A DNA stretch of 64,000 nucleotides from Sulfuricurvum sp. (GCA_030694265.1 JAUXYP010000020.1:36862-100861); one strand, 5' to 3'; numbered from the stretch's first letter, positions 1-64,000 are shown. The notes: generated from the sequence alone by a model not told the origin. Numbers and translations: made by a program.

Positions 1-1002
1 GTACGCGATGCACTGATCAAAAAAGGGGCGATTTTTCAAACCTTTATGGATACCGAAAATCTGATTCATTTGATTGCTAAAAGTGACCAGCTTCATTTGA
101 CAGATCGTATTATTGATGCGGTTAAAAAAATTGAGGGAGCCTATTCACTTGTTTTTCTAAGCCGCTCTAAAATGTTTGCTATGCGTGATCGCTTTGGCTT
201 CCGTCCTTTGAGCCTCGGACGCGTGGGTGATGGTTATGTTGTCGCGTCTGAAACGTGTGCATTTGATCTTATTGGTGCGGAATTTATTCGCGATGTTGAG
301 CCGGGGGAACTGCTCATCTTTGAAAAAGGGAAAGCCCCTCAATCAATCAAAGTGTATGAGCCTACTCCTAAACACTGTATTTTTGAATACGTTTATTTTG
401 CACGTCCTGATTCCAATGTGTACAACCAAAATGTTTATACTATGCGAAAAGCAATGGGTAAAGAGCTTGCACTTGCTCAGCCGGTAGAAGCAGATATGGT
501 TGTTCCAGTTCCTGATGGGGGTGTTCCTGCGGCTATTGGATATGCACAAGCAAGCGGTATCCCTTTTGAGATGGCGATAATGCGTAATCATTACATTGGC
601 CGTACGTTTATTGAACCTACTCAAGAGATGCGTGATTTGAAAGTTAAAATGAAACTTTCCCCGATTGACGATCTTATACGCGGGAAGCGATTGATTGTTG
701 TGGATGACTCTATCGTACGCGGTACCACAAGTCGCCGCATTGTACGAATGCTCAAAGAAGCAGGGGCTGCAGAAGTTCATATGCGTATCTCTAGCCCACC
801 GACAACTGACCCCTGTTTTTATGGCGTTGATACACCTGATAAAGATAAGTTGATTGCTTCTAACATGACGAATGCAGAGATTTGCGCTTTTATCGAAGCG
901 GATTCTCTGGCGTATTTGACTAACGATGCCTTGCTTCGCAGTGTTAATGCGGATGACGATAAGTATTGTACGGCGTGTTTTACCGGCAAATACATCGTTT
1001 AA
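1..1002 (+). CDS. purF: Amidophosphoribosyltransferase, C-terminal part (5' end outside window)
   Basis: Frame 1 is open from nt 1 (VRDALIKKGAIFQTF precedes the first Met), so the gene starts upstream of the window. PRPP-binding loop VVDDSIVRGTT and C-terminal CTACFTGKY cysteines are typical of PurF. Confidence 0.9.
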   Translation, partial: VRDALIKKGAIFQTFMDTENLIHLIAKSDQLHLTDRIIDAVKKIEGAYSLVFLSRSKMFAMRDRFGFRPLSLGRVGDGYVVASETCAFDLIGAEFIRDVEPGELLIFEKGKAPQSIKVYEPTPKHCIFEYVYFARPDSNVYNQNVYTMRKAMGKELALAQPVEADMVVPVPDGGVPAAIGYAQASGIPFEMAIMRNHYIGRTFIEPTQEMRDLKVKMKLSPIDDLIRGKRLIVVDDSIVRGTTSRRIVRMLKEAGAAEVHMRISSPPTTDPCFYGVDTPDKDKLIASNMTNAEICAFIEADSLAYLTNDALLRSVNADDDKYCTACFTGKYIV

Positions 1003-1011
1003 GAGCAAAAT

Positions 1012-1974
1012 ATGCGGGAACAAATTTTTACATTCGGGCAATATTTGAGTGAAAAATTTGGAACCAAAGTTTCCAAAGTTCCCGTTTCTATTTCCGGTTT
1101 CACCTGTCCTAATATTGATGGAACGGTTGCAAAGGGGGGATGTACTTTTTGTGAGAATGACTCCTTTAGCCCTAGTTTAGATAAAGTAAAGCCGCTCAAA
1201 GGTTTTTTTCTCAATTTAGATTCGCAGGAAAACCCTCATTTAGAGCAACAGCTACAACAACTCGAATGGCAATTCAATGCCCTCTCCAAAAAACTCACAT
1301 TAGAAAATGACACCCAAAAGTATTTGGTCTATTTTCAAAGTTTCACCAATACTTACGCACCATTAAGTACTCTAAAAGCTCTGTATGAAAAAGCATTAAC
1401 GTTTGATAATGTGGTTGGATTGAGTATAGGAACACGTTCTGATAGCATCGGTGATGAGACATTTAAATATTTAGGTGAACTTTCAAAAAGAACGGAGATA
1501 TGGATAGAGTTTGGTATTCAATCAATTTTTGATGAGACGCTTGTTAAGATCAATCGTGGGCATGACAGCCAAAATGTTAAAGCTGCGATTGTAAAAGCAA
1601 AAGAGCATGGACTAAATGTATGTGGTCATCTTATATTCGGTCTTCCTGGTGAAAACAGAGAGATGATGCTACAAACAGCATATGCTGCATATGACTTGGG
1701 GATTGATTCTGTGAAATACCATCCGTTATACGTTGTAAAACGGACGGCTTTGGCTAATGAATATGCAAGGGGGGAGTTTACCCCTATTAGTGAAGAGCTT
1801 TATTTGGATGTTCTGAGTGAAGCGCTTAAGGCAAAACCACCGCATGTAAGCGTACAGCGTATTACTGCCGGAATTGACGATGAATCTTTAATAGCACCCC
1901 AGTGGTGCAGAGATAAAAACAAACAAGTGAGAGTGATTAATCAAGCGCTCAAAGCTATAGGGCTCAAATATTAG
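1012..1974 (+). CDS. Radical SAM protein, TIGR01212/YhcC-like family
   Basis: 320-aa ORF with N-terminal Cys cluster CPNIDGTVAKGGCTFC and a TIM-barrel-like radical SAM core (GTRSD, WIEFGIQS). Confidence 0.75.
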   Translation: MREQIFTFGQYLSEKFGTKVSKVPVSISGFTCPNIDGTVAKGGCTFCENDSFSPSLDKVKPLKGFFLNLDSQENPHLEQQLQQLEWQFNALSKKLTLENDTQKYLVYFQSFTNTYAPLSTLKALYEKALTFDNVVGLSIGTRSDSIGDETFKYLGELSKRTEIWIEFGIQSIFDETLVKINRGHDSQNVKAAIVKAKEHGLNVCGHLIFGLPGENREMMLQTAYAAYDLGIDSVKYHPLYVVKRTALANEYARGEFTPISEELYLDVLSEALKAKPPHVSVQRITAGIDDESLIAPQWCRDKNKQVRVINQALKAIGLKY

Positions 1975-2540
1975 TGTACGATGATCCGCTCTTTACTAGT
2001 GTAGCCTTGAAAGAATGGGGGGTAGTTTATGGATACCGCAAACTGTTTCCCTTCCCTCGCTTTTAATTCCTTTGCCACTGTTTTACGAATAGTATAAGAG
2101 GTTGGTTTTATTTCACTGTTTTTGTATCCAAACAGTTTACGTATATCTGCATCGTTATAAAAGTCATTAAATGCGGTCGATTCATACGATGCGCGGCCCT
2201 GCTTTTTTAATCCTTTATCAAAGATTTCAATTTCAATCTCGACTTGACCAACATCATAATTACCGGCATTACGCACAGTACCAGTGTAAATGATAGATTC
2301 TGTTGAGAGAAAACGGTGATTCTTTACATTCACCAAAAGGACCTGTTTTGTATATCCATTTATACCTATAATGGTAAAAATAAGAAGCAATAATGCAATA
2401 ACGCTGTACGTAGCAATAAAAGACCCTTTTTGTGAGATATCTTTTTGCTTAAGGGTATATATGATTGCCAAAGTTAGGATAGCAGAGATGAGTATAAAAT
2501 CTAAGTAGTGCCAAATTGTAAAAGAAGTACTCATCTGCAT
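1971..2540 (-). CDS. Membrane protein of unknown function (2 TM helices plus soluble domain)
   Basis: 189-aa ORF with two hydrophobic helices. It overlaps the upstream paralog by 10 nt and is the last gene of the ilvE-SPFH-hisIE operon on the minus strand. Confidence 0.6.
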   Translation of the reverse strand: MQMSTSFTIWHYLDFILISAILTLAIIYTLKQKDISQKGSFIATYSVIALLLLIFTIIGINGYTKQVLLVNVKNHRFLSTESIIYTGTVRNAGNYDVGQVEIEIEIFDKGLKKQGRASYESTAFNDFYNDADIRKLFGYKNSEIKPTSYTIRKTVAKELKAREGKQFAVSINYPPFFQGYTSKERIIVH

Positions 2541-3046
2541 TGTCCTAAGACCGTAACGCTGTGGCGTTTGGTGTAATGAAAAGGTTGAATAAGAATTTTG
2601 AATGTTTCGGAGCCTTGAGGTGCGATAGGTCCGTTGATAATAATAGTTTGTCGGCGAAATGGGAAATAGCGGTAGAGCTTGTTAAGAGGTTTTATGGGAG
2701 AAATCTTGGACACACCTACATGCAAGGTACATTCTTTGAATGTTTCTTTGGAGGTATTGCTAATATCCCCTTTGATCAACAGTGCTTTGGTAAATTCAAG
2801 ATCTTTGACGGTTGTGAGATTAATAGAATGTTTATACATAAGTGCATGCAACGCTATATAGCCGCCTACAGGTGCAATTAACAAAGTGATAAGAGCCAAT
2901 ACAACAAGAATGAGTGCAAGAGTTTGCTTATGTCGTAAAAGTATTGATAATACAAGCAAGAATAAGAAGAAAAATATGATTCCTCCAAATAGGAGATAAT
3001 CATAAAGATTTAACGTATGCAAAAAGTCGATGATTTGTGTTTTCAT
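2531..3046 (-). CDS. Membrane protein of unknown function, paralog of 1971-2540
   Basis: 171-aa ORF with two TM helices followed by a domain that aligns weakly with the neighbour (L..VK..F....G.i.N pattern). Its start overlaps the hisIE stop by 4 nt. Confidence 0.6.
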   Translation of the reverse strand: MKTQIIDFLHTLNLYDYLLFGGIIFFFLFLLVLSILLRHKQTLALILVVLALITLLIAPVGGYIALHALMYKHSINLTTVKDLEFTKALLIKGDISNTSKETFKECTLHVGVSKISPIKPLNKLYRYFPFRRQTIIINGPIAPQGSETFKILIQPFHYTKRHSVTVLGQCR

Positions 3047-3717
3047 TTTGTCCTAGCGTTCTTCTCCGCAATACCGCTCATACCGAATCGGCGAACGAGC
3101 TCTTGTTTAATGCGATCAGGAGAAATATTTTTGTGTCCCAATGCAACGAGGACATGGTAGACTAAATCGGCACATTCATAAATTATTTCATCTTCGTCGT
3201 TGTCTTTAACCGCAAATGAAAATTCACCTGCTTCTTCAACCACTTTTTTCAAAATGGCATTATCCCCTTTGCTCAAAAGCTTCGCTGTCCACGAGGTATC
3301 AGGGTCGGCATTTTTGCGTGAAAGGATCGTATGATACAGCTCATCAATAATTCCATAGGTGCTGACCGTGTCGATTTGAGGAATACTGATGGTTTCCCCC
3401 GATTCGATGTCAGTAAAAAAGCACGATTTACGTCCCGTGTGACATGCTACCCCTTCTTGGCGTACCATGATGAGCAGGGTATCGTTATCGCAATCGAGTA
3501 AAAAGCGCTCTATGTGCTGGAGATGACCGCTACTCTCTCCCTTTTTCCATAGCCGTTGCTTAGAGCGTGAGAAATAATGGGCAATGTGCGTAGAGAGGGA
3601 AAGCTCTAGCGCTTCACGGTTCATGTACGCCATCATGAGCACTTCAAGGGTAGTTGAGTCTTGGACGATGACAGGGAGAAGCTCGGACTTTGCCCAGTCG
3701 ATTTGAGTTGGATTCAT
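3043..3717 (-). CDS. hisIE: Bifunctional phosphoribosyl-AMP cyclohydrolase / phosphoribosyl-ATP pyrophosphatase
   Basis: 224-aa ORF. The N-terminal HisI part has LWKKGESSGH..DCD.D and C..G..SCF. The C-terminal HisE part has EEAGE and ECADLVYH. Confidence 0.9.
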   Translation of the reverse strand: MNPTQIDWAKSELLPVIVQDSTTLEVLMMAYMNREALELSLSTHIAHYFSRSKQRLWKKGESSGHLQHIERFLLDCDNDTLLIMVRQEGVACHTGRKSCFFTDIESGETISIPQIDTVSTYGIIDELYHTILSRKNADPDTSWTAKLLSKGDNAILKKVVEEAGEFSFAVKDNDEDEIIYECADLVYHVLVALGHKNISPDRIKQELVRRFGMSGIAEKNARTK

Positions 3718-3720
3718 GGA

Positions 3721-4761
3721 TTATTTACCCATTGAACTTATTTTTTGACTGTCACCGCTCTTGGTATCGAGCCAGATATTAGGTGTTGATCCTCCAGGGG
3801 TGAGAAAAATCTTTGCGTCTTTGTTTTCTTTGAGTGCTTCGTTAAATTTACCCTGTACTTTGATTTGCTCTAGTTTGAGCAATCCAGGACTTAGTGATGC
3901 TCCTACGAGATGATTCGCTTTTGCCTGAGCCTGGGCTTCAATAGTCAGGGCATTTGCTGTCCCTTGTGCTTCGGTCTCTTTTTTAAATGCTTCTTGTTTC
4001 GCACGCTCAACGTCTTGTTGTGCTTTTTCAACTTCTTGCTTTGCGACTTGTACACGCTCGATTTGATCTTTTACTTTTTGTGGAAGACCGATTTCACGTA
4101 ATTGGATCGACTCAAGATTGGCAGGACCATTTTTTTGACGATTGATATTGCTGCGAATGCCTGCTTCTATTTTTAAAGCGATAGCATTGCGCATAATAGG
4201 TAATGTTTCGGCATCGTACTGACCAATTACATTACGAACAACATCACGCGCAACAGGGTCAATAATCTTATCTTCCCAGCTAAAACCCCAATTGGAAATT
4301 GTTTGAGCCGCCAGCTCAGCATTTAGACGATACTGGACTGTCATATCGATCGATACGGGTAATCCACGTTTATCTAGAACGGTGATGGCAGGCTTGAGCA
4401 AGATACCGTCGCCTGTGGTAGAGGCACGATCAACTTTATCCGCGTAATTGATAATTCGAACTTTTGTATCTACTAAATAAATTTTTTGAAATCCTGGAAC
4501 CAAAAAATGCAAACCGGGCATGAGGGCACGCTCTTCGTATTTCCCATTGGTAGAGAGAATTCCACGTTCACCTTCGGTGATAATAACGAATGGTTTTGCT
4601 AAAATGAGCAATAAAACGATTCCTCCGATGAGCCAAAATGTTCCGGCCTTCTGGCTGTTCATGTTGAAATCAAATTTCGGCATTTTTGGTCCCTGAGAGT
4701 CACTCTTTTTTTGATTCTCATTTTTTTTCTTTTGAAAATAGTCGTTCATATCACTTGCCAT
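3721..4761 (-). CDS. SPFH/band-7 (prohibitin/HflC-like) membrane protein
   Basis: 346-aa ORF with a basic N-terminus, one TM helix, an SPFH core and a C-terminal coiled coil (VQVAKQEVEKAQQDVERAKQEAFKKETEAQ). AAAGG RBS upstream. Confidence 0.8.
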   Translation of the reverse strand: MASDMNDYFQKKKNENQKKSDSQGPKMPKFDFNMNSQKAGTFWLIGGIVLLLILAKPFVIITEGERGILSTNGKYEERALMPGLHFLVPGFQKIYLVDTKVRIINYADKVDRASTTGDGILLKPAITVLDKRGLPVSIDMTVQYRLNAELAAQTISNWGFSWEDKIIDPVARDVVRNVIGQYDAETLPIMRNAIALKIEAGIRSNINRQKNGPANLESIQLREIGLPQKVKDQIERVQVAKQEVEKAQQDVERAKQEAFKKETEAQGTANALTIEAQAQAKANHLVGASLSPGLLKLEQIKVQGKFNEALKENKDAKIFLTPGGSTPNIWLDTKSGDSQKISSMGK

Positions 4762-4770
4762 AGGGTACCT

Positions 4771-5691
4771 TTAGTTGATGTAGGTTAAATAGTGATCGTA
4801 GTGGGGATTACGTCCGTATACGATATCAAAATAGGCACTTTGTATTTTTTCAGTCACAGGGCCGCGTCCGCCAGCCCCCAAGATACGGGCATCAACATCG
4901 CGAACAGGTGTGATTTCAGCAGCAGTACCTGTTAGGAAAGCTTCATCTGCGGTGTAAATCTCTTCGCGGCTGATGCGACGACGTATGACTTTCATCCCCA
5001 TGTTTGTGGCCATTTCAATAACGGTTTTTTGGGTGATAGAGGCGAGTGAATTGTCATTTGGCGGAGTGATTAGTTCACCGTCTTTGATCATGAAAAAAGA
5101 GGCTCCGCTAGCTTCAGCAACATAGCCTTCATCATCCAATAAAAGCGCTTCGTCATAGCCTGCTTCAACCGCTTCAAATTTCGCCATTTGTGAGTTGAGA
5201 TAATTGCCAACGGCTTTCGCTTTACCCATATTCGATTTGTTATTTGGACGGCTGAACGAAGAAATTTTGAGACGAATACCGCGTTTCATCCCCTCTTCAC
5301 CCAAGTATGCACCCCATTCCCATGCAGCAACGGAAACTTCAACGGGGGCTTCTTTATGGTAAACACCCATAACCCCATAGCCTAAATAAACAATAGGGCG
5401 GAGATAAACGTTTTCACCTGTAAAATCATTAGCACGTAGCAGTTCTATTTGCGCTTTGTTGAGTTCTTCAACCGTATACGGAACGGTAATAAGTGTCATT
5501 TTAGCCGATTCGATCAGTCTTTTGGTATGATCATTAAGACGAAAAATAGCATAACCTTTTGCCGTTTTATAAGCTTTTGTTCCTTCGATTGCACCGTTTC
5601 CATAGTGAAGGGTGTGAGATAGGACGTGAATCTTTGCGTCATTCCAAGGGACTAATTTTCCGTTCATCCAAATAAATTTGGCTTCATTCAT
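4771..5691 (-). CDS. ilvE: Branched-chain amino acid aminotransferase
   Basis: Class IV aminotransferase sequence (GNGAIEGTKAY, YLRP, GEEG, AKA.GNY). Start chosen at MNEAKF because a GGAG lies 8-9 nt upstream. The ORF-track start at 5730 adds 13 residues with no family resemblance. Confidence 0.88.
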   Translation of the reverse strand: MNEAKFIWMNGKLVPWNDAKIHVLSHTLHYGNGAIEGTKAYKTAKGYAIFRLNDHTKRLIESAKMTLITVPYTVEELNKAQIELLRANDFTGENVYLRPIVYLGYGVMGVYHKEAPVEVSVAAWEWGAYLGEEGMKRGIRLKISSFSRPNNKSNMGKAKAVGNYLNSQMAKFEAVEAGYDEALLLDDEGYVAEASGASFFMIKDGELITPPNDNSLASITQKTVIEMATNMGMKVIRRRISREEIYTADEAFLTGTAAEITPVRDVDARILGAGGRGPVTEKIQSAYFDIVYGRNPHYDHYLTYIN

Positions 5692-5774
5692 AGGGGGCTT
5701 CTCCATAGAAAATAATATTAAAGTAAACAATTCTAGCGCAGATGGTATTTAACATTGATTAAGGAGATATTGAC

Positions 5775-5791
5775 TCCCTACATAGTAGGGA
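5775..5791 (-). terminator. Weak hairpin downstream of the globin gene
   Basis: TCCCTAC-ATA-GTAGGGA, 7-bp stem. There is no strong U-tract on the minus strand. Confidence 0.3.
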
Positions 5792-5804
5792 TATTAAAGA
5801 AGGT

Positions 5805-6251
5805 TTAGAAAGTGGGCGTGTTAACCATCCATAAAGAGAAAACATCCAAGTAATTCCAAAAAGATTGAATATATTCGGGATTGATTCCTTCTTCTACTAG
5901 AGCCGGAAGAAGCACTGCATAAAACTCCAACCAACGGCGTCGGGCTACTGCATCTATGCGAAACGGTGCATGCCGACCTACCATTCTAGGTTCACCGCGA
6001 GATTGATTGAAATACGCAGGCCCACCGCAAATCTGGATTAAGAAATCGGCGGCATGTTTTTTTGCTGCTTCAAAATCTTCTTCGTCATTGATTGGAAATA
6101 AAAACGAGATATCGCTGGTACGGATCATCTCATAGTGGTCATTGACAAGTTTACGCATCCGCTCCTCGCCAACTTCAAATAAAAACCCCGGATGAGGTTT
6201 CGTAACTGGAGGACGTTCGCCCAATGTACCTTCGGTAATTGTTAAATTCAT
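5805..6251 (-). CDS. Truncated-hemoglobin-like (bacterial globin family) protein
   Basis: 148-aa ORF with GGP.Y......M...H..F.I......WL pattern (ICGGPAYFNQSRGEPRMVGRHAPFRIDAVARRRWLEF), typical of 2-on-2 globins. AGGA RBS upstream. Confidence 0.65.
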   Translation of the reverse strand: MNLTITEGTLGERPPVTKPHPGFLFEVGEERMRKLVNDHYEMIRTSDISFLFPINDEEDFEAAKKHAADFLIQICGGPAYFNQSRGEPRMVGRHAPFRIDAVARRRWLEFYAVLLPALVEEGINPEYIQSFWNYLDVFSLWMVNTPTF

Positions 6252-6343
6252 GTGGGTATCCTACTAATAATTTAAAAGCATTCTACCTCTTTTTAGGTGA
6301 TGATTTGTATAATTGAAACATAATTTACTTTAGAGGTTGGCTT

Positions 6344-7759
6344 ATGGATGCGCATGTATGGATGGGATCGCTTGAAGTTAAAACGGAAAAATATTCACAG
6401 CGTTTAAGCCCGTATGATGGAAGGATTGCATCCCGTGCGAGTATTTGCAATGCAAGTGATGCGCAACAAGCCCTTGTTATCGCTCAAAATGCAGCAAAAA
6501 TTGCCAAAAAAATTCCATTACATCAACGATGCGCATGGTTGCTTGATGTAGCCTCCAAGCTAAAAGTTCAGCGGGAAGAATTTGCAAAAGTATTGTGCGA
6601 TGAAGTAGGAAAACCACTCACTTATGCGCGGATCGAAGTGGATCGCTGCATAGAGACCATTACTCTTTCAGCGGAAACGATGCGAACAATGCATGGGGAG
6701 ACGATCAATACCGATGCCATGCCAAGCGGACGCAAGGCCCTCTCCTTTTGGCGCCGTGAACCATGTGGAGTTGTTGTTGCAATAACCCCTTTTAATTTCC
6801 CTCTCAACCTTGTTGCGCATAAATTGGCTCCTGCGTTGGTTGCCGGAAATGCCGTCGTGTTAAAGCCAACACCTGAAGCACCTCTTTGCGCGTATAAGCT
6901 TGCAAAACTCTTTATTGAAAGCCCATATGCCATTACTGATGCGTTAAGTGTCGTATATGGAGATGCTGAGGTAGGAAGTGCTCTTGTTAGCAGTGATATT
7001 CCCAGAGTGATCAGTTTTACCGGTTCGGTTCCGGTTGGTGCAATTATCACGAAAAGTGCCGGTATCAAAAAAGTGAGTTTAGAGCTTGGGGGAAATGCGG
7101 CAACCTATATAGATACATCAGCTGATCTCGAGTATGCGGCGCAGCGTTGCGCAATTGGTGCTTTTGCAAATTCTGGACAAGTGTGTATCTCGCTTCAGCG
7201 TATTTATGTAAATGCTGAAATCTACAATGAATTTGCAGCAAAAATGGCAGGGGAAACGGCAAAGTTAATCGTTGGATCTCCTTACGATGAGGCGACTTTT
7301 TTAGGACCGCTTATTGATGATGATGCGGTTAGCAGAGCAATGAACTGGGTACAAAGTGCTATTGATGAAGGCGCTCGCGCTTTAACACCTCCGCGCAGTG
7401 AGGGACGATTGTTTTATCCATGCGTGATGGCGGATGTGACAGAATCAATGAAAATTGTGTGCGAAGAGGTATTTGCTCCAATCGTCAGTTTGGTCAAAGT
7501 GGATACCTTAGATGAAGCGATTGAAAAAATGAATAACTCACCGTATGGATTGCAGTTTTCGATCTTTACCAATAACTTGACACATGCAAATCAGGCCATT
7601 GAAGAACTGGATGCCGGCGGTATAGTGATCAACGATATGCCGACACTTCGTTTTGATATTCAGCCTTATGGCGGTGTTAAACTTAGCGGCGTAGGCCGTG
7701 AGGGGCCTCGTTTTGCTATTGAGGAAATGACGGAAATCAAGTCAATCGTAATTTTATAA
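6344..7759 (+). CDS. NAD(P)-dependent aldehyde dehydrogenase family protein
   Basis: 471-aa ORF with catalytic Glu motif LELGGNA, catalytic Cys motif NSGQVCIS, and FTGS and EEVFAP motifs. Confidence 0.85.
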   Translation: MDAHVWMGSLEVKTEKYSQRLSPYDGRIASRASICNASDAQQALVIAQNAAKIAKKIPLHQRCAWLLDVASKLKVQREEFAKVLCDEVGKPLTYARIEVDRCIETITLSAETMRTMHGETINTDAMPSGRKALSFWRREPCGVVVAITPFNFPLNLVAHKLAPALVAGNAVVLKPTPEAPLCAYKLAKLFIESPYAITDALSVVYGDAEVGSALVSSDIPRVISFTGSVPVGAIITKSAGIKKVSLELGGNAATYIDTSADLEYAAQRCAIGAFANSGQVCISLQRIYVNAEIYNEFAAKMAGETAKLIVGSPYDEATFLGPLIDDDAVSRAMNWVQSAIDEGARALTPPRSEGRLFYPCVMADVTESMKIVCEEVFAPIVSLVKVDTLDEAIEKMNNSPYGLQFSIFTNNLTHANQAIEELDAGGIVINDMPTLRFDIQPYGGVKLSGVGREGPRFAIEEMTEIKSIVIL

Positions 7760-7772
7760 AAAGGTATTAATA

Positions 7773-8240
7773 ATGTTAGAACTAGAAAGTATAGCTCCCG
7801 ATTTTTGTTTGAGTAATCAGGATGATGTGGAGATTTGTTTGCGCGATTTGCGCGGGAAATGGATTGTGTTGTATTTTTATCCCAAAGATTCAACCCCGGG
7901 ATGTACGACAGAAGCGTGTGAGTTTACAGCCGAACAGGATGTGTATGATGATATGGGAGCGATTATATTAGGGGTGAGTGCAGACAGTACAAAAGCGCAT
8001 CGTAACTTCATTGAGAAACAAAATCTAGGAATTACATTGCTCAGTGATCCGACAACGCAAATGATGCAAGCGTATGGCGTATGGGCTATGAAAAAGAATT
8101 ATGGTAAAGAGTACATGGGAATTGTCCGTTCAACATACATCATAAATCCAAAAGGGATTGTGAAAGCGGTATGGACAAATGTCAAAGTAAAAGATCATGT
8201 GGCTAAGGTAAAAGAAGAGTTAGAGAAATTGCAGGGATAA
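7773..8240 (+). CDS. bcp: Thioredoxin-dependent peroxiredoxin Bcp
   Basis: 155-aa ORF with YFYPKDSTPGCTTEACEF peroxidatic Cys motif. Confidence 0.9.
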   Translation: MLELESIAPDFCLSNQDDVEICLRDLRGKWIVLYFYPKDSTPGCTTEACEFTAEQDVYDDMGAIILGVSADSTKAHRNFIEKQNLGITLLSDPTTQMMQAYGVWAMKKNYGKEYMGIVRSTYIINPKGIVKAVWTNVKVKDHVAKVKEELEKLQG

Positions 8241-8254
8241 TACAAAGCCGTTCA

Positions 8255-8280
8255 CCCTTCGACAAGCTCAGGGCGAAGGG
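8255..8280. terminator. Bidirectional hairpin between convergent bcp and the outer membrane protein gene
   Basis: CCCTTCG-N12-CGAAGGG, flanked by an A-run on the plus strand. Confidence 0.5.
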
Positions 8281-8293
8281 AAAAGCAGATAGA

Positions 8294-9877
8294 TTAAAAT
8301 TTATAACGAATATAAGCGCGGATGTCTTGCGCGTGATCGACAACATTTGCACCTACACCATTAGCTCTGGCTTCATCCATGCTCATTGGTGTACCTGAAG
8401 TACTTCCAAAGAATCCATTACTTCCGCTGTAATCGTAGTCGATGTATGTGTAGCGAAGCTGGAAGGTCAAAATATCATCAACCAATGGTTCTGTGAAATA
8501 AAGCTCATACGCATTACCGCGTGTTGCAATTTTAGAGCCGATTAGCGTATCTTCGCCATACGTAATTGGACGCCAGTAATTCGAACCGTGGTTAAATTCA
8601 GCGCCCCATCGTCCTTCGTCACTGATAAGAGATGGGAATTGGGTTCCGATCCAGTAGCTGTAACCGGTTTTACTATCAAGGGAACCTAACATCCCTTGTT
8701 TTCCTGTTCCATGGTAGGGGTCTGTTTTAGACATCGCACCGCTTACAAAGATTAATGAGTCGTCCAAAAAGTCACTCCAGCCATCACCTATACCATTTAC
8801 CATTGCAAAGGCAGTTGCCGTATGTAGTCCGCCAACGGTTTCCATTACGGCGCCTACAGGATTTGTCTGATTATTATCAATTAAATTGTTTGCATAGGTG
8901 TACTGCATTCCGGCTGAGAATTGTTTATCGTCATAAGGCACAATTATGATTCCGACCATATCAATATTATTTGTTTTAGCAGAGCCATCGCCTGCATAAG
9001 GAGTTCCTGTGTTAAATCGTGGTTCCGCTTCACTCATTCCTCGACCGGCACAGAGTTTGAAATATGATCCGGCTAATCCAGTAACTTCTTCCATCCCGAA
9101 TTTTGCACTGGCACCGTCAAATTCAACATTAACGGTATGTGCCAATGGTGATGATGCTTGATCATTCTCACGTAGATTAATCAGATGCCCTACAGTAGAT
9201 GGACGGCGACCAACACTGATCGTCCATGGGATATCCGTTCCTAAAAACTCATCATCTTGGTAAAAGAAATAAGCTGATCTAACACGGAGAGTATCATCAT
9301 AAGCACTTTCTCCGCTAACCCAATCAAATCCATCTGTTGTAGAAGGTGCAGTTGTAACTGCCCGTTGGCCAAAAATTTTGTTATAGGCGAGCTGACCTGT
9401 GAAGCTAAGATGCTTTGTAGCAGCATAGTTCATCCCTAGCCACAAGCGATTGCTAAAAAGAGCATCATTGGTTTGTTTGCTTCCATCCGCCATTTTATAT
9501 TGAATATTATCAACACTTGTACGGAAATCAACATCCCATTTGATGGCGTTCCCATTCGTTCTTTTGTTGAGAGTGCTTAGTTGATCGTGAATTTCCTCAA
9601 GCTGTTCAGGAACACTTTTTTCCTCATCATCTTTTTCCACAGCGACTTTAACTTTTCCAGCAGTTGCTTTTACTGGTTTTTCATCATCATCTTCAACGAC
9701 TACTTTTTTCGCAGCCACCGGTGCTGTTTTTTCGGCTTTCATACTTGCTAGTTCAGCTTTGAGAGCGTTCATCTCTTTTTCCATAGCTTCAAACCGCTGT
9801 AACATTGTACCTTCGGCCATAACCGTGGTTGACATAAGAGCCGCTGCGACAACGGAACCTAAAAATCGGTGCTTCAT
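8294..9877 (-). CDS. Putative outer membrane beta-barrel protein with N-terminal coiled coil and charged linker
   Basis: 527-aa ORF with signal peptide (MKHRFLGSVVAAALMSTTVMA), coiled coil (FEAMEKEMNALKAELASMKAEK), K/E/D-rich linker, alternating beta-strand pattern and C-terminal YIRYKF. AAGGAG RBS upstream. Confidence 0.6.
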   Translation of the reverse strand: MKHRFLGSVVAAALMSTTVMAEGTMLQRFEAMEKEMNALKAELASMKAEKTAPVAAKKVVVEDDDEKPVKATAGKVKVAVEKDDEEKSVPEQLEEIHDQLSTLNKRTNGNAIKWDVDFRTSVDNIQYKMADGSKQTNDALFSNRLWLGMNYAATKHLSFTGQLAYNKIFGQRAVTTAPSTTDGFDWVSGESAYDDTLRVRSAYFFYQDDEFLGTDIPWTISVGRRPSTVGHLINLRENDQASSPLAHTVNVEFDGASAKFGMEEVTGLAGSYFKLCAGRGMSEAEPRFNTGTPYAGDGSAKTNNIDMVGIIIVPYDDKQFSAGMQYTYANNLIDNNQTNPVGAVMETVGGLHTATAFAMVNGIGDGWSDFLDDSLIFVSGAMSKTDPYHGTGKQGMLGSLDSKTGYSYWIGTQFPSLISDEGRWGAEFNHGSNYWRPITYGEDTLIGSKIATRGNAYELYFTEPLVDDILTFQLRYTYIDYDYSGSNGFFGSTSGTPMSMDEARANGVGANVVDHAQDIRAYIRYKF

Positions 9878-9926
9878 TCTAACTCCTTAAAATTTTCAAT
9901 ATTTATGTAATAAGCTTACTATTGTC

Positions 9927-9941
9927 GCTAATGATATTAGC
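9927..9941. promoter_or_regulatory. Inverted repeat GCTAAT-GAT-ATTAGC upstream of the OMP gene (Fur-box-like AT-rich hexamers)
   Basis: Perfect 6-3-6 palindrome 50-64 nt upstream of the 9877 start, followed by GATAAT at 9945-9950. Confidence 0.3.
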
Positions 9942-10042
9942 AAAGATAATATAAAAATAGTTTAAAAATAACAAAAAATGATGAATTTATCATAATTGTA
10001 TGGCTATTTTGATACAAAAGACAAATTAAAGACTTCCTTGAG

Positions 10043-10048
10043 TATAAT
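10043..10048 (+). promoter_or_regulatory. Candidate -10 box (TATAAT) for rpsB-tsf
   Basis: TTGAGTATAAT about 155 nt upstream of the rpsB ATG, implying a long 5' leader. Confidence 0.4.
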
Positions 10049-10204
10049 TCGACCGATTTTCTCTCCACTTATTTAAAAGTCGCGTGAAAAAATTCGCAAG
10101 CGAATCTAAATTTGTTCTCGTGCATCCGGTGCATCATCGGCTCTGTTTCAAGAATCGCCCAAGTAAACGAAGAACAAAATATTTTTTTTAAAAGGAGTCT
10201 TTTC

Positions 10205-10972
10205 ATGGTAACTATGAAAGATTTATTGGAGTGCGGTGTTCACTTCGGTCACCAAACACGTCGTTGGAATCCAAAAATGAAGAAATACATTTTTGGTGTT
10301 CGTAAGAACATCTATATTATTGATTTACAAAAAACATTGCGTTTTTTCCGTGCTGCATATCAGCAAGTTCTTGATGCAGCTGCTGAGGGTCAAACGGTTC
10401 TTTTCGTAGGAACTAAAAAGCAAGCACGTGTTGCGGTTCGTGATGCGGCAATCGCTTGTGGTATGCCATACGTTGACAATCGCTGGTTGGGTGGAATGTT
10501 GACAAACTTCCCAACAATCCAAAAATCAATCCGTAAACTTGACATCATTGAAGAGATGCAAGCAAATGGTCAAATGGGTCTTTTAACAAAAAAAGAAGCA
10601 TTGATGATGAATCGTCAAAAAGAGAAGCTAATCGCTTATCTTGGTGGTATTCGTCAAATGAAAACTTTACCTGACATGATGTTCGTTGTTGATGCAGTTA
10701 AAGAGCACATCGCGGTTCAAGAAGCTCGTAATCTTGGTATCCGTATCGTTGCACCTCTTGACACTAACTGTGATCCGGACGTTATTGACATTCCAATTCC
10801 TGGAAATGATGATGCGATCCGTTCAATTCAACTTTTCTGTAAAGAAATGGCAGAAGCGATCAACGAAGGTAAAGCACTTCGCAACAGCGGAAGCGATGAT
10901 GCGGCAGTAGAAGAAGCATCTGCAGAAGAAGTTTTTGAAGCGGCATCTGAAGAAGTAGCAGAGGAAGCGTAA
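10205..10972 (+). CDS. rpsB: 30S ribosomal protein S2
   Basis: [25 protein letters not shown] is the canonical S2 N-terminus, with AAAGGAG 6 nt upstream. The ORF-track TTG start at 10112 is an unsupported extension. Confidence 0.95.
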
Positions 10973-10974
10973 TC

Positions 10975-12042
10975 ATGGCAGATGTAACAGCAGCTATGGT
11001 AAAAGACCTCAGAGCGGCAACTGATGCCCCTATGATGGATTGTAAAAAAGCACTCACTGAGTGTGATGGCGACATGGAAAAAGCGAAAGAGTTTTTACGT
11101 GATCGCGGTATGTCACAAACTGCTAAAAAAGCGGATCGTGTAGCAGCTGAGGGACTTTTGGGTCTTAAAGTTTCTGAAACTTTTGCATCAGCTTCATTGG
11201 TAGAGATCAATTCTGAAACTGATTTCGTAGCAAAAAATGATGGATTTATGGCTCTTGTTGGAAATACAGCAGCGCATGTATTTACGACAGGTGTTAGCAC
11301 TGTAGAAGAGTTGAATGAATCAGCTTACGAAACAGGCACTTTTTCTGAGTACTTTACTTCACAAGTAGCGCGTATCGGTGAGAAAATTGTCACTCGTCGT
11401 TTTGTTACCCTTAATGCTGGCGAGCACGGTTGTGTAAACGGTTACGTTCACTCAAATGGCCGTGTAGGTGTTTTGGTAGCAATCACATGTGATTCTCAAA
11501 AAACTGCTGATGCAATGGCGCCGTTTGTAAAAAACATAGCGATGCACGCAGCTGCGATGAAACCTACTACGATGAGTTATAAAGATTTTGATGCTAAATT
11601 TGTTGAAGAAGAGACTATCGGACGCATTGAAGCTATCAAAACTGAGAATGAAGAATTTGCACGTTTGAAGAAACCTCTTAAGAACGTTCCTCAGTATATC
11701 TCTATGATGCAATTAACTCCTGAAGTTATGGCAGCTGCCGAAGAAGCGATCAAAGCTAAATTATTAGCGGATGGAAAGCCTGAAAAAATTTGGGCAAACA
11801 TCATCCCTGGTCAATTGGCTCGTTTCGTAGCAGACAATACAACTTTGGACAAAGAATTGGCCCTTTTGGATCAAAACTTTGTTATGGATGATTCATTGAC
11901 TGTTGCTCAAGCTCTTGAAAAAGAAGCTGCAGCTCATGGTGGAACCGCTCAAATCGTTGAATTTGTCAAATACGAAGTCGGTGAAGGTATTGAAAAACAA
12001 GTCAATGACTTTGCTGCAGAAGTAGCTGCACAAATGGCGTAA
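10975..12042 (+). CDS. tsf: Elongation factor Ts
   Basis: 355-aa ORF with UBA-like N-terminus ([19 protein letters not shown]) and [12 protein letters not shown] motif. It lies immediately after rpsB. Confidence 0.95.
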
Positions 12043-12046
12043 CTCT

Positions 12047-12070
12047 AAAAAAGCGATTTTTCGCTTTTTT
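12047..12070 (+). terminator. Rho-independent terminator after tsf
   Basis: AAAAAAGCGA-TTTT-TCGCTTTTTT, a perfect 10-bp stem with U-tract. Confidence 0.7.
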
Positions 12071-12097
12071 AGCCCCTCTTTTTAACCTCTTTTTCTC

Positions 12098-12103
12098 TAT
12101 AAT
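12098..12103 (+). promoter_or_regulatory. TATAAT -10 box 6 nt upstream of the ABC ATPase start codon (leaderless geometry)
   Basis: TATAAT-CTCCTT-ATG. There is no Shine-Dalgarno sequence between the terminator and the ATG. Confidence 0.4.
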
Positions 12104-12109
12104 CTCCTT

Positions 12110-12754
12110 ATGAATCTTTTAAAAGCAACCTCTTTATCACATGCCTTTGAATATCCACTCTTTGAAGATATCTCTTTGGACCTTAATTCTCAAGAATCGA
12201 TGGCTATTATTGGTGTCAGCGGGAGTGGAAAATCGACGTTGATGCATATTCTGTCTTCTATGCTGATACCCAATAAAGGCAGTGTTGAACTTTTTGGACG
12301 GGATATTTATCAATTAAATGAGAAAGAATTAGTTCATTTGCGTCGCCATGATTTAGGACTTATCTATCAAAGCCATTATCTTTTTAAGGGTTTCAGCGGC
12401 TATGAAAATCTGGAGGTAGCCGCATTGATGGCGAATCAGACTATTGACAATAAGCTGCTGGAGTCTTTAGGAATCGATAAAGTATGTCATCAAAAAGTGA
12501 CTGAACTCTCCGGTGGGCAGCAACAACGGGTGTCGATAGCACGAGTTTTATCTAAAAAGCCGCGACTTATTTTTGCAGATGAACCAACAGGAAATCTGGA
12601 TCATGCAACCGCTCAAGAAGTAATGACTATTTTCTTTGATTATCTCAAAGAACACAATGCCGGTATGATTTTGGTAACGCATGATGAATCATTAGCTTCT
12701 CAATGTAATCATATCTATCGTATGCACGATGGTGTTTTAACTAAGATTCAATAA
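12110..12754 (+). CDS. ABC transporter ATP-binding protein (LolD/MacB-type ATPase)
   Basis: Walker [10 protein letters not shown], signature LSGGQQQR, Walker B LIFADEPT. No permease gene is adjacent. Confidence 0.85.
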
Positions 12755-12755
12755 T

Positions 12756-13520
12756 ATGGAATGGGCGGAACTGTTTAGCGAGGGTCGAACAGCTGCTTTT
12801 ATTTTACTTTTTGTACGATTTAGCTCTTTGTTTATGGCAGTTCCTATTTTTTCTCATGCAAATATCCCCATGTCACTAAAAGCTGCAATGGCATTTTTTT
12901 TCACGGTTATTTTTTTTGATTCTCTACCTCCGTTGCAAATACCATTAGATTCATTGACGATGACGGTTGCTATTTTGGGGGAGATGTTGTTTGGCCTTAC
13001 TGTGGGAGTTATTCTTCAGTTGGCGTATCATGTGATTACGTTTGCAGGTGGGCAAATATCCTTTATGATGGGTTTTTCTTTGGCGTCTGCTATTGATCCG
13101 CAGTCGGGTGTTTCGATGCCGATTGTAAACCAATTTTTATCACTTGTGGCATTGATGATTTTATTGGCCGCTGACTTCCATCATTGGATTATACTGTTTG
13201 CTTCAGAGTCGATTGCTACTGTTCCTTTGGGTGGATTTATGGTCACACCTGAGTTGTTTCGATACATCATGCACGGAATGATGAATATGTTTGTAGTTGG
13301 ATTTATGATCGCATTTCCTATAACCGCGCTATCTATGTTAGCAGATGTCATTTTTGGTATGTTGATGAAAACTATGCCTCAGTTTAATTTGCTGGTTATT
13401 GGTATGCCTATTAAAATCGGGGTCGCATTTATAGTACTAATGGCAACCCTAACAGCTACGATGATGATTGTCGCTTCGCAGATGCAAAGTGCCTATAATT
13501 TTTTGGAAAAGTTACTGTAA
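12756..13520 (+). CDS. fliR: Flagellar type III export apparatus protein FliR
   Basis: 254-aa polytopic membrane protein with a FliR-like N-terminus (FILLFVRFSSLFMAVPIFS). The position after tsf/ABC ATPase matches C. jejuni. Confidence 0.85.
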   Translation: MEWAELFSEGRTAAFILLFVRFSSLFMAVPIFSHANIPMSLKAAMAFFFTVIFFDSLPPLQIPLDSLTMTVAILGEMLFGLTVGVILQLAYHVITFAGGQISFMMGFSLASAIDPQSGVSMPIVNQFLSLVALMILLAADFHHWIILFASESIATVPLGGFMVTPELFRYIMHGMMNMFVVGFMIAFPITALSMLADVIFGMLMKTMPQFNLLVIGMPIKIGVAFIVLMATLTATMMIVASQMQSAYNFLEKLL

Positions 13521-13994
13521 GTAAGGTTTCGAGCGCTTTATTAATGTCGTGATCTGTTTTTGTGTTGCAAGAATAAGTGAAGGTTCATCACTGCACCATA
13601 CGTTTGAAACGTTATTGCTCAAACTTTTTTCATTAAGTGATCCCGATAGATGACAAACATGGATATTGTCGATGAGAATAAGAGTGTCAGCAAGGGCGCG
13701 TGGTGTATAGCTGAAAAGAGTTACTCTTTCATAGGCGATAAAGCTCAGAGGACTTCCTGATGGCTTAGAGACAACAAGAGTTAGATGTGTTCCGTGAGAA
13801 ATAGAGCGAAGTATGCTTTTGCTTAAGGAGGGATAATTCATTGAAGGTGTGACAATAACAATCTCTTTTTGACTATTTTTGAGGTGAGTTTGAAGATGAT
13901 GATTAAAAAGGCTCCCTTCATCCGGGAGTAAAAATGGGAAAATGTTAGCATTCGTAATGCTAATTGTAAAAAGTAGGGCTATTAGTTTTATCAT
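13512..13994 (-). CDS. Secreted PLD/Nuc-fold protein with degenerate HKD motif
   Basis: 160-aa ORF with signal peptide. It aligns to the HxK(x4)D(x6)GSxN region as ADTLILIDNIHVCHLSGSLN, so His and Lys are replaced by Ala and Thr. Confidence 0.5.
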   Translation of the reverse strand: MIKLIALLFTISITNANIFPFLLPDEGSLFNHHLQTHLKNSQKEIVIVTPSMNYPSLSKSILRSISHGTHLTLVVSKPSGSPLSFIAYERVTLFSYTPRALADTLILIDNIHVCHLSGSLNEKSLSNNVSNVWCSDEPSLILATQKQITTLIKRSKPYLQ

Positions 13995-14071
13995 TTTATT
14001 TATTTTTAGTTACAATCATATCATGTAGTGCACAATGATGCAATAGTAAAAGAAGAGAGGTTTGGCGTATA

Positions 14072-15499
14072 ATGAAAATTTTGTTGTTAAATGATAATCC
14101 GGTTGTACGCAAACTAGTAGCGTTAAGTGCGCAAAAAACAAAAGATGACTTGAGTGTTATTTGGTCTGTGGATGAAGTTGAGGGTGACTCATATGACTTG
14201 CTCATAGTTGATGATGCTCATTACAGTGATGAATCGATGACTGCTTTGAAAGGAAAAATTAAATATCGGACTTCTCTATTGATGGCTACGCGTGGAAATG
14301 CTACTCCTCATGGATTTGACAAAGTTATTAATAAGCCTTTTTTACCAACGGATTTGGTTGATTTATTTTCCCAAATCGCTAAAGATCTTTCATCATCGAC
14401 ACCAGAAGTCAGTGCAGAAAAAGCTATTGTACTGGATGACGCGATTGAAAAAGCCTCAGCAGAAGATGAAGGTTTTGATATCACCAATTTAGACGAAGAC
14501 CTAGATTTAGATGATTTTGATATCGACGATAGCGAAGTAGCAGTTAAAACAAATGTACTCGATCACGAAGAAGTTCAAGAGCTGCAAGATCTCCTGGATG
14601 ATACGGATAATTTTGATATGGACGATGAATTATCGTTGGATGGCTTAATGGAAGATGACGAGATGGCGAATTCCAATGACAGTATGAGCAATGATGATCT
14701 TCTTGAATCGTTAGACGATGATATTTTACAGGCTCTTGAAAGTGAGAGCTCGATTGGAAGCACAGAAAATGAGCTGGAAGATGCAATGGAAGAATTTGAT
14801 TTTGGTGATGAACTCATAGCTCATGAAGAGGAACCTGAAAAGGGGATCGAAGAGAGTCTTAATGACGAAGACGTATTGGGCTCTTTGGATGATTTACTGG
14901 CTTTTGATGAAGAGTTTGACGATTTAGCTGGACTGGATGACGAGGAAGAAGCCGAGTCAACAGTTGATGAAGCATTAGATGATTTGGATGCGCTTTTATT
15001 GGATGATTTAGGCACAATGGATGATGATGAAGCGTTGTCTTCTTTGGAGTTAGTAGAGGGCGCATTAAGTGATGATGAATTGGGTGAACTTGAACAACAG
15101 ATCCAAGAAGCAGTTGAAGAGCTTGGCATTGAAGATTTAGAGCAAGGATTAGATGAAGTTGAGATGGGAGAAATAGGAGATTTTGAGGGTCTTGGTGATC
15201 TTGATAGCCTAAGTGAACGAGATATAAAGCTTGCAATCGGCGAAGAAGTCGAAGAAGAGTCTGAAGTAGTTCGTGAGACGCTTGAAAAGTCCTCAATGAT
15301 TGAGCTAGATGATGAGCTTGAAACTATTGACATTGATACAGAGATAATGGGTAAATCCATAGAAGAACATCACGGGACTCCGGCTGAAGGAATGGATGCT
15401 CTTCAAGCACTTCTAAAAGCACTTTCAAACGAAGATGTCGCAAAAACGCTTAAGGGCCTTAGCATTAATATCAATATCAATTTCGGGAATGAGAAGTGA
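14072..15499 (+). CDS. Highly acidic protein with N-terminal receiver-like (CheY-fold) domain
   Basis: The N-terminal ~110 aa resemble a response-regulator receiver (LLIVDD, LMAT, KPF). The remaining ~360 aa are dominated by D/E/L. The position before gmk matches the C. jejuni highly acidic protein. Confidence 0.8.
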   Translation: MKILLLNDNPVVRKLVALSAQKTKDDLSVIWSVDEVEGDSYDLLIVDDAHYSDESMTALKGKIKYRTSLLMATRGNATPHGFDKVINKPFLPTDLVDLFSQIAKDLSSSTPEVSAEKAIVLDDAIEKASAEDEGFDITNLDEDLDLDDFDIDDSEVAVKTNVLDHEEVQELQDLLDDTDNFDMDDELSLDGLMEDDEMANSNDSMSNDDLLESLDDDILQALESESSIGSTENELEDAMEEFDFGDELIAHEEEPEKGIEESLNDEDVLGSLDDLLAFDEEFDDLAGLDDEEEAESTVDEALDDLDALLLDDLGTMDDDEALSSLELVEGALSDDELGELEQQIQEAVEELGIEDLEQGLDEVEMGEIGDFEGLGDLDSLSERDIKLAIGEEVEEESEVVRETLEKSSMIELDDELETIDIDTEIMGKSIEEHHGTPAEGMDALQALLKALSNEDVAKTLKGLSINININFGNEK

Positions 15500-16119
15500 A
15501 TCGACAAAGTGGTGCCGTCTTAGTTTTATCTGGCCCTAGCGGTGCTGGAAAAAGCTCTTTGATTAATAAGATAATAGAAGATATTGGACCAACTTATTTT
15601 TCTATTTCTACAACTACACGTCCCATGCGTGAGGGTGAAATAGACGGAGTGCACTACCATTTTGTAAGTGAAGAGGTCTTTCAAGAAGATATCGAAGCGG
15701 AGATGTTCTTGGAATATGCCGTTGTTCATGGAAATCATTATGGCACTTCATTGGGACCAGTCAAAAAAGCACTCAAAGAGGGGAAGCTTGTTATATTTGA
15801 CATCGATGTGCAAGGAAATGATGCGGTACAAAGTAGACTGGGAGATATTACAACTTCAGTATTTATCACGACACCTACGCTAAAAGAATTGAAAGAGAGG
15901 CTGACGAGCCGCTCAACTGACAGTGCTGAGGTCATCGCGAATCGTTTAGAAATGGCCAAGCGTGAAGTTCAGCGCATCAGTGAGTACGATTATTTAATTG
16001 TGAATGATGACTTAGATCGAGCAGCGGAGATTTTGGTGTCGATTGCGAAAGCGGCGCGGATGAAAATTCCAACCTTGCATATCAATGAATTTATCCAAAT
16101 GTGGGAAGCACAATGCTAG
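15496..16119 (+). CDS. gmk: Guanylate kinase
   Basis: GPSGAGKSSL P-loop, TTR..R.GE..G..Y.F motif. The GTG start overlaps the upstream stop (GTGA). Confidence 0.9.
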   Translation: MNRQSGAVLVLSGPSGAGKSSLINKIIEDIGPTYFSISTTTRPMREGEIDGVHYHFVSEEVFQEDIEAEMFLEYAVVHGNHYGTSLGPVKKALKEGKLVIFDIDVQGNDAVQSRLGDITTSVFITTPTLKELKERLTSRSTDSAEVIANRLEMAKREVQRISEYDYLIVNDDLDRAAEILVSIAKAARMKIPTLHINEFIQMWEAQC

Positions 16120-16194
16120 TCTATTTATAAGGACGATTACAGCAATGAGCCGTTATACTATCCCATTAAATTTCTTAGAGAAGGATGTCTGAAT

Positions 16195-16443
16195 ATGGCA
16201 ATGCCTAGTGGATCAGAATTACTGTTAATTTTCGGAATAGTTGTGTTGCTTTTCGGTGCGAAGAAAATCCCCGATCTTGCTAAAAGTATCGGTCAAGGAA
16301 TCCGTGGATTCAAAAAAGAGATGAAAGACGAGGATACAGCGCCACCGCCTACGGCCAATGTAACTCCTGAACCTCCAAAGCAAGTAGAAAATGTGACTAC
16401 GGTAGACGTAGAGGCCCCACAAGAAACTACCAAGCAAGCGTAA
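16195..16443 (+). CDS. tatA: Twin-arginine translocase subunit TatA/E
   Basis: 82-aa ORF with an N-terminal TM helix followed by FG..K.P......G ([24 protein letters not shown]). Confidence 0.85.
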
Positions 16444-16446
16444 GTC

Positions 16447-18027
16447 TTGAAGCAAAGAGTAGCTGCGTTTTTACGCGACAAGTTAAACTATGACGTTATC
16501 CTCGAAAAGCCAAGAGATCGTTCTTTTGGCCACTTCGCCACTCCTATCGCTTTTTCCCTAGCAAAAGAACTTAGACAATCTCCTATGACCATCGCCCAAG
16601 AAATCGCCTCTTCATTCGGTGAGGACGCTATTTTTACAGCAGTTGAATCGGTTCAGGGGTACATTAACTTTCGTCTCTCTGAAACTTTTTTGGATGAGTA
16701 TGCTTCGTGGGCATTATCGCATGGGGATCAGTTTGGAAGCGGTGACAAGAAGGGATCTATTCTCTTGGAATTTGTCAGCGCTAATCCAACCGGTCCGCTA
16801 CACATCGGGCATGCGCGGGGGGCAGTTTATGGTGATACGATGCTGCGCCTTGGCCGTCATTTGGGATACGATATCACGGCAGAATATTATGTTAATGATG
16901 CGGGAAATCAGATTGATTTGCTTGGGGTCTCATTACAGCTTGAAGGGCGTAGCTCTTTATTGGGCGAGAGTGTCCAATGGCCTGAAAAATATTACCGTGG
17001 CGAATATCTGAGTGATTTAGCAAAAGAAGTTGTAAATGAATTCGGTGCGGATGCGTTACGTGATGAAAGTCGCCAAAAAGAGTTAGCGCTTTGGGCGAAA
17101 GACAAAATTTTAGCACTCATCGTGGACGATTTGGCCAGCGTTCAAGTCCATTTCGATACTTTTGTCGGTGAAGCTTCTCTGTACGATGAGTGGGATCGTG
17201 TAATGGCCAAAATGGGGGATAGTGTTTATCTAAGTGAGGGTAAAACATTGATTAAGTCTTCACAGTTTGGAGATGATCATGATCGTGTTGTCGTACGTGA
17301 AGACGGCCGGCCGACGTATCTTGCAGGGGACATTATCTATCACAATCAGAAGTTTGAACGCGGGTTTGATCACTATATCAATATCTGGGGTGCAGATCAT
17401 CACGGTTACATTGCTAGGGTCAATGCGGCGGTGAGTTTTTTAGGTTACAATCCTGATAAACTCGAAGTATTACTCTCACAAATGGTTAGTTTGCTCAAAG
17501 ATGGTGAGCCATTCAAGATGTCAAAACGTGCTGGAACCGTTATTCTGATGAGTGATGTAGTCGAAGAGATCGGTTCAGATGCCCTTCGTTTTATGTTTGC
17601 ATCCAAAAAATGTGATACGGCACTCGAATTTGACATTGAAGAGCTCAAACGTCAAGACAGCTCAAATCCTGTCTATTACGTCCAATATGCACATGCGCGT
17701 ATTCAAACTCTTATTGCAAAAAGTGAAATGGATATGGAGACTATCATGGCAGCTAAACTGCATGGCTTAAGCGCTGATGCGGATGGATTGTTATTTGAAG
17801 CGTTATTGTTGCCTGAAATTATCGACGATGCCTTTGAATCACGTCAAGCGCAAAAACTCCCTGATTATCTCAAAGCATTGGCGGCAAAGCTGCATAAATT
17901 CTACTACGATACAAAAATTATTGGGAACGAAGACGAAGCGAAGCTTTTAAAACTTCTTCTGGTTGTTGCTCTTTCTTTAAAAACAGGTTTTTCTCTTCTA
18001 GGAATTGAGGCTAAAGATCGAATGTAA
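16447..18027 (+). CDS. argS: Arginine--tRNA ligase
   Basis: 526-aa ORF with HIGH motif (SANPTGPLHIGHARG), MSKRAG (KMSKS-like) and DALRF. The TTG start lies 3 nt after the tatA stop. Confidence 0.95.
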   Translation: MKQRVAAFLRDKLNYDVILEKPRDRSFGHFATPIAFSLAKELRQSPMTIAQEIASSFGEDAIFTAVESVQGYINFRLSETFLDEYASWALSHGDQFGSGDKKGSILLEFVSANPTGPLHIGHARGAVYGDTMLRLGRHLGYDITAEYYVNDAGNQIDLLGVSLQLEGRSSLLGESVQWPEKYYRGEYLSDLAKEVVNEFGADALRDESRQKELALWAKDKILALIVDDLASVQVHFDTFVGEASLYDEWDRVMAKMGDSVYLSEGKTLIKSSQFGDDHDRVVVREDGRPTYLAGDIIYHNQKFERGFDHYINIWGADHHGYIARVNAAVSFLGYNPDKLEVLLSQMVSLLKDGEPFKMSKRAGTVILMSDVVEEIGSDALRFMFASKKCDTALEFDIEELKRQDSSNPVYYVQYAHARIQTLIAKSEMDMETIMAAKLHGLSADADGLLFEALLLPEIIDDAFESRQAQKLPDYLKALAAKLHKFYYDTKIIGNEDEAKLLKLLLVVALSLKTGFSLLGIEAKDRM

Positions 18028-18037
18028 TTCGATCTTT
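18013..18037. terminator. Hairpin spanning the argS stop codon, between convergent genes
   Basis: AAAGATCGAAT-GTA-ATTCGATCTTT, a perfect 11-bp stem. Confidence 0.6.
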
Positions 18038-18048
18038 ATTGACCCAAC

Positions 18049-18732
18049 TCACCCCAATAAACGACCAATAGATTCGCGTAAGTATTGCGTTTGATGCGCA
18101 GATGCCAACACAGATGCATCAAGTGCCCTATTACTATCTTGGAAATCACTGACCGTTTTTGCCATATCGGTATCAGCGATTTGGCTCTTTGCAGCAGAGG
18201 TTTGTGTGATTTGTTCTAATAATGTATTGGCGTGGTTGATAAAGTTATTTACAGAAGTAGTAACATCGCTTTGAGCAGATGAAAGGGCTTTCATGTAAGA
18301 AGCAATCCCTTCTTGATTATCAAGAGTAAGATTTGCTGGAGAGATACTGCTGTTTAGTAGAGGCTTTTCATTGAATGATGTTGCATTCACAATGTTTTGC
18401 ATGGACGCTTGGGTGCGCTGAAATTCATTTTGCAGTGCTTGCTGGTCGGCGCTATTGTTTCGTACGCTAAGACCATTTAATTTTTGGCTTTGATCGGCGA
18501 GCTTTGCAAGTGCGCTGTCTGCAATTTGCATCATCGCTATGTTGTCATTGTTATTCATGTACTCTTGAGAAACAGTGCTGATGTCATTTTGTATATTAGA
18601 AGTAATGCTTCGTGAAGAGCTATCCCCCATCTCCAACTGCGCTTCAGCAAGACTGATTTCCAGAGTTTTATCTCTTTTGGTATTTTGCTCATTTATCTGA
18701 GGAAGAACTTGGTACTGTGTATTGAGCTGCAT
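18049..18732 (-). CDS. flaC: FlaC-like short flagellin-family protein
   Basis: Conserved flagellin N- and C-terminal segments (MMQIADSALAKLADQSQKLNGLSVRNNSA; DMAKTVSDFQ...RLLG) without a central domain, and a size like C. jejuni FlaC. Start chosen at MQLNTQ with an AAAGGGG RBS. Confidence 0.75.
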   Translation of the reverse strand: MQLNTQYQVLPQINEQNTKRDKTLEISLAEAQLEMGDSSSRSITSNIQNDISTVSQEYMNNNDNIAMMQIADSALAKLADQSQKLNGLSVRNNSADQQALQNEFQRTQASMQNIVNATSFNEKPLLNSSISPANLTLDNQEGIASYMKALSSAQSDVTTSVNNFINHANTLLEQITQTSAAKSQIADTDMAKTVSDFQDSNRALDASVLASAHQTQYLRESIGRLLG

Positions 18733-18764
18733 GATAACCCCTTTTGGATATATCTTTATGTATG

Positions 18765-18780
18765 AGCATATCATGTTCCC
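18765..18780 (-). promoter_or_regulatory. Sigma54-type promoter candidate upstream of the flaC-like gene
   Basis: The minus strand reads GGGAACATGATATGCT. The GG and GC dinucleotides have the canonical -24/-12 spacing and the GGAAC...TGCT flavour of epsilonproteobacterial RpoN promoters, about 34 nt from the start codon. Confidence 0.4.
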
Positions 18781-18837
18781 TTTTAAGAATTTATAAGTCG
18801 TTAGCTATAATTTGATCAAGAATAACAGGAGTTTGGC

Positions 18838-19686
18838 ATGGTAAAAGTAGCAGCAATTCAAATGCAGATGTGTGAGGATAAAAAAGCGAATATACACAAA
18901 GCTGAAATAATGGTTCGCCAAGCTGCACAAAATGGTGCACGTATTATTTTAATTCCTGAATTGTTTGAGGGGTACTACTTTTGCAAAGATATGGATCAAA
19001 AATATTTCTCATGGGCACAGGAGCGCCAAGGGCATCCGATGATCGCACACTTTAGTGCGTTGGCTAAAGAGCTGGGTGTGGTTCTGCCTTTGAGCTATTT
19101 TGAAAAAGCGGGTGAGCGTTATTTTAACTCGCTTGTGATGATCGATGCGGATGGATCGGTGATGGAAAATTATCGAAAAACCCATATCCCAGATGGTCCT
19201 GGATACGAAGAGAAATTTTATTTTGAACCTGGGGATACAGGGTTCAAAGTATGGGAAACACGTTATGGTAATATCGGTGTAGGTATTTGCTGGGATCAGT
19301 GGTTTCCCGAGACGGCGCGCTGTTTGACTCTCATGGGGGCGGATATGATTTTTTATCCTACTGCAATTGGAAGTGAGCCTGAAATCGGTGTTGATTCGGC
19401 ATCGCATTGGCAACGGGTTCAGGTGGGGCACAGTGCGGCGAATATTATCCCTGTTATAGCGGCAAATCGTATTGGTGAGGAAGTAGGTGAGAGCTGTACA
19501 CTGACATTTTATGGCAGCTCATTTATCACCGATCATACGGGAGAAAAAGTGGCTGAGGGTTCCAGAGATCAGGAAGAGATTTTGTACAGCGAATTTGATG
19601 TTCAGCTTAACCGTAAACATCGTCATTATTGGGGATTGATACGTGACCGCCGTCCTGAGTGTTATAGCAAAATAGTAGAACAATAA
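18838..19686 (+). CDS. aguB: Carbon-nitrogen hydrolase, N-carbamoylputrescine amidase-like
   Basis: 282-aa nitrilase-superfamily ORF with the catalytic triad context (PELF; YRKTHIP; GVGICWDQWFPE). Confidence 0.75.
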   Translation: MVKVAAIQMQMCEDKKANIHKAEIMVRQAAQNGARIILIPELFEGYYFCKDMDQKYFSWAQERQGHPMIAHFSALAKELGVVLPLSYFEKAGERYFNSLVMIDADGSVMENYRKTHIPDGPGYEEKFYFEPGDTGFKVWETRYGNIGVGICWDQWFPETARCLTLMGADMIFYPTAIGSEPEIGVDSASHWQRVQVGHSAANIIPVIAANRIGEEVGESCTLTFYGSSFITDHTGEKVAEGSRDQEEILYSEFDVQLNRKHRHYWGLIRDRRPECYSKIVEQ

Positions 19687-19742
19687 ATAAACGGAATACT
19701 TTTTGCTTTGATTGTGTAAATAATCTACGAGCGGGGGTATCC

Positions 19743-20531
19743 GTGAGAGTCGTTTTACGCAACAATGCCATCTTCGTTCAAGGGGGATCGAAAACCCTCG
19801 ATGAACCGTGGATGGAAGAATTTTTTGATCATCATATTCACAATACTCTCTTTTTGGACAATGGAGTATTGGTATTGAATAATGAAGGCTCCTCGGAGCA
19901 AAAAGAAGAATTTCTCGATACATTAAGCGATCGCTACACAACAGCGAATGACCTTGCCAACCCTTTCTACCGTCGTTCTCTGCGTAAATGCCGCAGTGCT
20001 GCGGTACGTATCGAAATCCCGTACCGACAAGCGGAAAAAGTCGATGTCGAATTGTTCGCGTTTGGTCCTAATCGCGTCAAGCTCACTTTTTTGACACCCA
20101 ATCGATGGATCATGCGCTATCTAAAACAGCAGTTGGCTTCTCTCGTAACCAGCCATACCTCCAATCAAATATACATTGATGTTAGTGCAATTTCCTCTAA
20201 AGCACGTTTAGAAAAAGCACTTAATCGACGTGAAGTTCTTCACTATCAAATCAATTATAAGTATGATGATGAGTTTATGAGTAAGCTCTATGGAAATTAT
20301 CAAGGATGGGGTCACAGTAACGATGAAATCGATAAAATGATTCGATACCACGCTATTTTTGATCTTCCTGTGGGTAGTAAGCTCGAAGATCTTAAAAAAC
20401 GGTATCGGCAGCTTGCAAAGCGGTATCATCCCGATCGCGTTAATACCAAAAGTCCTGAAATTATCAACAAATACACCGAAAAATTCAAGCTTTTGCAAGA
20501 AGCATACGGCGCATTGCAAGCAGCTGGCTGA
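19743..20531 (+). CDS. J-domain protein (C-terminal DnaJ domain, unknown N-terminal region)
   Basis: C-terminal LKKRYRQLAKRYHPDRV with the HPD tripeptide. The N-terminal ~190 aa have no motif I recognise. GTG start. Confidence 0.7.
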   Translation: MRVVLRNNAIFVQGGSKTLDEPWMEEFFDHHIHNTLFLDNGVLVLNNEGSSEQKEEFLDTLSDRYTTANDLANPFYRRSLRKCRSAAVRIEIPYRQAEKVDVELFAFGPNRVKLTFLTPNRWIMRYLKQQLASLVTSHTSNQIYIDVSAISSKARLEKALNRREVLHYQINYKYDDEFMSKLYGNYQGWGHSNDEIDKMIRYHAIFDLPVGSKLEDLKKRYRQLAKRYHPDRVNTKSPEIINKYTEKFKLLQEAYGALQAAG

Positions 20532-20545
20532 TTTTCAGAATCAGC
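20527..20545. terminator. Hairpin between the convergent J-domain gene and the Y-family polymerase gene
   Basis: GCTGATT-TTCAG-AATCAGC, 7-bp stem overlapping the TGA of the J-domain gene. Confidence 0.45.
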
Positions 20546-20546
20546 C

Positions 20547-21812
20547 TCACAGCTCACTTCCCCATTTTAAAGCATCACACCCATATTTATCACGGATAGT
20601 GCGACTTTTTTGATCAAAAGCGCGTGCTTTTGCATCGTCCTCATAATCAATCAGAGAAAGTGTTCTACGTGAGTGAACACTAAAAGATCCTGCACTAATT
20701 CCTAGATGAGTTATGGCACCGCTGATGTGCAAATCCGTTTTTGCAAAGAGTTCCCGACACAGTTGGCGAAAACGTTGTTCATTAAAAAGTCTCGATTCAC
20801 TTATCGCGCTATGACTTTTGGGATGATGCAGGTAATGCAGTGACAAGGAAAAAGTAGTTGGATTGACTTCGAGTTTTGTGATGGCGTAGGCTAGATGGCG
20901 AGAGAGGATCGAAATACGGCGTCGTATCTCATCACGATTAGTTATTGGGTCAAAGGTGCGAGAGATGCCGATTGATTTACGTGGAGCCGATACAGTGAGT
21001 TCACCTAAATCATTGCCGGATATACGATCATAGAGTGATTGTGCATATGGACCCCACGAAAAAATAAGGCTTTTGGCACGTAATAAGTCTCCTAGCGTTT
21101 GGAGATGGTATTGGGCACATTTACGCTGCATTGCTGAACCAATACCGGGAAATTTTTGAACGGGTATAGAGTGGACAAATGAGGAGACATTGTCATCTAC
21201 GACTGTATAACACCCAAAAGGTTTGGCACTTTCAGTGGCAAGTTTGGCAATGTGCTTGGAGTTGGCGGCGCCTATGGAGACGGGGAGATTTAGGTGACGT
21301 TTTATTTCATGACGTAGATGATCGATAAAAGCAGGGACCTCTTCATCGCTAATCCAACCCTCAAGATCCCCATAAAATTCATCGATGCTTGCTTGTTCTA
21401 TGAGTGGTATGCGCTCTTGTAAAAATTGATGCAGCTCATGAGAGAGACGATGATACAGCTGCATATTAGGCCCCTTGATAATGAGCTGCGGACATCGTAT
21501 CAGTGCTTCATGGATACTCATGCCGGTGTTGATGCCGTAAGCCCGTGCTTCATAGCTTGCAGTTGTTAAAATTCCTCGCACGCGCCCATCTGCATCGATG
21601 AACTGATTCAAATCGTCACCCGCATAACGATGAAAAAAGCTCCCGACAAAAGAGCCGCTGTTGTTGAGCAACAATTCCTGATTCGATTTCTCATGGGAAA
21701 AAATGTACTGATCTCCTCTTCCGCCCACGCCAACTGCTTTGCCTATCAAGTCGGGATCGATAGTACGTTGTGCTGAGACAAAAAAACAATCCAGATCAAT
21801 GTGTATTTTCAT
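20547..21812 (-). CDS. dinB: Y-family DNA polymerase (DinB/Pol IV-like)
   Basis: 421-aa ORF starting MKIHIDLDCFFVSAQ, with SIDEFY and GIG motifs. Confidence 0.85.
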   Translation of the reverse strand: MKIHIDLDCFFVSAQRTIDPDLIGKAVGVGGRGDQYIFSHEKSNQELLLNNSGSFVGSFFHRYAGDDLNQFIDADGRVRGILTTASYEARAYGINTGMSIHEALIRCPQLIIKGPNMQLYHRLSHELHQFLQERIPLIEQASIDEFYGDLEGWISDEEVPAFIDHLRHEIKRHLNLPVSIGAANSKHIAKLATESAKPFGCYTVVDDNVSSFVHSIPVQKFPGIGSAMQRKCAQYHLQTLGDLLRAKSLIFSWGPYAQSLYDRISGNDLGELTVSAPRKSIGISRTFDPITNRDEIRRRISILSRHLAYAITKLEVNPTTFSLSLHYLHHPKSHSAISESRLFNEQRFRQLCRELFAKTDLHISGAITHLGISAGSFSVHSRRTLSLIDYEDDAKARAFDQKSRTIRDKYGCDALKWGSEL

Positions 21813-21895
21813 GATGGCAGTATAAAGTGATTAAATTTCTAAGAGACAAAATATGGCAATTCGCTACAATATGCAAAAAATTTGGAGATATTCAC

Positions 21896-22912
21896 ATGGA
21901 GTATCGCTATATCGGACGCACTGGATTGCGGGTATCCCCGATTTGTATGGGGACAATGACATTTGGCTCGCAATGCGATGAAAAAGCCGCCTTTGCAATT
22001 ATGGACAAAGCCTATGATTACGGCGTGAATTTTTTTGACACGGCTGAGCTTTATCCTGTTCCTCCGACTTCAGAGCTTTGTGGATTAACGGAAGAGATGG
22101 TAGGTCGGTGGCTCAAAACCAAACCGCGTGACAGTGTGATTTTGGCAACTAAAGTAGCAGGGGCAGCATCGGGATGGTTCGTACCGCCGATTCGTCATGG
22201 TTTTACGGCATGCGACCGATTTCATATAGAACGGGCTATTGAGGGATCGCTTAAACGGCTTGGGACGGATTATATCGATTTGTATCAGATGCACTGGCCC
22301 GATCCGATTGTCCCTATCGAAGAGACGATGCGGGCGATGGATGCTTTAGTGCAAAGTGGAAAAGTACGCTACATAGGCACTTCTAATGACACAGCACGTG
22401 GGACGATGAAATCACTTATGGTCAGCAAATACGAAAAATTGACCCGTTTTGAATCGATACAAAATAACTTTTCACTTTTGAACCGCCGTGATTTAACTGA
22501 AATTGGTGCACTGTGCCGTGAAGAAAAGATTTCATTGTTGCCGTATTCGCCTTTGGGTGGTGGAATTTTGAGTGGAAAATACAATCAAGCATCTAATACG
22601 CAAGGACGTTTTAGCGATTATGTAAACTCCAGCAATAAGCGTCAGCGTCTTATGGCAGCACGATTTTTAAACGACAAAACATTAGCGTCGACACAGGAAT
22701 ATTTACGCATCGCTGCTGTTCATGGACTTGACCCTGTCACGATGGCGATTGCGTGGAGCAAGCAGTTTGATTTTGTGGCTTCGACTATTATCGGTGCGAC
22801 GACGCCTGAACAATTGGATGCGAGTTTGGCGGCCATGAAGGTGACGTTGAGTGCAGACCTATTAAAAGATTTGGACGCGGTGCATGCAAAAATTCTCTAT
22901 CCTATGGGCTAG
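21896..22912 (+). CDS. Aldo/keto reductase
   Basis: MEYRYIGRTGLRVSPICMGTMTFG is the typical AKR N-terminus, with GGAGA 8 nt upstream. DTAELY and YQMHWPD motifs are present. The ORF-track start at 21827 is an extension. Confidence 0.85.
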   Translation: MEYRYIGRTGLRVSPICMGTMTFGSQCDEKAAFAIMDKAYDYGVNFFDTAELYPVPPTSELCGLTEEMVGRWLKTKPRDSVILATKVAGAASGWFVPPIRHGFTACDRFHIERAIEGSLKRLGTDYIDLYQMHWPDPIVPIEETMRAMDALVQSGKVRYIGTSNDTARGTMKSLMVSKYEKLTRFESIQNNFSLLNRRDLTEIGALCREEKISLLPYSPLGGGILSGKYNQASNTQGRFSDYVNSSNKRQRLMAARFLNDKTLASTQEYLRIAAVHGLDPVTMAIAWSKQFDFVASTIIGATTPEQLDASLAAMKVTLSADLLKDLDAVHAKILYPMG

Positions 22913-23384
22913 TGCCCTTATCCTCTTTTTTGGAGGATGCACAGCCAATCATTATTCGATCAGCAGTCCTAAAGTGATTACGATAAAAACGCCTAAACTC
23001 AAATTTTCCGATACCGGATACATACGCTATGAGGGAGATGCCGTAGAGGTAGAACTGTTCACTGCAGGCTTAGCGGTTGAAAAAATTTCGATTGATGAAA
23101 AAGTATGTGTGAGTGCAGGGTGTATGAGCGAAGAGACATTTACTAAAGAGTATTTGTACGAAGGGTATCCAAAAGATACAATGCGTCGGATTTTACAGGG
23201 GGAACCGATTTTTGGTGGAAAGGGTAAAGACGGGACTTGTGGCGGAGCTCTTTTTCAATTTATCCGAAATGATGACATGGACATTATGTATCGGCGTAAA
23301 GGTGGCGAAATTTTTTTCAAAGACCGCTTGAATGGGCTGATGATTAAAATAAACGAACTAGAGGATACGAATGAAACTAAGTAA
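22884..23384 (+). CDS. Lipoprotein of unknown function
   Basis: 166-aa ORF with lipobox LFFGGC. It overlaps both neighbours (29 nt and 14 nt), suggesting translational coupling. Confidence 0.55.
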   Translation: MQKFSILWASALILFFGGCTANHYSISSPKVITIKTPKLKFSDTGYIRYEGDAVEVELFTAGLAVEKISIDEKVCVSAGCMSEETFTKEYLYEGYPKDTMRRILQGEPIFGGKGKDGTCGGALFQFIRNDDMDIMYRRKGGEIFFKDRLNGLMIKINELEDTNETK

Positions 23385-24519
23385 TCGAAGCACAACCATT
23401 GCCCAATCAGAAATCCGTTCCATGACCAAAGCGTGCAATGCGCTTGGCGGAATCAATATGGCACAGGGAGTCTGTGATTTGGAAGTTCCACGCATAGTGA
23501 TCGATGGGGCAAAGCGAGCAATGGATGATGGGGTTAATATTTATACTCCTACTGAAGGATTAGCTGTATTACGTCAAGCGATTGCTGCGAAAATGAAACG
23601 CTTTTATGACGTGGATATTTCTGCTGAACAGGTATTGGTGAGTGATGGGGCAACGGGAGCTTTTTATACCGCCTGTATGGCTTTGCTAAATCCGGGTGAT
23701 GAGGTAATACTGTTTGAGCCGTATTACGGTTACCATCGTTCAACGCTACTTTCTATCGGGGCAGTTCCTAAATTTGTTCGGCTTGAAGCTCCACAGTGGA
23801 AATTGGATATGGATGCACTTCGAGCTGTCTGTACTTCTGAAACCCATGCGATGGTAATTTGTAACCCTGCAAATCCGAGTGGAAAAGTATTTACGAAAGA
23901 AGAACTGGAACAAATCGGTGCCTTTGCACAAGAAAATGATTTAATAGTATTCGCTGATGAGATGTATGAGCATTTTCTTTATGAGGGGGCAGTGCATATT
24001 CCTGCAATTTCTATAGAAAGTTTAAAAGATCGCTGCGTGACCTTATCTGGATTTTCAAAGGTGTTCAGTATTACGGGATGGCGTTTAGGTTATGCTATAG
24101 CACCCAAAGAAGTTATTGAAGCGATGGCGCAGTTCAACGATTTGATTTATGTGTGTGCCGCCGCCCCTTTGCAAATGGGTGCCGCAGAAGGACTTGAAAA
24201 ACTTGGAGATGATTATTATCGTGAGCTCTCCTCTGTCCATCAGATGAAGCGTGATCTTTTTTGTGATGCGTTGCGGGATGCAGGATTGAATCCGAGTATT
24301 CCTATGGGTGCATATTATGTGATGACCGATATCAGCTCGATTGAGGGGCATGATGATTTTAAAAAAGTGATGACAATTTTGGAAAAAACAGGAGTCGCGG
24401 CAGTACCGGGACGTGCCTTTTATCATGACGATGGTGGTAAAAGTATGGCGCGCTTTTGTTATTCTAAACCCTTAGATGTACTTCAAGATGCGGCAGCGCG
24501 TATCCGTAAGCTGTGTTAA
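23371..24519 (+). CDS. PLP-dependent aminotransferase, class I/II (YbdL/methionine aminotransferase-like)
   Basis: 382-aa ORF with NPANPSGK, and SGFSKVFSITGWRLGY containing the PLP lysine. Confidence 0.85.
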   Translation: MKLSNRSTTIAQSEIRSMTKACNALGGINMAQGVCDLEVPRIVIDGAKRAMDDGVNIYTPTEGLAVLRQAIAAKMKRFYDVDISAEQVLVSDGATGAFYTACMALLNPGDEVILFEPYYGYHRSTLLSIGAVPKFVRLEAPQWKLDMDALRAVCTSETHAMVICNPANPSGKVFTKEELEQIGAFAQENDLIVFADEMYEHFLYEGAVHIPAISIESLKDRCVTLSGFSKVFSITGWRLGYAIAPKEVIEAMAQFNDLIYVCAAAPLQMGAAEGLEKLGDDYYRELSSVHQMKRDLFCDALRDAGLNPSIPMGAYYVMTDISSIEGHDDFKKVMTILEKTGVAAVPGRAFYHDDGGKSMARFCYSKPLDVLQDAAARIRKLC

Positions 24520-24548
24520 AATAACGTAATTAAAAGTAGGAAATTATT

Positions 24549-25397
24549 ATGTCTAAATTTGTCGGCGCACATGTATCTGCATCGGGAGGAGTATTCAATG
24601 CTCCTCTTAATGCGATGAAAATTGGGGCGAAAGCTTTTGCCCTTTTTACTAAAAATCAAAAACAGTGGGCCGCAAAACCGCTCGATGATGAGACGATCGG
24701 ATTGTTTAAAGACAATCTTGCCAAAAGCGGTATCCAGCCCTGTCATATTTTGCCGCACGATTCGTATCTAATTAATCTTGGCCATCCCGAAGAGGAGAAA
24801 CGGGAAAAATCGCTCGAAGCTTTTATCGATGAGTTGCAGCGGTGTGAGCAGTTGGGATTGGATAGGTTGAATTTTCATCCGGGGAGTCACCTCAAGCAAA
24901 TTACTGAAGAAGAGTGCATCGACCGAATTGCTGCGAGCATGAACCATGCGATCAACGTGACCGATGGTGTTAACCTTACGATAGAGAACACCGCGGGTCA
25001 GGGAAGCAATCTGGGGTGGAAGTTTGAGCATATTGCCGCTATCATAGAGCGTATCGAAGATAAGTCGCGTGTTGGGGTCTGTATTGACACATGCCACATG
25101 TTTACGGCAGGATACGACATACGTACGCGTGAAACCTACGATGCAACGTGGGCAGAATTTGATCGTATCATCGGATTTCAATACTTACGAGGGATGCACA
25201 TCAATGATTCCAAGCCTGATCTTGGGAGCCATGTTGACCGACATGATTCATTGGGAAAAGGAAAGATTGGATTGGATGCGTTTAGATTTTTGATGAATGA
25301 TCCGAGAATGGATAATATACCGCTTGTATTGGAAACCATTGACGAGACCATCTGGGCACAAGAAATAGAACTGCTTTACAGTTTTGAAATAAGATAA
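24549..25397 (+). CDS. nfo: Endonuclease IV
   Basis: 282-aa ORF starting GAHVSASGG, with NFHPGSH, ENTAGQG, CIDTCH and HINDSK motifs. Confidence 0.9.
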
Positions 25398-25409
25398 TTA
25401 AGGATTTTA

Positions 25410-27146
25410 TTGAAATATTTGATCGATTTTTTAGAGAACCCCTCAATTGAGCAATCTGAGATTTTTTCACAGCTAAAATGTACCGTTGACGAGGGAAAAG
25501 TCCTCCAATTGTTGACACGTAAGTTCTTACAATCTCAAGAGGATGTTGTGGTAGCTGAATTGCTTCAGGAGCTTTATGGTCCTGATGATTATTCGTATCT
25601 GAGCCATTTCGGGGAAGTTAAAACCCTTTTGGAACTAGGATGGATTACCCATCACTCCTTTACTCCGATCAAAATGAGCGAACTCTCCCAGCTGGAATTG
25701 TTTAACACCCCTATTGCATTGACAACAATTTTTATGAAGCTGCTCGAAGAGGGATCTTTGGAGATGACGCTTCCTGAGATCAAGCCGTATGCCGATCATT
25801 TAGAGTATCTGCAAGATCAGTTTTTTCGTATCGAGCTGTACCAAAAGATGTCGATTATCCGTAACAACGGGAACGAGCATTCATTAGGGATAAACCGAAT
25901 CCAAAGCAAGCTTGATTTGTTGGAAAAACGAATTGAAGAGCGGATTGCACAAACCTCTCAGGATGTAGTACTGGATCGTTTTTTCAAGCAAAAAAAGCTG
26001 GAGCCTAAAGAACAGGTAATTTTCCTTGCATTGCTCAAAGAGGAATACAGTTCGACAGAGGGGAACTTGCGTGAGATGAATACTCTCATTGATTTGATCA
26101 GCTTTGATGACTACGAACGAATTAAAAACCGCGCATTGCTCGAAGATGGCTCTCGCCTTATAAATGATGACGTCATCGATTATGAAGAGATGCTCAATCC
26201 TTTTGGAGGGATTTCGAGAGCGTTTTACATTGTCGATGAAGTTCTGCAATCAATCATGCACCCGCAAAAGAAGAAAAAAGCGCGTAAGTTAAAGTTGGAT
26301 ATGCTAATTAAAGAGCAAGAAATATTCGAACTCATCGAGCCTACAACGTCGCTGGAAAATGTGGTACTTAATCCGGCAACCGATAAAACACTGCAAAATC
26401 TCATGCATCAGCTAGACCGTGAAGTAGTTGCAAAATTACACGAATGGGGTATCAAGGATAAAAAAGCGGGAATCGATGCACGGATCATCTTTTACGGTCC
26501 TCCGGGTACGGGTAAAACCCTCACCGCCCATTCCCTTTCACGATCGCTTAAACGGCAAGTATTGAGTTTTGACTGCTCTAAAATTCTCTCGATGTATGTC
26601 GGAGAGTCAGAGAAAAATGTTCGTAAGATATTTGATACGTATGCGGATTTAACAAAGCAAACTAAAACAGAACCGATTCTTTTACTCAATGAAGCAGATC
26701 AGTTTCTCTCGTCACGCTCTCAAGGATCGGGTACATCGGCAGATCAGATGCACAATCAGATGCAAAACATCTTTTTGGAGCAGATTGAAAAGTTTCAGGG
26801 TATTTTGATTGCGACTACCAATTTACTCGAAAACATTGATCAGGCATTTTCCCGCCGGTTTAATTACAAAATCGAGTTTAAAAAACCAGATAAAGCACAG
26901 CGTCTGAAACTCTGGAAAATGATGCTTCCTAAAAATGCACCGTATGAAGAGGAATTTGATGTCGAATTGCTTACCAAACATCCTTTAACTGGTGGACAAA
27001 TTAATCTTATAGTAAAAAATACAGCTTATACAGTGGCTACTCGTAAAGAGTCAACTTTCCGATTGGAAGATTTTGTCAATGAAATAGAAAAAGAACGCCA
27101 AGGCAATTTTGACACGGAAAAATCAATGGGCTTTTTAAATAATTAA
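25410..27146 (+). CDS. AAA+ family ATPase with a ~330-aa N-terminal region of unknown function
   Basis: C-terminal AAA module with Walker A GPPGTGKT, Walker B ILLLNEADQF and an arginine-finger region SRRF. TTG start with TAAGGA RBS. Confidence 0.8.
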   Translation: MKYLIDFLENPSIEQSEIFSQLKCTVDEGKVLQLLTRKFLQSQEDVVVAELLQELYGPDDYSYLSHFGEVKTLLELGWITHHSFTPIKMSELSQLELFNTPIALTTIFMKLLEEGSLEMTLPEIKPYADHLEYLQDQFFRIELYQKMSIIRNNGNEHSLGINRIQSKLDLLEKRIEERIAQTSQDVVLDRFFKQKKLEPKEQVIFLALLKEEYSSTEGNLREMNTLIDLISFDDYERIKNRALLEDGSRLINDDVIDYEEMLNPFGGISRAFYIVDEVLQSIMHPQKKKKARKLKLDMLIKEQEIFELIEPTTSLENVVLNPATDKTLQNLMHQLDREVVAKLHEWGIKDKKAGIDARIIFYGPPGTGKTLTAHSLSRSLKRQVLSFDCSKILSMYVGESEKNVRKIFDTYADLTKQTKTEPILLLNEADQFLSSRSQGSGTSADQMHNQMQNIFLEQIEKFQGILIATTNLLENIDQAFSRRFNYKIEFKKPDKAQRLKLWKMMLPKNAPYEEEFDVELLTKHPLTGGQINLIVKNTAYTVATRKESTFRLEDFVNEIEKERQGNFDTEKSMGFLNN

Positions 27147-27371
27147 GAGCGATATTTTCGACTCTTAATTAACTTCAATCTCTCCTTAATACTACGCATT
27201 AGATTTAGATAGCAATATAAAATAAATTGTTGTTACTAAAAATTACATTTAGGACGAAACACCTGTACAGCGGTGTTTACAAAAGTAACACTACATTGCG
27301 ATTACATACGATGTTAGGGATGATTTAACCCTCTTTTTGTTATAGTGCAATAACTGTTTTTATAAAAAAAG

Positions 27372-27410
27372 CAGTGTCTGACACTGAGATGTGCTCGTAA
27401 TCTGACACTG
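27372..27410 (+). promoter_or_regulatory. Operator candidate upstream of nuoA: palindrome CAGTGTC-T-GACACTG plus a second TCTGACACTG copy
   Basis: Perfect 7-1-7 inverted repeat at 27372-27386, just downstream of TATAAA (27361-27366). The 10-mer TCTGACACTG recurs at 27401-27410, 25 nt before the nuoA ATG. Confidence 0.35.
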
Positions 27411-27434
27411 CATTAACCATGAAAAGGTAGAACT

Positions 27435-27824
27435 ATGGAACATTACAACGTCGCAAATCCTTATTTCGGGGTATTTGTACTGTTTGTTATTACGTTTGGA
27501 GCATTTTATGCGACGACGGTATTGGCACGCTTAGCAAGCCGCGCATTAGCGGCCAAAGATACAGAAAAATTGAAAATGTCGCCGTATGAATGTGGTCCAG
27601 AGGTTACTCGACAACCGAACCGAATTTCGACACAGTTTTATCTATTTGCACTTTTGTTTTTGCTATTTGATGTGGAAATCGTCTTTATGTTCCCATGGGC
27701 AATTGATTTTAAATTGCTAGGTTGGTTTGGTTTTTTTGAGATGCTAATGTTTATTTTATTATTAGCAATCGGTTTTGTTTATGCATGGAAAAAAGGAGCA
27801 CTCGAATGGCACAACATCAAGTAA
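27435..27824 (+). CDS. nuoA: NADH-quinone oxidoreductase subunit A
   Basis: 129-aa protein with 3 TM helices, and YECG and FDVE motifs. Confidence 0.9.
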
Positions 27825-28315
27825 ATTATTTAAAAGACGGCGGTCTTCCCGTCGCTTTGACGACGATTGATAAAGTCGTAAACTGGGGTCGTTCAAATTC
27901 TATTTGGGCGCTAACCTACGGTTTGGCATGTTGCGGTATTGAAATGATGGCTTCAGGGGCATCTCGTTATGACTTTGACCGTTTCGGTACGATCTTTCGT
28001 GCTTCTCCGCGTCAAGCTGAGCTTATGGTTGTAGCAGGAACATTGACGAAAAAACACGCAGAATTTATTCGACGTTTGTATGATCAAATGACAGAGCCAA
28101 AATGGGTCATCTCTATGGGTTCATGCGCAAATACAGGAGGTATGTTTAATACCTATGCAACTGTGCAAGGGGTTGACCGCGTTATCCCTGTGGATTTGTA
28201 TCTTCCAGGATGTGCCCCTCGTCCGGAGACATTGCAGTATGCGGTAATGATGCTACAGCAAAAAATCCGTAAAGAGCCTGCCTCTCGTGCTCAAAAACCA
28301 AAAAGGTTGATGTAA
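27806..28315 (+). CDS. nuoB: NADH-quinone oxidoreductase subunit B
   Basis: N2-cluster cysteines ([26 protein letters not shown]). Start chosen at MAQHQV with AAGGAG 7 nt upstream, overlapping the nuoA end. Confidence 0.9.
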
Positions 28316-29121
28316 TGAGAGCCTATACTCCAAAAGATGACGTACAAAAAAAGTCGTATTACACGGACCGCTTTTGGGTTGCACCGCAAGTAGCTAAATC
28401 GGAAGTTAGCGACGATGCAGTATTTGCAGCCGATTTAGAAGCGATTAAAGCAAAATTTGATGTTTTGGATGCGTATATCCAAGTAGAACAAATGGTGGTC
28501 GTTATTAATGCAAATGATAACTATGCTGTTCTTGAATTATTGAAAAATGATCGTGAGTACACACAACTTTCAGAAATGAGTGCGATTGACTGGTTGGCTC
28601 AAGAGGGAAAATTTGAGATTTTCTATCAAATATTGAGTATGGCTAAGCGTAAGCGCATTCGTATCAAATGTAAAATTGATGAAAAAGAAGCCATCCAAAG
28701 TGTTGAAAAGCTTTTCCGATCTGCGGATTGGTCAGAGCGCGAAATGTACGATATGTTCGGGGTTGTTGTTAATAATCATCCCTTCATGAAACGTATTTTG
28801 ATGCCGGAAGATTGGGAAGGTTTCCCATTGCGTAAAACCTATCCATTACAAGGGGATGAGTTTGCGGCATGGTATGAAGTAGACCGTATTTTTGGCAAAG
28901 AAGCCAGAGAAATTATCGGGCCTGAAAACCGTGATCCTGCGCGTATTGATCGTTATGATACAAAGCGCTTCTCACGTTTGGGTCACGAAGTACCATTTGG
29001 TGCAGACATCAGCCAGGGTGAACCGGATACACCACTTGTTTATCAAGAACAAGAGGGTGTGTTCATGATCGATAAATTTGACGCAGAGAAATCCGTTGTG
29101 ATCTCTGATCGTCACCGTTAA
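28315..29121 (+). CDS. nuoC: NADH-quinone oxidoreductase subunit C
   Basis: 268-aa ORF with the [14 protein letters not shown] and PLRK.YP motifs of the 30-kDa subunit. TAATG overlap with nuoB. Confidence 0.9.
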
Positions 29122-29131
29122 GGAGCTGTGA

Positions 29132-30358
29132 ATGCAACAATCCAATCGTCTTAGACCGTTTTTTGAAAACATTACCTTTGACCGAGTCGATAATGAGATG
29201 ATCCTGAACTTCGGTCCACAGCATCCATCGGCACACGGTCAGCTGCGTCTTATGCTTCATATGCAGCAAGAGCAAATCACTAAAGCTCATCCGGATATCG
29301 GATATCTTCACCGCGGTATGGAGAAGATGGCTGAAAATATGATTTACAATGAGTTCATGCCGACCACCGACCGTATGGACTATATTGCATCGAGTTCAAA
29401 CAATTACGGTTTTGCTCTTGCCGTGGAAAAATTGATCGGCCTTGATGTTCCACGTCGTGCGAAAGTCATCCGTATGCTTCTTTTGGAAGTAAACCGTTTG
29501 ATGTCTCACCTCTTTTGGTTGGCGACGACAGCATTGGATATCGGTGCGATGACGGTATTTTTGTATGCTTTCCGTGAGCGTGAATATTTGATGGACTTGG
29601 TCGAAGACTACTGCGGCGCACGTTTGACACATGCAGCTATCCGTATCGGTGGCGTTCCATTGGACTTGCCGGATAATTTCATGGCTGATTTGCGTAAATT
29701 TTTGGACAAATTGCCGGAAAATATCAAAGACTACGAAGACCTATTGGACAAAAACCGTGTTTGGTTGATGCGTATGGAAAATGTCGGTGTTATTTCTAAA
29801 GAGATGGCATTAAGCTGGGGTTGTTCAGGGGTCATGCTACGCGCATCCGGTGTTGAATGGGACATTCGTAAAGAAGAGCCATATGAACTGTACGATGAAG
29901 TAGAGTTCAATGTCCCTGTTTCGGATAAGGGTGACAACTATGCACGTTATAAGCTATATATGGCAGAGATGCGTGAATCCGCAAAAATCTTGTACCAAGT
30001 TGCAGATATGTATGAGGGAACATCGACTGAATTGATGGCGCATGCTCCACAATACATTTCAGCACCAAAACTGGATATTATGACGCAAAACTACGCGTTG
30101 ATGCAGCACTTTGTCCTTGTGACGCAAGGGATGCGTCCACCTGTGGGCGAAGTGTATATTCCGACGGAATCTCCTAAAGGAGAGCTTGGGTATTACATCA
30201 ATAGCCAAGGCGGACCGTACCCATACCGTCTAAAATTACGTGCGCCATCGTTCTGGCATACGGGTATTTTGACAGATTTGTTGCCTGGGCATTATATCCC
30301 AGACGTAGTATCCATCATCGGGACGACTAATATCGTCTTCGGTGAAGTAGACCGTTAG
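29132..30358 (+). CDS. nuoD: NADH-quinone oxidoreductase subunit D
   Basis: 408-aa ORF with [12 protein letters not shown] and GYLHRG.EK, and C-terminal GEVDR. Confidence 0.95.
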
Positions 30359-30368
30359 AAGGACACTT

Positions 30369-30599
30369 ATGAAACGTTATGATTTACGTCACCTAAAGGG
30401 TGCTTTTTACGACCGCATGGGTGAAATTATGCAAGAAGAAACATCAACCAAAGAAGTGTTGATTTTTTTATTCGAAATTGGTGATTTTACACCAATTCAA
30501 CAGAGTGCTGATTTGGTTAAGGCCAAAGGATATGAGCTAATGAATTCGCTGAAATTTAATGAAGCCGACTGGACCATAGTGGTCAAACATAAGGAATAG
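30369..30599 (+). CDS. Small cysteine-free protein occupying the nuoE position
   Basis: 76-aa ORF with AAGGA RBS, tightly packed between nuoD and the next gene. It has no Cys, so it cannot be a NuoE 2Fe-2S protein. It is the positional equivalent of the small non-NuoE ORF in C. jejuni and H. pylori nuo operons. Confidence 0.6.
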   Translation: MKRYDLRHLKGAFYDRMGEIMQEETSTKEVLIFLFEIGDFTPIQQSADLVKAKGYELMNSLKFNEADWTIVVKHKE

Positions 30600-30601
30600 T
30601 C

Positions 30602-32638
30602 GTGAGCAAAGTCTATTTTTCCACATGGCGCGGGGAGCAGATCAATAACATCGGCAAACCCGAAGAGCAGTGGGAAGTATCTGCGTATAATTTGCCTGCA
30701 GATTATAATGAGCATGCCCATTCAAAAGCGTTTATCGGATGGGATGGTCTAGCACTGTTTAATCCCGATGTTGATGTGGTTCGTCTTGCTACGGAATACG
30801 CAGCACAGTATCAAGTCTATTCAGAAGCATGCGGGCGTTGCGCGCCAGGGCGATGGGGCGGACGTATTTTATACGATCTGTTAGATAAAATTGCTCGCGG
30901 TGAGGGTGCTATATCCGATATGGAACATCTAAAAGAAGTTTCAAAAACGATGCAGGAAACGTCAAAATGCGAAATTGGGAAAACTGTTCCCACTCCATTA
31001 CTTGATTTGATGCACCATTTTGAAGCAGAATTTATGGCGTGCATCAATGAGCAAAAAGCGTCAAAGCACTATCATATGCAAGATACCAACTATATTGCAA
31101 AGATTACGGCTCCATGTATGGATGCGTGTCCTGCACATGTCGATATTCCGGCGTATATTGAAGGTGTTCGTGATTTACGTTTTGATGATTCGTTAATGGC
31201 TACACGTCAAACGATGCCATTAGCGCATACCTGTGGGCGTGTTTGTCCTCATCCATGTGAGACAGAGTGCCGTCGTACCAATCTTGATGAGCCAATTTCA
31301 ATCATGGAGCTTAAGCGTTTGGGCGCCGATTACGAAACCGATCATGGGTTTGGATTTTTTCATCCAACTGAGCAAAAACCGTTAAATGGTAAAAAAGTGG
31401 CGGTCATCGGTTCTGGTCCTGCAGGATTAACAGGTGCCTATTACCTTGCACTTGATGGCGTTGAAGTTGACGTTTATGAAGAACTTCCGGTTCTTGGCGG
31501 TGAAGTTGCTGTTGGTGTACCTGAATACCGTATGCCGATTGATCGATACAATCAAGACATTGAAGCGGTACGTGATTTAGGGGTTAAATTTATAACTAAC
31601 ACACGTGTTAGTGCAGATATGATGCGTCAATTTGAAACCGATTACGATGCGATTTTGGTAGCAACCGGAACCCGTATTTCTAAAAAAGTGTATTGTGAAA
31701 ATGAACGTGCAGACATCCAAGGATATTGGGGTGCGATTGATTTTCTGGATAAAGTCAACTTGGAAGTTAAATATGGCATTATGGTCCCAGAAGCGGATCA
31801 GAAGCAGCACATGCTGGATAAAGACTATGTTGATTTAACAGGCAAAACCGTTGTGTGTGTCGGTGGTGGATTTACCTCTATGGACGTTGTGCGCTGTTCG
31901 ATTCGTGCGAATGCTAAAAAGGTAGTGATGATCTATCGCCGTGATGAAAAAACGATTATCAATAACACGACCTATGAAGAGTATCACGAAGCAGTAGAAG
32001 AGGGTGTAGAATTTATTTTCCACTCTGCTGTTGCAGAAATGCGTGATGAAAATAACGTATTAAAATCGTTATTGATTGATATGTTTGAACTGGTTCCTGA
32101 TCCTAATGGAGGACGTCCGACATTGGAAAAAATAGAGGGTGCATCATTTGAAATGGAGTGCGATTATCTGATCCCTGCGGTATCCCAAAGCGCTGATCTT
32201 AAATTGATTCCTGAAGAGTGGGAAATTGAACGTACCTCATGGGGGACGATCAAAACAAACGGTAAGGACTACATGACATCACGCAAAGGTATTTTTGCGG
32301 CAGGTGACTGTGAATACGGACCAATGACGATTGTTAATGCTGTTGGTCAAGCAAAGCGTGCTTCATCGGTTATGTCTCGTTATGTGAATGACGGCCAAAT
32401 CACCTTGCTTGATGATGAGATTATGGAAGATCACTTACGTAAGCTCAAAGTTTATGACAAGAAAGAAAAAGTAACCGGTTGGCTGCCGGGTCTTCCACGA
32501 GAACACAGTGAAGTTCTCACAGTTGATGAGCGTAAATATAATAATAAAGAAGTGAAATACGGCTTTACACAAGAGCAGGCAATTTCTGAAGCAGAGCGCT
32601 GTATGCGTTGTTATTATATCGCGATGGTCGCACATTAA
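30602..32638 (+). CDS. Fusion protein: NuoF-type 4Fe-4S domain plus GltD/NfnB/SfrB-like FAD- and NADPH-binding oxidoreductase
   Basis: The N-terminus has EACGRCAPGRWG...SKCEIGKT...FEAEF (NuoF C-terminal domain pattern). It is followed by a Cys-rich region (CMDACPAHVDIP, CGRVCPHPCETEC), a dinucleotide fold (VAVIGSGPAGLTGAYYL) and a second fold (VCVGGGFTSMD ... IYRR). GTG start with AAGGAA RBS. Confidence 0.85.
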   Translation: MSKVYFSTWRGEQINNIGKPEEQWEVSAYNLPADYNEHAHSKAFIGWDGLALFNPDVDVVRLATEYAAQYQVYSEACGRCAPGRWGGRILYDLLDKIARGEGAISDMEHLKEVSKTMQETSKCEIGKTVPTPLLDLMHHFEAEFMACINEQKASKHYHMQDTNYIAKITAPCMDACPAHVDIPAYIEGVRDLRFDDSLMATRQTMPLAHTCGRVCPHPCETECRRTNLDEPISIMELKRLGADYETDHGFGFFHPTEQKPLNGKKVAVIGSGPAGLTGAYYLALDGVEVDVYEELPVLGGEVAVGVPEYRMPIDRYNQDIEAVRDLGVKFITNTRVSADMMRQFETDYDAILVATGTRISKKVYCENERADIQGYWGAIDFLDKVNLEVKYGIMVPEADQKQHMLDKDYVDLTGKTVVCVGGGFTSMDVVRCSIRANAKKVVMIYRRDEKTIINNTTYEEYHEAVEEGVEFIFHSAVAEMRDENNVLKSLLIDMFELVPDPNGGRPTLEKIEGASFEMECDYLIPAVSQSADLKLIPEEWEIERTSWGTIKTNGKDYMTSRKGIFAAGDCEYGPMTIVNAVGQAKRASSVMSRYVNDGQITLLDDEIMEDHLRKLKVYDKKEKVTGWLPGLPREHSEVLTVDERKYNNKEVKYGFTQEQAISEAERCMRCYYIAMVAH

Positions 32639-32648
32639 AGGGGGATGG

Positions 32649-34898
32649 ATGATTAATTTTACAATAAACAACCAACCCGTAACTGCCGCCAAAGGGGAAA
32701 CCATTCTTCAAGCAGCACGAAAGGCGGGGTTTTATATTCCAACCATGTGTTATTTGGAAAAAACAATGCCATGTGCATCCTGCCGTTTGTGTGTGGTGGA
32801 GGTAAATACCACTGATGGTTTGATCTTGAGCTGTCAAACACCTCCGACGCAAGGGCTTGAAGTGACCCTTGAATCAGAGCGTTTACAACTGGAACGCACC
32901 AATATTATGCGTATGTACGATGTCAATCATCCGTTAGAATGCGGTGTTTGCGATAAGTCCGGGGCGTGTGATCTTCAAAACAAGACATTAGAATTTAATA
33001 TTGACTCTCAACACTTTACGGCCAAAGAACAGCCTCGTAAAATTGAACATTGGGGATTGATTAACTACGATCCGTCATTATGTATTTTATGTGAGAAGTG
33101 TGTCCATGTCTGTAATGAGATTATCGGGGACGATGCTATCACCTTGCAATTTGGGGGATACAAATCGGCGGTTATTCCTAAAAACAGTGAGAAACTCGAT
33201 TGTACGTTCTGTGGTGAGTGTATTGCTGTTTGTCCTGTCGGTGCCTTGGTGAGTTCTGATTTTCAGTACAAAGCAAACTCGTGGGAACTCTCACCCGTTC
33301 CTGCAACATGTGCTCACTGTTCGGCAGGTTGCTCATTGACGTATGAAGTAAAACATACGTCGATTGCTACGGGGGATGCAGAGCGTATCTATCGTGTGAC
33401 GAACAATTTTGAATACGCGACGCTTTGCGGTGCCGGACGCTTTGGATTCGATTACGATGTGCAAGCACAAAAAGATACCGCATTATTTGATAAAGCAGTA
33501 TCCGCACTTCGAAACGCAAAAGCGATTCGCTTCAGCTCCATGATCACGAATGAAGAAGCACTTATCTTACAGCGATTAAAAGAGACATTGGGATTGAAGC
33601 TTTTCAATGAAGAAGCAAGAGCGTATCAATCTTTCATGCAAGCGTATGGATCTATAAGCGGAAAAGCTACGTTTGGCGGTACTTTGGATGCGATTGCTCA
33701 AAGTGATGCGATTATTATACTGGGCGGACGTATTACGACGGATAACCCAGGAGTTCGTTACGCGATGACCACTGCTGCACGTCATAATGGAGCCAAAATC
33801 ATCTATATGCATCCACTTGAGGATGCTTTGATGCAAAATACGGTGACACAGTTTGTGAAATATGAAGCAGGATCAGAAGAGGGAGTGATGGCAATGTTGG
33901 CCAAAACTCTCTTGGCAGATGCCGATTTAAGTGACGAATTTAGAGCTTTTTTCAATGAGTTGGATGAAGGTTACTTGTGCGCAGAAAGCAATGTTGGCGA
34001 TGAAGAGTTTGCGCGTATTGAAAAATCACTGCGCCGTGCAAAACGTAAAATATTGGTGATTGGTTCGGATGTATTGAATCATGATTGTGCGCAAAATATT
34101 GCACGTTTGGCTGCATTGGTTGAGACTTATACCGATTTTTCTTTGGTGGTTATTCCTCAAAATGTTAACACGGTAGGAGTCTCGCTTGTTTGTGATTTGG
34201 ATTGTGATGAGAATATTGCAGGTGTAGTCGGCTATAACGCACGCGGCGACTTTGTTATGGGATCATTCGTGGAAAGTGATCTTGTGCTCCCTGCGTTGAA
34301 CAGCCAAGAAGGGACATTCGTAAGTATGAACTATCAGCTTTTACCTACGAACGTTGCGATTAGATTTGAGGGATACTGCTTGAACGATCTTGCTAATGCA
34401 GTTGGCTTACGTATGGCCAATACGATTGATTACACGGCGCAGTTGCCAATGGCAAAAGGATTTAATGGGACAGCCTTTGATCATCTTGGAAATTTTTACG
34501 GATCATTGGGTGAGGATAACCGAGGGTATCAGCTCGAAGTCAGCGATGTAGAAGTCAACGGTACGGTGGCTAGTGTGAATGCTTTGCCGGAATTTAACGG
34601 CACTGTTATTTATCGCTGCAATCCCGTCAATCAATTCAATAGTTATACGGCACGTACAACGCAGCTAGAACGTGACAGTGCGCTTCATGGCTCAGCGCAA
34701 TTTGCTGCTGCTGCCCGTATTAGTGACGGTGACACAGTGGAAATTCAATCAAACGGATCTGTTGAGGTGCGAACATTTTTCCTTGATAGTAATCTTAAAG
34801 GAACGATCGCATTATCTCCGACATTTGACACGGAATTTGGAGTTATGAATGAAAGTTACCGCTTTGAGAAAATTAAAATTATGAGGGTGGGTAGTTGA
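32649..34898 (+). CDS. NuoG-like Fe-S subunit, extra copy (749 aa)
   Basis: 2Fe-2S motif C-x10-C-x2-C-x13-C, HPLECGVCDKSGAC, CILCEKCVHVC, CTFCGECIAVCP and CAHCSAGC, followed by a molybdopterin-oxidoreductase-like domain. Confidence 0.85.
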   Translation: MINFTINNQPVTAAKGETILQAARKAGFYIPTMCYLEKTMPCASCRLCVVEVNTTDGLILSCQTPPTQGLEVTLESERLQLERTNIMRMYDVNHPLECGVCDKSGACDLQNKTLEFNIDSQHFTAKEQPRKIEHWGLINYDPSLCILCEKCVHVCNEIIGDDAITLQFGGYKSAVIPKNSEKLDCTFCGECIAVCPVGALVSSDFQYKANSWELSPVPATCAHCSAGCSLTYEVKHTSIATGDAERIYRVTNNFEYATLCGAGRFGFDYDVQAQKDTALFDKAVSALRNAKAIRFSSMITNEEALILQRLKETLGLKLFNEEARAYQSFMQAYGSISGKATFGGTLDAIAQSDAIIILGGRITTDNPGVRYAMTTAARHNGAKIIYMHPLEDALMQNTVTQFVKYEAGSEEGVMAMLAKTLLADADLSDEFRAFFNELDEGYLCAESNVGDEEFARIEKSLRRAKRKILVIGSDVLNHDCAQNIARLAALVETYTDFSLVVIPQNVNTVGVSLVCDLDCDENIAGVVGYNARGDFVMGSFVESDLVLPALNSQEGTFVSMNYQLLPTNVAIRFEGYCLNDLANAVGLRMANTIDYTAQLPMAKGFNGTAFDHLGNFYGSLGEDNRGYQLEVSDVEVNGTVASVNALPEFNGTVIYRCNPVNQFNSYTARTTQLERDSALHGSAQFAAAARISDGDTVEIQSNGSVEVRTFFLDSNLKGTIALSPTFDTEFGVMNESYRFEKIKIMRVGS

Positions 34899-34901
34899 AT
34901 C

Positions 34902-37388
34902 ATGAATGAAATAACGATAACCATAGACGGGAAATCGGTTCAAACGCAAGAGGGTGAATTTATCCTCAATGCGGCACGTGCCAACGGAGTTTTTATCCCT
35001 GCTATTTGTTATTTGACACGCTGTTCACCAACGCTTGCATGTCGCATATGTTTGGTTGAAGCAGATGGAAAACAAGTCTATGCGTGTAATGCAAAAGCAA
35101 AAGAGGGGATGAGTGTCATTACAAGCACATCAACCATCGAAGATGAGAAACGTGCAATTATGGAAGTTTATGACGTAAACCATCCATTAGAATGCGGTGT
35201 TTGTGATCAATCCGGAGAGTGTGAGCTTCAAAACTATACGTTAGAGTTAGCTGTTGATTCACAAACGTATTCTATTCCTGATACCTTCAAGCCGGTGCAA
35301 GACTGGGGATTGATTCATTATGATCCTGCACTGTGCATTATGTGTGAGCGATGTATTACGGTCTGTAAAGACATGATTGGTGATGGTGCCCTTTCAACGG
35401 TAGCACGTGGGGGAGAGAACATAGACGCTGCCTTCAAAGAGTCGATGCCAAAAGATGCGTACGCTATGTGGAATAAGCTTAATAAATCGTTGATTGCACC
35501 CAATGCGGGAGATACCCTTGATTGTACCAACTGTGGTGAGTGTACTTCTGTTTGTCCGGTAGGTGCATTGGTAGGTACGGATTATCAATACAGTGCAAAT
35601 GCTTGGGAACATCAGCAAATACCAGCTACCTGTGCTCATTGTAGTGCAGGGTGCCAAATCAGCTACGATATTAAACATACCAGCATTGCAGATCCAGACG
35701 ATAAAATCTATCGTGTTAAAAATGAGTGGAATTACGTATCATTATGCGGTTCTGGACGTTACGGCTATGATTTCCAAAACACCAATGTTACAAAAGATGC
35801 TGCTAAATTTGATGCGGCAATTGCTGCATTTAAAAAAGCGGATACGATCAGCTTTACTTCAACGATCACAAATGAAGAGGCAATGATTCTACAACGTCTC
35901 AAAGAAAAGTTCGGTTATCGTTTGATCAATGAAGAAGCAAGAGCCTTTAAATCCTTTTTGGGTTCTTACAGCGCAGTGAGCGGTCAATCTCTCTATAGTG
36001 GAAACTTGAAAGAAGTGCACGAAAGCGATTTCGTCGTCTCTATCGGGAGTGCATTGAAAACGGATAACCCGAATGCCCGTTTTGCGATGAATAATGCCAT
36101 TTCGATGAACAAAGGGGCAGGACTTTACTTTCACCCGATTAATGATCCTGTTATCAATGATATGTCCAAAAACGTGACGCAGTTCAATCATGCGGCAATG
36201 ATGGAAGAAGCGGCATTGTATTTAATGCTCGATTTGTTTGGTGATAAAACTGCAATGCCATCAGAAATTGTAAGTTATCTAGCAACCTTCCATTCGACAA
36301 AGACAGTTACAATTGAAGAAACTATTGATGAAAAAGTAACTGAAACGGTTATGAAAAAAGTTCTTAACGAAGAAACAGGCGTTGAAGAAGAAGTGAGTGA
36401 AGAAGTAACAAAGACGGTCAAGAAAAAAGTATCCAAAGAAGTAGAAGTGGACGATAATCGCCTTTACGATCTTTTAAATGCACCGGCAAGTTTTGCAGAT
36501 ACATTGACCAAATATTTAGCCAAAAAAGAGAAATTTGCATTGATGGTCGGACCTGACTTGTACAGCCACCCTAATTCCGTCAATTGTGCTCGTTTGGTCG
36601 CGTTAATTGAAAAATACACAGCCTTCAATGTAACCATGATTCCCAACCTTTCCAACACATTGGGAACAGCATTGATCTGTGACCTAGATACCAGTGCTGG
36701 AAGCTACACAATTGGATATAATACAGCAGGAAATTTCACATTGAGTGCCCTTGGAAACGGTGATTTGGACATGCCTGCTATTAATCAACAAGAGGGGACA
36801 TTGACGAGTATTGATAAGCGAGTCAATCCAACCAATGTAGCGGTAGGCTTTGGCGGTTATACGCTTAACGATATCGCCAATGCACTTGGATTTAATGAAG
36901 CGTTGACGGTGAATTACACAAAACAGCTTCCGGTGAATGCTGGATTTCAAGCCGTAGAGTTTGACACATTACCAAATTACTATACGAATGCAGGTGAAGA
37001 GGTACGTGGATACGTGCTAACCTCTATATCTGTTACCGTCAATGGGGATAAAAGTGTCACAGCGTTTCATGAATCGGCGGCAATGGGGAACGGGATTGTT
37101 TATTTAGCCAATCCGGTATTGCAGTTTACGCCGTTTACAGCCAAAGCGCATCAGCTTAAAGAGACAGGCGGGCTTTACGCATCGGCTGCCTTTATGAGTG
37201 CCAATGGAATAAATGAAGGGGATCGTGTCCGCGTCAAAACGGCACAAGGTGAAATCGTAGTCAACGTAATAGCTGATGGAAAAATTGATGGTGAGATTCC
37301 ATATCTCCCAACATTTGACACACAAATTAATTCTGGTGCATTGTTTGACGGTTACCGTTTTGCAACTGTATCAATTCAAAAGGTGTAA
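34902..37388 (+). CDS. nuoG: NADH-quinone oxidoreductase subunit G (828 aa)
   Basis: It has the same full set of Fe-S motifs as the preceding gene (HPLECGVCDQSGEC, CIMCERCITVC, CTNCGECTSVCP, CAHCSAGC). Its size is like the Campylobacter and Helicobacter NuoG, and nuoH follows directly. Confidence 0.9.
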   Translation: MNEITITIDGKSVQTQEGEFILNAARANGVFIPAICYLTRCSPTLACRICLVEADGKQVYACNAKAKEGMSVITSTSTIEDEKRAIMEVYDVNHPLECGVCDQSGECELQNYTLELAVDSQTYSIPDTFKPVQDWGLIHYDPALCIMCERCITVCKDMIGDGALSTVARGGENIDAAFKESMPKDAYAMWNKLNKSLIAPNAGDTLDCTNCGECTSVCPVGALVGTDYQYSANAWEHQQIPATCAHCSAGCQISYDIKHTSIADPDDKIYRVKNEWNYVSLCGSGRYGYDFQNTNVTKDAAKFDAAIAAFKKADTISFTSTITNEEAMILQRLKEKFGYRLINEEARAFKSFLGSYSAVSGQSLYSGNLKEVHESDFVVSIGSALKTDNPNARFAMNNAISMNKGAGLYFHPINDPVINDMSKNVTQFNHAAMMEEAALYLMLDLFGDKTAMPSEIVSYLATFHSTKTVTIEETIDEKVTETVMKKVLNEETGVEEEVSEEVTKTVKKKVSKEVEVDDNRLYDLLNAPASFADTLTKYLAKKEKFALMVGPDLYSHPNSVNCARLVALIEKYTAFNVTMIPNLSNTLGTALICDLDTSAGSYTIGYNTAGNFTLSALGNGDLDMPAINQQEGTLTSIDKRVNPTNVAVGFGGYTLNDIANALGFNEALTVNYTKQLPVNAGFQAVEFDTLPNYYTNAGEEVRGYVLTSISVTVNGDKSVTAFHESAAMGNGIVYLANPVLQFTPFTAKAHQLKETGGLYASAAFMSANGINEGDRVRVKTAQGEIVVNVIADGKIDGEIPYLPTFDTQINSGALFDGYRFATVSIQKV

Positions 37389-37390
37389 GC

Positions 37391-38398
37391 ATGGATGTAG
37401 CATTTATCATCGAGACAATTGTTAAAATTGTTGTGATCTTATTGGTTTTCTCAGCTCTTGCGGGTTTTGGGACCTACTTTGAGCGTAAGGTTCTTGCATT
37501 TATGCAGCGTCGTTTGGGACCAATGCACGTCGGTCCGTATGGATTGCTTCAAGTGGCTGCAGACGGAATTAAACTCTTTACAAAAGAGGACATTATTCCA
37601 CAAAATGTTGTCAAGCCAATCTTTAAATTAGCACCGGTAATAACAGCTGCAACCGCATTTATGGCAGCAGCTGCGATTCCATTTTGGCCTGAGTTTACCG
37701 TTTTTGGATACACCGTTCATCCTATCGTATCGGATATTAATGTTGGTATTTTGTACGTAATGGCGGTCATGGCAATTGGTCTTTATGGACCACTTCTTGG
37801 CGGTATGGCATCTGCGAATAAGTTTTCGTTAATTTCTGCGGCGCGTAGTGCTGCGGTATTTATTTCATACGAAGTTATTACAGGACTTGCGTTATTGGCA
37901 CCTTTGATGATGGTGGGTTCATTGTCCTTAATTGATATCAATAATTATCAATCAGCCGGGATTACCCATTGGATTGCTTGGTCACAGCCGGTTGCTTTCA
38001 TCTTGTTTTGGATTGCTGCTTTTGCGGAGACAGGGCGTACACCGTTTCATCTTGTTGCGAATGATCATGAAATTATCGACGGGTTTGGTACAGAGTACTC
38101 AGGAATGAGATGGGGTCTCTTCTTTATCGGTGAGTATGCCAACATGTTCTTTATTTCGTTTGTTATGGCAATCATCTTTTTGGGTGGATACGGTGATGGT
38201 TCGATTGCCGGAGCATTTCAGTTATTGATGAAAGTAGCGTTCTTTTTCTTCTTTTTCTTATGGACAAGAGCGGCATGGCCGGATATTCGACCTGATCAGT
38301 TGATGTGGTTGTGCTGGAAAGTGTTGATGCCAATTGCAGTGCTCAATGTTGTTATAACAGGTGCTGTGATTTTGTTTAAACTAAAAGGGGGCATGTGA
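37391..38398 (+). CDS. nuoH: NADH-quinone oxidoreductase subunit H
   Basis: 335-aa polytopic protein with [14 protein letters not shown] and [11 protein letters not shown] motifs. Confidence 0.95.
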
Positions 38399-39018
38399 TG
38401 CACGTAGAACCGTTTACAGATCGTAACGTGAGTGAGCATAGCGCTTATTACTATGTCGATATCGAAAACTATCCGGTTACCGGATGGGATAAGTTCAAAC
38501 AAGTGGTAAAGCGCTCTCTTAAAGGTGAACTCTTTGTGGGCTTGTGGGTTGTCATGCGTGAGATGATCAAATTTGACATTCATACTGTGAAATATCCGCT
38601 TGAAAAGCTTCCGATCGGTCCGCGTTATCGTGCCGTTCACAAGCTGTTACGTTTATGGGAATCAGGCTTTGAGCGTTGTATCGGATGCGGCTTGTGTGAG
38701 AAGATTTGTATCTCTGATTGTATTCGTATGGATACACGTATTGATGAGAATAGCCGTAAAGAAGTAACGGAGTACAGCATTAATCTTGGACGCTGTATTT
38801 TTTGCGGATACTGTGCTGAAGTATGTCCGGAACTGGCGATTGTTCATGGCGGTCGTTATGAGAATGCGTCTGAGCAACGTGCACACTTTGTTATCAAGGA
38901 TGACATGCTCACACCACTTGATTTCTTAACAGCAGGACAGCAAGAAGAGTATCCTGGTTTTGGTGCAATTACCCCACATGAGGACGAGCGTGTTAGTAAA
39001 ACACCGCTCGCCTATTAA
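38398..39018 (+). CDS. nuoI: NADH-quinone oxidoreductase subunit I
   Basis: Two ferredoxin-type motifs, [11 protein letters not shown] and [12 protein letters not shown]. The ATG overlaps the nuoH TGA (TGATG). A GTG at 38395 is an alternative start. Confidence 0.9.
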
Positions 39019-39028
39019 GGAGATATGA

Positions 39029-39616
39029 ATGTTTGAAGCAATTGCTTTTTATCTGTTTGCGGCATTAACGATTGGAATGTTTACGATTACGGTTATGACC
39101 TCACAAGCGTTGTATGCACTTACCGCAATGGCTGCGGGAATGATTTTTATCTCAGCCTTCTTCTTTATACTAGGGGCTGATTTTTTAGGTGTCATTCAAA
39201 TTATCGTTTATACAGGTGCCGTAATGGCATTGTATGCATTTGGTATGATGTTTTTTGATACAACACGCACGCTGGTGGAAAAACGTGAAAACCCGAGAAC
39301 TATTTTCTTATTGGGTGTTATAGCAGCTACTTTGGTAGTGTTTATCGTCATTTCACCCATTATTTCTACCCATTTGGAAGCACGTTATCCAATTGAAGCG
39401 GCTCTGGGGAATTCTCAAGCTATCGGATTGATTTTATTCACCAAGTTTTTGGTTCCATTTGAAGTTGCAGCGGTTATGTTATTGGTTGCAATGATAGCGG
39501 GTATCGTATTAGCAGGTAAGAAAATGGATAAATCACTGACGTTAATGGCTGAGGAAGAGATTGCACTTATGAGTGCAGCGCAGACAAAGCCAGATAGCCA
39601 AGAAGGAGCACACTGA
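39029..39616 (+). CDS. nuoJ: NADH-quinone oxidoreductase subunit J
   Basis: 195-aa hydrophobic protein in the canonical operon position. AAGGAG RBS. Confidence 0.9.
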   Translation: MFEAIAFYLFAALTIGMFTITVMTSQALYALTAMAAGMIFISAFFFILGADFLGVIQIIVYTGAVMALYAFGMMFFDTTRTLVEKRENPRTIFLLGVIAATLVVFIVISPIISTHLEARYPIEAALGNSQAIGLILFTKFLVPFEVAAVMLLVAMIAGIVLAGKKMDKSLTLMAEEEIALMSAAQTKPDSQEGAH

Positions 39617-39921
39617 TGGAAATAACATTAGCGCACTACTTAGTACTTTCAAGTGTACTATTCGCGATTGGTCTCATTGGGGTTATGCGTCGTAAAAATT
39701 TGCTTATGCTATTTTTTGCAACGGAAATATTATTGAACGCAACGAACATTGGTTTTGCAGCCATTGCGCACTTTCATAATGATTTAACAGGTCAGATGTT
39801 TGCCTTCTTTGTTATTGCAATCGCTGCGTCTGAAGTTGCGGTTGGACTTGGCTTATTGATCGTATGGTACAAGCGTACGGGCAAGATCGACCTAGATATT
39901 ATGACATCGATGCGAGGGTAA
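39616..39921 (+). CDS. nuoK: NADH-quinone oxidoreductase subunit K
   Basis: 101-aa protein with 3 TM helices and the conserved membrane Glu residues (ATEILLNA; AASEVAVGL). TGATG overlap with nuoJ. Confidence 0.9.
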   Translation: MEITLAHYLVLSSVLFAIGLIGVMRRKNLLMLFFATEILLNATNIGFAAIAHFHNDLTGQMFAFFVIAIAASEVAVGLGLLIVWYKRTGKIDLDIMTSMRG

Positions 39922-39924
39922 GCA

Positions 39925-41814
39925 ATGGAAATCTATTTATACATCGCACTTTTTGCGCCGTTAGCAGGTTCACTGTTTGCTGCACTTTTTGGTGCTTCAC
40001 CTAAGACAAGTCTAACGGGAATCGTTGCCTCTGGATTGTTATTTATTTCATTTGTCAGCAGTGCTATATTGCTCAATTATGTGGTGGCGGGGCATACCGT
40101 TCACGTAGAAATGATGACGTGGATTGCTACGGGAGATCTTTATATCCCGTTTGGATTTGTGGTTGATCAAGTAAGTGTCGTCATGATGATGGTGGTCAGT
40201 ATTGTTTCTACAATCGTACACATTTACTCTGTGGGCTATATGGATCATGACAAAGGGTTCAACCGTTTTTTCTCATACCTTTCAGCATTCGTATTTTCGA
40301 TGATGGTATTGGTTATGAGTGATAATTTCCTGGGTCTGTTTATCGGATGGGAAGGGGTCGGTCTGTGCTCATGGCTGCTGATTGGTTTTTGGTATCATAA
40401 AGAATCGGCTACTTGGGCTGCCAATGAAGCATTTATTATGAACCGTATTGCTGACTTGGCCATGTTGATTGGTATCTTTATTATTTACTGGAATATCGGT
40501 TCATTGCAGTACGATGTCGTTTTCTCTGATATAGCGAATTTACCAATGCCAATTATTACATGGATCGGTATTTTCCTCTTTATCGGTGCGATGGGGAAAT
40601 CGGCGCAGTTTCCGCTACATACATGGTTGGCGGATGCAATGGAAGGTCCTACTCCCGTTTCTGCTTTGATTCATGCAGCAACGATGGTAACCGCCGGTGT
40701 TTATTTGGTCGTTCGTGCGAATCCAATTTACGACCTTATTCCAGAGGTTGGTACGGTGATCGCCTCATTAGGTGCGTTTGTTGCTATGTTCGCGGCAACT
40801 ATGGCATTGGTCAACCGTGATATGAAACGTATTATTGCGTATTCAACATTGTCACAATTAGGTTATATGTTTGTGGCAGCAGGTTTAGGTGCGTACTGGG
40901 TAGCATTGTTTCATCTTATGGCCCATGCTTTCTTTAAAGCATTGCTATTTTTGGGTGCAGGTAATGTTATGCACGCAATGCACGATGAATTGGACCCGTT
41001 TAAAATGGGTGGTTTGAAAAAACCGATGAAATGGACATGGATTCTTATGACGTTGGCATCGGTCGCATTGGCGGGTATCTATCCATTAGCCGGATTCTTT
41101 TCAAAAGATCTGATTTTGGAAGTGGCATTTGTAGAGCAACACTATATTCTTTACAGTGTATTGCTAGCGACTGCCGGTTTGACCGCATTTTATTCATTCC
41201 GTCTTGTTGCCTTGATCTTCCACGGAGATGAGCGACATTTAGAACACGGAATTCATCCGCACGAAGCGTATAACTTTATGTTGTATGCTATGGCGCCATT
41301 GGGAGTGCTGGCAGTCATTGCTGGTATGGTCTTTAAAACACCGTACTATGAAATGGTTACCCAGCTTTTACCGGCGATTGAATACCATATTCATAACCAT
41401 ACGACATTTTGGATTATGACGATTGGGACGCAATTATTTGTCATCGCAGCCATCGCTTATGCGTATAAAAAATACGCAAAAGCGGTTAAAGTGGATGCAA
41501 AAGTGGAGTCAGGCTTTTTCTATCAACTGCTATATAACCAATACTACATTCCAAAACTCTATGATGAGTTATTTTCGAAGCCGTACCGTGAGCTGTCGAA
41601 AATTGCATGGAAACAAATTGATCTTAAAATCGTTGATGCAACGGTGGATGGAATCGCGAATGTCATCTATCGTACGGGTGAAAAAACACATACCATGCAA
41701 AACGGTAACCTATCGAGCATGTTGCGCTGGATGGTTATTGGTTTAGTGGTTTTATTGGTACTCGCTATCGCATTTACTGTTGGATACAACGCAGTAACAA
41801 TGCGGGCGATGTAA
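39925..41814 (+). CDS. nuoL: NADH-quinone oxidoreductase subunit L
   Basis: 629-aa antiporter-like subunit with WEGVGLCS, GKSAQFPLHTWL and ALIHAATMV motifs. Confidence 0.95.
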   Translation: MEIYLYIALFAPLAGSLFAALFGASPKTSLTGIVASGLLFISFVSSAILLNYVVAGHTVHVEMMTWIATGDLYIPFGFVVDQVSVVMMMVVSIVSTIVHIYSVGYMDHDKGFNRFFSYLSAFVFSMMVLVMSDNFLGLFIGWEGVGLCSWLLIGFWYHKESATWAANEAFIMNRIADLAMLIGIFIIYWNIGSLQYDVVFSDIANLPMPIITWIGIFLFIGAMGKSAQFPLHTWLADAMEGPTPVSALIHAATMVTAGVYLVVRANPIYDLIPEVGTVIASLGAFVAMFAATMALVNRDMKRIIAYSTLSQLGYMFVAAGLGAYWVALFHLMAHAFFKALLFLGAGNVMHAMHDELDPFKMGGLKKPMKWTWILMTLASVALAGIYPLAGFFSKDLILEVAFVEQHYILYSVLLATAGLTAFYSFRLVALIFHGDERHLEHGIHPHEAYNFMLYAMAPLGVLAVIAGMVFKTPYYEMVTQLLPAIEYHIHNHTTFWIMTIGTQLFVIAAIAYAYKKYAKAVKVDAKVESGFFYQLLYNQYYIPKLYDELFSKPYRELSKIAWKQIDLKIVDATVDGIANVIYRTGEKTHTMQNGNLSSMLRWMVIGLVVLLVLAIAFTVGYNAVTMRAM

Positions 41815-41824
41815 GGAGCTGTTG

Positions 41825-43372
41825 ATGCAAGAACACATTTTATCGATCTTAATTTTCTTTCCGGCATTGGCAGCAATGCTCGGTTTCATCGTTCATAAAG
41901 ACAGCGCGAGAGCTTATGGTATTACCGTTGCTGCTATTGAATTTTTTCTCTCTTTGTTGTTGTGGAATCTGTATGATCCAATGACATCTGGAATGCAGTT
42001 TATGGAAAAAGCACCCCTTGTTTCGGCATTCGGTATCAATTACCTTGTCGGTATCGATGGCATTTCTTTGTTCATCATCGTGCTATCAACTTTTTTTACA
42101 ATGATCGGAATTGCCTCATTAACGGAAACACGTCGTGTTAAAGATTTAATTATCACTTTGCTCTTTTTGGAAATGACAATGGTCGGCGTTTTTGCGGCAT
42201 TGGATGCGATCATCTTTTATGTATTTTGGGAACTTTCGTTGATTCCAATGTTGTACATTATTGGCGCATGGGGCGGACCGCTTCGTATTTACGCATCAAT
42301 CAAGTTTTTCTTATATACCTTTACGGGTTCACTCGTCATGTTGGTGGGTATGCTGTTTATGGCGTATTTCTATTATCAAGCGACAGGACAGTGGAGTTTC
42401 TCACTTCTCGAGTGGTATCGCTTGATTTTACCGCTTAATTTTCAACTTTGGCTGTTTGCAGCATTTTTTGTTGGATTTGCAATTAAAGTACCGATGTTTC
42501 CGTTTCATACATGGTTGCCATATGCCCATGGACAAGCTCCAACAATCGGTTCGGTTATCCTAGCAGCAATATTACTTAAAATGGGTACCTATGCGTTTGT
42601 CCGTTTTTCATTGCCATTATTTCCGGATGCAGCTGTTTTCTTTATGTTTCCGATTGCGGCACTTGCGATAATCATGATTGTTTACACGGCAATGGTAGCG
42701 TATGCACAAGAGGATATTAAGCAAGTCGTAGCGTACAGCTCTGTATCGCATATGGGAGTCATTGTACTAGGTACCTTTGCACTCAATGTTGAGGGTATAA
42801 GCGGATCTATTTTCTTGATGATTGCGCATGGAGTTGTTTCTGGTGCATTGTTCTTACTTGTAGGAGTGATTTATGATCGTCGTCATACCAAACTGATGTC
42901 TGAATTTGGTGGACTCGCATCCGTGATGCCGCGTTATGCCACTATTTTTGGAATTATGATGATGGCATCCGTCGGTTTGCCATTGACGATTAATTTTGTC
43001 GGTGAATTTTTGAGTTTACTTGGATTTTACAAACAATCTCATTCGTTTACGCTAGTAGCAGGAACGGCTATTATCGTAGGTGCTATTTATATGCTTAGTG
43101 CGTATAAAAAAATGTTTTTTGGTAATGTAACTAAAGAAGAAAATAAAAATTTAAAAGATGTGAATAAAACCGAATTATTAGCATTAGTACCATTGGTCGT
43201 TATTACGATTTGGCTAGGTGTTTATCCAAAACCTATTCTAGAACCTATTAGTAACAGTGTAGAATCTATCGTGCAGTTAATGCATGACAAAGCACAAACA
43301 AAAGAAGCACAAGCTCGTATCCCGAATCTTAGCAATCCAGAAGCTAAGAATTCACAACAGGAGACACACTAA
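41825..43372 (+). CDS. nuoM: NADH-quinone oxidoreductase subunit M
   Basis: Antiporter-like subunit with FPFHTWLP and SHMG motifs. The ATG at 41825 lies 6 nt after AAGGAG. A TTG at 41822 is an alternative start. Confidence 0.9.
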
Positions 43373-44877
43373 TGTTAGAACCTATCAATGTTTCTCTAGC
43401 GTCACTGAACATCACAACATTAGCACCGATGCTAATTGCTATCGTTGGTGCACTTACAATTCTTTGTATTGATTTGATCAAAGGAGGGCTTCATAAGTCT
43501 TTCTATGTCATGGTGAGTTCACTTTTTTTATTGCTTGATCTGGGAACAGTTATCGATTTTGGCAATATTTTTCTAAAAAATGGGCCTGTATTGGGTATGT
43601 TTGATATGATGCTCATTGATGGTCTTGCCATCATGGGTCAGATTATTATAGTAGCCGGTTCAATGTTGTTTATTCCATTGGCATTAACGTCGAAACGTTT
43701 TCATGAGTATAATTACCCTGAGTATTTTGCTCTCTTTTTGTTCATGATTGCAGGCTTCCAATTTATGGTGGCAACGGATAATTTGATTTTGATTTTTGTC
43801 GGACTTGAAACAGCATCATTGGCATTGTATGCATTGATTGCTTTGCACAATCGGTCTAAATCATTTGAAGCGGCGGTGAAATACTTCACAATGGGCGCAT
43901 TGGCTGCAGGCTTTTTTGCTTTCGGTTCTATGATACTGTATGCAATTACTGGTTCGATTGAGATAAATCAAATCGCCTCCGTGTTGGCGGGCGATCATTA
44001 TGCAAATATCGGGTACGTTTTAGTTGCGGTATCCTTTATGTTAGCTGCATTTGGATTCAAACTTTCAATGGTTCCTTTTCATACATGGACTCCCGACGTA
44101 TATGAGGGTTCCAGTGCTGCACTGGCTGGATACATGTCCATTGTCCCTAAAATTGCAGGGTTTATTGTTGCCATGCGTTTGTTTGAATTCTTGGTTCACA
44201 GCGGTGTGGTATGGCTGCAAGTTATCCTTTACATTGCGGTTGTAATTACCATGACGGCATCTAATATTTGGGCTATGGTACAAACGGATGTTAAGCGTAT
44301 GTTAGCGTACAGCTCGATTTCTCATGCCGGTTTTGTAATGGCGGCTATTTTGATAGGGACTACCCAATCCAATACAGCACTTTTCTTATACTGGGCTTTG
44401 TTTAGCTTTACCAATCTTGGTGCCTTTACGATGTTATGGGTAAGCCGTCAGAAGAATCTTCTCCCAGGTCAGAGTTCAGACCATCCATTTGAGAAGTTCT
44501 CCGGATTGATTAAGACAATGCCGATGGCAGCAATTATGATGGGCTTATTTATGCTTTCTCTCGCAGGTATACCGCCGTTTGGGTTGTTTTGGGGTAAGAT
44601 TTATATCATAGCTTCAGCAGTAACAGGCGGATATACGGTTCTCGCACTAATCATGGCGTTGAATTCGGCGCTTGCTGCGTATTACTATCTAAAGTTAATT
44701 GTATTTATGTTTATGAAAGAGCCTGTTATCGGGTATGAGAAGTATTATTTGACGAATGCATCAGCTTCACTTAAAACAATTATCGGGGTTGCAGCTATTG
44801 GGACAATCTTTGCTGTATTTGCCGTTAACCCACTTTTAAAAGTCATAACATTATTCGTGTATAATAGCGGTTACTAA
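43372..44877 (+). CDS. nuoN: NADH-quinone oxidoreductase subunit N
   Basis: 501-aa antiporter-like subunit with [18 protein letters not shown] overlap with nuoM. Confidence 0.9.
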
Positions 44878-44898
44878 GTTTACTTTATAGGGGGAAGT

Positions 44899-47256
44899 TT
44901 GAAGCACTGGTTACTACTTTCCCTGTGGCTGCCTCTGTGTGCTTTGGATCTGTCGATCCAAAGCGGCAAAGAAGAGCAAAAGTCTTACAGTATCTTACAT
45001 TTGAATGATGTCAGTAACTTTACATGTTTGCCAACACGTAATGATTATAATGAAATAGTACGTATTGAATGTAAAATTCCAAAAGCATCTTCATCCACCT
45101 TTTCTCCTATTAATAATGCACATTTCACGGTTGAGTATAAAGCAGGTTCATTTGGGTATACGATTCTTATTACCCCAAAAACAAAAGTAGCACTTTATGC
45201 TGATAGCTTTGATTTGCGCAAAGATCCCCAAATATATGTTTCTGCTCTTAAACCAACTAAGCGCTGGAGCGTATTAGGGTATACAGACACCATTCCATTG
45301 CTTGGTTCTGAACAAAAGAAGTCTGATACCCTTAACCTACCTATACGCAGTGCTAAAGAAACATATCCTTATGTGGGAGGATTGGATTTAAAGGGAAATC
45401 CAATCAAGATGAGCCGTATTCAAGATGTTAATGACTATATGGAACTCAAAAAAACGTATAAAAATGAGGAGTATTCCAAAACATTATCCTTGGCAAAAAA
45501 AACATTGGACAAATATCCAAATACAATTTTCAAAAATGAACTGTTACTGTATCAGATTCGGGCATTGCATTTCCTAGATGAAAACGAGCAACTTTTACCG
45601 TTAGCAAAACAATTTATTCGCCAGTATTCAGGAGATCAAGCAATTGCAGAGGTATTGGCATATACAGGCGATGCTTACAGTAAGATAGGCCAAACTGGCG
45701 ATTCCGATTATTTTTACAAGCGGCTTTTTTCGGAATACGCAGACAGTCCATTTGCTACAAAAGGGATGTTTTTAAAAGCGCAGCAATTAGAAGTTTCAGG
45801 AAAGCCAAAACCGGCAGCTCAATATTATCGTCAAGTATTAGAGAAAACAAAAGATGTTGATTTGGCATCTGCCGCGGCATTTAAACTGGCAAATATTGAC
45901 ATTGGATTTGGTCACTTGGATAAGGCCAAAATCTACATAGATAAAATAGTGCGTGCTCATCCAGATTATTTTAGTAAAGAACGGGAACAATCGGTGCGTA
46001 TGATAAATACGTACACTCAAAATAAAGATTCAAAAACAGCGGCGAAGATAACCCTTTGTTTGATGGAAAAAAGTCTTAAAAAATCAGATGAGCATCAAGC
46101 TTTGCTTAAAAACTTGGGATTGCTCTACGCGGCTTCAGGGGAAAAAGAGAAAGCGTTGGAGCGTTTTGATGAGTATCTTAAACTTTATCCTTATGGTGCG
46201 GGAATAAACGAGATCAAGCATGCAAAAGATGGGCTGTTTTTCGAAAAGAGTGAACCAAAAGGGCAAGAGGGGATAAAAAAATACAATGACTTGATCGATC
46301 GCTATGGAAATGATGCGGTTGGGCAAAAAGCATTGTACAAAAAAGCACAGCTTTTATTCAAAGAAGAAAAATTTCAAGAAGTGCTTGATATAGAGAGCGA
46401 TCTGTATCGATTGAATACTAAAGACTTCCCGGATATTAATACGATTATCGGACAAAGTGCCATTGCCTTAACCAAGAAAAAACTGCAAGCGCTAAAATGT
46501 TCGGAAGCGATAACATTGCATACAATGTATCGTATCAAGCTACAACCTCAATGGGATGGACTGACGTTTGATTGTGCACTGAGAATGGGTAATTTTCCAG
46601 TTGCTAAAAAGATTGCCATGCCGCATCTAAAAGCCGCTACTATTGCAGAGCGTCAGGTTTGGCTTTCACGATTGGCAAAAGCTCATTTTGCGCTTGGTGA
46701 GTACAAAGAAGCAATACGTTCAGGTAAAGAAGCGGTTGCACTATTGGAAGCACAAAAAAATCCGCCGCTAAATGATGTCTATCGGACGCTTTTTGATGCG
46801 GCAGAGCGTCTGGGCGATGATGTAAAAATGATTGAGTATATAAAAGGGTGTGAGAGTGCATTCGGCACAGATTTTGCAGATATCGAACGCTATACGCAAA
46901 TGGTCAGTGTTGGATTAAAGCGAAAAGATGAAGTGCTAGTGCAAAATTATGCTAACCGAGTTGTTGCATTGCAAAATCGGACGAAAACCTATACCCAATC
47001 ACCCTTTATTGAGTTTACATTGGCACAGTCTCTGATCAATCAAGAGAAAAACAATGAGGCACTTCAAGTGCTTAAAAGTTTAAACGCGCAAAAGTTAACA
47101 CCTGAAAAACGATCACGCCAACAGTATCTTATGGGATCATTGGCTATGAAGCTTGGAAAGACAGCCCAAGCAAAAGCATCGTTTGGCGCGAGTATCAAAG
47201 CAGACGGAAAATCTGCATGGGGCAAACTTGCTAAAGATGCATTAGGGTTGCTGTAA
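44899..47256 (+). CDS. pflA: Periplasmic TPR-repeat protein, PflA-like (flagellar motor scaffold)
   Basis: 785-aa ORF with a signal peptide and multiple TPR-like repeats. Its size and its position directly downstream of nuoN match C. jejuni pflA. TTG start with AGGGGGA RBS. Confidence 0.6.
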   Translation: MKHWLLLSLWLPLCALDLSIQSGKEEQKSYSILHLNDVSNFTCLPTRNDYNEIVRIECKIPKASSSTFSPINNAHFTVEYKAGSFGYTILITPKTKVALYADSFDLRKDPQIYVSALKPTKRWSVLGYTDTIPLLGSEQKKSDTLNLPIRSAKETYPYVGGLDLKGNPIKMSRIQDVNDYMELKKTYKNEEYSKTLSLAKKTLDKYPNTIFKNELLLYQIRALHFLDENEQLLPLAKQFIRQYSGDQAIAEVLAYTGDAYSKIGQTGDSDYFYKRLFSEYADSPFATKGMFLKAQQLEVSGKPKPAAQYYRQVLEKTKDVDLASAAAFKLANIDIGFGHLDKAKIYIDKIVRAHPDYFSKEREQSVRMINTYTQNKDSKTAAKITLCLMEKSLKKSDEHQALLKNLGLLYAASGEKEKALERFDEYLKLYPYGAGINEIKHAKDGLFFEKSEPKGQEGIKKYNDLIDRYGNDAVGQKALYKKAQLLFKEEKFQEVLDIESDLYRLNTKDFPDINTIIGQSAIALTKKKLQALKCSEAITLHTMYRIKLQPQWDGLTFDCALRMGNFPVAKKIAMPHLKAATIAERQVWLSRLAKAHFALGEYKEAIRSGKEAVALLEAQKNPPLNDVYRTLFDAAERLGDDVKMIEYIKGCESAFGTDFADIERYTQMVSVGLKRKDEVLVQNYANRVVALQNRTKTYTQSPFIEFTLAQSLINQEKNNEALQVLKSLNAQKLTPEKRSRQQYLMGSLAMKLGKTAQAKASFGASIKADGKSAWGKLAKDALGLL

Positions 47257-48150
47257 AAGCGTTTCTCCTATAGAATAAAGCTCCTTAGCACTTTGGCTTG
47301 CTGTTAGGGTAAATTGATGCGTGTTAAACGTCTGTTGGCGTTTTGCGAGTTGTGCCGTATGCGTTGAGATGAGTTGAAATAACTCTTGTTTCGAGCATTT
47401 TCCATCTAAATAATCAAGTGTTTCAATCATACCGATAGCTTTCATACTGTTAGGATGGCGTCCATAAAGCTGTTCACACTTTGCCACTTCGTCAATGAGT
47501 CCATTACCAATCATTAGTTGTGTACGTAAAGCAATCCGCTCCCGCAAATAAGCACGCTCAACATCAATGTTTAAAATAGGGCATTGGGTAATGACGCTAA
47601 GGGGCGGATGCATTTCAAACCATTGTGATGGGGGCGTTTTGGTCTGTAAATACAAATGGAGCATTTTTTCAATGCGGTAGCGATCGGTAGTGGTAATAGT
47701 AGACATAGTGAGGGGATCAATGTTGGCTAAAAAGCGATGCGCGTTAAGGGTATTTTCTAAAAGGAAAGAGGCTTCTTCCCGAATAGCATGGGTGATCACT
47801 GGAATAGGGGAAAGTCCATCAATCATGCTTTTGAGATAAAAACTGCTTCCGCCGACAATGATTAGGTTTTTACAATTTTCTTGTGCATAGGTAGAGGCAC
47901 GATGGTATTCATGGATAAACGTAAATACACTGGCTGTTTCATCCGGACGAAGAATGTCAATGCCGAAATGTTTGATAAGAGAGAGTTCATCCTTAGTCGG
48001 TTTAGCTGATGCAATATTGATATCGGTATAGATAGAGAGGGAATCGATGGAGAGGATTACGGCATTGCACGAGAGGGCCAAGTCTAAGGCAAGGCTACTT
48101 TTTCCTGAAGCGGTAGAACCGATAATTGCCAACTGTTTCATAAATGCCAT
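47242..48150 (-). CDS. miaA: tRNA dimethylallyltransferase
   Basis: P-loop GSTASGKS close to the N-terminus when the start is MAFMKQLAIIG (AAGG 5 nt upstream). The 3' end overlaps the pflA-like gene by 15 nt (convergent). Confidence 0.88.
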   Translation of the reverse strand: MAFMKQLAIIGSTASGKSSLALDLALSCNAVILSIDSLSIYTDINIASAKPTKDELSLIKHFGIDILRPDETASVFTFIHEYHRASTYAQENCKNLIIVGGSSFYLKSMIDGLSPIPVITHAIREEASFLLENTLNAHRFLANIDPLTMSTITTTDRYRIEKMLHLYLQTKTPPSQWFEMHPPLSVITQCPILNIDVERAYLRERIALRTQLMIGNGLIDEVAKCEQLYGRHPNSMKAIGMIETLDYLDGKCSKQELFQLISTHTAQLAKRQQTFNTHQFTLTASQSAKELYSIGETLLQQP

Positions 48151-48258
48151 TATACCTTGTAGGGAACAAGAACCTCTAATGAGGTACCCTGAAGAGGTGT
48201 CACAAAGAGAAATTACGCTAAAATAGAATCTAATGATAAAAAATGAATAAGGAAGCCC

Positions 48259-49119
48259 GTGCAACGTCTTGCAAAACGACTCCGAGATTTTAATGAACTG
48301 GTTATGTTTCAGCATTCCGTATTTTCCCTTCCCTTTATTTTTATTGCGATGATAGTGGCCTCAAAAGGGTGGTTTGGATTTAAATTGCTGCTGCTTGGTG
48401 GTTTGGCTGCGATTAGTGCCCGTAATGCTGCAATGGGGTTCAATCGGTATGTGGATCGATCTTTTGATGTTATGAATCCACGAACTGCTGGAAGACCGAG
48501 CGTAGATGGCAGGCTTAGTGCGGTTTCTATTGCCATATTTACCGCTGTGAATGCGCTAGTTTTTATAGGGGTATCGTATATCATCAATGATTTGGCATTT
48601 TATGTAAGCGTACCGGTACTGCTTGTTTTATTGAGCTACTCCTATTTTAAACGCTTTAGCTTGATGGCGCACATTGTGTTGGGTATATCGCTTGGGCTTG
48701 CGCCAATTGCGGGAGCTATCGCGGTGAGTGCAACAATACCCCTGTGGTCAATTTGGCTTTCTATGGGTGTTGTCTTTTGGGTGGCAGGTTTTGATCTGCT
48801 CTATTCGCTTCAGGATATGGAGTTTGATCGTGATCGTGGTTTACACTCAATTCCTTCACGATATGGGAGCACGACAACCCTTCGTGTATCCTTATTTTTC
48901 CACGCGTTAACACTCGTTTTTTGGACGTTGTTTGTGGTCGAAGGCGGTTTGGGAATGGTTGCTTATTTGGCCATCTTGTTTTCGATTCTTATGTTAGGAT
49001 ACGAACATTATTTGGTTCGTTTGGATTTTACAAAAATTAACAGGGCTTTTTTTACAGTAAACGGGTATCTAGGATTTGTTTTTTTTGGATGTATTATTTT
49101 AGATAAGGTGATGGGATGA
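48259..49119 (+). CDS. UbiA-family aromatic prenyltransferase (quinone biosynthesis)
   Basis: 286-aa polytopic protein with the Asp-rich motifs NRYVDRSFD and DMEFDRDRG. GTG start preceding the family-typical L.DF.EL..F.H.VF.LPF segment. Confidence 0.8.
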   Translation: MQRLAKRLRDFNELVMFQHSVFSLPFIFIAMIVASKGWFGFKLLLLGGLAAISARNAAMGFNRYVDRSFDVMNPRTAGRPSVDGRLSAVSIAIFTAVNALVFIGVSYIINDLAFYVSVPVLLVLLSYSYFKRFSLMAHIVLGISLGLAPIAGAIAVSATIPLWSIWLSMGVVFWVAGFDLLYSLQDMEFDRDRGLHSIPSRYGSTTTLRVSLFFHALTLVFWTLFVVEGGLGMVAYLAILFSILMLGYEHYLVRLDFTKINRAFFTVNGYLGFVFFGCIILDKVMG

Positions 49120-49637
49120 ACGAAGTACATTTGATTGAAGCTCCCCTAGAAGTTGAATTTGACATCGCAGAGAGTAATCTCCAAGATTTTGAACGAGAAT
49201 ACGACACCATCGGCGAAAGTGATGATGACGCGATAGGGCAGTGGCTTCGGGTAGCAAAAGCAAAAGGGGAAACGAGCGACAGTGACCCTGTGGTACTGCA
49301 CCTCATTGTCGAGCTTTATCGTAAAATAGATCGATTGGAACAAATCATTACTGATAGTGTACCAACGTACTTCCCTTTGCATCACAAAGAGCTCATTAGC
49401 CGAATCGGCTTCGAGCATTTTGAAATTAGTGAGCCATTGTTTCAGCAGGGAAAACGGTATTATGGGCGTATCGTATTGCCGCTTCAAAATAAAAAAGTGG
49501 TCCCGTTGTATTTTGAGGCACAGAGTACGACATTGGCTAAAATTGTCCGTGTTCATTCAAGAGATGAGAAGGAATGGGGCGCCTATGCGATGTCCAGAGA
49601 ACGCCTTAAGATACGTCAGCTAAAGGGGAATGTGTAA
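49116..49637 (+). CDS. Hypothetical protein with degenerate PilZ-like motifs
   Basis: 173-aa ORF coupled to the prenyltransferase gene by an ATGA overlap. RKIDR (RxxxR) is followed 22 residues later by LISRIG (xxSxxG). Confidence 0.5.
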   Translation: MNEVHLIEAPLEVEFDIAESNLQDFEREYDTIGESDDDAIGQWLRVAKAKGETSDSDPVVLHLIVELYRKIDRLEQIITDSVPTYFPLHHKELISRIGFEHFEISEPLFQQGKRYYGRIVLPLQNKKVVPLYFEAQSTTLAKIVRVHSRDEKEWGAYAMSRERLKIRQLKGNV

Positions 49638-49638
49638 T

Positions 49639-50148
49639 ATGGGAATTGAACTGGTCATTATTGCACTTGCTGTTTTAATTTTGGGATTGACCTATTATTC
49701 AGTGAACAAAGAAAATGAAGTAAACACAAAACTTCGTGCCATTGCCCACGCGGTAGAAGAGTTACACCGCGAGGTTTATAAATTGGATAAGCGTGTAACC
49801 CAAGAGTTGGAAATCATAACGTCACTGCAAGAGACGCTCCCTGAAACGGCACGTATTACCAATGCCAAAGTTGATCAGGACATGAGCGAAATGTCTGTTC
49901 CGATTATGGAGGCATTAGGACACATAGAAGGGACGTTTACAGCATACAAAGAAAAAACTGAGAATCGTTTACGTTATCTGGAAGAGCGGATTCGAAACCT
50001 TTCATTGCCTACCTCTATTAGCGGAATGGATGACGAAAAAGTGATTAGTCGATACAATCAGGGGATGGAAGTGGATGTGATAGCCAAAGAGCTCCGCCTC
50101 TCAAAGCCAGAGGTAGAATTCGTTTTAAAAATTAACCAACTCAGATAG
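49639..50148 (+). CDS. Membrane-anchored coiled-coil protein with a C-terminal HTH-like segment (DUF2802-like pattern)
   Basis: One N-terminal TM helix, coiled-coil region, and C-terminal GMEVDVIAKELRLSKPEVEFVLKI. Start chosen at MGIELV with an AAGGGGA RBS. Confidence 0.55.
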   Translation: MGIELVIIALAVLILGLTYYSVNKENEVNTKLRAIAHAVEELHREVYKLDKRVTQELEIITSLQETLPETARITNAKVDQDMSEMSVPIMEALGHIEGTFTAYKEKTENRLRYLEERIRNLSLPTSISGMDDEKVISRYNQGMEVDVIAKELRLSKPEVEFVLKINQLR

Positions 50149-50165
50149 TTATAAGCTTTAAAAGG

Positions 50166-50171
50166 TATAAT
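50166..50171 (+). promoter_or_regulatory. TATAAT -10 box for the tRNA gene
   Basis: GGTATAAT 18 nt upstream of tRNA position 1. Confidence 0.4.
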
Positions 50172-50189
50172 TTCGTTCTCTTTAAATGT

Positions 50190-50266
50190 GCGTCCGTAGC
50201 TCAGCTGGATAGAGCACCGGTTTGCGGTACCGGCGGTCAGGGATTCGAATTCCTTCGGGCGCACCA
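50190..50266 (+). tRNA. tRNA-Arg, anticodon GCG, CCA encoded
   Basis: Hand-folded cloverleaf: acceptor GCGTCCG/CGGGCGC, D arm GCTC/GAGC, anticodon stem CCGGT/ACCGG with loop TTGCGGT, variable loop CGGTC, T arm AGGGA-TTCGAAT-TCCTT, then ACCA. The body closely resembles E. coli tRNA-Arg(ACG). Confidence 0.9.
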
Positions 50267-50380
50267 TCTATTACCCCTCCCTCCATTTATGATACATACC
50301 AAAGATTATTTTGAAATTTCTCTTACATTTAAGATTGTTACAGCTAGAATAAGAGTATTTTTAATGCAATGGAATTAATA

Positions 50381-51265
50381 ATGTTTAAAAAAATTTCTTT
50401 ATTTATCGTGTTACTCTTTATTTTAAGCTCATGCTCTTCTCCTTATGACAAGCCCCTTAAAATCTCCGCCACGACATGGATTGGTTACACTCCTTTATTT
50501 TATGCAAAAGAAAAAGGGTGGCTTGAACCATTGAACATTAAAATTACCAATGTCGTATCACTGGCGGAAAACATGGCTTTATACAAATCTGGAAATTTTG
50601 ATGCATATGTAGGAACGCAGTATGAATACAGTGTTCTTTCACCCAACGACAGCTCTTTGCACCCTGTGATGATGTTTGACCGCTCATACGGGGGGGATGT
50701 CGTGATGGGAAATATTTCTATCACTAATTTAAAAAATACAAATTCTGTTATTGACATTTACTTGGAAATAGATTCTGTTAACAGCACTATAATAAAGGAT
50801 TTCCTGAAAATATACAAATTGGAAGGTAAAAAACTTAACCATATCAATAAAGATCAGGCGTATATCTCGACTCTAAAAGTATCTGATATGAAAAATCCAA
50901 CCCTGATTGTCACTTATGCTCCCTACAACAATTATTTGATAAAAAACGGCTTTCAACAGCTTGTATCCACTAAAGACGGACTTGATCTATTGGTCGTCGA
51001 TGCCATGTTCACTACAGATAAAGTATATGATGAACATCAACAGCAGTTTTTAGAGTTAAAAAAGATCGTGAAAAATTCATTAAATGCATTAGAAGCCGAT
51101 CCAAAAGAGTATTATGAAACCATCAAAGCATATCTTCCTGAAACGAGCTATACTGAGTTTCAACACTCTTTAGAAGATATTATTTGGATTAACAAAGCAA
51201 TGGCGCCAGCATTACAGGAGCGATTGAATAAAGCAAACTTTCCTATACGCGGAATTATTCAATAA
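50381..51265 (+). CDS. Lipoprotein resembling a periplasmic substrate-binding protein (NMT1/NitT/TauT-like)
   Basis: Signal peptide with lipobox (LFILSSC), then ISATTWIGYTPLFYAKEKGW, typical of this SBP fold. An ATG at 50369 is an alternative start. Confidence 0.6.
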   Translation: MFKKISLFIVLLFILSSCSSPYDKPLKISATTWIGYTPLFYAKEKGWLEPLNIKITNVVSLAENMALYKSGNFDAYVGTQYEYSVLSPNDSSLHPVMMFDRSYGGDVVMGNISITNLKNTNSVIDIYLEIDSVNSTIIKDFLKIYKLEGKKLNHINKDQAYISTLKVSDMKNPTLIVTYAPYNNYLIKNGFQQLVSTKDGLDLLVVDAMFTTDKVYDEHQQQFLELKKIVKNSLNALEADPKEYYETIKAYLPETSYTEFQHSLEDIIWINKAMAPALQERLNKANFPIRGIIQ

Positions 51266-53247
51266 TGTATATACACAGATTTATTCTTCTCATAATAGCC
51301 TTTTTTACGCTGTTGATTTATAGCCTTTTCGGGTACAATTTTTTAAAACAAGAAGAGGCTATAGCTTCGGTGATGTTAAAAACGCTAAACAGCAGTCTTT
51401 CAGAAACAAGCTATCAATTATCGAAAAATTTGAAAACCAAAGAAGATATCACTATATCCCGTCCGATATTGGATCGTATTGCTGCCAATCAATCTTTTAT
51501 TAATGCTATTGTTGTTGTGGACGGTAATAAAGTACTCTTAAGTACGGATCCGCATTATAGAAGTGAATTTATTTGTGCTGAGGATAGCTCTTCGATGAGT
51601 GCATATCAAACATTGACCAAAAAAAAATCAATTGAGCAAGAGATACGATTTTACAATGGTAGCAATCTCGAGACACTTACCCTGATATATGTGCTTAATC
51701 AGAATGAAATTAAAACCTATTTTATTAAAAATCAGAAAGAATTTTTAATCTATTTTGGACTACTCCCTATCTTCTTACTGTTTGTAATGTTTATACTATT
51801 AAGACGTTTTATTTCTATTCCTCTGGAAAAATTGCGTCAATTTGCCTATTACCAAAGTGAGATCCCAAAAGTGTATAAAATACGGGAACTCGAATCTATC
51901 CGTTATTCGATGGTACAAACCTTCTCTCGATTGGAAGCCGAAAAAAATGAGCTTTATTTAATTGCAAGAACCGATGCATTAAGCGGATTAGCAAACCGTA
52001 ATTCGCTTGAAGAATATCTTCAAAAACTAATTGCATCATCGCTAAGAGAGAATAGAGAGTTTGCTTTTTTGTTCCTGGACATTGACCATTTTAAAAGCAT
52101 CAATGATTCGTTAGGACACAATGTAGGGGACGAGCTCTTAAAAAATGTCGCATCGGTGATTCAAAAAGTAGTTCGTCCTAATGATATCGTAGCCCGCATC
52201 GGAGGAGATGAATTTGTCATTATTTTGCAAAATTATGATACCTATTTAGAGCTTTCAGCCATCATCGAGAGAATACAAAAACAGCTAATGCGCCCATGGC
52301 TAATACAAAATCACCCCATCCATATCAGCAGCAGTGTTGGGATTGCTTTGTATCCTGATGATGGAACGGATATTGTGACGCTGATGAAGCACTCCGACAT
52401 TGCAATGTACCAAGCCAAAAAAAATGGGCGTTCCCGATATCAATTCTTTACCCAAGAACTGAATCATAGTATTCAACATCTGATTCAACTGGATAAAGAG
52501 ATGAGATGGGCACTTGAACATTCAGAATATGAGCTCTATTATCAACCAAAGATTGATTTAAAAAGTGGAAAAATTGTTGGTGCGGAAGCATTGATTCGAT
52601 GGATTAGTCCTGAGAAAGGGATAATCGCTCCTGATACTTTTATTCCGCTTGCGGAAGAGAATGGCTTTATTGTAAAACTGGGGGATTGGATTATTGATGA
52701 AGCCCTCAATCAACATTTAAAATGGAAAGAAAAGGGCATTGATATCATCATCTCTATTAATATCTCAACGAAGCAATTACTGGAGATCGGTTTTGTGAAC
52801 AAGCTGATTGAAAAAATTGAGAGCAAAAAAGTGGATCCGGCGAAAATTGACATTGAAATTACAGAGTATATGTTTATAGAAGCCAATAAAGAGAGTCATG
52901 ATATTTTAAATGCGATCAGCGATTATGGAATCAGTATCTCACTGGATGATTTTGGAACAGGGTATTCATCCCTCTCCTATTTGAAAAAATTCCCTATAGA
53001 TTATTTGAAAATCGATAAAACATTTTTAGATGACTATAACACAGAAGACGGTGCGGTGTTTATTGAGACCATTGTCAAAATGGGGCAAGTGTTAAAGATC
53101 AAAGTAGTCGCTGAAGGGGTCGAGGAAGAGGATCAAGTTCATTTTCTAAAAGAAATAGGGTGTGATCAGTATCAAGGTTATTATTGTTCCAAACCTCTTA
53201 AAGTAACCGAATTTGAGATAAAGTATCAGAACCTTTTGTTGCGTTAG
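51265..53247 (+). CDS. Membrane sensor diguanylate cyclase/phosphodiesterase (GGDEF-EAL)
   Basis: Two TM helices flank a ~140-aa periplasmic domain. The GGDEF domain has an RxxD I-site (RPNDIVARIGGDEF). The EAL domain has EALIRW, DDFGTGYSS, KIDK and EGVE. Confidence 0.9.
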   Translation: MYIHRFILLIIAFFTLLIYSLFGYNFLKQEEAIASVMLKTLNSSLSETSYQLSKNLKTKEDITISRPILDRIAANQSFINAIVVVDGNKVLLSTDPHYRSEFICAEDSSSMSAYQTLTKKKSIEQEIRFYNGSNLETLTLIYVLNQNEIKTYFIKNQKEFLIYFGLLPIFLLFVMFILLRRFISIPLEKLRQFAYYQSEIPKVYKIRELESIRYSMVQTFSRLEAEKNELYLIARTDALSGLANRNSLEEYLQKLIASSLRENREFAFLFLDIDHFKSINDSLGHNVGDELLKNVASVIQKVVRPNDIVARIGGDEFVIILQNYDTYLELSAIIERIQKQLMRPWLIQNHPIHISSSVGIALYPDDGTDIVTLMKHSDIAMYQAKKNGRSRYQFFTQELNHSIQHLIQLDKEMRWALEHSEYELYYQPKIDLKSGKIVGAEALIRWISPEKGIIAPDTFIPLAEENGFIVKLGDWIIDEALNQHLKWKEKGIDIIISINISTKQLLEIGFVNKLIEKIESKKVDPAKIDIEITEYMFIEANKESHDILNAISDYGISISLDDFGTGYSSLSYLKKFPIDYLKIDKTFLDDYNTEDGAVFIETIVKMGQVLKIKVVAEGVEEEDQVHFLKEIGCDQYQGYYCSKPLKVTEFEIKYQNLLLR

Positions 53248-53269
53248 TTTTTTAAAATAGGATAAAAAT

Positions 53270-54949
53270 ATGTCAGACATCGAAATAGCTCAAAAAGCAA
53301 AAATGAAATCCATTATCCATTTGGCAAAAGAGAGCTATGGGATTGCACACGAGTATTTAGATCCCTATGGGCACTATAAAGCCAAGCTCTCTTTGGACTA
53401 TATAGACACACTCTCTCATAAGAAGGGGAAAGAAGGTAAGCTTATCCTTGTTACTGCTATTAGTCCAACGCCTGCGGGTGAGGGGAAGACCACCACAACG
53501 GTAGGGCTAGGTGATGCGATGAATCGTTTGGGCAAAAAAACGATTATCTGTTTACGTGAGCCTTCATTGGGGCCGTGTTTTGGTTTAAAAGGCGGTGCGG
53601 CAGGAGGTGGATATTCTCAGGTTGTCCCTATGGAAGACATCAATCTGCATTTTACGGGCGACTTTCATGCGATCGGCGCAGCGCACAATTTATTGGCGGC
53701 AATGATAGACAACCATATCTATCACGGGAACGCTTTGGGTATCGATTCACGCCGTATCAAATGGAAGCGTGTAATGGATATGAATGATCGTGCTTTACGA
53801 GAGATAACCGTAGGACAAGGAGGTCCTGCCAATGGATATCTGCGGGAAGATGGATTTGACATTGTCGTAGCGTCTGAAGTCATGGCGATCTTATGTCTGG
53901 CTATTAATCGCGCAGATTTAAAAGAACGCTTAGGGCGTATCATCGTGGCCTACAAAGCGGATAAGACAACCCCTATCTACGCACGTGATTTAAAAGCGCA
54001 TGGAGCGATGGCAGCACTTTTAAAAGATGCGCTAAAGCCAAATATCGTTCAAACACTGGAAAATAATATTGCCATTGTGCATGGTGGCCCTTTTGCGAAT
54101 ATTGCTCACGGTTGTAACTCGGTTATGGCTACAAACACGGCATTAAAACTGGCCGATTATGTGGTTACGGAAGCGGGGTTTGGAGCAGACTTGGGTGCTG
54201 AAAAATTTTTGAACATTAAATGCCGCAGTTCAAAATTGGCTCCTTCTGCGGTCGTATTGGTTGCTACCGTACGTGCTTTGAAATACCATGGCGGTATCGA
54301 AAAAGATCACCTGAATCAAGAAAATTTAGAGGCACTGGAAAGAGGCTTTGAAAATCTTGAGCGCCATTTGCACAATATCAAGGTCCATTATGGGCTTCCA
54401 GCGGTGGTGTGTATCAATCATTTCACTTTTGATACGGATGCAGAAACGGTTTTACTAAAAGAGAAGTGTGAGGCTCTAGGGGTTAAATGCTTTGTTTCTC
54501 AACATTGGGCCAAAGGTGGTGCAGGTGCTGAAGAATTGGCGCAAGCAGTGTTGGATATTGCAGAGCATCGCAAGGGAGGATTTAACTATCTCTATGACGA
54601 TAAACTGCCGCTTTGGGAAAAGATAGAAACCATAGCTACTAAAATATACGGTGCGGCAGGGATAACTGCAAGTGCAAATGTTCGGGATGAAATTACCAAG
54701 CTTCAAGAACATTATGGCCAACTGCCCATTTGTATGGCAAAAACGCAAATGTCTTTTTCGACAGATCCCAATGTACGGGGGGCACCCACTGGACATACGG
54801 TTGAAATTAGCAAGATTAAACTTGAAAACGGAGCAGGATTTATTGTTGCCATTGCGGGGAATATGATGACGATGCCGGGTCTCCCGAAAATTTCGACAGC
54901 AGAGCGTATCGATATTGATGATGCAGGGGTTATTACGGGACTTTTTTAA
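53270..54949 (+). CDS. fhs: Formate--tetrahydrofolate ligase
   Basis: 559-aa ORF with [15 protein letters not shown] and [17 protein letters not shown] motifs. Confidence 0.95.
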
Positions 54950-54962
54950 GCGAAAAGGTTGT

Positions 54963-55709
54963 TTACAAAGAGCCTTTTAGTTTTCCCCAAGCAAGGCCTA
55001 AATATTCATGAAAAGCGGCTTCTGAACGTCCTAATCCATCTGCTGATGGAAACTGAAGGAGTTCATCGTTTTTCTTTATCTGGAAGTCTGTAGGAGCAGG
55101 TATAACATTGATTCCAGCTTTGCGAAAAAGAGCGGAAGCCCGAACCATATGGGATGCTGAAGTAACAAGAATAAGCGGTTGATCCCCGATGATTTTTTTA
55201 GACGCCATTGCTTCTTCTTGAGTGTCTTGTGGAGATTCCAGAAGAATTATGTCTGCGGGATCAACTCCAAGAGCAATCGCCATTTGCGCGTTTTTACGCG
55301 CATTGGAGATAGGATCATTTCCACCATAACCGCTGAAAATGAGTTTCATGTTGGGATGTGCTTTGTAGAGTGAAACTCCCTCATTGAGTCGTGCTAATGA
55401 AACAAGTCCTATTTCAGAGGATAAGGGTATGTTTGGATTGCTAGTATGACCACAACCTAGCACATGAATGTATTTTGGGGGAGTATTTGTCAGTTCAACT
55501 TTTGAATAAGCGCTCTCTAGCGGTAAAAGAAGCAGTGCTGAAAAGGGGGAATAGGATAAAAGGCTGATCCATAGTAGGGAGGAGAGAAAAACTTGCTTAG
55601 CACGCCTTTCATTTCCACGTTGCCAAAAATAAAATCCGATTCCAACTAAAATAAGAAAGATGGGAAAAGGCATCAAAAAAGTCGAAATGAATTTTTTGAC
55701 TAAAAACAT
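54963..55709 (-). CDS. DUF218/YdcF/ElyC-family membrane protein
   Basis: 248-aa ORF with N-terminal TM helices and a C-terminal DUF218-like domain (ILVTSASHMVRA). It lies directly downstream of rsfS. Confidence 0.75.
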   Translation of the reverse strand: MFLVKKFISTFLMPFPIFLILVGIGFYFWQRGNERRAKQVFLSSLLWISLLSYSPFSALLLLPLESAYSKVELTNTPPKYIHVLGCGHTSNPNIPLSSEIGLVSLARLNEGVSLYKAHPNMKLIFSGYGGNDPISNARKNAQMAIALGVDPADIILLESPQDTQEEAMASKKIIGDQPLILVTSASHMVRASALFRKAGINVIPAPTDFQIKKNDELLQFPSADGLGRSEAAFHEYLGLAWGKLKGSL

Positions 55710-56039
55710 TTAGGCTTTGTTTTTCCGTGCCGCGATTTCACGTAAAAAGCTTTCCAAATCGTAGATGCTGCGATACTGAGGAGTAAGTACATGGATAAGA
55801 ATGTCTCCCAAATCGATAGCAATCCAGTCACCACTTTCATCAATAGCCAAAAACTCTTCTTCCGGCTTTAGGTTTCTCTTAAGATGATCGAGCAATGCAA
55901 ACGTATGACGTTCACCTAATGAGGTCGCAATAACAACGTAGTCCGCAAAATAATCGCTTCCCTGAAGATCAAAAACTTCGATGTTCTCGGCTTTGTTCAT
56001 GTCTAATACATGGCTAATTTTTTCAATTCTTGGGTTCAT
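55710..56039 (-). CDS. rsfS: Ribosome silencing factor
   Basis: Starting at MNPRIEKI (AAGGA RBS) gives ~110 aa with the DYVVIATS and WIAIDLGDILIHV motifs. It overlaps the nadD stop. Confidence 0.85.
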   Translation of the reverse strand: MNPRIEKISHVLDMNKAENIEVFDLQGSDYFADYVVIATSLGERHTFALLDHLKRNLKPEEEFLAIDESGDWIAIDLGDILIHVLTPQYRSIYDLESFLREIAARKNKA

Positions 56040-56565
56040 GGTGTTCCTTGTAATAAGTAATAATATCTTTTTCGAGTGTTTCTTCAAGACCCAATGGCGA
56101 ATATTGGTCTCGAAAATGTGTTGAACGACTCTCTTCATTCACGTCTAACGTTATCATTCCTGATGGAATAGCAATGTTATCGCGTGTGGCAACTACAAAA
56201 ATAACCTTTTGGGCAAGTTTTTCGTAGTTATACCACTGCTGCAGAGAGGGCAAATTATCGGCTCCGATGATCAGATAGAGCTTTTCATTCTTGGGTGCGT
56301 AATGTTCTACGGTTTCGATCGTAGGAACACTGCGATGCATGTTGACTTCAAAATCACTGATTTCGATTTTTTCATAAGGCTTAAAAATCTGTTTTAACCA
56401 TTGGATGCGTTGAGTACCATCGGCACACTCAGACGACTTGAATGGATTACGGAAATTAGGAACGATAATGAGCTGATCAATATCCAAAATTTCAAGTGCT
56501 TTGAGGGCAACACGCACATGACCCGCGTGGGGTGGATCAAAACTTCCGCCATAAAGTGCTAGCAA
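56023..56565 (-). CDS. nadD: Nicotinate-nucleotide adenylyltransferase
   Basis: The TTG start (AAGG RBS, TATAAT further upstream) gives an N-terminus M-LALYGGSFDPPHAGH with the (T/H)xGH motif. The 243-aa ORF-track version has a 62-aa unsupported extension. Confidence 0.85.
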   Translation of the reverse strand: MLALYGGSFDPPHAGHVRVALKALEILDIDQLIIVPNFRNPFKSSECADGTQRIQWLKQIFKPYEKIEISDFEVNMHRSVPTIETVEHYAPKNEKLYLIIGADNLPSLQQWYNYEKLAQKVIFVVATRDNIAIPSGMITLDVNEESRSTHFRDQYSPLGLEETLEKDIITYYKEHHEPKN

Positions 56566-56650
56566 CGTTTGCCTTAACTTGATTTTAATCGAAATTATAA
56601 CCGAATTTTGGTAAAATCCCCTTATTACCGTAGAAGAGGGAAATAGTTTA

Positions 56651-57667
56651 ATGGCGCTAAAAATCGCTATCAATGGATTTGGTCGAATTGGCCGTTGTGT
56701 TACGCGATTAATTGCTTCACGTAGTGATGTTGAACTCGTGGCGATTAATGACATGGCATCAATTGAAATGATGCAGTATCTGTTGCAAAATGATTCCGTG
56801 CATGGTCCTTTTGACGAAGATGTATCTATTATTGATGCTCATCATCTTAAAATTGGATCAGCAAAAGTTGCAATTTTTTCACAAAAAGATCCCAAACAAC
56901 TTGATTTTGGAGTGTGCAGTGCGGACGTTGTTTTGGAATGCAGTGGTTTGTTTTTAACGGAAGATTCAACACGGCACCATTTGGACAAAGGGGTGAAGAA
57001 AGTCATTATTTCTGCCCCAAAGCAAGATGAAACGACTCCAACATTTGTATTAGGGGTCAATCATCATCTGTATGCAGGTCAAGATATCATCTCTAATGCA
57101 TCCTGTACGACCAATTGTTTAGGCCCGATTGCGAAAATTATTGATGAAGCCTATGGGATTGAAAAGGGGTTAATGACCACGATTCATGCGTACACAAACG
57201 GACAAGCGATCATCGATTCGGCACACGGTACGGATATGCGTCGTTCACGTGCAGCTGCAGAGAATATGATTCCTACAACCACCGGTGCCGCCAAAGCAAT
57301 TTCGCTTGTTTTGCCTTCGCTTGAGGGGAAGCTTCATGGGCAAAGTGTACGAGTACCTACTCCGGATGTGTCAATGGTAGATTTGAATGTTTTGGTACGT
57401 CAAAATGTCACCAAAGAAGAAATAGTGGCACGGTTCAAAGAATATGCACAAGGTGACATGAGCGGGATATTGGAAGTGGATGAGCGCTATCGGGTTTCTC
57501 AGGATTTCGTAGGATCAAGTTACAGTGCCATCGTTGCGGCTGATTTGGTACAAGTCGTAGATGGCAATTTGGTTAAAATTATGGCATGGTATGACAATGA
57601 GTGGGGTTATTCAAACCGCCTGATCGAAATGGCATTGTTTATTACAAATTATGAGGAGCAAAAATGA
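56651..57667 (+). CDS. gapA: Glyceraldehyde-3-phosphate dehydrogenase
   Basis: INGFGRIGR, active-site SNASCTTNC and WYDNEWGYS motifs. Confidence 0.95.
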
Positions 57668-58857
57668 AATTATTAAGCATCAAAGAGTGTGATTTGCACG
57701 AGAAAAAAGTATTTATTCGATGTGATTTTAATGTTCCCATGGATGAATTTGGCAACATAACCGATGATCGCCGTATCCGTTCGGCACTTTCGAGTATCAA
57801 ATACTGTCTTGATCAAGAGTGCGCGATTATTTTAGGATCGCATTTTGGCCGTCCAAAAGCGGGTGTGTTTAGTGAAGAAGACTCTCTTGCTCCAGTGGTA
57901 CGTCGTCTACAACAGCTGTTGAAAATGGACGTTAAACTGGCGAAAGATGTCGTAGGTGAAGATGCCAAAAAATCAGCACAAGAGCTCAAGTCAGGTGAAA
58001 TACTGGTGTTAGAAAACTTGCGTTTTGAAAAGGGTGAAACGAAAAACGATCCTGAGTTTAGCGCTGCATTGGCTTCATTAGCAGATATCTATATTAATGA
58101 CGCGTTTGGGGTCAGTCACCGTGCACATGCTTCTGTTGAAGGGATTACACAGCATTTTGACCGTGAGCATAAAGCGGCAGGCTTTTTATTACTCAAAGAG
58201 ATCGAATTTTTTGATACGCTGTTAGAAAATCCGGCACGACCGTTTGCAGCGATTGTTGGAGGTAGTAAAGTATCGGGTAAACTCGAAGCCTTGGTAAATC
58301 TATTGCCGCGCGTGGATAAAGTTCTGATCGGCGGTGGGATGGCGTTTACTTTTCTCAAAGCGATGGGTCACGATGTTGGAAATTCTTTAGTAGAAGATGA
58401 TTTGATTCATGAAGCGGATAAAATTATGGAAGAGGCCAAGCGTTTGGGTGTGAAGTTTTACCTTCCCGTAGATGTTGTGGCTGCTGAGACGTTTAGTGCA
58501 GATGCAAACAGTCATACTGTGAGTGCTCAAGAAATTCCTGAGGGATGGATGGGATTGGATATCGGACTTGCGAGTGTTGAGCTGTACCGAGAGGTCCTTG
58601 AGGACGTAAAGACCATTTTGTGGAATGGCCCGATGGGTGTTTATGAGATGGAACGTTTTGCAAAAGGTTCCAATAAAATGGCTCATTTTTTAGCGGATTC
58701 AGATGCAACGACGGTTGTGGGTGGCGGCGATACGGCGGATTTGGTTCAGCGTATTGGACTGGATGAAGAAATGACGTTTATCTCAACCGGTGGCGGGGCA
58801 TCTCTTGAACTGCTAGAGGGTAAAGTGCTTCCGGGTGTTAAACCTTTGTATAAATAA
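57664..58857 (+). CDS. pgk: Phosphoglycerate kinase
   Basis: RCDFNVP, SHFGRPKG-like and GGGDT motifs. ATGA overlap with gapA. Confidence 0.95.
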
Positions 58858-58866
58858 GGAAAAATC

Positions 58867-59574
58867 ATGATTTTATGTGCCAACTTTAAAGCCAATAAAA
58901 CGCGTCAAGAGACACGAGCTTATATGGCAGTCGTAGAATCATTTGTCTCTGTAAATGAGATAGATGAAACGGTGATCGTATTTCCCCCTTTTACGGCATT
59001 GGAACATATTTCACGCAACGTCCTCATCGGAGTTCAAAATGCGTATCCGGCACAAAACGGTGCGTATACGGGTGAGATTACTTTAGAACAACTCGAAGAG
59101 TTTGGAATTAAAACCATCTTGATCGGGCACAGTGAACGTCGCCATGTCTTGGGGGAAACGCAAGAACAGATTGCCGCTAAATTCCGCTTTTTCGCGGACA
59201 ATGGGTTTGCGATTATTTATTGCGTCGGTGAGCCATTGGAAGTTCGAGAGCAGGGTGATGAAGCATTAATGCGCTACGTTGATGCTCAGTTTCAGGGTAT
59301 CGACTGTGAATACAGTGATCTGATCATCGCGTATGAACCTGTATGGGCAATTGGTACGGGGCTTACTCCAACCAATGATCAGATTGTCGCGATGCATACG
59401 GCGTTACGTGCTAAAACTCACGCGCCTCTTCTATACGGAGGAAGCGTGAAGGTGGATAATGCACAGGCCATTATGGCACTTGAAAATGTAGATGGTGTAC
59501 TGGTGGGTTCAGCGTCGCTAAGTGCCAATGATTTTTGCGAGATGATCGCTCAAGCTGCAGAATTAAAACAATAA
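58867..59574 (+). CDS. tpiA: Triosephosphate isomerase
   Basis: NFKAN, IGHSERR, AYEPVWAIGTG and YGGSV motifs. Confidence 0.9.
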   Translation: MILCANFKANKTRQETRAYMAVVESFVSVNEIDETVIVFPPFTALEHISRNVLIGVQNAYPAQNGAYTGEITLEQLEEFGIKTILIGHSERRHVLGETQEQIAAKFRFFADNGFAIIYCVGEPLEVREQGDEALMRYVDAQFQGIDCEYSDLIIAYEPVWAIGTGLTPTNDQIVAMHTALRAKTHAPLLYGGSVKVDNAQAIMALENVDGVLVGSASLSANDFCEMIAQAAELKQ

Positions 59575-59588
59575 TAAAGGGAATATGA

Positions 59589-60413
<825 letters not shown>

Positions 60414-60419
60414 ATTCTC

Positions 60420-60833
60420 TTACTTCCCTATAACTGGTAAGGCATTTACCGCATCAATATGAGAGGCTTCTTTAGGCTTCCCCTCATTCATCTTCTCTTT
60501 ATTCTCATGATACACTTTCCATTTATCGGCATAGCTTTGTAATGTAAACGGTTTTTCATCCGTTACAACCGTTGTATCTGTCGAGGCAGAGGCAGCTGAA
60601 GTACCCTCAAGCGTGGACGATGAGGTACTTGATTCCCTAGCTGTGCTATTGGGAATCCAATCCTCTTTTAACCATGATTCCAATGAATTTTGCATGGTAC
60701 CGCCTTTGGATGTTGAGGCAGTGTTTGGTGATACCGTATTTAATGAGTTGTTTTGAGATGGTGAAACAGTAGCATTTGTAGCACATCCAACGAGTAAAAG
60801 AGAAGAGATTATAAGAGACAATTTGAGACGCAT
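60420..60833 (-). CDS. Ser/Thr-rich lipoprotein of unknown function
   Basis: 137-aa ORF with lipobox LLLVGC and an AAGGATG RBS. Confidence 0.6.
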   Translation of the reverse strand: MRLKLSLIISSLLLVGCATNATVSPSQNNSLNTVSPNTASTSKGGTMQNSLESWLKEDWIPNSTARESSTSSSTLEGTSAASASTDTTVVTDEKPFTLQSYADKWKVYHENKEKMNEGKPKEASHIDAVNALPVIGK

Positions 60834-61092
60834 AGATAAACATCCTTTTTTCTAAAGTTTTAAGACTAATTTATACTATATCATAGATAAGTCAAAATAA
60901 ATAGAAATAGGTGGATGAAATTTAATCACAAAAATATCAAATTCCGTGATATAGGGCTTTCTTAGAAAAGAATGATAAGTAAATAAGAATAGTATCATTA
61001 CAGCATTCTTTAAGAAATGGAGCGTTACAATGGTTTTTGACGAAACAATATCGGGGTAAAATCCAAAGTCAAGCTTAGCTTAAGGAGAATAA

Positions 61093-62415
61093 ATGAAATT
61101 AGTTAAAATGAGTCTTGCAGCAGCTGTGTTGCTAGGTGCGAGTGCGTTCGCGATCGATAATATTAAAGTTAGTGGTGACGCTAAACTTTTTTACAATACG
61201 TCTAATGCAGATTATACAGTAACAAATTCAGCTGTTTTAAATGAAAAAGCGAGTGGTTTGTTTGATCAAGGTGCAAGTGCAGCTGATACTGCTCTTCGTC
61301 TTGCTGTAACTGGTGATTTGACAAAAGGTGTTTCTTTTGGTGCAACTGCTTATGCTGTAAGTACTCTTGGTCTTGAAAATAACCTTGTTTCTAATACATG
61401 GACAGGTGCTCATAGTGCAAATAACGGTGTAAATGATGCTGCATGGATGGGTGAGCTATGGATCGCCGCTACTGCTGGTAAAACAACAGCTAAACTTGGT
61501 CGTATGGAACTTGATACACCATTAGCATTCTCTGAAAAATGGTCTATTGTTCCTAATACATTTGACGCTGCTGTAGTTATTAACCAAGATCTTCCGGACA
61601 CTACATTAGTCGGTGCATTTGTTGGGAAGGGGAATGGTTTTAACGCAGGTAATAGGAGCCTTTTCGGATATGATAACAATGCATCTGTAGGTTTTGATGG
61701 CATGGGTAAAAATGCTGAATTCGGCACGTTTGCGGACAAGGGTGCTTATGCCGTAGCTGCTATAAACAACTCATTCAAGCCATTGGTTGCACAGGCCTGG
61801 TATTACAATGTTGTGAACGTTGCAGATGCGTATTGGTTACAAGCTGACTGGGATTGCCAATTAGTTAAAGACGTTAAAGTTGGCGTACAGTATGCTAATT
61901 TGGATCCAAAAGGTGCCATTAATACAGCGAAAGATTCATCTGGATACGCAGTTAAGCTTGCTTATACGGGTGTTGAAAACTTAAAGCTCTCTGCGGCGTA
62001 TTCATCTACGGATAAAGATGGGACTTTGAAAATTGCTAACGTTGCTACGGATAATCTTGGACTATTGGTAGCTGCAGGGCATTATGCTGCTCAATCAAAA
62101 CTTTATACAGAAGCGAACTGGAATTATGGCTACGTAGGTGCTGCAGGTGCTGATTCGTACATGGTTTTGGCTGAATATAATGCAGGAATTGCAAAATTTG
62201 CGGCACAATATACGGATGTTACAGCAAAAGCTAGAAATGTTGTAACAAGTACTGATATGACTGAGGTCGCTTTGACTGCTTCAAAATCATTTGGACCATT
62301 GGATGCAACATTGGCATACATTTCTACAGATGCTGATGATCAAAATATCAAGGCTGGTGAAACAACTGGTTCACGTTACGATACACTTCAAGCATACTTG
62401 ACTCTTAACTTCTAA
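61093..62415 (+). CDS. porA: Major outer membrane porin (Campylobacter MOMP/PorA-like)
   Basis: N-terminus MKLVKMSLAAAVLLGASAFA resembles the PorA signal peptide. It has an alternating beta-strand pattern and C-terminal YLTLNF. AAGGAG RBS. Confidence 0.75.
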   Translation: MKLVKMSLAAAVLLGASAFAIDNIKVSGDAKLFYNTSNADYTVTNSAVLNEKASGLFDQGASAADTALRLAVTGDLTKGVSFGATAYAVSTLGLENNLVSNTWTGAHSANNGVNDAAWMGELWIAATAGKTTAKLGRMELDTPLAFSEKWSIVPNTFDAAVVINQDLPDTTLVGAFVGKGNGFNAGNRSLFGYDNNASVGFDGMGKNAEFGTFADKGAYAVAAINNSFKPLVAQAWYYNVVNVADAYWLQADWDCQLVKDVKVGVQYANLDPKGAINTAKDSSGYAVKLAYTGVENLKLSAAYSSTDKDGTLKIANVATDNLGLLVAAGHYAAQSKLYTEANWNYGYVGAAGADSYMVLAEYNAGIAKFAAQYTDVTAKARNVVTSTDMTEVALTASKSFGPLDATLAYISTDADDQNIKAGETTGSRYDTLQAYLTLNF

Positions 62416-62430
62416 GAGTTTTTTTTCTCT

Positions 62431-62466
62431 TTCACCCCTTGGGGTGAATTCTTCTTCTTTTTTTTA
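62431..62466 (+). terminator. Rho-independent terminator after the porin gene
   Basis: TTCACCCC-TT-GGGGTGAA hairpin followed by a long T-rich tract. Confidence 0.7.
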
Positions 62467-62480
62467 TTTCTCCCTTCCGA

Positions 62481-62486
62481 TATAAT
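62481..62486 (+). promoter_or_regulatory. TATAAT -10 box 6 nt upstream of the ABC permease start codon (leaderless geometry)
   Basis: TATAAT-CTTTTT-ATG directly after the porin terminator. There is no Shine-Dalgarno sequence. Confidence 0.35.
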
Positions 62487-62492
62487 CTTTTT

Positions 62493-63446
62493 ATGAAATA
62501 TTTACTCCGTTCACTTTCTTATACTTTTTTAATGTTACTATTGATTTCACTCCTGTCCTTTGGCGCAATCCATATGGCACCCAACAGCTTTATGAGCGGT
62601 GAACTTAATCCTAACATGACTCCCGAGGCGATTGCACAACTCAAAGCCATATATGGTTTGGATAAACCGTTGTGGAAGCAGTATTTAGATTGGGTTATCA
62701 ACCTGTCACAGTTGAACTTTGGAATTTCCTTTGTCACTGGTCAACAAGTTAGCGAGGCGGTCGCTGATCGTCTTCCTGTGACGCTGTGGATGAATATCAT
62801 CGCTTTGCTCGTTACTTTTATCCTTTCTCTTTGGATGGGGATTAAAGCGGCTATGGTGTATGAGAAAAAAATGGATCATTTTATCACTCAACTTTCATTG
62901 CTTAGTTTTGCGATGCCTTCGTATTATTTGGCATTGGTACTGATGATGGTGTTGAGCGTTACATTGGGATGGTTTCCTATTGCGGGATTGCATTCGCTTG
63001 AGCCACCGCAAGGGTTTGGCTATTATCTGGATATGGCGTGGCACCTTACATTGCCAATTGGGGTAATGGTGTTTGTAGGAGTGGGGAGTTTGGTATTGTA
63101 CATCCGATCACTTACCCTCGAAATCCTAAAAAGCGATTATGTCTATTTTGCCCGTGCTCGCGGTGTTGACGAGAAAAAGCTTGTCCGTTATTTTATTTTT
63201 CCAAATCTTTTGCCACCAATTGTGACGATGTTGGGGCTTTCGCTTCCAGGTCTGATCGGAGGATCGGTGATACTCGAGTCTATTTTTGGGATTGAGGGGA
63301 TGGGGCAGCTTTTTTATATGAGTGCGATGAGTCGGGATTATCCGGTGATTATGGGGATTTTGATGATGAGTGCATTTTTGACGCTGATCGGCAATCAAAT
63401 TGCCGATGCGGTATTGTTAAAGCTTAATCCGTTTGTGAAGCGCTAG
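62493..63446 (+). CDS. ABC transporter permease, DppB/OppB-like
   Basis: 317-aa ORF with 6 TM helices and an N-terminal segment typical of peptide/nickel permeases (YLDWV..L..L.FG.S). No partner transporter genes are adjacent. Confidence 0.85.
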   Translation: MKYLLRSLSYTFLMLLLISLLSFGAIHMAPNSFMSGELNPNMTPEAIAQLKAIYGLDKPLWKQYLDWVINLSQLNFGISFVTGQQVSEAVADRLPVTLWMNIIALLVTFILSLWMGIKAAMVYEKKMDHFITQLSLLSFAMPSYYLALVLMMVLSVTLGWFPIAGLHSLEPPQGFGYYLDMAWHLTLPIGVMVFVGVGSLVLYIRSLTLEILKSDYVYFARARGVDEKKLVRYFIFPNLLPPIVTMLGLSLPGLIGGSVILESIFGIEGMGQLFYMSAMSRDYPVIMGILMMSAFLTLIGNQIADAVLLKLNPFVKR

Positions 63447-63450
63447 GTAA

Positions 63451-64000
63451 TTAATTACCAAACAGTGCTTCGAGAGAGCCGATACCCTCTTTTTTATCTT
63501 CAGTGGCTGTGCCGGATTCACCTTGCTCTTTGAGCTCGATGATGTAGCCTGTCAGCATGGATGCGAGACGGATATTGATTCCGCTTTTTCCGATTGCTTT
63601 TGACTTTTGATCACTTGGAAGAGTGACAATCGCTTTTTTCTCTTCACCCTCTCCATCAACGATAACAACCGCGCTGATAATAGCTGGGCTCATTGCTCGT
63701 GAAATAAAGAGTTCAGGAGAGGCGCTGTACTCGATACAGTCGATGTTCTCACCACATAACTCTTCGCTCACGGCATTGATACGTACACCACGTACTCCAA
63801 CCGTTGCTCCGATAGGATCAATTTGCGGTCGGATAGTGTAGAGGGCAATTTTAGCGCGCTCACCTGGGATACGGGCACATTTTTCGATGATTACAATACC
63901 GTCTTTGATCTCCGGTACTTCCAATGCGAGCAATTCTTCGAGGAACTTCGGAGATGTACGTGAAAGCTCCATCCCTATTCCGGTATTTTTATCGACTTGT
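63451..64000 (-). CDS. nusA: Transcription termination/antitermination factor NusA, C-terminal part (5' end outside window)
   Basis: KH-domain motifs (IDPIGATVGVRGVRINAVSEEL.GENID; AIGKSGINIRLAS). The reading frame stays open upstream of the first Met through nt 64000. Confidence 0.85.
   Translation of the reverse strand, partial: QVDKNTGIGMELSRTSPKFLEELLALEVPEIKDGIVIIEKCARIPGERAKIALYTIRPQIDPIGATVGVRGVRINAVSEELCGENIDCIEYSASPELFISRAMSPAIISAVVIVDGEGEEKKAIVTLPSDQKSKAIGKSGINIRLASMLTGYIIELKEQGESGTATEDKKEGIGSLEALFGN

Follow-up and report, generated by a model that had tools for sequence, protein, structure and literature searches.

A complex I operon of Sulfuricurvum with a predicted NADP(H)-linked flavoprotein and a second NuoG at the NuoF position

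The closest described counterpart of the locus analyzed here is the complex I operon of Sulfurimonas denitrificans. An NfnB homologue with a conserved YRR motif (Suden_1824) is followed there by two NuoG copies (Suden_1823 and Suden_1822), and a non-canonical NuoEF was reported for this organism (bioRxiv 10.1101/717884). The same preprint described the arrangement as conserved in Sulfurimonas and Sulfurovum, pointed out that no route from quinol to reduced ferredoxin or NAD(P)H was known in S. denitrificans, and proposed a pmf-driven reduction of NAD(P)+ and ferredoxin; it credited Weerakoon and Olson (2008) with having first noted the S. denitrificans arrangement. NuoE and NuoF are also missing from the Nuo enzymes of C. 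jejuni and H. pylori, which have NuoX (Cj1575c, HP1264), a long NuoG of the NF006305 type and a short NuoY (Cj1574c/HP1265). According to papers quoting Weerakoon and Olson (2008), C. jejuni complex I uses flavodoxin, and NuoY of the Campylobacter/Helicobacter enzyme is a presumed entry point for electrons from this carrier. In Geobacter, SfrB is GltD-like and SfrA is NuoG-like (PMC7483475).

The Sulfuricurvum operon resembles that of S. denitrificans, compared by published description, in its gene order, in having an NfnB-like YRR flavoprotein at the NuoF position without NuoE or NuoF, and in the short NuoG (Suden_1823) followed by a long one (Suden_1822), with copies about 36-44% identical. 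It comes from another genus of the same family and is otherwise the same in kind. NuoX, the NF006305-type long NuoG and the lack of NuoE/NuoF are shared with C. jejuni and H. pylori, whereas the short NuoY of these species is replaced here by a 678-aa flavoprotein and a five-cluster NuoG paralogue. With canonical NuoEFG it has in common the operon position, the NuoG Fe-S chain and an N3-type four-helix bundle domain; it differs in having no NuoE [2Fe-2S] subunit, a predicted FAD/NADPH site in place of FMN/NADH, and two NuoG copies.

Organization of the complex I operon

The operon was analyzed within a 64-kb window, the whole stretch of DNA under study. The ORF coordinates of the preliminary description were reproduced exactly, and every Nuo assignment was backed by Pfam (Table 1). 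As that description had claimed, nuoA-D and nuoG-N are in canonical order and tightly coupled, and nuoE and nuoF are absent from the operon. Among the ORFs of at least 150 aa in the window, Pfam detected no NuoE or NuoF (Complex1_51K) domain and no nuoE/nuoF, ferredoxin or flavodoxin gene, the ORFs outside the operon being housekeeping only.

Table 1. Features of the complex I operon (positions in the 64-kb window)
Feature	Position	Strand	Evidence
nuoA	27435-27824	+	PF00507, far over cut-off
nuoB	27785-28315	+	PF01058, far over cut-off
nuoC	28315-29121	+	PF00329, far over cut-off
nuoD	29132-30358	+	PF00346, far over cut-off; TIGR01962, 587 bits
NuoX, 76 aa, Cys-free, NuoE position	30369-30599	+	PF16514; PDB 2lxr
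678-aa SfrB/FdhB-like flavoprotein, NuoF position, GTG start	30602-32638	+	PF10589, PF14691, PF07992
NuoF-type N-terminal domain of the 678-aa protein, residues about 28-155	30683-31066	+	Homologous to the N3-binding C-terminal four-helix bundle of NuoF/HydB/NfnB
GltD/NfnL-type module of the 678-aa protein, residues 169-671	31106-32614	+	Residue-level alignment to 9bov_A, 8oh5_C
Short NuoG paralogue (G2), 749 aa	32649-34898	+	NF006305, 877 bits
G2 C-terminal region, residues about 351-500 and 633-748	33699-34892	+	Matches 245-295-aa NuoY-type proteins
Long Campylobacter-type NuoG (G1), 828 aa	34902-37388	+	NF006305, 1162 bits
nuoH, I, J, K, L, M, N	37391-44877	+	PF00146, Fer4 dicluster, PF00499, PF00420, three PF00361 proteins

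The three genes between nuoD and the long nuoG had been described as co-oriented, preceded by ribosome-binding sites and separated by 10 nt or less, and this was borne out. From nuoD through the genes for the 76-, 678-, 749- and 828-aa proteins to nuoH, all co-oriented, the intergenic gaps are 10, 2, 10, 3 and 2 nt, and Shine-Dalgarno-like sequences (AAGGA, AAGGAA, AGGGGGA and GAGGGTGGG) lie upstream of four starts. Separate transcription signals inside the operon were rejected because the counts within it were at chance level: 45 promoter-like sites against a shuffle expectation of 49.7, and 15 terminator-like sites against 16.2, with no excess of either.

The 76-aa ORF, previously taken for part of an insert, has no cysteine, as had been noted, but corresponds to the known epsilonproteobacterial NuoX. 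PF16514 covers its full length (E 4.8e-38), it matched the H. pylori 'NADH dehydrogenase I subunit E' (PDB 2lxr, 76 aa) with an E value of 9e-25, and its identity to HP1264 and to its counterpart in a more distant lineage, L081, is 53-56% (about 53% for HP1264). Because NuoX is common to Helicobacter/Campylobacter-type operons, this gene is no part of an insert, and the term 'three-gene insert' had to be dropped. The location of NuoX directly 3' of nuoD is a feature of the Sulfurimonas-type complex I.

A survey of nuo loci, called for in the preliminary description, covered about 140 loci of Sulfurimonadaceae and showed no variation in gene order among them. The order nuoD-nuoX-flavoprotein-G2-G1-nuoH was kept in 80/80 genome loci, and all metagenome loci reaching nuoH had it except three truncated variants. 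The same order occurs in L081, with enlarged proteins and a flavoprotein 52% identical to the one described here.

The flavoprotein at the NuoF position

Three Pfam domains were found in the 678-aa protein: PF10589 (NuoF 4Fe-4S, residues 73-146), PF14691 (169-248) and PF07992 (264-584). Its best NCBIfam match, PRK12771 ('NAD(P)-binding protein'), was under the cut-off of that model. Homologues 81-97% identical occur in Sulfuricurvum, Sulfurimonas and Thiomicrolovo; the best (97%) is from the Sulfuricurvum MAG LH_M14, and those of Sulfurimonas isolates are 81-83% identical. Among solved structures, 9bov_A, 8oh5_C, 4ylf_B and 9n5u_A are related to it (E 1e-79 to 1e-69).

In the GltD/NfnL-type module, seven invariant cysteines (C172, C176, C215, C219, C223, C667 and C670) predict two [4Fe-4S] clusters. 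The module also carries glycine motifs for FAD (G270-G275) and NADP (G421-S426) and the Y445-R446-R447 motif; conservation of cysteines and motifs was checked in 28 diverse and 141 clade sequences. The YRR and both glycine motifs align with those of solved NADPH-binding relatives, and it is these motifs that suggest a specificity for NADPH. The earlier reading of this protein as a fusion of a NuoF-type 4Fe-4S domain and a GltD-like flavoprotein with YRR therefore holds.

The top solved matches to residues 169-671 are Nfn enzymes of the Bfu type, namely, Csac NfnABC (9bov), Sporomusa StnABC (8oh5) and an archaeal Nfn-Bfu (9n5u). These share with the 678-aa protein the C-terminal RCxxC pair, i.e., the same circular permutation relative to NfnB/GltD, and in them, too, a GltD-like NADPH site is joined with elements of the NuoG and NuoF types. 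They differ in being soluble and in possessing complete NuoF-type FMN and NuoE-type subunits, both of which are missing here. The FAD/NADPH subunit of NfnAB/NfnSL (T. maritima 4ylf and P. furiosus 5jca) is similar in its two [4Fe-4S] clusters and YRR motif; here, in contrast, there is no NfnA/NfnS, the Cys pair is permuted to the C terminus, and a NuoF-type domain is added N-terminally.

This N-terminal domain is only part of a NuoF. The TIGR01959 NuoF model aligned with the 678-aa protein solely at model positions 294-409, the C-terminal four-helix-bundle part, and the FMN/NADH-binding Rossmann domain of NuoF is absent from the protein. The N3-type site is also incomplete when compared with the four-Cys site of the SfrB/NADP-FDH beta family. 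It has three cysteines (C77, C80 and C123), and Gly83 takes the place of the third ligand, so that the motif reads CGRCAPGR instead of the CGKCxxCR found in alignments with 9n5u_B, 7t2r_B, 8a6t_B and 9bov_B. Gly83 was invariant in 120/120 and in 141/141 homologues, whereas 20/27 diverse relatives have a Cys at the equivalent position. Cys147 was considered as a substitute fourth ligand and rejected, being present in 118/141 sequences only. Four of five free-standing relatives that bear the Gly have a CC doublet; the 678-aa protein has no compensating Cys. The NuoF-type 4Fe-4S domain of the preliminary description is thus present and fused to the GltD-like module, but its four-Cys motif is not. 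Since the site has three cysteines and no conserved substitute, the electron wire from the flavoprotein to G2 could be altered or broken. Relative to the papers searchable, the three-Cys site appears to be new.

The nearest relatives outside nuo operons are proteins of about 650 aa, 33-40% identical, encoded in free-standing pairs whose partner combines a NuoG N terminus with a molybdopterin subunit. JGI names them 'formate dehydrogenase (NADP+) beta subunit', and the alignment with them is full length (residues 1-677). Both the architecture and this SfrAB/FdhAB arrangement of the relatives agree with the likeness to SfrB noted previously. The 678-aa protein is SfrB/FdhB-like, an assignment drawn from architecture and the source names of relatives and not from G. 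sulfurreducens SfrB itself. It shares with SfrAB/FdhAB the fusion of a NuoF-type 4Fe-4S domain to a GltD-like FAD/NADPH module; it differs in its location inside a membrane complex I operon, in the loss of the third N3 Cys, and in its partner, a NuoG duplicate without significant molybdopterin domains.

The two NuoG copies and reduced variants of the operon

G2 scored 877 bits with the NF006305 equivalog, for which the cut-off is 591. The match is split into two stretches because G2 has two deletions relative to the long form. Compared with G1, G2 gave 608 bits over its whole length (44%/40% identical); compared with an SfrA-like protein, the partner of a free-standing SfrB-like one, it gave 273 bits, over the N-terminal 490 residues only. 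G2 is therefore NuoG-like, as had been proposed, but descent from SfrA was rejected, since G2 is nearer to the co-resident NuoG than to the SfrA-like partner. On these homologies, the 749-aa protein arose by tandem duplication of the NuoG of this operon. It retains ligands for N1b, N5 (His plus three Cys), N4, N7 and an extra [4Fe-4S] cluster; these were conserved in 119/119 orthologues, the extra cluster in 114/119. No Pfam molybdopterin domain was significant in G2 (PF00384, 19.7 bits against a cut-off of 24). G1 aligned with NF006305 over model positions 2-817 of 819 and scored 1162 bits; its cluster ligands were conserved in 110/110 sequences, N7 in 103/110. The best solved NuoG match was the Aquifex NuoEFG subcomplex 7q5y, and no solved campylobacterial complex I was found in the PDB copy searched.

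We used tblastn segments to trace remains of G2 in lineages without the flavoprotein. Within Sulfuricurvum, at least two losses removed the flavoprotein together with the Fe-S half of G2. Whenever the module was lost, the C-terminal part of G2 was kept in the same position, as seen in at least three independent lineages. A profile of the NuoY-type family, proteins of 245-295 aa, aligned by hhalign with that of G2 at a probability of 100% (E 5.8e-72; residues 2-243 with G2 351-748), compared with an E value of 4.8e-16 for the G1 profile; against solved structures, the NuoY-type profile gave nothing better than E 0.075. Profile similarity marks the 'NuoF replacement' of 245-295 aa in Sulfurospirillum and Campylobacteraceae as what remains of the second NuoG, without its clusters. 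The constant retention of the C-terminal part of G2 argues that this part is bound to the complex, and some Sulfuricurvum lineages lack both the flavoprotein and the Fe-S half of G2, so complex I can do without the module. Both the origin of NuoY-type proteins as remnants and the repeated loss within Sulfuricurvum appear to be new relative to the papers searchable.

The word 'insert' probably has the direction of change wrong: the reduced form appears to derive from the four-gene one, because the short NuoY-type proteins are truncated second-NuoG copies and the truncation recurred within Sulfuricurvum. The named NuoY proteins of C. jejuni and H. pylori were not among the 120 matches listed per search with the Sulfurospirillum-type protein and Campylobacteraceae MAG queries, and we infer the link from the NuoY-type proteins of Sulfurospirillum/Campylobacteraceae to Cj1574c/HP1265. 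Taken together, we lean slightly towards a scenario in which NuoX, an SfrB-like NADP(H) flavoprotein, a short NuoG and a long NuoG would constitute the ancestral NuoE/F-less complex I of Campylobacterota. The essential NuoY (Cj1574c/HP1265) would then be what is left of the C-terminal part of the second NuoG, devoid of clusters, and reduction to a flavodoxin/ferredoxin-only form would have been repeated and be ongoing in Sulfuricurvum. If so, natural variants with and without the module are at hand, and the C-terminal domain of the short NuoG would be an anchor or a carrier-docking element of the whole family.

Proposed electron path and alternative readings

Our preferred reading, to which we assign a probability of roughly 0.6, is that the locus encodes a non-canonical complex I of chemolithoautotrophic Sulfurimonadaceae, in which the SfrB/FdhB-like flavoprotein and the cluster-bearing second NuoG fill the position of NuoF and provide a route between NADP(H) and menaquinone, operating physiologically mainly in reverse. 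We infer that both proteins are physical members of the complex. A hydride would be exchanged between NADP(H) and the FAD in the 678-aa protein, and electrons would pass through the two [4Fe-4S] clusters of this protein and its NuoF-type N-terminal domain to the [2Fe-2S]/[4Fe-4S] chain of G2, then from G2 to G1, NuoI, NuoB and menaquinone, with G2 anchored on the complex by its C-terminal domain. Since pairs of the SfrB/SfrA type are its nearest free-standing relatives, it is plausible that the N3-type domain docks, as in those enzymes, on the NuoG-type [2Fe-2S] N terminus; in Csac NfnABC, the A1 [2Fe-2S] cluster bridges to the NuoF-like core (PMC11829005). The core enzyme may, as in C. jejuni, also trade electrons with flavodoxin or ferredoxin. 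In a sulfur/H2-oxidizing autotroph using the rTCA cycle, the reverse direction would matter, with pmf driving menaquinol electrons up to NADP+ (and ferredoxin).

An alternative put forward in 2019 (bioRxiv 10.1101/717884), which we regard as unlikely, is a bifurcating or confurcating complex I, splitting pmf-driven menaquinol electrons to NAD(P)+ and ferredoxin in a fixed ratio, with the branch point at the NfnB-like FAD or at a NuoG cluster. Indeed, T. maritima NfnB (4ylf_B, E 3.6e-69), a homologue of the 678-aa protein, has a bifurcating FAD, none of the seven cysteines of the NfnB-type low-potential [4Fe-4S] pair varies, and two NuoG copies offer two possible branches. The rTCA cycle, moreover, needs ferredoxin and NAD(P)H at 1:1, with which growth-yield modelling was compatible (bioRxiv 10.1101/717884). 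However, in the closest solved relatives, 9bov_A (E 5e-79) and 8oh5_C (E 5e-74), the corresponding FAD domain serves simply as the site for NADPH, and bifurcation takes place at [B1-FMN-C1], a site in a NuoF/NuoE-type core missing from this operon. This site is defined by NuoF-like FMN and NuoE-like [2Fe-2S] subunits (PMC11829005); the Sulfuricurvum operon has only the C-terminal bundle of NuoF, and a NuoX without Cys. An NfnL-like module is present, but no NfnA/NfnS-like partner with a second flavin was found in the operon or among the ORFs of at least 150 aa in the window. Finally, lineages without the module keep the ferredoxin/flavodoxin-type core, so ferredoxin coupling is independent of the module. 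The homology did not bear out the earlier label 'possibly bifurcating', as the FAD domain of Csac NfnABC (9bov) is the NADPH entry site only.

A separate, soluble NADPH:ferredoxin/flavodoxin oxidoreductase of the SfrAB kind, made up of the 678- and 749-aa proteins, co-transcribed with complex I and feeding or draining its carrier, is quite improbable. Such an enzyme would fit the free-standing two-gene nature of the nearest non-nuo relatives, the solubility and NADPH dependence of G. sulfurreducens SfrAB (PMC7483475) and the occurrence of complex I operons without the module in the same genus. It is at odds with the finding that in about 140 loci the pair always lies between nuoX and nuoG, separated by 2-10 nt only, and with G2 being a paralogue of the operon's NuoG and no SfrA, and it hardly explains why the C-terminal third of G2 stayed in place after module loss in at least three independent lineages. 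Two complex I isoforms, one with the long NuoG linked to ferredoxin/flavodoxin and one with the short NuoG and the flavoprotein linked to NADPH, are similarly improbable: both NuoGs are collinear over their full length and keep all ligands of the on-path clusters N1b, N4 and N5, but the two copies were expressed at similar levels in S. denitrificans (bioRxiv 10.1101/717884), and the cluster-less G2 remnants conserved beside a full G1 imply a role of the G2 C-terminal domain in a G1-containing complex.

Because the architecture, the NfnB homology and the YRR motif were published for S. denitrificans (bioRxiv 10.1101/717884), the arrangement, together with the idea of reverse transport to NADPH/ferredoxin, is already known from relatives of Sulfuricurvum, and the locus adds no new kind of system to that of Sulfurimonas and Sulfurovum. 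The rTCA Campylobacterota dominate carbon fixation in many sulfidic habitats, and the modified complex I is the leading candidate for the means by which they obtain NADPH and reduced ferredoxin from quinol-level donors. Models of electron transfer between the flavoprotein and NuoG must account for the three-Cys N3-type site. Some close Sulfuricurvum genomes have the flavoprotein and the Fe-S half of G2 and others do not, which makes comparative physiology and genomics possible, and the part of G2 that always survives is likely an attachment or docking domain, which may explain the origin of NuoY in Campylobacter and Helicobacter.

Gene order of the nuo operon and its surroundings

The ORF map reproduced exactly the gene coordinates of the preliminary description, and Pfam confirmed its nuo assignments. 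Between nuoD and nuoH are four genes, all in the same orientation, with successive gaps of 10, 2, 10, 3 and 2 nt, and a purine-rich Shine-Dalgarno-like sequence was found upstream of each of their starts. Promoter-like and terminator-like matches within the operon were at or below the shuffle expectation. Pfam analysis of the ORFs of >=150 aa in the 64-kb window showed that the operon is flanked by housekeeping genes, and no NuoE/NuoF-like ORF was found among the others.

Features of the nuo operon in the window
Feature	Position	Strand	Basis or remark
nuoA, B, C, D	27435-30358	+	Pfam, unambiguous
76-aa gene	30369-30599	+	ORF map
678-aa gene, GTG start	30602-32638	+	ORF map
C77, C80, G83 codons	30830-30850	+	N3-type motif CGRCAPGR
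C123 codon	30968-30970	+	third Cys of N3-type site
749-aa gene	32649-34898	+	ORF map
749-aa gene, regions corresponding to short Y-type proteins	33699-34148, 34545-34892	+	counterparts in loci L109, L134, L164
828-aa gene	34902-37388	+	ORF map
nuoH, I, J, K, L, M, N	37391-44877	+	Pfam, unambiguous

The 76-aa protein matched PF16514 over its full length (Pfam, E 4.8e-38) and was 53% identical to H. pylori 2lxr (E 9e-25), an NMR structure named 'NADH dehydrogenase I subunit E'. In the epsilon-type Nuo, nuoEF are replaced by nuoXY (PMC6682613). By these matches, the Cys-free 76-aa protein is identified as the NuoX of an epsilon-type Nuo. It is therefore not part of an insert, and the three-gene insert in which it had been counted does not hold.

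Several other genes in the window were recorded. On the strand of nuoN and 22 nt past its stop begins a gene (44899-47256) that may be transcribed together with the nuo operon; its 785-aa product contains DUF7494 and TPR repeats. Farther downstream, about 3.4 kb from nuoN, is the gene of a UbiA-family prenyltransferase (48259-49119) that may have a role in quinone or haem biosynthesis; the two ORFs that come after it, each of about 172 aa, matched no Pfam family. The minus strand carries a pair of neighboring DUF2393 paralogues (189 and 171 aa; 1971-3046). A 475-aa ORF (14072-15499) and a 160-aa ORF (13512-13994), in housekeeping surroundings, matched no Pfam family at E <= 1e-5.

A second NuoG and the flavoprotein in the NuoF position

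Both large Fe-S proteins exceeded the cut-off (591 bits) of the NuoG equivalog NF006305, with 877 bits for the 749-aa protein and 1162 bits for the 828-aa protein, and they aligned with each other in two blocks (44% and 40% identity) spanning their whole lengths. The 749-aa protein scored 608 bits against its 828-aa neighbor but 273 bits, over its N-terminal 490 residues only, against an SfrA-like protein encoded beside a free-standing SfrB-like gene. These scores and the shared equivalog identify it as a NuoG duplicate (G2, beside the long NuoG, G1), not as the SfrA counterpart that had been proposed. The ligands of N1b, N5, N4 and N7 were all kept in 119/119 G2 orthologues, and those of the additional [4Fe-4S] cluster in 114/119. 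Ligand conservation in G1 was equal except for N7 (103/110). Both G2 and G1 are thus predicted to be working Fe-S proteins. Seven of the 110 long-NuoG orthologues are without the N7 cysteines. The N7 motif CxxCxxxC has been lost from the long NuoG in lineages with a truncated second NuoG, ANPHSSDC being found in its place in L134 (4087-6462) and AAHSSDG in L163 (7397-9877).

In the 678-aa protein, residues ~28-155 matched the C-terminal four-helix bundle of NuoF/HydB/NfnB, the cluster-N3 domain, and residues 169-671 form a GltD/NfnL-type module. The best solved relatives of the module were the large subunits of Bfu-type transhydrogenases (9bov_A, E 5.5e-79; 8oh5_C, E 5.5e-74; 9n5u_A); T. maritima NfnB (4ylf_B, E 3.6e-69) came next, along with glutamate synthase small subunits. 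An FAD motif (G270-G275), an NADP motif (G421-S426), Y445-R446-R447 and seven invariant cysteines (C172, C176, C215, C219, C223, C667 and C670) were conserved. The RCxxC pair is at the C terminus, as in 9bov_A/8oh5_C, a permuted arrangement relative to NfnB/GltD. No NCBIfam model matched at or above its cut-off, and the NuoF model TIGR01959 was matched at positions 294-409 only, corresponding to the C-terminal bundle. Relatives of about 650 aa were 33-40% identical, and one source names them formate dehydrogenase (NADP+) beta subunit. One protein of this type, P0122, forms a free-standing pair with an 859-aa protein combining a NuoG N terminus with molybdopterin domains, the same arrangement as in SfrAB/FdhAB. 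Given this pair and the GltD/NfnL-type module, the description of the flavoprotein as SfrB-like was borne out.

The N3-type site of the flavoprotein has three cysteines. In all solved NuoF/HydB/NfnB relatives the motif is CGxCxxCR; in the 678-aa protein it is CGRCAPGR, and Gly83 takes the place of the third ligand. Gly83 was invariant in 120/120 close homologues and in 141/141 sequences from the loci. Among 27 diverse SfrB-like representatives, this position was Cys in 20 and Gly in 7. Of the five free-standing Gly-bearing proteins, four have a CC doublet at the first position as compensation; P0126 and the nuo-linked ones were without it. No conserved substitute for the third Cys was found among the 141 clade members; Cys147, considered as a replacement ligand, was not conserved in them. 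The site may hold a cluster with a non-Cys or partner-derived ligand, hold a [3Fe-4S] cluster, or be empty.

Distribution of the operon and its reduced forms

Homologues with 81-97% identity to the 678-aa protein came from Sulfuricurvum, Sulfurimonas, Thiomicrolovo and Sulfurimonadaceae MAGs, the nearest genome locus being that of Sulfuricurvum MAG LH_M14 (97%). A species-representative genome collection gave 390 pattern matches, and 379 of these encoded a relative. The order nuoD-nuoX-flavoprotein-G2-G1-nuoH was unbroken in 80/80 fetched genome loci, as far as their contigs extend. When all 50%-identity cluster representatives were searched, the whole clade was a single cluster, and the next relative beyond it was P0121 (962 aa, 52% identity), whose operon is of this kind too and has larger NuoG-like genes; the ~650-aa proteins ranked after it. 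In the more distant lineage of L081 (6525-15605), the same operon order was found with a 962-aa flavoprotein and NuoG-like proteins of 1046 and 1012 aa; for the roughly 430 residues by which this flavoprotein is extended at its N terminus, no Pfam hit is recorded.

We also surveyed 80 metagenome loci anchored on NuoX (64-95% identical). Among those reaching nuoH, the four-gene form was present in all but three. In the closely related L109 (96% identity in NuoD), a 287-aa protein (8235-9098) stands between NuoX and G1. The 287-aa protein matched G2 at residues 343-500 (65%) and 633-749 (53%) and had no hit to G1. A 245-aa protein in L134 (3270-4007) has the same two G2 segments, at 34%. Its homologues carry the source names Sulfurospirillum, Sulfurospirillaceae, Campylobacteraceae and Arcobacter and the JGI label 'NADH-quinone oxidoreductase subunit F'; fusions of them with PF16514 occur in some MAGs. 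The third locus, L163, has a 450-aa form of G2 (6052-7404) lacking the N-terminal Fe-S part only. Between nuoX and this truncated gene, the minus strand encodes a thioredoxin-reductase-like FAD/NAD(P) flavoprotein of 338 aa (4742-5758), perhaps an alternative NAD(P)-linked partner in the same spot.

The short Y-type proteins matched no Pfam family and matched NF006305 in its C-terminal parts only. By hhalign, the family aligned with residues 351-748 of the G2 profile (probability 100%, E 5.8e-72), compared with E 4.8e-16 for G1. In a neighbor-joining tree (233 shared columns, 200 bootstraps), 94% of replicates placed the L109 protein and P0399 with the window's G2 and its nearest relative, 98.5% placed P0461 and P0467 with another Sulfuricurvum G2, and support for monophyly of all short proteins was 0%. 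In the Sulfuricurvum MAG encoding P0461, the genes upstream match those of the window and the operon has the order nuoD, 76 aa, 294 aa, 828 aa, nuoH; DNA comparison found no counterpart there of window 30600-33620 and ~34012-34856. Taken together, the profile alignment, the tree and the DNA comparison indicate that the short protein is a truncated, cluster-less G2. L164 (Sulfuricurvum MAG GCA_030692765.1; Y-type gene 9001-9885) shares the upstream synteny of the window but has neither the gene for the flavoprotein nor the Fe-S half of a second nuoG; their presence or absence is a polymorphism within Sulfuricurvum. As judged from these sequences, the two were lost together at least twice within the genus, and the reduced, Campylobacter-like form is derived from the four-gene form, not the reverse. 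Position, size and source label suggest that C. jejuni Cj1574c and H. pylori HP1265 belong to the Y family, and the NuoY of Campylobacter/Helicobacter may have arisen from a truncated short NuoG. Proteins P0414-P0422 (about 350 aa, Campylobacteraceae MAGs) are natural fusions of a PF16514 NuoX domain and a short NuoY-type protein, suggesting that the two act together.

Proposed electron path and published precedent

The best-supported reading, with a probability of about 0.6 as a whole, is that of an epsilon-type complex I to which an NADP(H) branch has been added. From the gene-level facts, we infer its subunit membership, path order, nucleotide specificity and direction. Electrons would pass from NADP(H) via FAD, two [4Fe-4S] clusters and the N3-type domain to the G2 chain, and onward through the G1 chain, NuoI and NuoB to menaquinone. 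The C-terminal domain of G2, the part surviving in all reduced forms, would anchor it to the complex, and the core enzyme would keep its flavodoxin/ferredoxin coupling. For a sulfur- or hydrogen-oxidizing rTCA autotroph, established physiology and a preprint (bioRxiv 10.1101/717884) point to reverse, pmf-driven operation as the useful direction.

The module had also been called possibly bifurcating. The closest solved relative is Csac NfnABC; there, NADPH enters at the homologous FAD domain, and bifurcation is assigned to a flavobicluster (FMN, [4Fe-4S] and [2Fe-2S]) in the NuoF-like/NuoE-like subunits (PMC11829005). The window operon has only the NuoF C-terminal bundle and a Cys-free NuoX, and an NfnA/NfnS-type partner is absent from it. 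Homology therefore neither requires nor supports bifurcation, and we consider coupled bifurcation unlikely. A co-transcribed soluble enzyme and alternative NuoG isoforms are both even less likely explanations.

The operon has a published precedent. According to the same preprint (bioRxiv 10.1101/717884), Sulfurimonas denitrificans has this operon; Suden_1824, in the place of NuoF, is 33% identical to T. maritima NfnB and keeps both the cluster cysteines and Tyr-Arg-Arg, the residues for NADPH; the short and long NuoG, Suden_1823 and Suden_1822, are 36% identical and similarly expressed; and the arrangement, first noticed by Weerakoon and Olson (2008), is stated to be universal in Sulfurimonas and Sulfurovum. 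The preprint puts forward a pmf-driven reduction of NAD(P)+ and ferredoxin. The functional interpretation in the preliminary description matches the preprint's hypothesis nearly point for point and is supported in part. Because the operon is the same and the inference nearly identical, the finding is already known, as architecture and as hypothesis. We found no later biochemical or structural study of this operon's enzyme in the literature, and no campylobacterial complex I among solved structures. The system is relevant to a question that is still open in the bioenergetics of chemolithoautotrophs. The finding itself repeats a published description, and what is added lies in the side observations, the most useful being the link from NuoG to NuoY and the natural deletion variants.
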